From positions 18,527 to 50,526 of the forward strand of contig CAYZSS010000003.1 in NCBI GenBank assembly GCA_964480435.1: a stretch of 32,000 nt of DNA, in the 5' to 3' direction. Positions 1 through 32,000 of the stretch are shown in pieces (positions within the stretch are counted from its first letter, which is position 1; each line of letters opens with the position of its first letter). Origin of the DNA: an uncultured archaeon. GTDB taxonomy: Archaea; Iainarchaeota; Iainarchaeia; Iainarchaeales; 0-14-0-20-30-16. The translations under genes and the position numbers were made by a program. The notes under the pieces were generated by a model. It searched no databases, was not told the DNA's origin, and saw only the letters and a program-made list of their open reading frames with translations.

Positions 1-641
1 TGGTTTGAAACCTTGGCTTGAGAATAAAGATAAGAATTATTAAAATAAGTCCAAGAACTATAGCCTGTCTGTTGTAGTTTAAAACCTGGGCTACTTATCA
101 CTAATTTGTCCATCGTTATATTCCAATTATCTGTTAATGAAATGTAACTTTTATAAACGCCTGTATTGGCCAATAAGTTAATATCGTTATCTTCAAGCTC
201 TTTCTTTATGCTGCCTAACAAAACTGTTTGCCTATATCCAAGATTTGTTAAATCTGATGAACTGATCTTTGAATATGAATATAAATATTGTAGACTGGAA
301 AGGAACTCATCTGATGCTGGCTTAGAGCAATTTGTATTTATTTTTTTTGTGGTGCTTAGCAAATTACTCATGCTTACCCAAGAATCGATAATTGATTTTT
401 CATAGTTCGATTTGGCAGAATTTAGTGTTTTTAGTGTTTCTGATTTAAAACTAAATCCAAAAAGAGAATTGTACTTTTCATTACATTTGCCAGCAGTTAA
501 ACAATCAGGAGAATCAGAATAAGTAATATTTGTTTTATCAGTACACAAACTTATTATGTTTGTTTTTTCTTGTTCTTCCACACAGCCAGATAGAAAAAGC
601 AAAACGATACAAACAAAGCATACTAAATAACTATATTTCAT
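1..641 (-). CDS. Partial secreted lipoprotein-like protein (first 213 codons; continues past the window start)
   Basis: My own minus-strand translation from ATG at 641-639 gives MKYSYLVCFVCIVLLFLSGCVEEQEKTNIISLCTDK... and stays open to position 1. It is absent from the supplied track because it has no in-window stop. It has a hydrophobic signal followed by a lipobox-like LSGC. A TATA-like TTTTATAT lies on the minus strand about 26-33 nt upstream (plus coordinates 667-674). Confidence 0.6.
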   Translation of the reverse strand, partial: MKYSYLVCFVCIVLLFLSGCVEEQEKTNIISLCTDKTNITYSDSPDCLTAGKCNEKYNSLFGFSFKSETLKTLNSAKSNYEKSIIDSWVSMSNLLSTTKKINTNCSKPASDEFLSSLQYLYSYSKISSSDLTNLGYRQTVLLGSIKKELEDNDINLLANTGVYKSYISLTDNWNITMDKLVISSPGFKLQQTGYSSWTYFNNSYLYSQAKVSN

Positions 642-698
642 TCGCGAAATAAATAAGTAGAAAAAGAATATAAAACTATTTATTTTCTTCTTTGTGGT

Positions 699-3164
699 TT
701 AGAAAAGGGTTTTTTGTCCAATTAGTTTTTTAACTACAATTTCATCTGGCCCTTCTTTTTTATTTACATGTAGTTCTAATTGTGATTCTATTTCTTTTGC
801 TCTTTCAATAACTGTTTTTGGTATCCCTGCGAGTTTGGCAACAGCTATACCATAACTTTTATCTATGCTTCCACGTACGATCTTTCGTAAAAATATTATT
901 TCTCCATTGTGTTCTTTTACAGAAATATGGTAGTTTTTTACCCCTTGCAACTTGTTTTCTAATTCAGTTATTTGATAATAATGGGTCGCAAATAATGTTT
1001 TTGCTTTAATATTTTCATAAATGTACTCTAATACAGACCAAGCAATACTTAGCCCATCAAAAGTTGAGGTGCCACGCCCCACCTCGTCAAGAATAATAAA
1101 ACTTTTTTCAGTGGCATTATTTAAAATATTGGCTACTTCAGTCATCTCCACCATAAATGTGCTTTGGCCCATTGCTAAATTATCTCTTGCGCCGATTCTT
1201 GTAAAAATTCTGTCTACTACTCCTATGGTGGCTTTCTCTGCAGGGACATAAGAACCAATTTGAGCCATTAAAATAATCAAAGCATTTTGTCGAAGATAAG
1301 TTGATTTCCCCGCCATATTTGGCCCAGTAAGAATAATTACTTTTTGCTCGTTTTTTTCTAAATTTAAATCATTTTTTATGAATTCATCAACTTCGATTTT
1401 TTCAATTACTGGGTGTCTGCCATTAATAATATTTAAATTGTAGCTGTCTGATATTGCCGGCCTTGTATAGTTGTTTTTTATGGCAGTTATGGCAAGGCAA
1501 TTGTAAAAATCAATGTCTTCGGTTATTTTGCTTAAATCATATAAAATGGTAATTTTTTCATTAATTGTTTCAACAATCTTAAAAAATAATTCGTATTCTA
1601 GTGCTTTAATTTTTTCTTCTGAGCTTAAATAAGTATCTTCTAATTTTTTTAGTTCGTCAGTAATATATCTTTCAGCATTTGCAAGAGTTTGTTTTCTAAT
1701 ATAGTGTGGGGGCACAGCTACATTTGAACCAGGTATTTCAATGAAGTATCCAAAAACACGGTTATACTTTATTTTTAAAGTTTTTATTCCTGTTTTTTCT
1801 TTTTCTTGTTGTTCTATTGCAATTATCTTTTCAGTTATATTTTCTTTTAAATACTTTAGTTCATCAATAACAGGGTTAAATCCCTTTTTTATAATGCCTC
1901 CATCTCTTAAGATTAAAGGCGGTTCATTAACAATACTTTCTTCAATAAGTTTCCCTATGTCTAAAATTTCTGGTTTAAGTTCAAAATCTAAATTTTGTAT
2001 TCTTTCGCAGAGATTTTTTATGTTAGGCATAACGAACAAGGCATTTTTTAGTCCAACTAAATCTCGGGGGTTTGCGGTGTTCATAGATATCTTTGATAAA
2101 ATTCGTTCTATATCAGGTACTTGTTTAAGTGAATCTGCTAGGTCAGTATAAAATCCGGAATTAATAATTGTTTCAATGCTATTTAACCGGTAATTAATTT
2201 TGTCTTTGTTTATTAATGGTCTTAAAATTTCTCTTTTTAATTTTCTTGCACCCATCGCTGTATTGGTATTATCTAAGGTATCTAATAATGTGTTTTTTCT
2301 TGTTCTACTAAAATTGTTTTCTATTAGTTCTAGATTTTGTATTGTTTGTGAGTCCAAATACATGAATTCACTTAAGCTGAATTTTTTAATTGATTTTATG
2401 TGGTTTATTTTTCCTCTTTGAGTAAGTCTAAAATAGTAAAGTAGAGCCCCCGCTGCGGAAATTATCTCTTCTTTGTCTGAAATTTCAAAACAATCAAGAT
2501 TTAATATGTTAAAATTAGTTTTGATTTCTTCTGCTCCAAACTCTTTGTTAAAAAAAACAAAAGAAATTGGTGTTATGGCGGCAGAAGTGATTTTTTTAAT
2601 TCTTGAAATTATAGTTTCACTAGTATTATCTGGAATTAGTATTTCTGCGGGCTGTATTTTTATTATTTCATGTATAAGTTCATCCAGACCATCTAATTCA
2701 GTTACTCTGAATTCACCAGTAGAAATATCTGATATGGCTAGCCCAATTTTTTGTCCTGGAAAAATACTTAAAATATAATTATTGGTCTTTGAGTCCAAAA
2801 AATCTCCATTTAATACTGTCCCGGGTGTTATGGTTCTAAGCACATCTCTTTTTACTAATCTGCCTTTTGCTAATTTTGGGTCTTCCATTTGTTCAATAAT
2901 TGTTACTGTAAGCCCGGCTCTTATTAGTTTTGCCAGATAGTTGTCTAAAGCATGAAATGGTATTCCTGCCAAGGGTACTCCTTGTGCGCCTCGCTTTGTA
3001 AGGGTTATATTCAGCACTTTTGAGGCCATTTTGGCATCATCAAAAAAAGTTTCATAGAAATCTCCCATTCTGAACAATAGTAAGGAGGTGGGATACTCTT
3101 GTTTGATTTTGACAAACTGTTTCATAGCAGGTGTAAGATTATCCATACTATCATTATACAACAA
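699..3164 (-). CDS. mutS: DNA mismatch repair protein MutS (MutS1 type)
   Basis: 821 aa. The N-terminal mismatch-binding motif reads TPAMKQFVKIKQEYPTSLLLFRMGDFYETFFDDA, the Walker A is GPNMAGKSTYLRQ, and DEVGRGTSTFDG and the C-terminal HTH region are present. An alternative start is Met7 (MDNLTP). Confidence 0.93.
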   Translation of the reverse strand: MLYNDSMDNLTPAMKQFVKIKQEYPTSLLLFRMGDFYETFFDDAKMASKVLNITLTKRGAQGVPLAGIPFHALDNYLAKLIRAGLTVTIIEQMEDPKLAKGRLVKRDVLRTITPGTVLNGDFLDSKTNNYILSIFPGQKIGLAISDISTGEFRVTELDGLDELIHEIIKIQPAEILIPDNTSETIISRIKKITSAAITPISFVFFNKEFGAEEIKTNFNILNLDCFEISDKEEIISAAGALLYYFRLTQRGKINHIKSIKKFSLSEFMYLDSQTIQNLELIENNFSRTRKNTLLDTLDNTNTAMGARKLKREILRPLINKDKINYRLNSIETIINSGFYTDLADSLKQVPDIERILSKISMNTANPRDLVGLKNALFVMPNIKNLCERIQNLDFELKPEILDIGKLIEESIVNEPPLILRDGGIIKKGFNPVIDELKYLKENITEKIIAIEQQEKEKTGIKTLKIKYNRVFGYFIEIPGSNVAVPPHYIRKQTLANAERYITDELKKLEDTYLSSEEKIKALEYELFFKIVETINEKITILYDLSKITEDIDFYNCLAITAIKNNYTRPAISDSYNLNIINGRHPVIEKIEVDEFIKNDLNLEKNEQKVIILTGPNMAGKSTYLRQNALIILMAQIGSYVPAEKATIGVVDRIFTRIGARDNLAMGQSTFMVEMTEVANILNNATEKSFIILDEVGRGTSTFDGLSIAWSVLEYIYENIKAKTLFATHYYQITELENKLQGVKNYHISVKEHNGEIIFLRKIVRGSIDKSYGIAVAKLAGIPKTVIERAKEIESQLELHVNKKEGPDEIVVKKLIGQKTLF

Positions 3165-3247
3165 AACTCTTTTTTATTGTTTCTACGAATCTCTTTATAA
3201 ATATTTGTTATGAAAAAAATAATAGACTTTAACACATTTGTCTTTTT

Positions 3248-3320
3248 GGGTTCGTAGCTCAGTTGGTAGAGCACTGGACTTTTAATCCAGGTGTCCGGGG
3301 TTCGAGCCCCCGCGAGCTCA
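3248..3320 (+). tRNA. tRNA-Lys (anticodon UUU)
   Basis: Hand-folded cloverleaf, 73 nt. The acceptor GGGTTCG/CGAGCTC has two G-T wobbles. The D arm is GCTC-AGTTGGTA-GAGC. The anticodon stem CTGGA/TCCAG carries loop CTTTTAA. The T arm is CGGGG-TTCGAGC-CCCCG with discriminator A. No CCA is encoded. It is a GC-rich island in AT-rich DNA. Confidence 0.9.
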
Positions 3321-3551
3321 TATCGCCTTTAATAAAAGGCAAAAAGCTTTCCTGACAAGATAATATGTTACTTCTTTGATTTTTTGCTTTTGGTAAAAAT
3401 TTTTGGGGGTAACACCTCTTTCTTAGAGTTTTTATAAAAAGGCCCTTATGTATATTGGGAAAATTATTTATATAAGCAATCACAATATATTTATAAAGAT
3501 TAACAGCTATGTTTTATCAGGAGATATTTATATTAATCTGGAGGGGTACAA

Positions 3552-3911
3552 ATGGCATTCATAGATAAAATGTTAAAAAAATCAAAAACTGACGATGTAG
3601 ACATAGAAGATTTCTTAAACAATTTAGATGTTTCAGAAGAAGAAATGTATGACGAAGCAGACGCATATGTAAAACCAATTATGCTAAAAGTGGATACAGA
3701 TCTAAAAACAGTAGCAAAAGAATTGAAAGAAGGAAATATTGTACTACTAAATGTTTCAGATTTAGTTAAGAGGAGCCCAGTAAGACTAAAAGAGCAATTG
3801 GCTAAATTAAAGAGATTCGTAACTGAAATAGATGGAGATATTGCTAGAATATCTGAAGAGCAGGTTATTTTAACTCCAACCAAGATAAAGATAGTAAAGA
3901 GGAAGAAATAA
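3552..3911 (+). CDS. sepF: Cell division protein SepF homolog (DUF552 family)
   Basis: 119 aa, typical archaeal SepF length. It has an acidic N-terminus, then YVKPIMLKVDTDLKTVAKELKEGNIVLLNVSDL ... IDGDIARISEEQVILTPTKIKI, which matches the SepF core pattern as I recall it. GGAGGGG lies 7-8 nt upstream of the ATG, and a TATA-like ATTTATATTA lies further upstream. Confidence 0.75.
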   Translation: MAFIDKMLKKSKTDDVDIEDFLNNLDVSEEEMYDEADAYVKPIMLKVDTDLKTVAKELKEGNIVLLNVSDLVKRSPVRLKEQLAKLKRFVTEIDGDIARISEEQVILTPTKIKIVKRKK

Positions 3912-3945
3912 ATTCCCATAACGGGGATTTGTTTCAGCTCTGATA

Positions 3946-3965
3946 CTTTTTGCAAAAGCAAAAAG
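3946..3965 (+). terminator. Hairpin CTTTTTGC-AAAA-GCAAAAAG downstream of sepF (possible terminator or RNA stability element)
   Basis: Perfect 8-bp stem with a 4-nt loop, 35 nt after the sepF stop. It is flanked by further small hairpins: TCCC..GGGA at 3914-3927 and GAAGAA-GCAA-TTCTTC at 3974-3989. Confidence 0.35.
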
Positions 3966-4007
3966 AACTTTGGGAAGAAGCAATTCTTCTTTTTCTAATC
4001 TTGTTGG

Positions 4008-4760
4008 GTGCCAAAATTGAGAACTACTTTTAAAAATGAATATTCAATAGAAGAAATATCCGAGTATATGGATGAATTACTAATAAAAAAAGGAACAAGA
4101 ATATACGAATTTGATACCCCTAAATATAATCTTATTTATGTCCCTTTTTGGGTTTTTGAATATCATTTAGGGAAAAAAACTGGTTTTGGATATTTAAATG
4201 CTAGTAATTCGGAAGTTGTATTGGATAATGTTTTTTATAAAGAAACAGTAAAAAAAGAACAAATTGACTTAGATGTTCTTCTTACCTATGAAGAATATAG
4301 ATTTTATAAACCCGAAATTAAAAAAAATTTATATGAGCAAGATTTAAAGGCAAGAGAATTTCTAAACTATAAGCTACCTTATTTGTTTGAAAACAAAGAT
4401 CAACATTTTATAACCAACCTAGATTTAGTATATTTCCCATTTTGGGAGGTATCTGTGAAAATAGATAAGGCGTACAAAATGTCGCTTTTATCTACTATAA
4501 ACAAAACCCTCTCTAGTTTAGACGTTATCCAATCTGATTTTAAACAAGTAAAAGATACTAGCTCATCCGGTTTGTTTTTAGATTTGCTAAAAGAAATTAA
4601 AAGCCCTACTGGATTTTTTAAGTATTTGGGGAACATATTTTTATATCTTTCAAAAATACTATTTGATTTTTTTGCCTATTTTTTTACAGGCAAGTATGTA
4701 GGTATTAAATTATTGGTATTAGTTATAGTTATTGTTGCTCTTTTCATTATTTTTTTATAA
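4008..4760 (+). CDS. Hypothetical C-terminally anchored membrane protein with an internal duplication (two Y-x-PFW modules)
   Basis: 250 aa ORF with a GTG start; the start is uncertain and the next in-frame Met is codon 21. Two similar modules are present, NLIYVPFWVFEYHLGKK and NLDLVYFPFWEVSVKIDK. A single C-terminal TM reads IKLLVLVIVIVALFIIFL. I recognise no family. Confidence 0.55.
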   Translation: MPKLRTTFKNEYSIEEISEYMDELLIKKGTRIYEFDTPKYNLIYVPFWVFEYHLGKKTGFGYLNASNSEVVLDNVFYKETVKKEQIDLDVLLTYEEYRFYKPEIKKNLYEQDLKAREFLNYKLPYLFENKDQHFITNLDLVYFPFWEVSVKIDKAYKMSLLSTINKTLSSLDVIQSDFKQVKDTSSSGLFLDLLKEIKSPTGFFKYLGNIFLYLSKILFDFFAYFFTGKYVGIKLLVLVIVIVALFIIFL

Positions 4761-5498
4761 ATTATAATCATCAATATTTCGTATTTCCATTCCTTTTGAG
4801 GTTATTTCTAAAGGATGTATATCTGACGAATGTTTTGTACCACGCAGTTTTCTTACCAAAAACGTTCTATTTATTCCTTGAACTCCTGTGTCCAAGTATT
4901 TAAGTATAAATACTCCATCCGCAACAAATTCTTCTACCCCGAATCTACTGTATTTTTTTGTATCTTGTTCTAATTCGGAAACCATCAGAGTTGTAACTCC
5001 TATTTTGGAAAACATATAAACCATTTCTAATATGGCTAGTCTTGCATCGTCAGAATTTTTAAAATATACTCCCATTGTTGCAACAGAGTCAATAACCAAT
5101 CTTTTTGCTCCTATTGATTTACAAGCCTTAATAGTTTCAAGAATCAACTTTTTATAATCAAAACTAGTATCAACTATGGCGTGTTCTTCAGCGGAAGGCA
5201 AGCCCAATCTTCCGATTGATGCATCAATAACAAGTAATTTTTGCTGATCTTCCATGTCTTTTATGTCCCAGCCAAATTTTTCCATATCTTGTCTTACTAG
5301 ATCTGGTCTTTCATCTAGGGTAACATATACTCCTGGTTCGTTATACTTGGCAGCCCCATTGTATAAAAATTGCATGGAAAATATTGTTTTTCCCGCACCT
5401 GTAGCACCAGAGACAAGAACTGTTCTGTTTTTTGGTATTCCACCCTCAATTAGGTCGTCTAGACCTTCTATTCCACTTGGTATTCTTTCTAACGCCAT
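4755..5498 (-). CDS. KaiC-like / RecA-superfamily ATPase (single domain, COG0467-like)
   Basis: 247 aa. The sequence RIPSGIEGLDDLIEGGIPKNRTVLVSGATGAGKTIFSMQFLYNG gives a Walker A of GATGAGKT, with LVIDS as the Walker B region. It overlaps the convergent upstream gene by 6 nt. Confidence 0.8.
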   Translation of the reverse strand: MALERIPSGIEGLDDLIEGGIPKNRTVLVSGATGAGKTIFSMQFLYNGAAKYNEPGVYVTLDERPDLVRQDMEKFGWDIKDMEDQQKLLVIDASIGRLGLPSAEEHAIVDTSFDYKKLILETIKACKSIGAKRLVIDSVATMGVYFKNSDDARLAILEMVYMFSKIGVTTLMVSELEQDTKKYSRFGVEEFVADGVFILKYLDTGVQGINRTFLVRKLRGTKHSSDIHPLEITSKGMEIRNIDDYNL

Positions 5499-5562
5499 AT
5501 TATTCTCACTACTATTAAATAGCTTGTTTTATATATAAATATTTTCGTTTATTATATGTTAT

Positions 5563-6405
5563 ATGCAGATAGAAATAGATTTGAATAATTCAGTTTACAA
5601 AAGTGCTAAAGACTATTATGACTATGCAAAAAAGCAAAAACTAAAGCTTAAGTCAGCACAAGATAATAGGGAATTGCTTTCTAATAACTTAGAAAAATTA
5701 AAATTAGAAGATCAAAAAGTTGTAGAAAAAACAAAAATGAAAGAGAAAAGAACAACATTTTGGTTTGAAAAGTACGTTTGGAGCCTTTCAACAAATGGGC
5801 ATTTAATTGTTGGCGGAAGAGATTCAACTACAAACGAAATCTTAATAAAAAGATATTTAGAGAGGGATGACATGGCTTTCCACACAAATATTCAGGGGGC
5901 CGCATTTGTAATACTAAAGCAAGGTAAAAATGCAAAAGAAGTTGATAAAAAAGATGCTGCTCAAATTGCAGCCTGTTTTTCCAGGGCATGGAAAGAAGGA
6001 TTTAGTTCAATTGACGTATATTCTATGGCACCTGAGCAAATATCTAAGTCCCCAAACCCAGGGGAATACCTTCCTAAGGGGTCATTTATAATAAGGGGGG
6101 AAAGGCAGTGGCATAAGGATGTGGAGCTTAAGCTTAATATATCTTTAATAAACGGATCAAAATTAGAAAAAGATGAAACAGACATATATCTCCCTTTTGT
6201 TGGTTCTGAGTCCTCTGTAAAAAAGTATGGGGCCACAGAGAGAGTAATAGTTCAGAAAGGAAGAATGAAAAAAGGAGAGGCAGCAAAGAAGTTATATTCA
6301 AAATATTACTCTTTTTTAAAAGCAAAGCAAAGCCCAATTTTAGCTATTGATGATTATGTGAAATTATTGCCTTCTGGAGAACTTGATCTAAAAATAGCAA
6401 AATAA
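5563..6405 (+). CDS. NFACT-family protein lacking the N-terminal half (coiled coil + NFACT-R/DUF814 + NFACT-C only)
   Basis: 280 aa. It opens with a coiled-coil segment (SAKDYYDYAKKQKLKLKSAQ). It continues with WFEKYVWSLSTNGHLIVGGRDSTTNEILIKRYLERDDMAFHTNIQGAAFVILK, the DUF814 pattern, and ends with a PGEYLPKGSFIIRGE tail. Confidence 0.7.
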   Translation: MQIEIDLNNSVYKSAKDYYDYAKKQKLKLKSAQDNRELLSNNLEKLKLEDQKVVEKTKMKEKRTTFWFEKYVWSLSTNGHLIVGGRDSTTNEILIKRYLERDDMAFHTNIQGAAFVILKQGKNAKEVDKKDAAQIAACFSRAWKEGFSSIDVYSMAPEQISKSPNPGEYLPKGSFIIRGERQWHKDVELKLNISLINGSKLEKDETDIYLPFVGSESSVKKYGATERVIVQKGRMKKGEAAKKLYSKYYSFLKAKQSPILAIDDYVKLLPSGELDLKIAK

Positions 6406-6448
6406 ATTAAAAAGTAAAGGATATATATCATTTAGTTCTATATTAAAA

Positions 6449-7000
6449 ATGAAAAAATATTTGTTTCCCTATAAACAAAGTAACACATATTTCAAATTTT
6501 TTAAAAAAGAAAATATTGATTTGATTTTTGTTAGCTGTTTTGCGTTCTTGATTCCAATAATATTTGCAAAACTGGCTACTTTTCCAAGTCAAATTATTAT
6601 TGGTACGGCAGTAAACTTTTTGTTGGCTTATGTTGCTCTAAATTATGATATAAAAAAAGCAGGTCCTATTATTTTGTTGCCTTCTTTTGGAATGCTAATT
6701 TCAGGGATTATTTTTGGGGCGCTGTCCATATATTTAATTTATCTGATTCCAGTTATTTGGGTTGGCAATTACCTATATGTTTATCTAATACAATACATTA
6801 AATTAGGTTATAAAAAAAGTTATTTCATTTCTCTTTTTGCCGGCAGTTTGGCTAAATCTGGACTGTTAACAGCAATTACTTTGTTATTTGTTTTTTCTGG
6901 TTTTGTACCGCAAATCATGCTATTATCAATGAGTTTAATGCAATTAGTAACTGCTCTTAGTGGTGGTCTTTTTGCAGGAATTTATTATTTAATAAGGTAG
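6449..7000 (+). CDS. Multi-pass integral membrane protein, function unknown
   Basis: 183 aa with about five hydrophobic helices (e.g. LIFVSCFAFLIPIIFAKL, GPIILLPSFGMLISGIIFGALSIYLIYLIPVIWV). There is a vague resemblance to small vitamin-transporter S components, but I cannot support that. Confidence 0.55.
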   Translation: MKKYLFPYKQSNTYFKFFKKENIDLIFVSCFAFLIPIIFAKLATFPSQIIIGTAVNFLLAYVALNYDIKKAGPIILLPSFGMLISGIIFGALSIYLIYLIPVIWVGNYLYVYLIQYIKLGYKKSYFISLFAGSLAKSGLLTAITLLFVFSGFVPQIMLLSMSLMQLVTALSGGLFAGIYYLIR

Positions 7001-7006
7001 ATAAGT

Positions 7007-7714
7007 ATGGGGTTTATTGAAGACTTATATGTGGAATTAAATCAATTAGCAAAAAATCCTGCTAATGTTAAAGATTACTCTCGATTTCATAAAGATGGAA
7101 AAAAACATATTAGCTTATCATCATCGGTTACTAAAAAACTTTATGCTGAAAAATTTAAACAAGTTAAACATTTAGACTATAAACAAATATTGGTCTTTTG
7201 TGAAAAATTATTGGAATATAAAGAGAGCTCTTGCAGAGGTATGGCATTTGATTGGGCATTTAGAATTAGAAAAAAATATAAAAAAGAAGATTTTTCTATT
7301 TTTGAAAAATGGCTGAACAAATATGTTGATACTTGGGGTAGTTGTGATGATTTTTGTACGCATGCTTTAGGATATTTTTTATTAGAATTTCCTGAATTTT
7401 TACCTGAATTAAACAGATGGACAAAATCAAAAAATATGTGGGTTAGAAGAGCATCGGCAGTAATTTTAATTTATGGGCTAAGAAAAAATAAATTTATTGA
7501 TAAAACTTTTGAAATTGCAACTATTTTATTGCAGGATCAAGAAGATTTAGTGCAAAAAGGTTATGGTTGGATGCTTAAAGAAGCAGGTAATAAGTATCAA
7601 AAGCAAGTTTTTGACTTTGTTATGAAAAATAAGGCAAAAATGTCCAGAACAGCCTTACGTTATGCAATAGAAAAAATACCTCCAAACCTAAAAAAAGCAG
7701 CAATGGCGCGGTAA
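7007..7714 (+). CDS. DNA alkylation repair protein (AlkC/AlkD-like HEAT-repeat family)
   Basis: 235 aa. The characteristic C-terminal pattern is TWGSCDDFCTHALGYF ... WVRRASAVILIYGLRK ... LVQKGYGWMLKEAGNKY ... MSRTALRYAIEK. Confidence 0.75.
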   Translation: MGFIEDLYVELNQLAKNPANVKDYSRFHKDGKKHISLSSSVTKKLYAEKFKQVKHLDYKQILVFCEKLLEYKESSCRGMAFDWAFRIRKKYKKEDFSIFEKWLNKYVDTWGSCDDFCTHALGYFLLEFPEFLPELNRWTKSKNMWVRRASAVILIYGLRKNKFIDKTFEIATILLQDQEDLVQKGYGWMLKEAGNKYQKQVFDFVMKNKAKMSRTALRYAIEKIPPNLKKAAMAR

Positions 7715-7774
7715 CCTTTAAAAACATAACAGTAGGAAATATATCTTAATCTAGTAAAATTATTTTTTACAATT

Positions 7775-7858
7775 ACTTGCCTTTTTTTTGAAAAAAGGGT
7801 TTTGTATTGTATTTAAGCGACGTTTTTTCGCAACTTGCCTTTTTTTTGAAAAAAGGCA
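7775..7858. repeat. Two copies of a 24-nt palindrome-containing direct repeat ACTTGCCTTTTTTTTGAAAAAAGG, 58 bp apart
   Basis: Copy A is at 7775-7798 and copy B at 7833-7856, and they are identical. Copy B extends to a 10-bp-stem hairpin, TGCCTTTTTT/AAAAAAGGCA (7836-7858), which ends 1 nt before tRNA-Asp. A related TTTTTGAAAAAAGTTACTTG lies just after the tRNA (7944-7963). Confidence 0.75.
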
Positions 7859-7859
7859 G

Positions 7860-7931
7860 GCCCAAATGGTCTAGTGGTTATGATGGGGCCCTGTCGAGGC
7901 CTCGATCCGGGTCCGATTCCCGGTTTGGGCG
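7860..7931 (+). tRNA. tRNA-Asp (anticodon GUC)
   Basis: Hand-folded, 72 nt. The acceptor pair GCCCAAA/TTTGGGC is perfect. The anticodon stem GGGCC/GGCCT carries loop CTGTCGA. The T arm is CCGGG-TCCGATT-CCCGG with discriminator G. Position 55 of the T loop reads C instead of the near-universal U. Confidence 0.85.
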
Positions 7932-7976
7932 TTACCTTTTTCATTTTTGAAAAAAGTTACTTGTTTTGTGGTTGTT

Positions 7977-8591
7977 ATGAATAAAAATTGGATTTATTTG
8001 ATAGTGATCTTAATTTTAGCCTGCGTTATTGGTATTTATTTTGTTTCTCAAAAGGGATACACTTACAAAAATGAATATCAAGAAAATGGAATAACTTTTG
8101 AATCAGATTATAATATCTCTGAACTTATCTCAGGCTATAAAGATAATAACTTGTGGGTTCTGTATATGGATGTTACTAATCTTAAGGCAAGAGGCAATGA
8201 GTATGCATGTAGTATTTTATATAACGAAGTACTAACTGCACATAAATATGGATTTCTTAATATAATGAAAATGACTGATGAGAGCAATAATACCTATTGT
8301 TGGGCATATGATGCAAAAACCAAAAAAACCCAAAATTATGGGGTTTCTGAATGTGAGGCCTTAAAGAATACTAATTTTGTAATAGATTTTGACTCAGAGA
8401 ATAGCACTAACGAAGTAATTCTTGATCAAAACAAAGTAAAAATATCAACCACGAAAGAAGACGGTTATGCTGTTTGTACTTTCTTTTTGAACCTTTATTT
8501 TGATACAGATGCCGTTGGCACAGCCATAAAAACAAAAATTGACTCTATAGACGGTACTAATCTTATAGACTATAATAAACTAAAAAATTAG
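7977..8591 (+). CDS. Hypothetical secreted or N-terminally anchored protein
   Basis: The track ORF starts at TTG 7947, but I prefer ATG 7977, giving MNKNWIYLIVILILACVIGIYFVSQKG (signal anchor). The rest is hydrophilic and Cys-containing. I recognise no family. Confidence 0.5.
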   Translation: MNKNWIYLIVILILACVIGIYFVSQKGYTYKNEYQENGITFESDYNISELISGYKDNNLWVLYMDVTNLKARGNEYACSILYNEVLTAHKYGFLNIMKMTDESNNTYCWAYDAKTKKTQNYGVSECEALKNTNFVIDFDSENSTNEVILDQNKVKISTTKEDGYAVCTFFLNLYFDTDAVGTAIKTKIDSIDGTNLIDYNKLKN

Positions 8592-8661
8592 ATCTATTTT
8601 TTTCAAAAGGGCAGATAGAAAGGAATAAAAGCTTAGATTAACTATATTATATGTGATAGTT

Positions 8662-9342
8662 ATGGCATTGGATAAAACGATGGTGAAGGATAATATACGG
8701 AGAATAGAAAAAACATTAACCAAAAGCCGAAAACAATTTAGCGAAACAGGGGCTCTTATTAGTGGGTTTCAAGAAATATATAACTATTTTGAAGATTTAA
8801 AAACAAAAACAGCTCTTAGTACAGATGATAAGAAGATAGTTGGGCTGATAATAAAAGCAACTTCTCTTTTGGACGGTTACTTTAAATTTTGCTCTGATCT
8901 TGCTGATTTACAAGCAAAAATAACTAACATAAATATTAAAGTCAAAGAAGTATCTCTTTTTTTAGAAACATTTAGAACAACAAGAAAATATAAAGTAAAA
9001 GATTCTCAAAAAATCTTTAGATTTTTATCTGGGTTCTTGTCTGGATTTTCAGAGAGTTATATTTTTAAACCAGAATTTATAGGCGATATGGATACTGGTG
9101 AGTTTATTAGTAAATTAGGGGTAACAAAAGAAGGTCCGTATTTAAAAGTACCATATACTCTTTTACCTAAAGTAATAGAATATGCTTATTTGAAAAAAAT
9201 GAAAAACTTTGTAATTGAGTCACATAACTTAAAAATGATTTTCCAAAAAGATTATGTAATAACAATTTACACTGAAAATGACATCATAAAAAAAATAGAT
9301 AGACTTGCAAAAGAAATGGAAATAGATTGTGACCAGAACTAA
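8662..9342 (+). CDS. Hypothetical cytoplasmic protein
   Basis: The track ORF starts at GTG 8653; the first ATG is at 8662 (MALDKTMVKD...). It is a long ORF in an AT-rich background with no recognisable motif. Confidence 0.5.
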   Translation: MALDKTMVKDNIRRIEKTLTKSRKQFSETGALISGFQEIYNYFEDLKTKTALSTDDKKIVGLIIKATSLLDGYFKFCSDLADLQAKITNINIKVKEVSLFLETFRTTRKYKVKDSQKIFRFLSGFLSGFSESYIFKPEFIGDMDTGEFISKLGVTKEGPYLKVPYTLLPKVIEYAYLKKMKNFVIESHNLKMIFQKDYVITIYTENDIIKKIDRLAKEMEIDCDQN

Positions 9343-9349
9343 TAAAAAA

Positions 9350-10960
9350 TTAAATGCTTTTAACGGTCTTAATGCCAAGAAGGTTAAGCCCGTTTTTTAT
9401 TATCTTATTCGATTCTTTTAATATTGCAATTCTATTTTCTAATTTATCTTCATCTCCGCCAATGATTTTTGTTTCTTCATAATATGAATTTATTAATGAA
9501 GATAAATCAAATAAGTATCTTGCTAAAAAGTGAGTAGTTAAATTTTTTACACACTCATCAACCTTATTATTATACTGGGCAAGAAGCCGTAATATATCTT
9601 TTTCCTTTTCTGTATATACTTCGGTAATTTTTTCACCTTTTGCCTTGGATTTAGTGATTATACTTTGTGTTCTCACATAATTATAAAGTAAATAAGGCCC
9701 TGTGTCCCCCCTGAGATCTAAACTTTTTTCTAAATCAAACACAAAATTTGCTTTTGCATCGTATTTTAAAATATAATATTTCATTGCTGCTAATGTAATT
9801 CCTTTTGCAATATCTTGGACTTCTAATTCTGTTAAATCCAGACGTTTTGATTTTGTTTGTTTGTATGCAACAGCTAAAAGAGCATTATAAAAATCAAAAA
9901 CAGTTACAATGTTCCCCTCTCTGCTACTTATTTTTCCATTATTTAGTGTTACTGTGCCATAGCCAACATGTGCGAACTTATTTTCAAAATTTAATCCAAA
10001 TCTTTTTAGAATTTCTTCAAGTTGTTTAAAGTATAAATTTTGAGAGTTATCTGTAACTATGATGCAATTATCTAAATCGTAATCAGTAAACTTCTTTTCA
10101 GTAAGTGCAATATCAGTAGTGGCATAAATTGTAGTGTTATCTGCTCTTAAAACTACTTTTTCTGGTAATGGGGCTAATTTTACAATATAATTTCCGCCTC
10201 TATCAATTTCTACAACGCCTTCATTATATTTCTCTAAAACCATTTTTCTTCCTGCTTCATAAATGCTACTTTCATAATATTCCGCATCGAATTTAATGTC
10301 TAGCAGTTTGTATACTTCGTGAAATCCTTTAATAGATACGTCTCTAATGTATTTCCAAATTTTTACTGTTTCTGGGTCATTATTTTCCCATTTGATTAAA
10401 ATTTCTTGAGCCAAGTCCTTGTATTTTGGATCTTGTTCTTCTAATTCTGAATATAGGCTATAACAATCATTAATGAATTTTGGAGTATCCTCTTTTTTAT
10501 TTTTATTATTTAGGTATCCTAAAATAGTTTTTGACATGTGTGTGCCTTTGTCATTGTACAATGTAGCTCTAATTACTGGTTGTCTTTGTTCAAGTATTCT
10601 TGCTAATGATTCTCCCAATATGGCCCCTCTAAGGTGCCCTACGTGCATTTCCTTATTTGGGTTTGGCTGAGAATATTCAATCATTGTTTTTATTTTGCCC
10701 TGTTTTGTTTTTTTGGAATTGTAAAAATAAGAAATAGGTTCATAAAAAATGTTCAAAAATAATCCTTTTTGTTCTACTTTTTCAATACCTTCAACTCTTT
10801 CTAATTCTTTTCTTAGTTTTTCAAGTTTTTTATTGTCGGCATCTGTTATTATGTCTTTAGCTATAATTGTTAAATCCCCGAATGACTTCTGTTTCGGTCT
10901 TATTATGCTGTATTCAGAGAAATATTTTGAGACAATCTTTTTTATATCCATAAAAATCAT
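9350..10960 (-). CDS. argS: Arginine--tRNA ligase
   Basis: 536 aa. The class I HIGH region reads YSQPNPNKEMHVGHLRGAILGESLARIL, and the C-terminal anticodon-binding DALR-type region is present. Its ATG overlaps the aIF-1A stop in an ATGA 4-nt overlap, suggesting translational coupling. Confidence 0.92.
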   Translation of the reverse strand: MIFMDIKKIVSKYFSEYSIIRPKQKSFGDLTIIAKDIITDADNKKLEKLRKELERVEGIEKVEQKGLFLNIFYEPISYFYNSKKTKQGKIKTMIEYSQPNPNKEMHVGHLRGAILGESLARILEQRQPVIRATLYNDKGTHMSKTILGYLNNKNKKEDTPKFINDCYSLYSELEEQDPKYKDLAQEILIKWENNDPETVKIWKYIRDVSIKGFHEVYKLLDIKFDAEYYESSIYEAGRKMVLEKYNEGVVEIDRGGNYIVKLAPLPEKVVLRADNTTIYATTDIALTEKKFTDYDLDNCIIVTDNSQNLYFKQLEEILKRFGLNFENKFAHVGYGTVTLNNGKISSREGNIVTVFDFYNALLAVAYKQTKSKRLDLTELEVQDIAKGITLAAMKYYILKYDAKANFVFDLEKSLDLRGDTGPYLLYNYVRTQSIITKSKAKGEKITEVYTEKEKDILRLLAQYNNKVDECVKNLTTHFLARYLFDLSSLINSYYEETKIIGGDEDKLENRIAILKESNKIIKNGLNLLGIKTVKSI

Positions 10961-11268
10961 TCTGGGATGTCTATTTTATCTAATACCCCATTAGCTCGTA
11001 ATCTTTTTACTTGATGTGGGTAGTATTTCCATATTATGTCTGCTTTTTTTGGGTCAAAATCCCAAATCTTAACAATTACTACGTCATTTTCTCTTAACCA
11101 TATTTTTTTTCTTAATCTTCCAGGTATTCTGCAAGATCTTTCAATATTATCATCACACATGCCTTTTAAAAATTCAGCACCGGTTTGTAATGTAATTATT
11201 GCTAAATGTTCATTGTTTTTCTCATTTGGCATCTTTAAACTATACTCTGTTCGTGTTACTTCTGGCAA
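10957..11268 (-). CDS. eif1a: Translation initiation factor aIF-1A
   Basis: 103 aa. The S1/OB-fold pattern is CRIPGRLRKKIWLRENDVVIVKIWDFDPKKADIIWKY. Confidence 0.9.
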   Translation of the reverse strand: MPEVTRTEYSLKMPNEKNNEHLAIITLQTGAEFLKGMCDDNIERSCRIPGRLRKKIWLRENDVVIVKIWDFDPKKADIIWKYYPHQVKRLRANGVLDKIDIPE

Positions 11269-11278
11269 AAAAATCCCC

Positions 11279-11695
11279 CTATATTCTCTTTACCGGAGTC
11301 ATTGCTCCGCAGGCTTCACATCTGATTACTTGTGCGCCTTTTTCAGTCACAATTTTTGTGTCTGGTTTTTTGCACTGTTTACATAATACATAGGTCTCAA
11401 TGTAGTTATTGTAAACAAATTTTATTTTTTGATTAAGTATTGGTCTATTAAGAATTAATTTACTTCCGTCAATATTGCTTACTGCTCCGGTTTCTTTAGC
11501 AAAATATTTTGCCATGTGTCCCATATCCCTGTTAAGAGTTTTTGCAGCAGCCTGTAAATTTTTTATAATTGTTTTCTTACCTTGTATAAGGGCATCTAGC
11601 TCAATTATCTCAAAACGCCCCTCAACTTCGGTTTTTGAGGCTATTTTTTCATAGGCTTTGTCTAATAGTATGTTATAATCGTCCATAAATATCAC
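11279..11695 (-). CDS. eif2b: Translation initiation factor aIF-2 beta subunit
   Basis: 138 aa. It contains RFEIIELDALIQGKKTIIKNL ... MAKYFAKETG and a C-terminal zinc ribbon, CKQCKKPDTKIV...IRCEACG. The track start is GTG 11695; an alternative ATG lies at 11686. Confidence 0.9.
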   Translation of the reverse strand: MIFMDDYNILLDKAYEKIASKTEVEGRFEIIELDALIQGKKTIIKNLQAAAKTLNRDMGHMAKYFAKETGAVSNIDGSKLILNRPILNQKIKFVYNNYIETYVLCKQCKKPDTKIVTEKGAQVIRCEACGAMTPVKRI

Positions 11696-11774
11696 AGTTA
11701 TCTCAATAAAAGTAAATTATATATATCTAATTGCTAGCACCAATTTATAAAACTTTTACCATAATACTTTTATC

Positions 11775-13313
11775 ATGGACTTAAAAGGAAGAGAAAAACA
11801 GATTATTGAACAAAGATTGAAAAAAATTGCAGACCTGGAAGAAGAGGGTATCGAAACATTCCCTAGTAAGGCTATAATTTTGGATAATAAAATCTGGAGC
11901 GAGGATGTTATTTCTGCGTTTTCAGAACTAAAAGATGAAGAAAAAAGTGGAAAAACAGTAACTCTTGCTGGAAGAATGATGACAAAACGAGAGTTTGGGA
12001 AGTTAAATTTTGTAAGGTTACAGGACCTAAAAGGGTTTATACAACTTATTTTTCAAAAGGAAGACACTCCTGAGAAAGTAATGGCTCTATTTAAAAAATT
12101 GGATGCAGGAGATATTATCGGGGTAAAAGGAGAAGTAGTAAAAACAAAAACAGGGGAAATCTCTGTGCTTGTTAAAGAAATTCAATTGTTAACAAAATCA
12201 ATTCTTCCTTTACCTGATAAATATCACGGTATGCAGGACGAAGAAGACAAACTTAGAAAAAGATACTTGGATATTATGACAAACCCCGAAATAAAGGCTT
12301 TATTTATAAAAAAGCAAATTTTTTGGAGCACTGTGAGAAATTTCTTAGTTAAAGAAGGTTTTTTAGAAGTTGAAACCCCTGTTTTGGAAAATTCAGCAGG
12401 AGGAGCATCAGCGGAACCTTTTAAAACACACCAAAAAGCCCTTGATATTGATATATATTTGAGAATATCTATGGGGGAATTGTGGCAAAAAAGATTGTTA
12501 GTTGCAGGATATGAGAAAACATTCGAAATAGGTAGACAATTCAGAAATGAAGGAATGGATTTGGAACACCTGCAAGATTACACCCAGATGGAATTTTACT
12601 GGGGATATGCAAATTATGAAGATGGAATGAAATTAGTTGAAAAATTGTATAAAGAAATAACCCTAAATGTCTTGGGTACTCTTGTGTTTGAATCAAAAGG
12701 CTATAAGATAGATATGAGTAAAAAATGGGACCTTTATGATTTTGAAACAATTATAAAAGAAAAAACAGGAATAGATATTTACAATAATACAAAAGAAGAA
12801 ATAGCTGATAAACTTATTGAATTGGGAAAAGAACAAGATCCAAATTTAGATAAGTGGAGACTTATTGATAATTTGTGGAAATTCTGCAGAAAACAGTTAT
12901 CTGGACCTGGCTTTTTAGTGGGTCAGCCTGTTGAATTGTCACCTTTAGCAAAAAGAAAGAAAACAGACCCTAGAAAGGTAGAACAGTTCCAAGTTATTTT
13001 TGGTGGAAGTGAAAACGGAAATGGGTATTCTGAATTGAATGACCCTATAGATCAAGAAAAAAGATTTGAGAAACAAATGGAACTAAAAGAAGAGGGGGAT
13101 GTAGAAGCGCAAGATCACGATAAGGATTTTGTAGAGGCTTTGAAATATGGAATGCCTCCTGCCTGTGGTTTTGGACTTTCTGAAAGATTATTTTCATTTT
13201 TGATGAATAGACCAATAAGGGAATGTGTTATCTTTCCACTTATGAAACCAGAAAATTTTAATACGGAGAAAAAAGAAAATTTAACAGTTAATACAGAAAA
13301 TAAAAATAGGTGA
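11775..13313 (+). CDS. lysS: Lysine--tRNA ligase, class II
   Basis: 512 aa. An N-terminal OB anticodon-binding domain (VTLAGRMMTKREFGKLNFVRLQD) is followed by class II motifs EIGRQFRNEGMD and GFGLSERLFSFL. Confidence 0.92.
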   Translation: MDLKGREKQIIEQRLKKIADLEEEGIETFPSKAIILDNKIWSEDVISAFSELKDEEKSGKTVTLAGRMMTKREFGKLNFVRLQDLKGFIQLIFQKEDTPEKVMALFKKLDAGDIIGVKGEVVKTKTGEISVLVKEIQLLTKSILPLPDKYHGMQDEEDKLRKRYLDIMTNPEIKALFIKKQIFWSTVRNFLVKEGFLEVETPVLENSAGGASAEPFKTHQKALDIDIYLRISMGELWQKRLLVAGYEKTFEIGRQFRNEGMDLEHLQDYTQMEFYWGYANYEDGMKLVEKLYKEITLNVLGTLVFESKGYKIDMSKKWDLYDFETIIKEKTGIDIYNNTKEEIADKLIELGKEQDPNLDKWRLIDNLWKFCRKQLSGPGFLVGQPVELSPLAKRKKTDPRKVEQFQVIFGGSENGNGYSELNDPIDQEKRFEKQMELKEEGDVEAQDHDKDFVEALKYGMPPACGFGLSERLFSFLMNRPIRECVIFPLMKPENFNTEKKENLTVNTENKNR

Positions 13314-13317
13314 AATT

Positions 13318-14025
13318 ATGGCTGAAAATAAAGAAGTAAAAGATGTTGAGAAAAAAACAGAAGAACATAAATTAGATAAAAAAGAGAAACCAGAAAAAAG
13401 AAATATTTATGTTGTGGATTATTATATAAAAGATTTAAATTTGGACAAAATGGTTGAGTCCAATATTAAAGAAAAACAGCCAATGATTCTGCTGGAAGGT
13501 GATAAAGTTATCCTGGAAGGCATAGGTTCCGCGTTTAAAAAAGTAGAAGAAAAGTTAAAAACTGCAAAAATTGGTGACGAAATAAAACTTGTTTTAGAAC
13601 CAAAAGATGCATACGGTATAAGAACAAAAGAATTAATTAGAATAATTGCGAGTAATGATTTTAAAGAAAACAAAATTAATCCTTTTGTTGGTTTACAAAT
13701 AAATGCTGATGGAAGAATAGGAACAGTAAGAACTGTTTCGGGCGGAAGAGTAATGGTTGATTTTAACTCTCCATTCGCAGACCATAAAATCGAAGTTCAA
13801 TACAAACTAAAAAAAATCCCGCAAGGTCAGGAAAAACTATCCTACTTTGTAAATACTTTGGTTCAAAAAGACAAAGCAAAAAACATTTCAATTGAAAAAA
13901 AAGATAAAGACTATAAAGTAAAAGTAGAATTTATTGATCCAAAATCACAAGAAAACCAGATTTATCTTGGGTTGTTAAAAGCTACTGTAAAATACTATTT
14001 TGAAGAGCCAATCTCTTTTGAATAG
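13318..14025 (+). CDS. FKBP-type peptidyl-prolyl cis-trans isomerase (SlyD/archaeal long FKBP-like)
   Basis: 235 aa. It contains ...KDAYGIRTKELI... and the insert-in-flap region, followed by VSGGRVMVDFNSPFADHKIEVQYKL, the classic FKBP C-terminal strand. The start lies 4 nt after the lysS stop. Confidence 0.8.
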   Translation: MAENKEVKDVEKKTEEHKLDKKEKPEKRNIYVVDYYIKDLNLDKMVESNIKEKQPMILLEGDKVILEGIGSAFKKVEEKLKTAKIGDEIKLVLEPKDAYGIRTKELIRIIASNDFKENKINPFVGLQINADGRIGTVRTVSGGRVMVDFNSPFADHKIEVQYKLKKIPQGQEKLSYFVNTLVQKDKAKNISIEKKDKDYKVKVEFIDPKSQENQIYLGLLKATVKYYFEEPISFE

Positions 14026-14046
14026 TGTTTTTATTCTTTCTTATAT

Positions 14047-14727
14047 ATGTCTGAAAAGGATGGTCCAAAATATATAATTAATTTTGAGGATTTATCGCCA
14101 GGGCTAAGAAACCTTTTGCTAAATAATAATAGAGTAATTGTGGCCAGCATAAGAAGGATGCAAAACTTATCAAATGCTGTGACTCCTCTTGCATTAACTG
14201 GTTTGTTGACATCAGCAGCAGACCCACGAGTATTAGATTATCTAGGTCCTAGATTTGTTATTTGGGGAACATTTTTTGGATTGTTAGGATATAAGATGAA
14301 AGTAGACCTTAATGAAGTCTATAATAAAATAGGCTTAGAAATAAGACGTAACAATATTTTTGAATCTAAACAAAATCCTGGTAGAAATTCTGCTTTTACT
14401 AGCATAGTATCAATAGTTAGCGAATATCCTGTATTTTTTGTTGACAAACAAAACAATTTAGTTTTTGTTAAAGATAGTAATGAAGAATATTTTAGATTTT
14501 TGTACCAAAAAGGGTTTTTAGGTGATTTAGGATTAATGCCTTGGGAACATCGCGGGTACTTGCGTGAACCAATTGCAACGCCCGAATATAAAGCGAAAGC
14601 CAAACATTGGGTTGGGTATTTAACTAAAGATTTAAAAGAAAGAATGAAAGAAAGAAAAAACCGGTTTTTAACAAAAACTAGAGAAAAAGTAAGAAGACGA
14701 TTTGCGGATCGCGAAAAACCAAAATAA
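14047..14727 (+). CDS. Hypothetical protein with a basic C-terminal tail
   Basis: 226 aa ORF co-oriented in the lysS-to-peptidase gene string. It has one hydrophobic stretch (FVIWGTFFGLLGY) and a Lys/Arg-rich tail. I recognise no family. Confidence 0.5.
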   Translation: MSEKDGPKYIINFEDLSPGLRNLLLNNNRVIVASIRRMQNLSNAVTPLALTGLLTSAADPRVLDYLGPRFVIWGTFFGLLGYKMKVDLNEVYNKIGLEIRRNNIFESKQNPGRNSAFTSIVSIVSEYPVFFVDKQNNLVFVKDSNEEYFRFLYQKGFLGDLGLMPWEHRGYLREPIATPEYKAKAKHWVGYLTKDLKERMKERKNRFLTKTREKVRRRFADREKPK

Positions 14728-14776
14728 CTTGTCCAATTTATAACTTTTTCCTACTTTTATATTCTTAGGTGGCACA

Positions 14777-16126
14777 ATGTTAGGGGAAAAGCTAAGGCAG
14801 ATATTTGATAAGTTCTCCAGCAAGCAGTTTTTAACTAAAGAAAATATCACAGAATTTAGTAAAGATCTGCAGAGAACATTAATTTCTTCTGATGTTGATG
14901 TGGATGTTGTTTTTGAATTATCCAAACAAATAGAAAAACTTGCGCATGAAGAAATTCCTGAAAGCATAAGCCCTAAGGAATACTTTGTAAAAAGAGTTTA
15001 CGATATGATTGCTACTCTTTTTGGAAAAGCAGAAGCTTTGCCTGAAAACCCAAGAAAAATATTTTTGTGTGGATTGTATGGTAGTGGAAAAACAACAAGT
15101 GCAGTAAAAATCGCTAATTATTATAAAAAGAAATATAACAAAAAAGTAGGAATAATTTGTGCAGATATCCATAGGCCTGGGGCCTATGAACAAATCGTTC
15201 AAAGTATAGAACGGAATAAACTTGATACTCTTGCATTTTATGATAAATCTAAGGATGTTGAAAAAATAATAAAAACTGGTTTGAAAGAATTAGAAAAATG
15301 CGATTTAATAATTCTTGATACTGCTGGGCGTAGCTCTTTAGATGATGAATTAAAAAAAGAATTAGAATTAATGAAAAAATTATTTAACCCTGAATATTCT
15401 TTTTTAGTTTTGTCAGCAGATATTGGACAGGTGGCAAAAAAAGAAGTTGACGGTTTTTCTTCAGTCTTAAATATTAATGGTATTGTAATAACAAAAATGG
15501 ATGGTTCTGGAAAAGGGGGATCAGCATTAATTGCTTGTAAAACAACTAATGCACCGGTATATTTTATTGGGACCGGGGAAAAAATAGACGATTTTACTAG
15601 TTTTGATCCAGTAAGGTATTTATCAAAAATAATGGGCTATGGTGACTTGCAAGAGTTAATGGAAAGATTTTCAGATTTGGATTCTGGAGATCTGAACATA
15701 AAGAATTTTAATTTAGATGATTTTAAAAAACAAATGAAAACCCTAAAAAAAGCGGGCTCTTTTACAAAACTTGCGGGTTTATTAGGTGTTGGAAAGATAG
15801 ATAAAAATGTAATGGATTTAGCAGATGACAAATTCAAAAAATATGATTTTATTTTAGATAGCATGACAAAATATGAAAGAAAAAATCCTGACTGCATAAA
15901 AAGCTCCAGAGTTAACCGAATAGCAAAAGGTTCAGGAGTTATGGAAAAAGATATAAGGGATCTATTAAAACAATTTTATATGATGAAAGATATGTTTGAA
16001 AATGCAAATAAGTTACAAGGCATTGATGAAAATAATTTAGATCCTCAAAGCATAATGGGAAAATTAGGATTTGATAAAAAATTAAAAAAAATGCAGAAAA
16101 AGAAAATGAAATTTAAATTAAGGTAA
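14777..16126 (+). CDS. srp54: Signal recognition particle protein SRP54
   Basis: 449 aa. The NG domain shows GLYGSGKTTSAVKIA, ILDTAGRSS and ITKMDGSGKGGSALI. The M domain is Met/Lys-rich. Confidence 0.92.
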   Translation: MLGEKLRQIFDKFSSKQFLTKENITEFSKDLQRTLISSDVDVDVVFELSKQIEKLAHEEIPESISPKEYFVKRVYDMIATLFGKAEALPENPRKIFLCGLYGSGKTTSAVKIANYYKKKYNKKVGIICADIHRPGAYEQIVQSIERNKLDTLAFYDKSKDVEKIIKTGLKELEKCDLIILDTAGRSSLDDELKKELELMKKLFNPEYSFLVLSADIGQVAKKEVDGFSSVLNINGIVITKMDGSGKGGSALIACKTTNAPVYFIGTGEKIDDFTSFDPVRYLSKIMGYGDLQELMERFSDLDSGDLNIKNFNLDDFKKQMKTLKKAGSFTKLAGLLGVGKIDKNVMDLADDKFKKYDFILDSMTKYERKNPDCIKSSRVNRIAKGSGVMEKDIRDLLKQFYMMKDMFENANKLQGIDENNLDPQSIMGKLGFDKKLKKMQKKKMKFKLR

Positions 16127-16186
16127 TTGTCCAAATAGAGGCAAATTACCCTGTGAAAATTATGAAAATAATATGGTGACAAAAAA

Positions 16187-16954
16187 ATGGATTTGGTGCT
16201 ACTAATTTCAATAGGTTTTACAATTTTTTTCTCTGCCTTGGCGGCTTATTTTGATTATAAAACTACTTATATTTTTGATTGGATAACATATCCAATGATA
16301 CTTGTTGGATTAATTCTTTTACCATTTAAATCAACTTGGTATATTGGGCTAATTTCTGCAGCAATTGTGTTTGTATTTTTTATTCCATTTTACAAATATG
16401 GTAAAATTGGTGGGGGGGACATAAAATATTTTTTGGGTCTTTGTTTGCTGATGCCGTATTATGGAAATATGTATTTCATATTGCCTGTTTTCTTTTTTGC
16501 TTCTGCCCTGGCGGGATTATTTTTTGGGATAAAATTTATTGTTTTGTTTTTATCAAAAAGGTATTATAATAACATAGGAAAAATGGAATTCATTTTGAAG
16601 CTTTTTCTTGCTCTTGCATTTTCAGTATTTGCAGGTATATTTTTGTCTTTTGGTTATAAGTTGTACATTGCAGTCTCCATTTCAATTTTGTTTTTTATTT
16701 GTATGTTTGTTTTACTTTTCCAAAATTATTTCTATATGCAATTTTCTTACAAAATTAAATTGGAAAATATTTTGGAAGATGATATTGTTGAACTTTCTTG
16801 TCTAAATAAAAAAGGTACTAAATTAGTTGATAAAAAATTGATTGCAGAACTAAAAAGTAAAAAAGTAAAAGAATTAATTGTTTATAGAAATCTACCTGTA
16901 TTCGCCCCATTTCTTTTTTTAGGCGTTATAATTTCTTTATTTGTTTTTTTATGA
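16187..16954 (+). CDS. Archaeal prepilin/preflagellin peptidase (A24 family, FlaK/PibD/EppA-like, GxGD aspartyl protease)
   Basis: 255 aa polytopic membrane protein. The first catalytic Asp context is AAYFDYKTTYIFD and the second is KIGGGDIKYFLG. A ~50-aa hydrophilic segment precedes the last TM. Confidence 0.8.
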   Translation: MDLVLLISIGFTIFFSALAAYFDYKTTYIFDWITYPMILVGLILLPFKSTWYIGLISAAIVFVFFIPFYKYGKIGGGDIKYFLGLCLLMPYYGNMYFILPVFFFASALAGLFFGIKFIVLFLSKRYYNNIGKMEFILKLFLALAFSVFAGIFLSFGYKLYIAVSISILFFICMFVLLFQNYFYMQFSYKIKLENILEDDIVELSCLNKKGTKLVDKKLIAELKSKKVKELIVYRNLPVFAPFLFLGVIISLFVFL

Positions 16955-18766
16955 TTTTTTATTAAAAAAACTTTCAATTAATTTTTCTGACATTTCTAAT
17001 CTTGGTTTTAAATCATCTGGAAGCAAAGCTTGATATTTTGACCAAGTATATCTTTGATCAATTAATACAATAAAACCTCTGTCTTCATTTGTTCTTATAC
17101 ACCTTCCTGTTGCCTGTATTACCTTGGAAAATGTGGGATAAGTATAAGCATAATTCCAACCATTTGCAAACTTTTCATCATAATACTTTATTGCTTCTTT
17201 TATTTCTAAGGTTGGCTCCGGGAATGGAATCCCCAAAATAAAAACACCTATTAACTGTTCTCCGGGAAAGTCTAGGCCCTCTGAAAATGAACCGCCTAAG
17301 ACTCCTAATAAAACAGAACCCAAACCTTTTGATTTTTTAAATTCATCAATCATTTTTTTTGATTTTTGTGTATTTTTATCCTGTAAGTAAACTTTTTTTG
17401 CTGTTTTTTCAGAAAGCAGGTTGTAGAATTCAGATGCCAGTCTGTGGGATGGCAAAAATATTGCAATATTTCCCATTGTGTTATTAATTACTTTTGCAAT
17501 TTTTTCAGTTACTTTTTCTAGATCCGCACTATTTCTTAGTTCGTATTTTGTGCTAAAAGAATCATCGTACATTACTAACTTGTTTTCTTTTGGAAATGGG
17601 TTTTTATAAGTAAATATTTTTGTATCTCTGGGGAGTCCCAAAATATCAGAATACATTTTTTGCGGGGTTAAAGTTCCAGACATTAATATCGCTGAATCTA
17701 CTTTTTTGAATATGTTTTTTGTGACTACAGCAGGGTCAAGATATTTTATAAAAATACTTAATTCTCCGTCCTCCCCACTTTTTATTATTCTTATTGTAGA
17801 TTTGTTTTCTTCAAACCAACTGGAAAAAAAAGTATAAATATATGGCAAGATTATGTTTTCGTTTTCGAAATTCTTTTCTAAAGTTTTTATGTGCTCTGGC
17901 TCTAAAGCAGGAAAATCTTTGTACCCGTTCTCAAAAATAGTTTTTAAAAAATCAGTATCTACCAGTAATTCGCGTTCACCCTTTTTTTCTTTTATAAGGA
18001 GAAGCAACTGTTTTAGTTTTTCTGCTAAATAAGAAAAATCCCCTTCTTCAATTTTTTCTAATTCTTTTATCCCTTCTGAAATTAATTTTTTATTTATGAA
18101 CTGGGATAAGTTTGATTTAATTCTTTCGCCAAGGTTGTGGGCTTCATCTATAATCAAAATTGCCTCTTCTAATTCTTTTTCAGACCTCAACATGAATGTT
18201 TGCATTACTTTTGGGCTAAAAAGATAGTTATAATCACAAATTACTAAATTTGCCCTTTTTGTTAATTCAATTGCAAGTTCATATGGGCAAACATTGTTTG
18301 ATATCCCAAAATCTAAAATTGTTTCCGCGCTGAGAACATTTTCTAAATGGATTTGTTTGTTGTAATTTTTATTTTTAAAATTTTTAAAAGCTTTACAAGT
18401 TCCGCTTTTTAACTTACTTTCACAAAATTCGTAAAATCCTTTTGAATTATTATAATTTGGTATCTCTGAGCACATTTTCTGCTTACCTAATATATTTACT
18501 GCTTTCAATTCTAAGCCGTATTTTTTGTTAATATCCTCAACAACTTCCAGTGCTAATTTGTGCTGCGTTGTTTTTGGAGTTAGATAAAAAACGGTTTTCT
18601 TTCCTGCTAGACTTAATGCTGATGATAAGACTGCGTCAGTTTTCCCTAAACCAGTGGGTGCTTCAAATAGCCCAATTTTTGATTCGTTTATTGTGCTACA
18701 AACATCTTTGATAAGAGAATCCTGTTCTTCTCGGTAAGATCCGTGTCTAAAATAAATTTTTGTCAT
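16949..18766 (-). CDS. xpd: XPD/Rad3-family (DinG-like) 5'-3' DNA helicase with an FeS-cluster Cys motif
   Basis: 605 aa. It carries FEAPTGLGKTDAVL (Walker A), IIDEAHNL (DEAH box) and four Cys in the FeS-domain position (KMCSE.. EFCES.. GTCKAF.. NVCPYE). The C-terminal helicase motif is ATGRCIRTNEDRG. Confidence 0.85.
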   Translation of the reverse strand: MTKIYFRHGSYREEQDSLIKDVCSTINESKIGLFEAPTGLGKTDAVLSSALSLAGKKTVFYLTPKTTQHKLALEVVEDINKKYGLELKAVNILGKQKMCSEIPNYNNSKGFYEFCESKLKSGTCKAFKNFKNKNYNKQIHLENVLSAETILDFGISNNVCPYELAIELTKRANLVICDYNYLFSPKVMQTFMLRSEKELEEAILIIDEAHNLGERIKSNLSQFINKKLISEGIKELEKIEEGDFSYLAEKLKQLLLLIKEKKGERELLVDTDFLKTIFENGYKDFPALEPEHIKTLEKNFENENIILPYIYTFFSSWFEENKSTIRIIKSGEDGELSIFIKYLDPAVVTKNIFKKVDSAILMSGTLTPQKMYSDILGLPRDTKIFTYKNPFPKENKLVMYDDSFSTKYELRNSADLEKVTEKIAKVINNTMGNIAIFLPSHRLASEFYNLLSEKTAKKVYLQDKNTQKSKKMIDEFKKSKGLGSVLLGVLGGSFSEGLDFPGEQLIGVFILGIPFPEPTLEIKEAIKYYDEKFANGWNYAYTYPTFSKVIQATGRCIRTNEDRGFIVLIDQRYTWSKYQALLPDDLKPRLEMSEKLIESFFNKKS

Positions 18767-18816
18767 GTGAAACCTATATAAATATACTCTTTTTATATAT
18801 ATTGTCTTGTTTTTGG

Positions 18817-19392
18817 ATGATAGATATGGTAATGGGTAATTTGGATCGTAGAGCTGTTAGGCAAATAAAAGCTCCAGAAAAACGAAAATATTCTTTTTTT
18901 ATTAGGACAATTGATAAAACGTCTTCACATAACTTGGGGCGTGTACAAAACGAATTATTATCAGCATATAAGACAGGAGAAATAAAAAAAACTGAATATC
19001 TCTCTCTTGTGAAGAAAATAAAATTAAAGGTCGAAGATTCTAAAACAACAAAAAAAGAAGAAGTAGCAGTTAAGAAAGAAGAAAAAACTAAAGATACAGG
19101 GCGTTATTTTGCAAATGTTTCAGCAGAAAAAAAGGTTTCTGAAGCTAAAGAAAGCGAAGCAAGACCTGTTGCGGAGTCTCCAAAAAAAGAGGGGCTCTTG
19201 TCTAGCTTATTGTCCAATGTTAACATGAGAACTGGTTTTTTTGTTATTGCCATGTTTGGTTTGTTGTTTATTGTAACCAAAGGCGTGTTATCATCAAAAG
19301 GAGACGGAGACTTGTTGATATTTGGAATTGTATTAGTAGGATTATTAGTAATAATTAGTTCATCAGGCTCAAAAAAAGAGGCTGATTTTTGA
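18817..19392 (+). CDS. Hypothetical Lys/Glu-rich protein anchored by a C-terminal two-helix hairpin
   Basis: The track ORF starts at 18760; I prefer ATG 18817, with TATA-like TTTTATATATATT at 18791-18803. The charged N-terminal ~140 aa are followed by FFVIAMFGLLFIVTKGVL and LLIFGIVLVGLLVIISS. Confidence 0.55.
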   Translation: MIDMVMGNLDRRAVRQIKAPEKRKYSFFIRTIDKTSSHNLGRVQNELLSAYKTGEIKKTEYLSLVKKIKLKVEDSKTTKKEEVAVKKEEKTKDTGRYFANVSAEKKVSEAKESEARPVAESPKKEGLLSSLLSNVNMRTGFFVIAMFGLLFIVTKGVLSSKGDGDLLIFGIVLVGLLVIISSSGSKKEADF

Positions 19393-19421
19393 TTCTTTGA
19401 CTTAAAGAATAAGGAAATAAA

Positions 19422-19529
19422 TAAAAAGGGTATTAGATATAAGTTATATGTAGGTGTTTTTTATGGCTGTTGTAAGGAGAAAACCAATTAGGGATAATGT
19501 TGCTGAACCGGTAAAAAGGGTATTAGATA
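19422..19529. repeat. 18-bp perfect direct repeat TAAAAAGGGTATTAGATA bracketing the start of the giant ORF
   Basis: The copies lie at 19422-19439 (upstream of the start codon) and 19512-19529 (inside the ORF, encoding VKRVLDK), offset by exactly 90 bp. Confidence 0.85.
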
Positions 19530-22500
19530 AAAACTCAGTCGTAAAGCCAAAGAGAACAATTGGTGAAGAACGTACAGGTTTTGCAAAGGTGCATAAGGTC
19601 CGTAAATTACCACCTGGAAGAGAAATTAAAAAAGTAAAACAGCTATTAGAAACAAGAAACACAATCAGTAGTTATCATGAAAGATTAGAGAGATTGCCTC
19701 TCCCTAAGTTAGGAGAAGAATTAGCAAAAATTATAAAAAAATTAAAAACTTTAAGAAGAGATCTAACAAGATTAAAACCAAAGGATAAACGAAGAACAGG
19801 CTTAGAAATTCAAATAAAGGGTTTAACCCAAACAGAGCAAATAATTAGGTCTTTGGCAGATAAAATTGTTGCTGATAAAACAGAAAGAATAGAACAAGAG
19901 AAACTTGCAAAAATTGGTAGGGATCTGAAAGCTCAAGAAGTAAAATTGAGCTCTAAAGAGAAAAGTTTAGAGGAAAAATTTACTAATTTTAGACTGGAAT
20001 ACAGATATGGTGTAAGTGTTAAAAATGCACAGATATTATTAGACATAGTAAGTAAAATTGAAGCCCTAATGGGATCTAAAGATTTAAAACAAATGTCTAC
20101 AGAGTATATAACAAAATTATCTGTTTTGAAAGATGAAATTGAACGTGAATTGTCTGGTTTAGAACCTGAAGAAGAAAGAAGAGAGCCTTCAGAGGGAAAA
20201 CAAATTACTTCCGCAGAAAGAGAAGCTTTGGTTTTAGAGAAAAGATATTCAAAAGCATCACTTGATAAAGTAGTAGAAATATTTATTTCTGCTTTGAAAG
20301 ACCCTAAAAAAAATATATTTATACTTGAAAAATTTGGACGTCTAATTGGAACAAGAGCAAATACTATATTTACTTTAATTATGACGAATAATAGGTTAAC
20401 TCCCGCAAATAAAAGAAAAGAATTAATTGTTTTAAGCTCTCAAGTAGAAGATGCAATATCTCGAATATCTTTTTCTAGTAAAGGGTCTCCTTATGCTGCA
20501 AATCCAGTTAATGTTTTAATGGCTCTTGTAGAGCCAATAAGAAGAGAAATTGCAAAAATAGAGCCTGAGCAACAAGGGCAAGCAGCAAAATTACAAGCTG
20601 TAGTTGCACGGGAAAGGGATTTGCAAGAAGGACACGAGTTAGAAGATAAAATTAAAGCTTTATTAGCTGGGTTAGGAAAGGAGCCAGCATTAATGAGACA
20701 AATTAGAGCGGAATATGCTCGTTTGTTAGGATCTGGACCAGGTAAGGGGCCAGCATATTTAAAATTAAAACTTAGAGAATTGCAAGAACAAAAACTGTTA
20801 CCTCCTGGAACTCCAAAAGATCAAAAGCTATTAAGGGCCCCAACTCCTGAAGAAGAGTTGATGGAGTTTGGTAGAAGAAAAGAGCTGGCGGAACGTGATA
20901 GAAGAAAAGAATTGGAGTTACAAGCTAGAAGAGACAAAAACACAAGAATAATATTAAATAGACTTAAAGAATTAACAGATGAAGTAAGGGATGTAAAAAA
21001 AACACTTTACCAGTTAGTGGGTTTGCAAAAAAACCTTGCGGATTTGATTAGAACAAGAGGCGGAAGTTTAGAAATAAATATTACTGAAATAAGAGTGCAG
21101 ATGCTTGGACTTAGTGTTAATGGCGGGTTGTCTAAAAGAGTGGGGGATATTTTAGCAAGAATCTTATCAGAAATTGAAAAAAACCACGGGGCAACAAAAG
21201 AAGACCTAAGGGTATTAACTGAAATTTCAAAAGGCCTTGACAGAAAAGCAGAAGAAAGTCTAGGAAGAATAAAAGGTCTTGAAACAACTGTTAAAGCTAT
21301 TGCTGAGGATATATCAAAGAATCGTGAAGAACTGTCTGAAATGGGCAGAGGTCTTAAAGAACAACTTGATGAAATAATGGCTGAAATAAGAAACACAAAA
21401 AAGGAACCTCCAGTAGTAGGGGATTTTGAAAAAATATCTAATAGATTAGATATTATTATTTCACAAGTGGGTGAAAATACAGACCTGATAACCAGCATGG
21501 CGGGATTACAGAAAAGCCTTGAAGATGTGATAAAATCAAATAAGTCTGATTTAAAGGATGTTAAAGAAGCCTTGGCAAATATGAAAACACTAATAAATGA
21601 CTCTGAAGATAGGTTGTCAGAAGAATTTACAAGTGCTATGCAAGTAATTTCTGGTCAAATAAATGGGCTTGTTGAAACATCTGAGGAAGGACATAGATTA
21701 ACAAGAGGACAACTTACCTTTCTTGCAACAGTAACAAGAGATCTTAAAAATAGAGTAAGTGAAGGTTTAGTTGCTATTGATAAACTAAAAGATGAAGTAA
21801 AAGGTATGTCTGGCTCTGTTAAGGCATTAGAATCAGCCTCAGGTGAAAGGCATAAAGATATAACTGCAAAAATGGATAGAATTATGCGGGATATTGAAGA
21901 TGCAAGAAATGACATAGGTACAGATGTAGGTAATATTGTTGATGCAAGATTACATGAAATAAAAGAGGGTATAAGAACTTTAAATGATCATTCTGCAAGA
22001 GTTTTAGATCGTCTTGGTATGCTTAATGGTACTTTCTTATCTTTGGAACATTTTGATAAAGTTGTTACTGAGTCAATGGGAGAATTACGTGAAGGAATTA
22101 CCGTTGGTTATGATCAAATTGTTTTAGAAATAAAAGAGGCAGCAGAGAAAGTTATTGCTGAAGTAGGAAAGAAAGATCCTGAATTTGTAAAGAATCTGGA
22201 AAATAAATTAACGTCTTTAGAAGAAATGTCTATGCAAAATAGAGAAGATATTTTGAAAGTGCTTTCTGATATGCACGACTCAAGCACAGAAAGATTAGAT
22301 AGAATAGAAACACAAGTAATGCAATCAAGAGAAGACATACTAACAGTATTATCTGATATTACAAAAGGAACAGAAGCGGATAGGGAAATAAAAGTCTTGG
22401 CTGAGAAAATAAAAGAAATAGTAGAAACAAGGGGTGCCAAGGATACTTCTGTAATAGATGCAATAGAAAAAATTGCAGAAAGATTGGAAAATATTGACAA

Positions 22501-23362
22501 TAAACTTGACGCAAATAATAAAGTAATTGCTGATATTTTAAGAAAAGTAATTCAAGAAGAACTTGGAGAAAGACTTGTAAGAATGGAAGGTAAACTTGAT
22601 GCTCTTACAGCCGAAGGAGCAAAAAAGAGAGACACAGATAAATTAAGTAACCAAATTGATGAATTAAAACAAATGATTGCTGAAATGGGTCGTCGTGGCC
22701 CTGGAGAAAATCCGCCTGGAGGAAATGGTTCTGGGCAAGGTGGCGCAGGCTGGACTTATGGCCCTGGCGGATGGGTAAATAACAATAATAATAACAATAA
22801 TATCTTTGGTGGTGCAGGCGGACCAAATGGACCTGGTGGCCAGGGAGATGGTGGAAGACCTCGAGGACCTGGAGAAGATGGTGGTTCAGATGGTGGAGAT
22901 GAAACACCGAGAGGGCCAAGAGGAGAGGGCGGCTCTGATGGGGGGGATGAAACACCAAAAGGACCAGGTGGTAAGGATGTGCCTGAACCAGGAAATGATG
23001 ATGCTGGAAAGAAAGCTGCAGAGGATGCAAAGAAAGCAAAAGAAGCAGCTGAAAAAGCAGCAAAAGATGCTGCAGCAGCAGGCTCAAAAGAAAAGGCATT
23101 TAGCAAAGTAGCTGGCTGGGGGTTCGGGCTTGCTATTCCTGGGGCTCTAATAATGGTTTTATTATTTGTGCTATCTAGAATCTTTGGAAAAGGAACAACC
23201 TCAACAATAAGTACTGTAAAAACAGCTACAGTGCCTATAATGCCTATTACTGGGTCTGCGGCAAGTGCTGGAGGCGGTTTATTACCTTCTGGGTTTATGA
23301 CCCCGTTAATAATAATCGTTGTTCTTATAGCATTATTTATGCTATTTCCAAAAAGTAAGTAA
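19463..23362 (+). CDS. Giant (~1300 aa) coiled-coil protein with a basic N-terminus, a Gly/Pro/Asn low-complexity module and a C-terminal two-TM hairpin anchor
   Basis: The track ORF starts at GTG 19454; ATG 19463 has AGGTG 8 nt upstream. There is no N-terminal signal peptide. More than 1100 aa are heptad-like and rich in E, K, L and I. The tail carries WGFGLAIPGALIMVLLFVLSRIF and FMTPLIIIVVLIALFMLFP. It is the longest ORF in the window in AT-rich DNA. Confidence 0.8.
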   Translation: MAVVRRKPIRDNVAEPVKRVLDKNSVVKPKRTIGEERTGFAKVHKVRKLPPGREIKKVKQLLETRNTISSYHERLERLPLPKLGEELAKIIKKLKTLRRDLTRLKPKDKRRTGLEIQIKGLTQTEQIIRSLADKIVADKTERIEQEKLAKIGRDLKAQEVKLSSKEKSLEEKFTNFRLEYRYGVSVKNAQILLDIVSKIEALMGSKDLKQMSTEYITKLSVLKDEIERELSGLEPEEERREPSEGKQITSAEREALVLEKRYSKASLDKVVEIFISALKDPKKNIFILEKFGRLIGTRANTIFTLIMTNNRLTPANKRKELIVLSSQVEDAISRISFSSKGSPYAANPVNVLMALVEPIRREIAKIEPEQQGQAAKLQAVVARERDLQEGHELEDKIKALLAGLGKEPALMRQIRAEYARLLGSGPGKGPAYLKLKLRELQEQKLLPPGTPKDQKLLRAPTPEEELMEFGRRKELAERDRRKELELQARRDKNTRIILNRLKELTDEVRDVKKTLYQLVGLQKNLADLIRTRGGSLEINITEIRVQMLGLSVNGGLSKRVGDILARILSEIEKNHGATKEDLRVLTEISKGLDRKAEESLGRIKGLETTVKAIAEDISKNREELSEMGRGLKEQLDEIMAEIRNTKKEPPVVGDFEKISNRLDIIISQVGENTDLITSMAGLQKSLEDVIKSNKSDLKDVKEALANMKTLINDSEDRLSEEFTSAMQVISGQINGLVETSEEGHRLTRGQLTFLATVTRDLKNRVSEGLVAIDKLKDEVKGMSGSVKALESASGERHKDITAKMDRIMRDIEDARNDIGTDVGNIVDARLHEIKEGIRTLNDHSARVLDRLGMLNGTFLSLEHFDKVVTESMGELREGITVGYDQIVLEIKEAAEKVIAEVGKKDPEFVKNLENKLTSLEEMSMQNREDILKVLSDMHDSSTERLDRIETQVMQSREDILTVLSDITKGTEADREIKVLAEKIKEIVETRGAKDTSVIDAIEKIAERLENIDNKLDANNKVIADILRKVIQEELGERLVRMEGKLDALTAEGAKKRDTDKLSNQIDELKQMIAEMGRRGPGENPPGGNGSGQGGAGWTYGPGGWVNNNNNNNNIFGGAGGPNGPGGQGDGGRPRGPGEDGGSDGGDETPRGPRGEGGSDGGDETPKGPGGKDVPEPGNDDAGKKAAEDAKKAKEAAEKAAKDAAAAGSKEKAFSKVAGWGFGLAIPGALIMVLLFVLSRIFGKGTTSTISTVKTATVPIMPITGSAASAGGGLLPSGFMTPLIIIVVLIALFMLFPKSK
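22871..22969 (+). repeat. In-frame tandem repeat (51 + 48 nt) encoding GE(D/G)GGSDGGDETP(R/K)GP twice
   Basis: GGAGAAGATGGTGGTTCAGATGGTGGAGATGAAACACCGAGAGGGCCAAGA is followed by GGAGAGGGCGGCTCTGATGGGGGGGATGAAACACCAAAAGGACCAGGT. An (AAT/AAC)8 poly-Asn run lies at 22778-22801. Confidence 0.85.
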
Positions 23363-23390
23363 AAGGGTTTTTTCCCTTATCTTTTTTTAT
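23363..23390. terminator. Possible bidirectional terminator between convergent genes (AAGGG-TTTTTT-CCCTT hairpin plus T-tract)
   Basis: The 5-bp stem at 23363-23378 is followed by CTTTTTTT. It sits in the 32-nt gap between the giant ORF stop (23362) and the rnp4 stop (23395). Confidence 0.35.
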
Positions 23391-23394
23391 ATTT

Positions 23395-23721
23395 TTAATT
23401 CTTTTTATAGTTTAGAATTGTTGAATTACCACAATAACTACAAATTATTTTTTTTTGTACTAAGTCTTTTCCATTTTTTTTGATACTCTTTATTCTTATT
23501 TTAGGAGGTTCTAGCCTGAATACTGAAAAACAGTTTTTGCAAAATATTTCTTTTTGCTCTTTTTTAAGCCTAATATTATACCTTAAGCAAATAGCACGTA
23601 TTAGTCTTGCGCAGTTTTTTGAAAAAAGAGGGTCCTTAGTATTATTCAATTGTGCGAACAGATATAGGATTCGTTCTTCTGCCACCTTTTTGTATTCTGA
23701 TTTGGTTCCTTTTGACCCCAT
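23395..23721 (-). CDS. rnp4: RNase P protein component 4 (Rpp21/Rpr2/Rnp4)
   Basis: 108 aa. The helical N-terminus is AEERILYLFAQL ... LIRAICLRYNIRL. The zinc ribbon is CKNCFSVF ... CSYCGN. Confidence 0.8.
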   Translation of the reverse strand: MGSKGTKSEYKKVAEERILYLFAQLNNTKDPLFSKNCARLIRAICLRYNIRLKKEQKEIFCKNCFSVFRLEPPKIRIKSIKKNGKDLVQKKIICSYCGNSTILNYKKN

Positions 23722-23776
23722 AGTATATACAAATTAGATAAAAAGATATAAAAATAGTTCTCTCTTTAGTTATATT

Positions 23777-24976
23777 ATGAATTTTAAGTTATTATTTGTG
23801 TTATTTTTGTTAGTTTTGCCCCTTTCGTTTTCTAGCCTTATTGGGCAATCGTATCTTCTTTCTGATATGAATTCTTTTAAGGGAGATATAGAAAATAACT
23901 ATTCTTGTAGTACATTTTCTCTCTCTGAAACTGATTTTGCTGCTTTAAAAAATAGTGAAGGGATACTAGCATTAGACCTGTATTTTAAGTTTACCCCTGA
24001 AATAAGTAGTAATTCTTATCTACAAATATATGTTAATGGGGATTTAATTAAATTTAAGACAAAAGTAGGATTAAAATCAGATAAATATGTTATTTTTGAA
24101 GATTTCCAGAGCGGTAGGGATGTAATCTTTTTAGAAGATTATAGAGATCAGAATAAACTAGATCTAAATATTTGTGGTTATGTTTCTGGCTCAGTATATG
24201 AATTAGAAATGCTAAATAACTCTTCTGTAGGGTCTTTTAAAATGCCCTATTTTTCTTGTAAAGGCTGCTTTTCTAAATCCCTGGATAATGATCAATTTTT
24301 AGTTGATGACATAGTTAAAACAAATCTATTTTTACTTAATAAGGGGTTTGACTCTGTGAATACCTATGTAAAATATAATTTTTTTGATGTAAACACAGAA
24401 ACAAAAATGCTTGGGGGAGAAGTATTTTTTAATGGCCTTATTGAAGCTAATAAAGATAAAACAATAACTTACTATTTTAAGTCAAAAACAGATAAATATT
24501 TTCTAATTCCTCCTGCAAGTTTAGAATATTTTTATGATGGTTTTAAGTTCCGAGAACTTTCAAACCCTATAGTGGCAAATGCAAAAAACTATTTGGATGA
24601 TATTGATTGTGAATTAGCCTCAGATAAAATAGAATATGTTGCAAAAGATGATGTGAAAATAACCGTAAGTTGTTATAATAAATCTGCAGAAAGTAAGGTA
24701 TTTAATTTAGCAGTTAAGATAAATGATACTAACCTTATTAATTCAGATGTAGTAATAGATAGCAAAAAACTGGCTGAATTTACTGCGTCTTATAGTTTTG
24801 AAGATTTTGAGAAAAAATCAGCATGCGGGCAAATTTCTTTTAACGATGAAATAAAGGACTTGGGGTGCTATAATTTTTATTTCTCTGAGAGTAGCAGTAA
24901 CTATACGTACTACCTAGTTGGATTTATATTTTTAATAATTGTAGGGATATTTATTTATTATTGGCTTTTCCTATAA
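23777..24976 (+). CDS. Secreted surface protein with an N-terminal signal peptide and a C-terminal TM anchor
   Basis: 399 aa. The signal is MNFKLLFVLFLLVLPLSFSS, the body is beta-rich and Cys-containing, and the C-terminus is YYLVGFIFLIIVGIFIYYWLF. I cannot assign a family. Confidence 0.6.
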   Translation: MNFKLLFVLFLLVLPLSFSSLIGQSYLLSDMNSFKGDIENNYSCSTFSLSETDFAALKNSEGILALDLYFKFTPEISSNSYLQIYVNGDLIKFKTKVGLKSDKYVIFEDFQSGRDVIFLEDYRDQNKLDLNICGYVSGSVYELEMLNNSSVGSFKMPYFSCKGCFSKSLDNDQFLVDDIVKTNLFLLNKGFDSVNTYVKYNFFDVNTETKMLGGEVFFNGLIEANKDKTITYYFKSKTDKYFLIPPASLEYFYDGFKFRELSNPIVANAKNYLDDIDCELASDKIEYVAKDDVKITVSCYNKSAESKVFNLAVKINDTNLINSDVVIDSKKLAEFTASYSFEDFEKKSACGQISFNDEIKDLGCYNFYFSESSSNYTYYLVGFIFLIIVGIFIYYWLFL

Positions 24977-25400
24977 TTCTTATTATTTTTTTTATGTTTT
25001 CTTTGATATTTTCTGATACTTCAATTGTGTAAACTGTTTTGTAAAATTTATTCAATTTCTTCTCAAAATAATTGATTTCCTTGCAAAATAAATTTTCTTC
25101 AATTTTTTCAGGAGAATATTTTCTTTTTTTATAAAGCAGTCTTAATTCTTTTTCTTGCCTTGTTAATAAAAAAATAAAGTCGGATTTAATTTTATATTCG
25201 CAAAATATGTGCCCTTCTAAAATCCAGCTATCTTTATTGTTTAATTCTTTTTCAGTTTTTTTCTTTAATGAACTGATATCCACTTCTTTTGCTTTGGTGA
25301 AGCTTTTTACAGTATATAAAGGACTTTTTAATATTTTTTCAAGTTCTTTTGCGATAGTTGTCTTTCCAGTTCCTGGCAATCCAGTAATGATTATTTGCAT
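24951..25400 (-). CDS. Small P-loop NTPase, adenylate kinase / Fap7-like
   Basis: 149 aa beginning MQIIITGLPGTGKTTIAKELEKIL. It overlaps the convergent neighbour by 26 nt. The exact kinase subfamily is unresolved. Confidence 0.6.
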   Translation of the reverse strand: MQIIITGLPGTGKTTIAKELEKILKSPLYTVKSFTKAKEVDISSLKKKTEKELNNKDSWILEGHIFCEYKIKSDFIFLLTRQEKELRLLYKKRKYSPEKIEENLFCKEINYFEKKLNKFYKTVYTIEVSENIKENIKKIIRIIGKANNK

Positions 25401-25461
25401 ATAAATCTACTTTTGCCTTTGTATATATAAACTTATATATCTTTCTACATAATAATTCAAT

Positions 25462-26277
25462 ATGCTTGAAAAAATTCTCGCGCAGGACATTCCTCTTTTT
25501 GAACTTGAGCAAAAGTTTTGGAAACAAATAAGTGAATTAGAAGATAAAATTAGAAGAACAAATAATGTTTCAAAAAAGGAAAAATATGGGAAAGAAATAC
25601 TCGTCCTTAGGGAAAAAATCAAAGCTCTTCAGCAAAATAATCCTGCTAAACTAAGATTCGAATTAAACACTCTTAGAGAGGCGCTTAAAGATAATGAAGA
25701 AGAAAATAAAAATTATTGGATACAGAATAAACTTCTCAAGGCTATTATTAATAGATATTTAAAAAACGAAAGTATTGGTTTAGAGGACTTGAAAAAACTT
25801 ATTTTACCAAATGATTTAAGTGTTTTGAGTATAAAGCAAGAAATAATTCCTGAAAATTATGTTTATGATGAGGACTATCTTGATGCTATAAAAAAACTAT
25901 ACTCTTATATAAAAAAAAATTATTCTATAATTGATTTATCATTACCTAATAAATACTGGTTGCCGCCACGAGACACTATTGAAGCGCAGGCAGGTGATGT
26001 ATTTGATATATCTGTGCTCATCTGTTCAGTACTTATTTCTTTAGGTGGGGATGATGCAAAAGTGTATGTTGTAGAACTAAATGATTTCTCAAGGCACGCC
26101 TTTGTAGTAACCAGATATAAAAAAAGAATATTGATTTTAGATCTAAAACAATCAGAAAATTATAACGATTATTTAGGTTATGAAAAAGATGTGTGGGCGG
26201 AATATTTGCCAAAAAGGCAAAGTATAAGAAAGAAAAAATATTCTTTTAATGACGTAAGTTTTGATTATCTTGAATAA
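25462..26277 (+). CDS. Cytoplasmic coiled-coil protein with a possible Cys-less transglutaminase-like fold; first gene of the plus-strand pilin operon
   Basis: 271 aa with no signal peptide. The C-terminal segment AQAGDVFDISVLICSVLISLGGDDAKVYVV...RHAFVV...RILILDL resembles the G-x-C...H...D transglutaminase-core spacing, but Val occupies the Cys position. The fold assignment is low confidence. The gene overlaps the next ORF. Confidence 0.45.
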   Translation: MLEKILAQDIPLFELEQKFWKQISELEDKIRRTNNVSKKEKYGKEILVLREKIKALQQNNPAKLRFELNTLREALKDNEEENKNYWIQNKLLKAIINRYLKNESIGLEDLKKLILPNDLSVLSIKQEIIPENYVYDEDYLDAIKKLYSYIKKNYSIIDLSLPNKYWLPPRDTIEAQAGDVFDISVLICSVLISLGGDDAKVYVVELNDFSRHAFVVTRYKKRILILDLKQSENYNDYLGYEKDVWAEYLPKRQSIRKKKYSFNDVSFDYLE

Positions 26278-26713
26278 AGGTTTTTTTATACTGTATTTTG
26301 TAGTAATCATTTTTTCTCTGCTTCTTGCCTTATTTTTTGTGTATTCGAATAATGATTATAAAGAAAAAGAATTAATTGAGGAATTCACAATATATTCAAA
26401 TAGTATTACTGATCAAACAGTTCTTGAAAATAACATATCTTATTTTATTAGAAAAAATATAGAAACTGAATTATACATTACCCAGGATAGAGGAGCAATA
26501 AAACTTGCTTTGGATCCTATAATAAAAAATTATCTTGTTTCTAATGGTTTTGATATTTCTTTACTTGCTACTGATTTATTTATTGAAATAATCCCTTTGG
26601 ATGATGTACTTCAGGTTAATTACCAGTATGTTTTTATCACAACCACAAAAAACACGGGGAAAAAAGTAATAATTTCTTCGGGGGCTATTTATGGGGGGTC
26701 CATTATTGTTTGA
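26261..26713 (+). CDS. Pilin-like protein, non-canonical class III signal (NKG/FFILYF)
   Basis: 150 aa. TTG starts are possible at 26261 or 26270 (the latter gives MNKGFFILYFVVIIFSLLLALFFV). It has a short basic leader ending K-G followed by a hydrophobic helix. The NKGFF matches the start of the 27629 gene. Confidence 0.55.
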   Translation: MIILNKGFFILYFVVIIFSLLLALFFVYSNNDYKEKELIEEFTIYSNSITDQTVLENNISYFIRKNIETELYITQDRGAIKLALDPIIKNYLVSNGFDISLLATDLFIEIIPLDDVLQVNYQYVFITTTKNTGKKVIISSGAIYGGSIIV

Positions 26714-26960
26714 CAAGCAAAAAGGGCAAATCTTTATTGAATTTTTGATTTCTTTTCTGATTATTTTATTTCTCTTTGGTTTTATTATTTCTTGTTTTAA
26801 TTATGACAAAATAGACTCAAAAATAAAATTAATAAACGAAAAAGTAAAGACTAAATATTGCCAACTTGAAAATAGCTTAAAGTATAATTATTTTGAAATA
26901 AGTTCAGATTGTGGTTTGTTTTTAAAAGAGGATGTATATGCAGAAAAAAAATATGGCTAA
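26691..26960 (+). CDS. Type IV pilin-like protein with a canonical archaeal class III signal peptide (DUF361-type)
   Basis: 89 aa. The N-terminus MGGPLLFDKQKGQIFIEFLISFLIILFLFGFII carries the KG/Q..IEF motif followed by a hydrophobic helix. Confidence 0.75.
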   Translation: MGGPLLFDKQKGQIFIEFLISFLIILFLFGFIISCFNYDKIDSKIKLINEKVKTKYCQLENSLKYNYFEISSDCGLFLKEDVYAEKKYG

Positions 26961-27636
26961 GAAAGCAATTTCAAGAAACCATTTCGCAAAGAAACTACTT
27001 TTGTGTAAAACAAAAGTATTTCAGTGGCTGAAGCATTTTGCAACTGCAAAATGTCTTCTTCCTAAAAAGCAAAATGTTTCAGGGGCTAACAAAGCTTTTT
27101 TGTGCAAAACAAAAAAGTTTGAGGGTCAGAAAAACTTTTCCAAGAAGTCAATTTTGTCTTTACACAAAATTGCTTCAGGGACTAAACCAATTTGCCTTTG
27201 CAAATTAGTTTTTTCTTTCGAAAAGTTACTTCTTACTAAAGAAATTTCTGTTTTTACAGAAATTTGCTTTTTCTCAAAGAACTTGTTTCAGAGCCACAAA
27301 TCTAAAGATAATGTGGCTAAGGGCTCATTTTCTTTGAGCCTCTTATTTACTATGTTATTTTTTTTGCTGTTCACATACCTGTTTTTTTTGGGTTTAAGTA
27401 ATATGCAAATAAAAATGGACAATTCCTTGGTCGCTCTTTACTATTCAGAAATTTCAGTCACAAAAAATAATGAAAAAGGAGTTGGCTTTGCGGAAATTAA
27501 TATTTTAGAACGCAGAGTAATGGCCAATAAAATTAAAGACGAAATTGTTATTACTGGCCTGCTCGCTGGTTACTCAATACCAAGGTTAATTTATGATGAT
27601 GGGATAAAAATAAAAGAGGCTGTTTTTAATGGCTAA
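26953..27636 (+). CDS. Pilin-like protein whose class III motif (AKG/SFSLSLLFTMLFFLLF) is preceded by a ~124-aa Lys/Cys-rich extension
   Basis: The track ORF is 26932-27636. ATG 26953 overlaps the previous gene's stop (ATGGCTAA). An internal GTG at 27313 would give a conventional 107-aa pilin starting MAKGSFSLS. The upstream 120 codons are stop-free in this frame only. Confidence 0.55.
   Translation: MAKKAISRNHFAKKLLLCKTKVFQWLKHFATAKCLLPKKQNVSGANKAFLCKTKKFEGQKNFSKKSILSLHKIASGTKPICLCKLVFSFEKLLLTKEISVFTEICFFSKNLFQSHKSKDNVAKGSFSLSLLFTMLFFLLFTYLFFLGLSNMQIKMDNSLVALYYSEISVTKNNEKGVGFAEINILERRVMANKIKDEIVITGLLAGYSIPRLIYDDGIKIKEAVFNG
26996..27265. repeat. Array of six short palindromes/hairpins inside the pilin leader region
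   Basis: 26996-27018 is TACTTTTGT-GTAAA-ACAAAAGTA. 27034-27053 is CATTTTGCA-AC-TGCAAAATG. 27095-27117 is CTTTTTTGT-GCAAA-ACAAAAAAG. 27149-27172 is CAATTTTGT-CTTTAC-ACAAAATTG. 27189-27206 is AATTTGC-CTTT-GCAAATT. 27242-27265 is AAATTTCTG-TTTTTA-CAGAAATTT. Confidence 0.85.
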
Positions 27637-27973
27637 TAAAGGTTTTTTTTGGCTTGCTGAAGTGGGTATTGGATTTATTTTTTTATTACTCTTTGGGGTT
27701 TTGTTTTTTAATTATTTAGACTCTGATAATGGTGGGCAAGTTTTTGCGTTACAAAAAGCAAATGATGTGCTCAGGGCAAATTCTTATTCTCATGAAGAAA
27801 TTTCGAAAGATGTTTTGGATCAATTTTTTGGTGATTTTGGCTATATTTGTTGTGTAGATCTGATGTGTTATTCAAATGATATAATTCAGAAAAATAAGTT
27901 GGTGAAAACCGCAAAAATCTTGTTTAAAAATCTAACTGAAAAAGAAGTATCACTTACTGTTTTCTATAATTAA
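27629..27973 (+). CDS. Pilin-like protein, non-canonical class III signal (MANKG/FFWLAEVGIGFIFLLLF)
   Basis: 114 aa. The start overlaps the preceding gene's end. It has a short basic leader ending K-G followed by a hydrophobic helix. The 3' end overlaps the convergent pilin gene by 24 nt. Confidence 0.6.
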   Translation: MANKGFFWLAEVGIGFIFLLLFGVLFFNYLDSDNGGQVFALQKANDVLRANSYSHEEISKDVLDQFFGDFGYICCVDLMCYSNDIIQKNKLVKTAKILFKNLTEKEVSLTVFYN

Positions 27974-28369
27974 TTCTATTGTTTTATTTTTTGTTAATTT
28001 TACTGAATATTTTCCTGGATCAAAATTATTGCTTTCATCTATGCAAGTATTACTGGAATAAGTTTTATTTGTGTTCTTTGATGACCAAGAGATATTATTT
28101 CCGTCAGCAGAAAAATTCCAAAAATTATTTAGATTTAAATTTGTATAAATTATACTTCCTTCTCCTAAATAGCAAATTTGATTTATTTCTTTTGTAAAGT
28201 TTTTTATGTTTGCTAAATCGAAAGATATTGTTGTGTAATTATACACTTTTATGAGTATTGGGATGAAAAGTGAAATAATTGCAATAATGATAAGTAGAAT
28301 AATCAAAAATTCAATACTCAATTGGCCGCTATTTTTTTTAATTGGTGTCCCCAATTTTGTCAATGTCAT
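27950..28369 (-). CDS. Type IV pilin-like protein with a canonical class III signal peptide
   Basis: 139 aa. The N-terminus MTLTKLGTPIKKNSGQLSIEFLIILLIIIAIISLFIPILI carries the G/QLSIEF motif. Confidence 0.75.
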   Translation of the reverse strand: MTLTKLGTPIKKNSGQLSIEFLIILLIIIAIISLFIPILIKVYNYTTISFDLANIKNFTKEINQICYLGEGSIIYTNLNLNNFWNFSADGNNISWSSKNTNKTYSSNTCIDESNNFDPGKYSVKLTKNKTIELIIENSK

Positions 28370-28535
28370 TAAAAATGTCCTCGGTTTTTGAGTCTATTTT
28401 TTCTGATGCCTTGTTTGTTGTTTTTGTTAACTGGGTTATTACTATTGCAGCAATTGCAATTAAAGCAGCCAAAATTATTATTAACTCCGCTGAAAGTTGT
28501 GCTTTTTTATCTATAATGAACTTTATCATCAGCAT
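28338..28535 (-). CDS. Very small type IV pilin (65-aa precursor), candidate major pilin
   Basis: MLMIKFIIDKKAQLSAELIIILAALIAIAAIVITQL... has a KA/QLSAE class III motif. A TATA-like ATTTATAC lies ~20-26 nt upstream of the ATG on the minus strand (plus coordinates ~28553-28560), suggesting a leaderless or short-leader mRNA. It overlaps the next pilin gene by 32 nt. Confidence 0.7.
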   Translation of the reverse strand: MLMIKFIIDKKAQLSAELIIILAALIAIAAIVITQLTKTTNKASEKIDSKTEDIFNDIDKIGDTN

Positions 28536-28604
28536 AAGTTAGTGCAAAGTAGTATAAATATTTTTCTAATTATTTTGTAAAAATAATGAAAAAGAAAGGG
28601 AAAA

Positions 28605-29663
28605 TTAATTTCCCAATTTTATGTCCCAAGTGGTTTTTTTGTTCCAAGAAAAATCTTCTGAATTTTCACTATCGCTTTCTGAGCCATTTAATTGTTTCAT
28701 GTTTGTAGTAACCCCAGAGATATTGAATTGCACCATATCATCCTCAATGTGAGTCTCATTTTTTGTATCTGGGCAAGGGTCATCTTCACCGGGTGGAGGT
28801 GGATTTTTTACAGTGGTAACAGTTAGTTTAACATTTACCGATACTCCACCCTGGTATTTTCCATCATTGTCTAAATAAAACAAAGAGTCATAAATTGTTT
28901 TTAGGTCTTCAGTTCCGGACTCTTCTCTTGTTACTACTGCGCAACCATTATCAAAAACTTCTTTGTATTGCCATTCTAATTTTCCATCATTAAAAAAATG
29001 TGATGTGCCTTCTGGCATTGTAAAACCACCGGGGGCATATAACGTCAATACCCCCCCTGTTGCTTTTGCACTTATTACTCGGCTTCCTCCATTGCTGGAT
29101 TCATCGTAAGTATAAGTTAATTGGCTGTAGCCACACTTTTCACTAGAAAGTTCTGCTCTGTTTAATGCCACATCGGCTATCTCTTTAAAACCTAGTTGTT
29201 GTGCTAAGGTTGCAATTTCTAGTAATCTGTTTTTACATAGGTTTGGGTCCTTCATTTCTTCTTGAATTCTTAAATTAATTTTATTAATGGTGTTGTTATA
29301 CATTGTGTCGCTATCTAATCCCATCATCTGGGCTACACCTAAGGCGTAAAGAAGCATTTCAGTTGTAGAATTTTGGTTATTTAGTATGTCCATTACCCAT
29401 TTTTTTAATAAGGCCGTTGCTTCTGCATCTATTTTTTCAGTATCTATTCCTAGCCCCTGTGCTGTAGCTAAAGCATCTAAAATTTCTTGGGGTGTTGCAT
29501 TTGGGTTATTTATAGTTGTATCTATCTGTTCCTGTGCTGTGTCTGTTGTATCTTTTGTTTGCTGTATTTCTTCTGCTTCGCTGCTGCTATTTATGGTGCA
29601 TCCTGATAACATCACTAAAATAATAAGTAAAGAACTTAAAATAACTAGAAAGTGTTTTTTCAT
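28605..29663 (-). CDS. Secreted lipoprotein-like protein with three helical repeats and a beta-rich C-terminal domain
   Basis: 352 aa. The signal MKKHFLVILSSLLIILVMLSGC carries a lipobox-like LSGC. Three repeats fit the pattern L..A...AQ.(L/M)G: QEILDALATAQGLGID, EMLLYALGVAQMMGLD and NRLLEIATLAQQLGFK. Confidence 0.65.
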   Translation of the reverse strand: MKKHFLVILSSLLIILVMLSGCTINSSSEAEEIQQTKDTTDTAQEQIDTTINNPNATPQEILDALATAQGLGIDTEKIDAEATALLKKWVMDILNNQNSTTEMLLYALGVAQMMGLDSDTMYNNTINKINLRIQEEMKDPNLCKNRLLEIATLAQQLGFKEIADVALNRAELSSEKCGYSQLTYTYDESSNGGSRVISAKATGGVLTLYAPGGFTMPEGTSHFFNDGKLEWQYKEVFDNGCAVVTREESGTEDLKTIYDSLFYLDNDGKYQGGVSVNVKLTVTTVKNPPPPGEDDPCPDTKNETHIEDDMVQFNISGVTTNMKQLNGSESDSENSEDFSWNKKTTWDIKLGN

Positions 29664-29770
29664 AATTTCACCATAGTTTAATAATTCTTGAAAGTATATA
29701 AAGTTTTCATTGTTGGAAGTATCCTCCTCAAATCGCTAAAAAACAAAGCATTTTGCCTTTTTTGGTTAGA

Positions 29771-29789
29771 ATTGTTAACGCATAACAAT
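29771..29789. promoter_or_regulatory. Inverted repeat ATTGTTA-ACGCA-TAACAAT abutting a TATA-like box upstream of the adhesin gene
   Basis: The 7-bp arms have a 5-nt spacer. The repeat is followed immediately by ATATAAAAG (~29788-29796), about 25-33 nt upstream of ATG 29821. This geometry is consistent with an archaeal promoter for a leaderless mRNA plus an overlapping operator. Confidence 0.3.
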
Positions 29790-29820
29790 ATAAAAGTATT
29801 CTCCATATATATATAGTATT

Positions 29821-32000
29821 ATGAAAATTCCATCTACTGTGGGGTCATTTGAATATCGCCCTAAGAGTGCGAATCTAAAAATTTATTCCGTAGTAATGCT
29901 ATTTTTTGCATTTTTCCTTATAGTTTCCCTTAATTTTGCCACAATTCCTAATAATATTCCTGATAATAAGTTGCCTAGTTATGCAGTAAGTTCTGCAAAA
30001 GTAAAAAATGCGGATTTTATCCCACTTGATTATTTTAATGATAAAGCACCAAAAGAATTTAACTTTGATTTTTCTGGTGAGTATTACTTGTTCTTTTCTT
30101 CCAATTGGAAAAATTTAGCACAATCACAAACAGGGATAAAATTGAGCCACAGTTCTAGGGCTGGAAAGAGAGCTTATATTCCTTATGTTTCTTCTGGTTC
30201 CTTTGTTTTAGAAAATATGAAACTAAACAGTTTTGGAACAATTTATGCTGTAGAACTTATTCCAAATGCGGTAAGCCCAGCAAACACAAATATTTCTTTT
30301 AAAGTAAACGATGATACTTATGATGACATCGCATTTTTAGGAAACACTAATGATTTGGAATTAAAAGTAACTTTGTCCACATCTGCGTCTTATTATACTC
30401 CTATTTTAAAGGATTTAACAGTAAAATTATATCCAATAAAAAGTATCCAAATTAACCCTATCGTTTTACAAACTTCGGAAGACTTTATTTCAGTGAATTT
30501 AAAAAATTATATTACTTATTATGATTTTGCATCTGAAAATTTAACTTATTCTCTTGTAGGTAATACTCTTCCTTGTAATGTAAATCACTCGGCTTTAACT
30601 TGTAATGACTTGTCTGAAGGTACTTATTATTTGAATTTAAATGTAAGAGATAAAATAACAAACGCAGAATCTTATGCCCCAATTGAAATTATAATTAATA
30701 GTGATTCTCCTTATTTTTTAGATTTACCTATAATTGAAGCAGATGAGGATTCTCTTGTAGGCCCATTAAACTTGGAACCGTATATTTCAGATCCAAATAA
30801 TAGTGCTGATGAATTAACAGTGAGTATAATGTCTGTAAGCTCTTCTAATGGTATTAATTGTTCCCTGAACGGTTTTGAATTAAATTGTAGTGCAAATAAA
30901 GATTACTTTGGTAATTCTTCAGTAACTCTTAAAGTAATTGATCCTCAAGGAAACTTTTCCTTAGCTGATTTACAAATAAAAATAGCCAGCGTAAATGATC
31001 CTCCTACCTGGAAGGAAATTTCAGGATATAATTTAGAGGCTGGTCAAACACTGAATATTAACCTAGGAAATTTTGCATCTGATGTGGATAATTCTAATTT
31101 AGCTTACGAAATAAAAAGTAGTAATTCTTTAAGTTGTAATTTAAATAATTCTATAATTTCTTGTAATCCTACAATAACTCCACTTTCAACAAGCTTGGTA
31201 GTTTCCGTTTCAGATGGTGAATTTGAAGTAGAAAAAACAATTCCTGTTTCATGGAGTGTTTCTAATTTGGGCCCTGTATTTACTGGGGAAATTATGGGGA
31301 AAACAGTTGTTGGCAGTAACCCTTTAAATTTCTCTGCAAACCTAAGTTCTTATTTTTCAGATCCTGAAAATACTCCCTTAACTTATACTATTGAATATGT
31401 TTCAGGCAGCAATACTGTATGTGAAATCTCTTTAGATTTGCTAAATTGTGCTGCACAGGGAAATGGATTCACAGATGTAAAAATAAAAGCCAGCGACGGG
31501 GAGAAAGAAGTTTATTCTAATATTTTTAGATTAGCAAAAGTTAATTCAAATGATTTAACTGCTACAGTAAGTGTTCCTCACACAGTGCCTTTGAATTATA
31601 CTGTTTATTTCCAAGTTTATGTAACAAATAACTTAGGATTTTATTTAGAAGGTATTGAAGTAACTGCAAGTTCAGATTCTTTAACTATCTTTGATGGTGC
31701 TCCTGAAGGTCACAATAGCATCACAGAAGTAATTCCAAAAATTGATCCTAATTCAACAAAGACTTCAGAATTTCATGCAACAGTAGCAAATATAGAGAAA
31801 ACTCACTCGGTTTCCTTGGCCTTAACTGGCTCTATTTTAGATTCTAAAGAGATAGAAACAAAGAATATGTTTTATGCTGCTGGTAACGGCTTAGTAACCA
31901 TGTGGCAAGACAAAGGAGACAATGATGGTGCAGGATATTGGGGTACAGGGATGCAAGATATGGTGCCTAAAGATAACAAACTAAAAATCCGAGTTCACAT
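29821..32000 (+). CDS. Partial large surface adhesin-like protein with four cadherin-like/Ig-like tandem repeats (continues past the window end)
   Basis: My own translation from ATG 29821 is open to 32000 (726 codons), so it is absent from the track. It has an N-terminal signal anchor, IYSVVMLFFAFFLIVSLNF. Four ~90-aa repeats (nt ~30433-31536) each carry an L-(T/A)-Y ... C-x(6-8)-C pair. One inter-repeat boundary carries ASVNDPPTW. Confidence 0.75.
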   Translation, partial: MKIPSTVGSFEYRPKSANLKIYSVVMLFFAFFLIVSLNFATIPNNIPDNKLPSYAVSSAKVKNADFIPLDYFNDKAPKEFNFDFSGEYYLFFSSNWKNLAQSQTGIKLSHSSRAGKRAYIPYVSSGSFVLENMKLNSFGTIYAVELIPNAVSPANTNISFKVNDDTYDDIAFLGNTNDLELKVTLSTSASYYTPILKDLTVKLYPIKSIQINPIVLQTSEDFISVNLKNYITYYDFASENLTYSLVGNTLPCNVNHSALTCNDLSEGTYYLNLNVRDKITNAESYAPIEIIINSDSPYFLDLPIIEADEDSLVGPLNLEPYISDPNNSADELTVSIMSVSSSNGINCSLNGFELNCSANKDYFGNSSVTLKVIDPQGNFSLADLQIKIASVNDPPTWKEISGYNLEAGQTLNINLGNFASDVDNSNLAYEIKSSNSLSCNLNNSIISCNPTITPLSTSLVVSVSDGEFEVEKTIPVSWSVSNLGPVFTGEIMGKTVVGSNPLNFSANLSSYFSDPENTPLTYTIEYVSGSNTVCEISLDLLNCAAQGNGFTDVKIKASDGEKEVYSNIFRLAKVNSNDLTATVSVPHTVPLNYTVYFQVYVTNNLGFYLEGIEVTASSDSLTIFDGAPEGHNSITEVIPKIDPNSTKTSEFHATVANIEKTHSVSLALTGSILDSKEIETKNMFYAAGNGLVTMWQDKGDNDGAGYWGTGMQDMVPKDNKLKIRVH

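Follow-up and report, generated by a model that had tools for sequence, protein, structure and literature searches.

Adjacent small and giant genes of three uncultured archaeal lineages encode candidate hairpin-anchored coiled-coil proteins

The DNA analysed here (32,000 nucleotides from contig CAYZSS010000003.1 of assembly GCA_964480435.1; hereafter, the window) carries on its + strand two adjacent ORFs of very different size, a small gene of 188 codons (18826-19392) and a giant one of 1299 codons (19463-23362). The pair had been recognised in an initial annotation, and the peptide strings quoted there were all found in the ORFs, whereas both translation starts had to be moved. Alignment to homologues places the start of the small gene at ATG 18826 (MV.G) rather than at 18817, and that of the giant gene at ATG 19463 (MA..) rather than at GTG 19454. 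The surrounding genes (XPD, Rpr2, SRP54, tRNA synthetases and a kinase) form a conserved housekeeping context. The giant gene takes up 3.9 kb of a probably reduced genome. Expression signals are conserved, with Shine-Dalgarno and promoter-like boxes ahead of both genes and a terminator behind the giant one:

18767..18825, no strand assigned: intergenic stretch separating the small gene from the divergent XPD gene, with two TATA-like boxes and a GGTG-like Shine-Dalgarno sequence before ATG 18826
18826..19392, + strand: small gene, 188 aa
19393..19462, no strand assigned: spacer between the small and giant genes, with a conserved A/T box, GAAATAAATAAAAAG, and a GGTG 7 nt upstream of ATG 19463
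19463..23362, + strand: giant gene, 1299 aa
23363..23388, + strand: terminator-like hairpin, AAGGGTTTTTTCCCTT, then a T-run, ATCTTTTTTT, immediately 3' of the giant's stop codon

The gene pair was found in the same order and context in two further lineages (L031 and L032), and the downstream gene order is also kept in L034. DNA alignment with L031 and L032 gave a mean column identity of 78% for the region between XPD and the small gene, with a nearly invariant core (CATATATAAATATA..TTTTTATATATA), and of 71% for the spacer between the two genes. The orthologues of the giant are proteins of 1124 aa (P0006) and 1170 aa (P0007), and those of the small protein, from L031 and L032, measure 195 and 201 aa; an NCBI protein (P0003) is identical to the window's giant. 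Small and giant genes are adjacent in all three lineages where the region is visible, a check that the annotation had proposed. Since the whole neighbourhood is syntenic in these three close lineages, the adjacency is weak evidence of functional linkage. Neighbouring genes are 53-78% identical across lineages as against ~36-43% for the small and giant genes, which are the fastest-evolving of the locus. A phmmer search with the giant against 1.84 billion representatives returned three clusters only, all from this clade. Word-indexed searches, whether started from the giant, from the small protein or from a trimmed alignment of the conserved module, gave the window's own proteins or nothing among the matches listed; they missed orthologues later recovered by the full phmmer search. 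No relative of either gene was found at 29 other DPANN and other archaeal XPD loci (GTDB genomes, screened by ORF features and HMM search), and a search of viral contigs found nothing. To date, the family is known from three uncultured lineages alone.

The small protein consists of a basic helical part and a C-terminal hairpin:

18826..19392, + strand: small protein, with a basic helical N-terminal part, a disordered spacer, the stretch LLSNxNMR, a two-helix hairpin and an SSGSKKE tail
19231..19365, + strand: hairpin, with TM1 TGFFVIAMFGLLFIVTKGVL, loop SSKGDG(D) and TM2 LLIFGIVLVGLLVIISS (Kyte-Doolittle scan)

Its N-terminal part has a net charge of +12 over 120 aa. The single-sequence AF2 model is helical, with pLDDT 86-95 at residues 21-70, and the only hydrophobic segments by the Kyte-Doolittle scan are C-terminal, at 139-158 and 165-183 (191-aa numbering throughout). 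The juxtamembrane LLSNxNMR stretch is conserved, and the hairpin, with at least 30 invariant positions, is the best conserved region of the protein. A SHOCT-like motif had been suspected (ELLSAYKTGEIKKTEYLSLVKKI) and was dropped, as isolated segments of all three orthologues gave no Pfam match even at E = 10.

The giant is built from a larger number of parts:

19463..19852, + strand: basic head, residues 1-130, net charge +22, pI 11.1
20210..20782, + strand: central helical domain without heptad periodicity, ~residues 250-440 (heptad scan; P0006 AF2 model)
20783..20857, + strand: conserved Pro-rich hinge, KLLPPG...QKLLRAPTPE
20900..22687, + strand: helical rod, residues 480-1075, hydrophobic period ~3.59 (heptad scan, Fourier analysis, phase coherence)
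20951..21913, + strand: lineage-specific internal duplication of ~160 aa in the rod, residues 497-648 versus 658-817
22232..22360, + strand: 29-aa-spaced repeat, MQNREDILKVLSDM / MQSREDILTVLSDI, score 53 versus a shuffle maximum of 42
22688..22996, + strand: low-complexity linker of Gly, Pro and Asn, containing GPGG[YWQ]-type motifs, a tandem copy of 16 aa (DGGSDGGDETPRGP / EGGSDGGDETPKGP) and a stretch of poly-Asn
23114..23185, + strand: TM1, GWGFGLAIPGALIMVLLFVLSRIF, with an invariant G-x-G-x-G..IP.A face
23186..23293, + strand: nearly invariant Ser/Thr/Pro/Gly-rich interhelix loop of ~36 aa, STVK.ATVP.MP.TGSAA ... LPSG
23294..23350, + strand: TM2, FMTPLIIIVVLIALFMLFP, then K-S-K and the stop codon

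The strongly basic start of the giant, put at ~120 aa in the annotation, is evident in the charge of the first 130 residues, and both homologues are alike. Beyond it the pI drops to 5.6, and this split between basic head and acidic rod is common to all three lineages. A motif at residues 14-41 of the head is conserved (KR.LD..S[IV]VKP...IG.ER.G[FY]A), and no ligand-binding domain was recognised in the head. In a homologue model the equivalent first ~76 residues are predicted to be disordered. The heptad scan gave no signal over residues 183-486; the P0006 AF2 model reaches pLDDT 74-88 over its residues 265-470, equivalent to the central domain. Invariant hinge residues are K444, L446, P447, P448, K455, L457, P460, P462 and E463.

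The annotation had described more than 1000 aa of heptad-like sequence. The coiled coil itself holds up, at a smaller length: heptad-type signal is limited to residues 77-182 and 487-1079, that is, a ~600-aa rod plus ~100 aa near the head. The periodicity is not the 3.5 of a heptad repeat either. Spacings of 7 and 11 residues are mixed, giving a dominant period of 3.58-3.59 at a Fourier power of 4.2-6.3 (4.2 for the window's giant) against a shuffle maximum of 2.0, and the hydrophobic seam is phase coherent over ~380-390 residues in P0006 and P0007. Within the rod, residues 851-900 and 1001-1050 are the best conserved blocks. The repeats said to lie 29 aa apart were recovered as well, the best of 20 shuffles scoring 42. 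The two halves of the larger duplication are 23% identical (E 4e-6, pairwise BLAST), and the homologues, which do not have it, show a gap across most of that stretch; the duplication is old. An extended rod would measure ~57 nm in the homologues and, because of the 160-aa duplication, up to ~88 nm in the window's giant, or ~60-90 nm overall. Such a change of rod length by module duplication suggests a spacer or ruler function. The AF2 model is all-alpha, with head and linker disordered and two terminal helices. As the P0006 model is of low confidence (mean pLDDT 53) and splits the rod into helices of 15-55 residues, the rod may also be a folded-back bundle instead of extended.

The Gly/Pro linker expected ahead of the anchor is present. 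Its length differs between homologues, and its poly-Asn run counts eight residues in the window (N8) and four (N4) in a 99.9%-identical strain (L001). Hydrophobic segments of the giant are again C-terminal only (~1222-1245 and 1281-1300, 1302-aa numbering; Kyte-Doolittle), so that the claim of two C-terminal hydrophobic helices is borne out for both proteins. Close spacing of the helices is not borne out for the giant, nor is the description of the two hairpins as the same: the loop is ~36 aa long in the giant versus ~8 aa in the small protein, and BLAST and hhalign comparisons of the two hairpins were null (hhalign probability 0.4%). The same hhalign value led us to reject the idea that the small protein is a truncated paralogue of the giant. 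The two anchors are alike in architecture, with no detectable homology. In both proteins the anchor is conserved on all helix faces, while the cytoplasmic parts are merely 20-40% identical; residues 1251-1299 of the giant, at 74% mean pairwise identity, rank top among its 50-aa bins. That the anchors are the best conserved parts, on every face, argues for specific intramembrane contacts rather than passive anchoring.

The annotation could name no family for the giant, and neither could we. Pfam and NCBIfam gave nothing at curated cut-offs; the PDB, searched by sequence and by profile, and Foldseek gave nothing significant; PADLOC and PHROGs were also searched, the latter yielding weak matches only, to uncharacterised families. 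Foldseek runs with the small-protein model (against PDB) and the P0006 model (against PDB and BFVD) returned generic noise, namely helical-bundle, BAR-domain, de novo design and tape-measure entries. Homology to SMC/Rad50-like ATPases or S-layer proteins, named in the annotation as counter-evidence, was not seen. The Walker A motif (GxxxxGK[ST]) is absent from all three orthologues, model NF045487 for the archaea-specific SMC-related protein reached 17.4 bits where its cut-off is 300, and the Pfam search of the giant revealed no hinge domain of SMC/Rad50 type. A CxxC zinc hook is impossible since the giant is devoid of Cys. S-layer features were not found. A weak match to TIGR04527, the Mycoplasma MG_279/MG_280 two-TM family (19 bits against a cut-off of 125), fell in the rod; as this is far under the cut-off and outside the anchor, the giant is not a member of that family.

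As stated in the annotation, no N-terminal signal peptide is apparent. A Kyte-Doolittle scan (19-residue window, threshold 1.6) showed no N-terminal hydrophobic segment in either protein, and both are without signal peptide or Tat-like h-region. In the giant, no window before residue 1215 scores above 1.6, and the N-termini of the orthologues are equally polar. The density of N-glycosylation sequons is 0.004 in the giant versus 0.015 in a neighbouring secreted protein. Charged residues, counted as E, K, R, D and Q, make up 0.36 of the giant; in other Woesearchaeota, the giant surface proteins beside XPD carry signal peptides, and their charged fraction is 0.17-0.19. Together, the missing signal peptide, the large charged N-terminal parts and the few sequons support the cytoplasmic location proposed for the bulk of both proteins. 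Near the helices the positive-inside rule decides little, as the loop has a charge of +2 to +3. Having no signal peptide, a long rod and membrane segments in its last ~100 residues, the giant falls in the architectural class of tail-anchored long coiled-coil tethers, which is not a homology family; its anchor is a two-helix hairpin in place of the usual single helix.

We tentatively favour reading the pair as a lineage-restricted stalk or tether, anchored by hairpins and facing the cytoplasm, with the small protein as membrane partner. The last ~80 residues of the giant would insert as an N-in/C-in helical hairpin, leaving the conserved ~36-aa loop exposed outside, as predicted, and the remainder in the cytoplasm. 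From the membrane inwards there would follow the flexible, silk-like GPGG linker, the near-straight and presumably oligomeric coiled-coil rod, the Pro-rich hinge, the helical domain and the head. Hairpins of the giant and the small protein would make up a membrane complex, and the rod would act as a stalk or spacer fixing the basic head at a set distance from it. The head might bind a polyanionic partner such as nucleic acid, ribosomes or acidic lipid. Roles as a membrane skeleton, a nucleoid or ribosome tether, or a host-contact scaffold, all suggested in the annotation, are conceivable, and our results favour none of them over the others. Speaking against the favoured reading, the near-invariance of the loop hints that what matters may take place outside the cell.

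A possible, though unlikely, alternative is that the pair forms an accessory cytoplasmic scaffold for type IV pilus-like or cell-surface machinery encoded nearby, as the local form, acting at a host-contact site, of the coiled-coil proteins (CCPs) described from DPANN. Its mode of action would then recall FlaX, which serves the crenarchaeal archaellum as a coiled-coil scaffold anchored in the membrane. The window does encode a prepilin peptidase (Peptidase_A24, 16187-16954) and, at ~26.2-28.5 kb, several proteins with class III (archaeal pilin) signal peptides. Hamm et al. (2024, PMC11291902) report CCPs from the type IV pilus loci of DPANN lineages that include Woesearchaeota, and found them to be expressed in Ca. 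Nanohaloarchaeum antarcticus. Each of the two loci shown by these authors contains CpaF and TadC genes (PMC11291902), whereas no CpaF-type ATPase or TadC-type platform was found among the scanned ORFs of the 32 kb (no T2SSE/T2SSF-type match). A match of P0007 to FlaC_arch stays under the cut-off (21.6 versus 27.8 bits) and lies in a coiled-coil region. The housekeeping genes XPD, Rpr2 and the kinase are interleaved with the pair, and in the phmmer search against 1.84 billion representatives no further DPANN protein came up as a relative of the giant. Comparisons of CCPs with nucleoporin fragments and with the viral fibre sigma-1 have been made (PMC11291902); reovirus sigma-1 was not returned by Foldseek.

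It is improbable that the giant leaves the cell by an export route not yet recognised and serves outside as a fibre or adhesin, held by its C-terminal hairpin or, in a variant, by an archaeosortase-type sorting signal made of PSGF, helix and basic tail. The terminal LPSGF-helix-PK.K arrangement has what we take to be a superficial likeness to PGF-CTERM-type tripartite signals; no NCBIfam sorting-signal family matched LPSGF-helix-PKSK in the last 50 or last 100 residues at E up to 10, and the candidate signal was discarded. The polymorphic linker length would suit a fibre, as would the rapid evolution of the giant together with the small gene, typical of surface proteins, and DPANN CCPs have been compared to viral attachment fibres (PMC11291902). 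Against this, all three orthologues are without signal peptide, Tat motif or N-terminal hydrophobic stretch, the charged composition and scarce sequons set the giant apart from genuine secreted neighbours, and N-in/C-in is the simple topology given a second helix ahead of the "signal".

Very improbable is a mobile-element or defence component, be it a tailed motor resembling ZorA of Zorya or the tape-measure protein of a phage. PADLOC ZorA tail models matched all three orthologues (E 1e-7 to 1e-4) and NCBIfam ZorA_3 gave E 0.048; because reversed sequences matched the same model group equally well (E 1e-6 to 4e-3), these matches are compositional, and the control largely refutes this reading. 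Besides, the domain order is reversed, the tail preceding the membrane helices in the giant; there is no ZorB/MotB-like partner, the small protein having no PADLOC match; and no conserved acidic residue lies within the membrane helices in either alignment. Tape-measure proteins dominate the BFVD Foldseek list, at TM-scores <=0.12 and rmsd 30-70 A, while Pfam TMP_3 reached 12.9 bits, short of its cut-off of 41, and PHROGs gave no TMP family below 0.01. The context is chromosomal, housekeeping and conserved, without phage genes. Hardly more credible is an SMC/Rad50-like or other DNA-repair coiled-coil protein partnering the adjacent XPD helicase, since the basic head and the conserved promoter region shared with the divergently transcribed XPD gene are outweighed by the missing Walker A motif, the SMC-related score of 17 bits against 300, a membrane anchor as the most conserved part, and the lack of relatives of either gene at the 29 other XPD loci.

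If true, the stalk or tether reading would add to archaeal cell organisation an element that has so far gone unnoticed, a membrane-anchored cytoplasmic rod. Small cells are characteristic of DPANN and reduced genomes typical (PMC11291902), and the rod would span a sizeable fraction of a probably tiny cell. The contrast between fast-evolving cytoplasmic parts and a near-invariant anchor and outside loop is notable in itself. Confinement to three uncultured lineages limits general importance and experimental tractability. Coiled-coil domains longer than ~400 residues are rare among prokaryotic proteins, and SMC and its relatives are the sole long coiled-coil family clearly conserved across all kingdoms (PMC1322226).

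Several known systems bear comparison with the pair. Membrane-anchored cytoplasmic coiled-coil scaffolds include bacterial EzrA and mammalian p180/RRBP1 or kinectin, all with single N-terminal anchors; in p180, a basic region that binds ribosomes is paired with an acidic coiled coil. This charge split would be that of the giant by analogy, the sequences of the three being unrelated and their anchors at the opposite end. The Mycoplasma MG_279/MG_280 proteins resemble the giant in having two TM segments and come from a genome-reduced organism. ZorA resembles the giant in its composition and in joining a membrane part to a very long cytoplasmic helical tail; it differs by a MotA-like multi-helix domain N-terminal to the tail and by its ZorB partner, both of which the giant lacks. 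The CCPs are, like our pair, DPANN-specific coiled-coil proteins of unassigned function near pilin-like genes (PMC11291902); their loci contain CpaF and TadC, neither seen among the ORFs scanned in the window.

Other architectural parallels come from eukaryotes. Golgins (giantin, golgin-84) and plant PICC/PICL (PMC3581476) share with the giant a long cytoplasmic coiled coil, an anchor at the extreme C-terminus, the lack of a signal peptide and a functional head located well away from the membrane; Pfam, PDB and Foldseek searches showed no sequence or fold relationship. They have a single TM helix and belong to the eukaryotic endomembrane system, whereas the giant ends in a hairpin whose outside loop is conserved. 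An analogy for that feature is offered by the KASH-domain nesprins of the LINC complex: they too have a huge cytoplasmic helical rod, and their anchor and short exoplasmic peptide are the best conserved parts, which suggests that trans-membrane coupling might be common to both. They differ in having spectrin repeats, an actin-binding head, one TM helix and a terminal luminal peptide that binds SUN proteins, and no SUN-like partner is known for the giant. One may speculate, at the price of a rather unlikely proposition, that the pair is a prokaryotic counterpart of such golgin/LINC-type trans-membrane tethers, its 60-90 nm rod positioning nucleoid or ribosomes at a membrane site, possibly the host-contact site. 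The rod's length would be tunable by module duplication, the small protein would provide the membrane complex with its second subunit, and the invariant outside loop would couple the site mechanically to an external partner.

The two co-oriented reading frames lie in DNA of about 30% G+C that carries the archaeal housekeeping genes for eIF1A, eIF2-beta, SRP54, ArgRS, a class II (D/K/N-type) tRNA synthetase and an FKBP-type protein. Candidate starts were found at positions 18760, 18817 and 18826 for the first frame (end 19392) and at 19454 and 19463 for the second (end 23362). Alignment of orthologues set the start of the small gene at ATG 18826 (188 aa, MV.G) and that of the giant gene at ATG 19463 (1299 aa, MA..), each preceded by a GGTG-like Shine-Dalgarno sequence. 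The pair and its neighbors are arranged as follows:

16949-18766, minus strand, XPD/Rad3 helicase
18826-19392, plus strand, small gene
19463-23362, plus strand, giant gene
23395-23721, minus strand, RNase P subunit Rpr2
24951-25400, minus strand, Fap7-like kinase

The divergent region between the XPD and small genes (18767-18825) shows 78% column identity between lineages, above the coding sequences of both genes of the pair, and includes two TATA-like boxes that are nearly invariant. Conservation extends to the promoter-like and Shine-Dalgarno boxes of the pair, and just past the stop codon of the giant gene comes a hairpin with a T-run. The pair is genuine and conserved, and these signals make it look expressed. 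A JGI gene call of 221 aa on a 919-nt contig (P0005) reads the small gene's TGA (19390-19392) as Trp and runs to the contig end; this readthrough is probably an artefact of calling genes with code 4 on DNA of low GC content. Of the 18 confident window genes checked, 4 end in TGA. Among GTDB species representatives, the nearest relatives of the window's XPD come from Woesearchaeota and other DPANN MAGs, at 37% identity or less, which points to a DPANN-type archaeon of a clade that this collection did not yield. MutS1 is patchily distributed among archaea; a full-length MutS of bacterial type (699-3164, minus strand, 821 aa, strong matches to all domains I-V) is noteworthy within a DPANN-type genome.

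Word-indexed searches returned only the window's own proteins among the matches listed. A full phmmer search of 1.84 billion representatives with residues 1-1087 of the giant gave exactly three clusters at E ≤0.001: the giant itself and its orthologues P0006 (1124 aa, 37% identity) and P0007 (1170 aa, 34%). The sole addition from a metagenome scan was a truncated near-copy of P0007, and none of 29 other DPANN/archaeal XPD loci held relatives of the pair. To date, three uncultured lineages make up the whole known range of the family. The adjacency of the two genes is kept in contigs of the two sister lineages (L031 and L032), where the order is that of the window: XPD (minus), small gene (plus; 195 or 201 aa), giant gene (plus), Rpr2 (minus), then a signal-peptide protein of ~400 aa (plus), the kinase (minus) and the downstream genes. 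Between lineages, neighboring genes are 53-78% identical, as against 37-43% for the small protein and 36-40% for the giant, making these two the fastest-evolving genes of the locus. Conservation of the giant, taken as mean pairwise identity per 50-aa bin, is very uneven: 44% at residues 1-50, 53% at 851-900, 68% at 1001-1050 and 74% at 1251-1299, with much of the other sequence at 16-31%.

All peptide strings quoted in the initial annotation were found in the two proteins. The giant can be divided into the following parts (residue numbers):

1-130, basic head
about 74-180, helices with coiled-coil periodicity
225-260, variable spacer, acidic and Pro-containing
about 250-440, helical domain lacking a heptad signal
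441-465, conserved Pro-rich hinge, KLLPPG...QKLLRAPTPE
480-1075, rod
1076-1178, low-complexity Gly/Pro/Asn linker
1179-1212, Lys/Ala/Glu-rich stretch
1218-1241, first transmembrane helix (TM1)
1242-1277, Ser/Thr/Pro/Gly-rich loop with one charged residue
1278-1296, second transmembrane helix (TM2), followed by K-S-K and the stop codon

The head has a net charge of +22, a pI of 11.1 and a conserved motif at residues 14-41; the region is disordered in a homologue's predicted model, in which residues equivalent to the central domain reach pLDDT values of 74-88. The giant's sequence lacks both Cys and a Walker A motif. The linker contains GPGG[YWQ] motifs, a 16-aa tandem copy and a poly-Asn run (codons 22775-22798). 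The run is N8 in the window and N4 in the 99.9%-identical strain (contig L001), through a 12-bp indel in AAT/AAC codons that makes the sole protein-level difference between the window and that contig. It is a slippage-type length polymorphism of the linker.

The initial annotation described more than 1000 aa of heptad-like sequence, which proved too long: the rod spans ~600 aa, and 30% of the scoring windows along the giant have a simple heptad score beyond the 95th percentile of shuffles. The signal clusters at residues 77-182 and 487-1079, and the same scan shows none over 183-486. Nor is the repeat strictly heptad-like. In each of the three orthologues, a fine Fourier scan peaked sharply at a hydrophobic period of 3.58-3.59 (3.59 for the giant), with a power of 4.2-6.3 where shuffles reached at most 2.0. 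Autocorrelation peaks of the rod at lags 7, 11, 18 and 25 point to a mixture of heptads and hendecads and hence to a nearly straight coiled coil. The reported repeat with 29-aa spacing is real (score 53, shuffle maximum 42). In P0006 and P0007 the phase stays within roughly ±60-85 degrees for about 380-390 residues, while in the window giant it jumps near residues 530 and 630 and forms three blocks. At the standard α-helical rise of ~0.15 nm per residue, the rod would be ~57 nm long in the homologues and up to ~88 nm in the window giant. The extra length stems from an old duplication within the protein, in which residues 497-648 match 658-817 (23% identity, E 4e-6); it aligns with a large gap in the homologues. 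An AF2 model of P0006, built from a three-sequence alignment, is all-alpha and of low confidence (mean pLDDT 53) and splits the rod into helices of 15-55 residues, so that a folded bundle may be an alternative to the extended rod.

A Kyte-Doolittle scan placed two hydrophobic segments in each protein, at the C-terminus only. The helices had been described as closely spaced, which holds for the small protein (loop of ~8 residues, SSKGDGD) but not for the giant (~36 residues). They had also been called the same hairpin; since BLAST and profile-profile comparison revealed no relationship between the two proteins and the loops differ in length, the likeness is architectural only. Conservation in both proteins is highest in the hairpin, across every helix face, and the giant's loop is almost invariant. 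Two small basic proteins of ~145-155 aa, related to each other and with a C-terminal two-helix hairpin, occur at two other XPD loci of Woesearchaeota (L007, 4368-4832, and L010, 4804-5235, both minus strand); a profile of the window's small protein did not match them. As the giant lacks a signal peptide and its N-terminal ~1200 residues are highly charged, that part should remain cytoplasmic; its sequon density is low, at 0.004 compared with 0.015 for the secreted protein encoded next door. The terminal helices would then cross the membrane as an N-in/C-in hairpin and expose the conserved loop outside the cell. TM2 ends only three residues from the stop codon, implying that insertion is at least partly post-translational, as in tail-anchored proteins. 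Both hairpins hardly vary while the cytoplasmic parts evolve fast, a pattern that suggests a specific assembly embedded in the membrane, which the small and giant proteins may form together. We propose that the pair acts as a stalk or spacer that would keep the basic head tens of nanometres from this assembly, with the flexible GPGG-type linker as a joint; possible ligands of the head are nucleic acid, ribosomes and acidic lipid.

Alternatively, the pair could be a scaffold of the neighboring pilus-like system. Pilin-like genes lie at about 26.2-28.5 kb and a prepilin peptidase at 16187-16954, and coiled-coil proteins have been described in DPANN type IV pilus loci, including those of Woesearchaeota (Hamm et al. 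2024; PMC11291902). However, CpaF and TadC genes were not seen among the scanned reading frames of the window and phmmer with the giant revealed no sequence link, and we regard this reading as rather unlikely. The pilin-like cluster (26261-28535, both strands) consists of small genes with archaeal class III signal peptides, such as MLMIKFIIDKKAQLSAELIIIL, ..KKNSGQLSIEFLIIL and ..DKQKGQIFIEFLISF; the peptidase (Peptidase_A24, plus strand) is encoded 9 kb upstream. That the giant is an extracellular fibre is very improbable, given that it has no export signal and its composition is cytoplasmic.

A surface protein of 399 aa, encoded at 23777-24976 (plus strand), is conserved beside the pair, with 58% identity in both sister lineages. 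It carries a signal peptide at the N-terminus and a transmembrane helix at the C-terminus and matches nothing in Pfam or NCBIfam; as pure speculation, it might be the partner that the giant's invariant loop contacts outside the cell. A very large frame (29809-32000, plus strand) extends past the window edge; its product, at least 730 aa within the window, has a hydrophobic anchor at the N-terminus and Asn/Ser/Thr-rich repeat modules of beta-rich appearance and is probably a giant surface protein.

The initial annotation could name no family for the giant, and database searches bore this out. Neither whole proteins nor isolated segments reached a curated cut-off in Pfam or NCBIfam, phmmer and profile searches of the PDB gave only coiled-coil noise (E ≥0.007), Foldseek with both models found nothing in the PDB at E <0.1, and PHROGs yielded no informative family. 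Foldseek hits in BFVD were generic tape-measure-like helices with TM-scores all ≤0.12 (one unnamed match at E 9e-4, the others at E ≥0.015). PADLOC gave consistent weak matches to ZorA tails (best E 9.5e-8); the three sequences matched ZorA equally well when reversed (1.1e-6, 5.5e-6), so the similarity is compositional and not homology. A role as a Zorya or tape-measure component is contradicted by these controls and by the genomic context and is barely credible; an SMC-like partner of XPD is just as implausible, ATPase motifs not having been found. The pair, for which we favor the stalk or spacer role, encodes a new orphan family whose architecture is unusual for a prokaryote.

Giant reading frames (1600-3100 aa) whose products are poor in charged residues also adjoin XPD, downstream of it, at six Woesearchaeota loci (L002, L003, L005, L009, L012 and L014), and four of the six begin with a hydrophobic, signal-like segment. 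These are proteins of a different kind, belonging to the surface and lying at the far end of XPD, whereas the window pair stands beside its start.

Follow-up and report, generated by a model that had tools for sequence, protein, structure and literature searches.

Described Systems

Palindromic DNA lying in frame within protein-coding genes has been described as the RPE of Rickettsia, and similar inserts are reported for Wolbachia and Methanocaldococcus jannaschii in the accounts given by PMC2996958 and PMC10969869 (Ogata 2000, Ogata 2005, and Suyama 2005 are taken here as cited in these two sources). An earlier note on the present locus, made from its letters alone, stated that no described system was like it; in view of these in-frame palindromic coding inserts, that statement does not hold. 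The locus also touches a second described system, the class III signal peptides, for which reviewed leaders are 6–26 aa long (PMC4471445).

Gene Context and Boundaries of the Insertion

All positions refer to the window, i.e., the whole 32-kb stretch of DNA that was analyzed. The setting is a conserved minor-pilin-like gene (gene X) within an AT-rich archaeal pilus operon. Its ORF (26932–27636, + strand, 234 aa) opens at 26932; as called, gene X occupies 26938–27636 (+, 232 aa) and is pilin-like, with a leader interrupted by an insert. Its start is overlapped by an upstream pilin-like gene of 89 aa (26691–26960, +; MGGPLLFDKQKG/QIFIEF..., where the slash marks cleavage), which is ComGE-like with a weak N_methyl match; the same overlap is found in relatives, and gene order is kept in L006 and L007. 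Downstream lies a further pilin-like gene, gene Y (27629–27973, +; MANKG/FFWLAEVG...). A candidate prepilin peptidase (Peptidase_A24, PF01478, E = 1.7e-12) is encoded at 16187–16954 (+), 10 kb from gene X, and is the enzyme expected to cut the leader off.

The cleavage-site Gly (27322–27324) begins the hydrophobic segment SFSLSLLFTMLFFLLFTYLFFLGL (27322–27396, +), and the context AKG/SFSLSLLFTMLFFLLFTYLFFLGL, with [K/R]-G followed by ~20 hydrophobic residues, constitutes a class III motif. K-G, F, S, L, and F show no variation across an alignment of four homologues. The conserved extracellular body (27397–27636, +) carries the motifs YSEI..TK.N..G.GFA..I...R and shares 47–57% identity with relatives. 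Gene X itself matches no Pfam or NCBIfam family at E ≤ 0.1, PF04021 (Class_IIIsignal) included; PF04021 is matched by neighboring genes of 65 and 139 aa (E = 5.6e-6 and 1.1e-3).

An exhaustive HMMER search returned only three homologue clusters (112–117 aa), which match query residues 125–233/234, and no relative of the preceding 120-residue stretch was found among 1.8 billion representative proteins. The leaders of the homologues comprise 9–14 residues (e.g., MLKKSMAKG/TFS), leaders are also short in the further loci L008–L010, and the protein alignment contains a clean 120-residue gap. At the DNA level, gene X matches relatives L004–L010 up to ATGGCTAAG, has 360 extra bases, and matches again from GGCTCATTTTC, with collinearity on both sides. 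These alignments show that this lineage alone has 360 bp inserted, in frame and inside the leader codons (26962–27321, +; 352 nt plus a second TGGCTAAG); the insert length is a multiple of 3, giving 120 codons with no stop. The gene X protein is closest to the L004/L008/L009 group (53–57%), and L006 and L007 are more distant (47–48%); the insert is therefore the derived state. The sole relative with a name is a MAG of the Iainarchaeota type (DPANN). The 232-aa “hypothetical protein” of the annotation is a normal pilin-like protein of ~110 aa carrying the insert, and can be read as such.

As aligned, the ancestral leader M-Q-K-K-N-M-A-K-G/S is split after A-K, with TGGCTAAG on both sides. The first copy (26954–26961, +) lies within the ancestral leader codons ATG GCT AAG, and the second (27314–27321, +) restores the A-K codons ahead of the cleavage-site Gly; the insertion boundary is ambiguous by these 8 nt. 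The 360-nt spacing of the two copies had been recognized in the earlier note, and they prove to be the only two in the window on either strand. Allowing a single mismatch, the flanking repeat may reach 12 nt (AAT[A/G]TGGCTAAG), and the insert termini share the direct repeat TTTCGCAAAGAA / TTTCTCAAAGAA. A repeat search over 26850–27450 detected neither terminal inverted repeats at the insert ends nor any extended similarity of the kind expected if the insert were a decayed duplicate of the gene X body, formed by unequal crossover between the two ATGGCTAA starts.

The region is 100% identical in three other independent ENA assemblies (L001–L003), which rules out an assembly artifact; a chimeric join, raised at first as something that would overturn the observation, is thereby excluded. 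Comparison with homologous loci, also proposed at that stage, speaks against conservation at the protein level, given that the stretch is missing from all homologues found.

Architecture of the Hairpin Array

The insert is composed of six to seven degenerate units of 40–60 nt, each with a perfect hairpin of 7–10 bp; a unit consists of a TTTGY core and a TTTCAGGGGCTAA linker. Six distinct perfect palindromes with arms of 7–10 bp and centers of 2–6 nt lie within 26996–27265 (at 26996–27018, 27034–27053, 27095–27117, 27149–27172, 27189–27206, and 27242–27265). The rest of the window has 40 such palindromes per ~31.7 kb, or ~0.34 per 270 nt, which bears out the original impression of six where far fewer were expected, and ~98 kb of other loci reach a maximum of four per 300 nt. 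The hairpins, all given on the + strand, are h1 (26993–27021; perfect core 26996–27018, 9-bp arms, loop GTAAA, dG –8.7), h2 (27033–27054; CATTTTGCA-AC-TGCAAAATG, dG –9.3), h3 (27092–27120; 12-bp stem including one G-T pair, loop GCAAA, dG –10.2; a paralogue of h1), h4 (27144–27176; 9-bp perfect arms with a GAAG/CTTC extension, dG –10.8), h5 (27184–27211; core AATTTGC-CTTT-GCAAATT, dG –6.8), and h6 (27239–27268; 10-bp perfect arms, loop TTTT, dG –9.5; a paralogue of h4).

Nested duplications relate the units: A2 repeats A1 at a distance of ~155 nt, h1 and h3 form one related pair, and h4 and h6 form another. Internal segment A1 (h1 and h2; 26976–27067, +) is directly repeated as A2 (h4 and h5; 27131–27224, +), a copy with five indels; their local alignment scores 33, vs. 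17.1 ± 2.5 for shuffles. The repeat 26986–27018 / 27085–27117, 99 nt apart, is real as previously pointed out (23/33 identical by hand count) and is overlapped by a motif family, D1. The description of the region as a degenerate tandem duplication needs correcting: there is no regular tandem array, and Tandem Repeats Finder finds nothing in the insert. The unit start GGGCTAACAAAGCTTTTTTGTG (27083–27104, +) resembles the 5′ end of gene Y at 18/22 positions (P ~0.0015–0.005 against shuffles), in agreement with the likeness to the neighboring pilin gene first seen for the second repeat copy.

In each hairpin the loop-proximal TTTGY/RCAAA core is conserved; the outer pairs differ between hairpins and are still complementary. 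When the stems were tabulated directly, stem positions 7–9 each showed three Watson–Crick pair types, the 18 cells containing a single mismatch and a single wobble, and compensatory double changes were found between A1 and A2. These covarying pairs and compensatory changes indicate that the hairpins are maintained. Perfect stems could reflect RNA or DNA function instead of a mutational process. RNA folding gives z = –6.4 for the + strand and –6.5 for the – strand, and neither G-T nor C-A mispairs predominate in the stems, with no G-U asymmetry; equal folding of both strands and balanced mispairs together indicate palindromes at the DNA level.

Two other architectures were rejected. The insert is not one long palindrome, as half-vs.-half scores are alike (direct 33, inverted 35) and the inverted pairs differ in their centers, leaving no single axis. 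Neither is it a CRISPR array, the best repeat family being 23 nt long with 70–78% identity and spacings of 58, 41, and 55 nt.

Origin of the Insert

The reading that we favor overall, with middling confidence and on sequence comparison, is that locally amplified palindromic DNA is translated from the ATG linked to a Shine–Dalgarno (SD)-like motif and is tolerated in a leader that would be cytoplasmic and cleaved. The insert most likely arose locally and grew by microhomology-bounded duplication or template switching, processes that would both create and perfect palindromes. Among the readings first proposed, a duplication- or slippage-prone cassette built from pilin 5′ ends comes closest to the evidence on origin, because of the flanking 8-nt repeat, the nested duplications, and the one unit that resembles the neighboring pilin start; no length variation is seen across the four assemblies. 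Derivation of units from gene X’s own start region, convincing by eye, was rejected since gapped alignments with six probes were not significant: neither the ancestral start region nor the start region of any of five relatives could be aligned significantly, with gaps, to the insert interior (P 0.5–0.9).

That the insert came in as a copy from a dispersed mobile family is less likely than such local growth. On this account, a non-autonomous palindromic mobile element (MITE, REP, or RPE-like) placed one of its copies in the leader and generated an 8-bp target-site duplication, and the copy has survived because it chanced to fall in frame. It would explain an exact 8-bp direct repeat present at the two junctions only, as well as an insert that is small (352 bp), hairpin-rich, and without an ORF of its own, and in-frame palindromic inserts have precedents in Rickettsia, Wolbachia, and M. 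jannaschii as far as PMC2996958 and PMC10969869 describe them. We nevertheless consider it unlikely: terminal inverted repeats are absent, no transposase was found among the window ORFs, no second copy is present in the window and 6 kb beyond its left end (L017), i.e., in ~38 kb of the same genome, viral contigs, phages, and plasmids gave no match, and the six-frame translations of the insert are absent from 5.8 billion protein clusters (NCBI, JGI, and ENA sources), a collection that also contains gene X’s own protein. An exact 8-bp flanking repeat has the look of a transposition target-site duplication, and the microhomology of a duplication looks identical. A look-alike palindrome at 3946–3965 scores within background. 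A phage, plasmid, or viral origin was rejected on the searches just given, in which four viral matches to the h1/h3 core were isolated single palindromes.

Reading Frame, Expression, and Predicted Processing

The frame of gene X contains no stop in 26932–27312, vs. 2, 9, 9, 3, and 8 in the other five frames, so the claim that ~120 codons are open in one frame only stands; the frame was open in 0.09% of 20,000 dinucleotide-preserving shuffles (P ~1e-3). An SD-like GAGGA (26928–26932, +) lies 5 nt upstream of ATG 26938, and every relative has a counterpart, GGAGG, ahead of its first Met; operon-internal genes here also bear an SD-like motif. An in-frame GTG (27313–27315, +), at the position of the ancestral second ATG (Met codon), is a possible alternative start that would yield MAKG/SFS...; no SD-like motif is present upstream of it. 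As both the SD-like GAGGA and the ancestral ATG are situated ahead of the insert and no stop interrupts the frame, gene X probably yields a leader of about 128 aa. The leader would measure 128–130 aa with a start at 26938 or 26932, outside the short-leader range, and would be short only with a start at GTG 27313 (four residues).

Translation would thus begin at the conserved SD-linked ATG 26938 and proceed through the insert. The Lys-rich extension of ~128 aa would be expected to stay cytoplasmic under the positive-inside rule, and an A24 prepilin peptidase may then remove the leader with its extension at the regenerated AKG/S site. Cleavage there would leave the mature pilin unchanged, and removal of a cytoplasmic leader at AKG/S would explain why the insert could be tolerated. 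The open frame would be accounted for if only an in-frame, stop-free insert leaves the pilin expressed.

Alternatively, the stretch could go untranslated and serve as a structured RNA leader or an intercistronic element, with the pilin starting at GTG 27313, the hairpins regulating stability or translation, and the frame open by coincidence. Such an element would agree with the strong structure predicted (z = –6.4), with six perfect hairpins whose outer pairs covary, with weak codon usage in the stretch, and with a GTG exactly at the ancestral Met codon that would give a normal four-residue leader. Yet we judge it distinctly unlikely: the frame is open (P ~1e-3) and the length is a multiple of 3, ribosomes starting at 26938 behind the SD-like motif would read through the stretch, both strands fold equally with G-T and C-A mispairs balanced, no Rfam family matches, and the stretch is missing from all relatives. 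The suggestion made at the outset of a structured or regulatory RNA that is incidentally in frame is weakened by the equal strand stability, the lack of G-U asymmetry and of an Rfam match, and the lack of an SD-like motif before the GTG. A known RNA family was rejected in a search of Rfam 15, in which nothing in the region matched at the gathering threshold (every match within it fell far below that score) and the only matches elsewhere in the window were two tRNAs; the region itself contains no tRNA or tmRNA.

The hairpin array might instead be a functional module: either a new kind of hairpin DNA that amplifies itself and is aimed at, or favored by selection in, the disposable leaders of pilin genes, or a translated leader whose mRNA hairpins or released basic peptide of 128 aa control pilus assembly. 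We regard this as very unlikely; if true, class III signal peptides could bear and shed large cytoplasmic cargo. Observations that would fit it are the covarying perfect stems, a frame that stays open through several indels, and a hairpin at 27322–27340 formed by synonymous codons. The latter is a native, lineage-specific hairpin (GGCTCA-TTTTCTT-TGAGCC) at the cleavage-site codons.

There is also a slim prospect that the insertion inactivated the gene, such that X is a young pseudogene with a frame open by chance. The event is confined to one lineage, a leader of ~128 aa is far beyond the known range (PMC4471445), and several nearby paralogous pilin-like genes could compensate for a loss. Set against this are the low chance of an open frame (~1e-3), the exact regeneration of the K-G/S site, the identity of all four assemblies, and a gene body downstream of the insert that keeps all 30 invariant positions (30/30) and has a normal codon score (0.243).

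Three further explanations of a 360-nt interruption were rejected: a bulge–helix–bulge intron, as AAAG (26962–26965) fails to pair with GGCU (27315–27318) around the AAG bulges implied by the repeats (hand check); an intein, as there are no intein termini; and translational bypass, as there is no stop or take-off context across the gap.

The Encoded Peptide

The insert encodes a peptide with 21% Lys, 10% Phe, 5% Cys (six residues, rather than the seven first counted), and few acidic residues. This Lys/Cys/Phe-rich composition is what TTTTGY/RCAAAA arms encode when translated, and copies of the D1 motif are read in two frames (offsets 0, 1, 0, and 1 relative to the ORF). The codon score of the insert is 0.106 per codon, vs. 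0.385 ± 0.076 for 86 real-gene segments (minimum 0.204), and AlphaFold assigns pLDDT < 50 to residues 1–130. The insert peptide has no Pfam or NCBIfam match. A conserved N-terminal domain was rejected on the absence of the stretch from all homologues, the low codon score, and the low pLDDT; on this evidence, the pre-leader stretch is neither a conserved domain nor a new kind of pilin domain, and the codon score, the two-frame reading of D1, the low pLDDT, and the lack of family matches speak against selection at the protein level. Of the initial proposal of a pilin with a long cytoplasmic leader domain, the long leader survives as a probable consequence of the insertion, and the domain does not, as every homologue lacks the stretch.

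That the 120 residues act as a cytoplasmic domain with a function of its own (a basic, Cys-rich module that binds nucleic acid or metal and, once cleaved, is either set free or kept) is hardly credible: the frame is open, Lys (21%) and six Cys are present, and the cleavage context is kept, but protein searches yield no homologue, all orthologues lack the stretch, the palindrome arms fully account for the composition, copies of the repeated DNA motifs fall in different frames, pLDDT is < 50, and the codon score is below that of every genuine gene segment.

Significance and Comparison With Known Systems

Should the long precursor be produced and cleaved, an archaeal prepilin peptidase would tolerate a leader five to ten times the length of any reviewed, and the leader would be a safe harbor for junk or selfish DNA in an essential surface-structure gene, with the mature protein unchanged. 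The insert is a clean natural example of hairpin DNA turning into new peptide sequence, a route that parallels the de novo birth of protein segments proposed for RPEs. We found no description in the literature of a similar insert in DPANN-type archaea.

Like class III (type IV pilin) signal peptides, gene X has a K-G/S context and a hydrophobic helix of ~24 residues, kept with its orthologues, and an A24 peptidase encoded 10 kb away; unlike them, its leader would comprise ~128 residues, vs. 6–26 in those reviewed (PMC4471445) and 9–14 in orthologues. PARCELs share with the insert dyad-symmetric DNA that codes for amphipathic peptide segments, repeated within a protein targeted to the membrane, but are defined by a 25-residue (75-nt) motif (DUF285/TIGR02167), whereas gene X is without a Pfam/NCBIfam match at E ≤ 0.1, its repeat period is irregular, and its motif is read in different frames. 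The REP/BIME type resembles the insert in its cluster of short imperfect-to-perfect palindromes with a common core, mixed orientation, and short linkers; REPs are extragenic, occur in hundreds of copies, and are associated with a RAYT transposase, whereas the gene X cluster is intragenic, single, and archaeal. The insert resembles the MITEs of bacteria and archaea, reviewed in PMC10969869, in being small, non-coding by origin, flanked by an 8-bp direct repeat, and capable of in-frame fusion; in contrast, terminal inverted repeats, other copies, and a cognate transposase are all unseen here.

The comparison with RPEs, on the accounts cited above, is the closest. RPEs occur in tens of copies with a conserved peptide, whereas no search found a second copy here; a multi-copy family with a conserved peptide, one of the features by which RPEs are recognized, is lacking in 38 kb of the same genome and in the six-frame protein search. 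An RPE is one long palindrome, whereas here there is an array of six short hairpins, and the present insert occupies a signal-peptide leader whose removal by cleavage is expected. The other recognized features, an in-frame, stop-free insert absent from orthologues and palindromic DNA, are both present. As described for RPEs, 100–400 bp of hairpin-forming DNA lies in frame within an otherwise conserved protein gene, orthologues are without the insert, the added peptide is without homologues, and it sits in a part of the protein tolerant of extra residues. By analogy, we regard the insert as a variant of the in-frame palindromic (RPE-like) coding inserts.

Gene X and its reading frame

The window is AT-rich (G+C ~30%) and carries archaeal markers, including the Rpr2 subunit of RNase P, a Peptidase_A24 gene, and class III signal-peptide genes. 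Overlapping small pilin-like genes form a plus-strand operon (25462–27973) that includes gene X (ORF 26932–27636; 234 aa), the leader of which is split by a 360-nt insert. A prepilin peptidase (Peptidase_A24) is encoded at 16187–16954, 10 kb upstream of the operon, and more class III signal-peptide genes occur on the minus strand at 27950–28535. Across 26932–27312 there are no stop codons in the gene X frame, vs. 2, 9, 9, 3, and 8 in the other five frames, and this frame is open in 0.09% of 20,000 dinucleotide-preserving shuffles; the long stop-free run described in the earlier note is thus confirmed. Three independent ENA assemblies carry the insert region with 100% DNA identity, which rules out the chimeric join or assembly artefact that the same note had considered.

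Elsewhere in the window, a 12-nt tandem repeat (AATAACAATAAT, 2.1 copies; 22778–22802) within a 1302-aa ORF (19454–23362) has one unit fewer in one of these assemblies (L001), constituting an in-frame copy-number polymorphism. Relative to another (L002), a strain otherwise near-identical, 17 of 19 differences fall within a local hypervariable patch of 340 nt (31068–31409), in a long ORF that continues past the right edge.

Absence of the insert from relatives

Among 5.8 billion protein clusters, a word-indexed search with the gene X protein matched nothing but that protein itself. An exhaustive HMMER scan (1.84 billion representatives) recovered three further clusters (117, 112, and 113 aa), to which only residues 125–233 of the query align, and three more loci (L008–L010) came from scanning JGI metagenome contigs. 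Every relative has a short leader (MQNPSMAKDKG|SFS, MLKKSMAKG|TFS, MLRKNMVRVIVPKG|SFS, MRGKNTVKG|SFS, and MQNQNITKG|SFA). In the two loci recovered with flanking DNA (L006 and L007), gene order is the same as in the window: a 150-aa-like gene, an 85–89-aa gene, X, the neighbouring pilin-like gene Y, and a reverse 139-aa-like gene. The window and its relatives are collinear at the DNA level through an SD-like motif, the first ATG, and ATGGCTAAG; 360 additional bases follow in the window, after which collinearity resumes from GGCTCATTTTC, and the protein alignment shows a single clean gap of 120 residues. Pairwise identity of gene X is 53–57% to the L004/L008/L009 clade and 47–48% to the more distant L006 and L007; a single insertion on the window's branch is the parsimonious history. 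The 120-codon stretch, the conservation of which the earlier note had proposed to test, is absent from all of these homologues; it is almost certainly a lineage-specific insertion, not a conserved pre-leader domain.

L004 belongs to a MAG (JAQTTP010000011.1) labelled "Candidatus ainarchaeum sp.", apparently Candidatus Iainarchaeum (phylum Iainarchaeota). Within a few kb after its pilin-like genes it encodes a radical-SAM/SPASM protein and small neighbouring ORFs (6287–9123), a neighbourhood absent from the window.

The insert also lacks protein-level conservation. On a log-odds measure of codon usage, for which 14 window genes served as the training set, the ORF frame of the insert scores 0.106 per codon, vs. 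0.385 ± 0.076 (minimum 0.204) for 86 real 360-nt gene segments, 0.22–0.32 for small pilin-like genes, and 0.243 for the body of gene X. Lys makes up 21% of its peptide, Phe 10%, and Cys 5% (six Cys, rather than the seven first reported), with 4% acidic residues vs. 14.6% in genes of the window; this odd composition arises because the TTTTGY and RCAAAA palindrome arms encode those residues. AlphaFold pLDDT is <50 for residues 1–130, and Pfam and NCBIfam searches of the gene X protein returned nothing.

Architecture of the insert

The insert ends are ambiguous by an 8-nt direct repeat (26962–27321 or 26954–27313), and the termini share a direct mini-repeat (D9). Counting both strands, the window has just two copies of TGGCTAAG, at 26954 and 27314, which upholds the 360-nt spacing noted earlier between the ORF start and the internal GTG. 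The reported cluster of six palindromes also holds: six distinct perfect palindromes (arms 7–10 bp) lie within 26996–27265, vs. 40 in the other 31.7 kb of the window, and in ~98 kb of other loci no 300-nt stretch has more than four. The stretch folds much more stably than its shuffles (z = −6.4 and −6.5 for the two strands), with hairpins h1–h6 at −6.8 to −10.8 kcal/mol. With stems tabulated from the loop outward, positions 1–5 hardly vary (T/C-G-T-T-T paired with A-A-A-C-A/G). Positions 7–9 each show three different Watson–Crick pair types, with one mismatch and one wobble in 18 cells; thus, pairing is maintained while sequence varies. Weakening the structured-RNA reading of the earlier note, there is no sign of strand-specific RNA constraint: mispairs of the G-T and C-A types occur in balance, and the two strands do not differ in stability.

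Segment A1 (26976–27067, plus strand; h1 and h2) is repeated directly as A2 (27131–27224, plus strand; h4 and h5), with a local score of 33 (shuffles 17.1 ± 2.5) and five indels. Hairpin h3 is in turn paralogous to h1, and h6 to h4 (families D1 and D2), which indicates a nested duplication history. The stretch has no regular tandem period. A linker motif, AAAACAAAAGTATTTCAGTGGCT, occurs in four copies with spacings of 58, 41, and 55 nt, which puts its copies in two different frames (VFQW, FEGQ vs. VSGA, ASGT); the repetition is one of DNA, not of protein. At 27083, a unit agrees with the start of gene Y at 18/22 positions (P ~0.0015–0.005), bearing out the resemblance remarked on previously.

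Immediately after the insert, a GC-rich hairpin (GGCTCA-TTTTCTT-TGAGCC; 27322–27340; ΔG −10.1) spans gene X's G|SFSLS codons, for which relatives use other synonymous codons that form no hairpin; the palindrome-forming process may reach into native sequence. Palindromes elsewhere include CTTTTTGCAAAAGCAAAAAG (8-bp arms), which follows GTTTCAG at 3930–3965 downstream of a SepF-like ORF and has the TTTGC/GCAAA core of h2 and h5, its overall similarity to the insert being within background, and CCTTTTTTTTGAAAAAAGG, with two copies (7780–7798 and 7836–7858) just upstream of tRNA-Asp (7860–7931).

Origin and translation of the insert

We consider local amplification the likelier origin of the insert. 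A dispersed mobile family could account for the exact 8-bp flanking repeat, which also looks like a target-site duplication, but is less likely given that the insert has no terminal inverted repeats, that its duplications are nested, and that searches found no other copy in the window, in 6 kb beyond its left end (L017), in related loci, in phages and plasmids, or in viral contigs. Its five other frames likewise had no match among the 5.8 billion protein clusters, although gene X's own protein is represented there. Counting against local derivation, probes taken from start regions in the window and in five relatives showed no significant gapped similarity to the insert interior. That the array is a functional hairpin module that amplifies itself, or a class III leader that carries cargo, is improbable. 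The start of gene X (26942–26962, plus strand) shares a 21-mer, AGAAAAAAAATATGG[C/T]TAAGA, at 20/21 positions with the interior of a 103-aa ORF (10957–11268; ~11095–11115, minus strand), a putative aIF-1A judging by its RKKIWLRE motif; the frames differ, and the sharing is probably a coincidence of Lys codons.

Operon-internal genes of the window have a G-rich SD-like motif 9–13 nt upstream, which first genes of transcription units lack. GAGGA (26928–26932) precedes ATG 26938, in keeping with the GGAGG that all relatives carry 6–7 nt ahead of their first Met, and no SD-like motif precedes the in-frame GTG at 27313, a mutated copy of the ancestral second ATG. The SD-like motif, open frame, and length divisible by three favour translation from 26938 through the insert, which would yield a leader of ~128 residues ending in a regenerated A-K-G|S. 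Reviewed class III leaders are 6–26 aa (PMC4471445), a rule that this leader would break, while gene X keeps the cleavage motif and hydrophobic helix of a pilin.

The insertion, its architecture of hairpin units, the maintained pairing, and the lack of conservation as protein are direct observations. Under local amplification, the array would have arisen by microhomology-bounded duplication or template switching and expanded by further duplications. The ancestral start would drive translation through the insert, and only in-frame, stop-free states would leave the downstream pilin expressed, which would explain the open frame despite indels between units. The Lys-rich extension would remain cytoplasmic and be cut off at AKG|S by the A24 peptidase; the leader would then be the only part of a pilin in which 120 junk residues do no damage. 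We give this scheme as a whole, from amplification to leader removal, an even chance.

Comparison with known systems

Unlike a MITE, the insert has no terminal inverted repeats; it matches no Rfam family and lacks the defining features of PARCEL, CRISPR arrays, and bulge-helix-bulge introns. It is a real and unusual feature, a single-lineage event, but the earlier statement that no such system has been described does not stand. Rickettsia palindromic elements, and comparable palindromes within coding sequence in Wolbachia and M. jannaschii (PMC2996958, PMC10969869), likewise place hairpin DNA in-frame inside conserved genes; they differ in being multi-copy, whereas the searches made here found no second copy of the insert.
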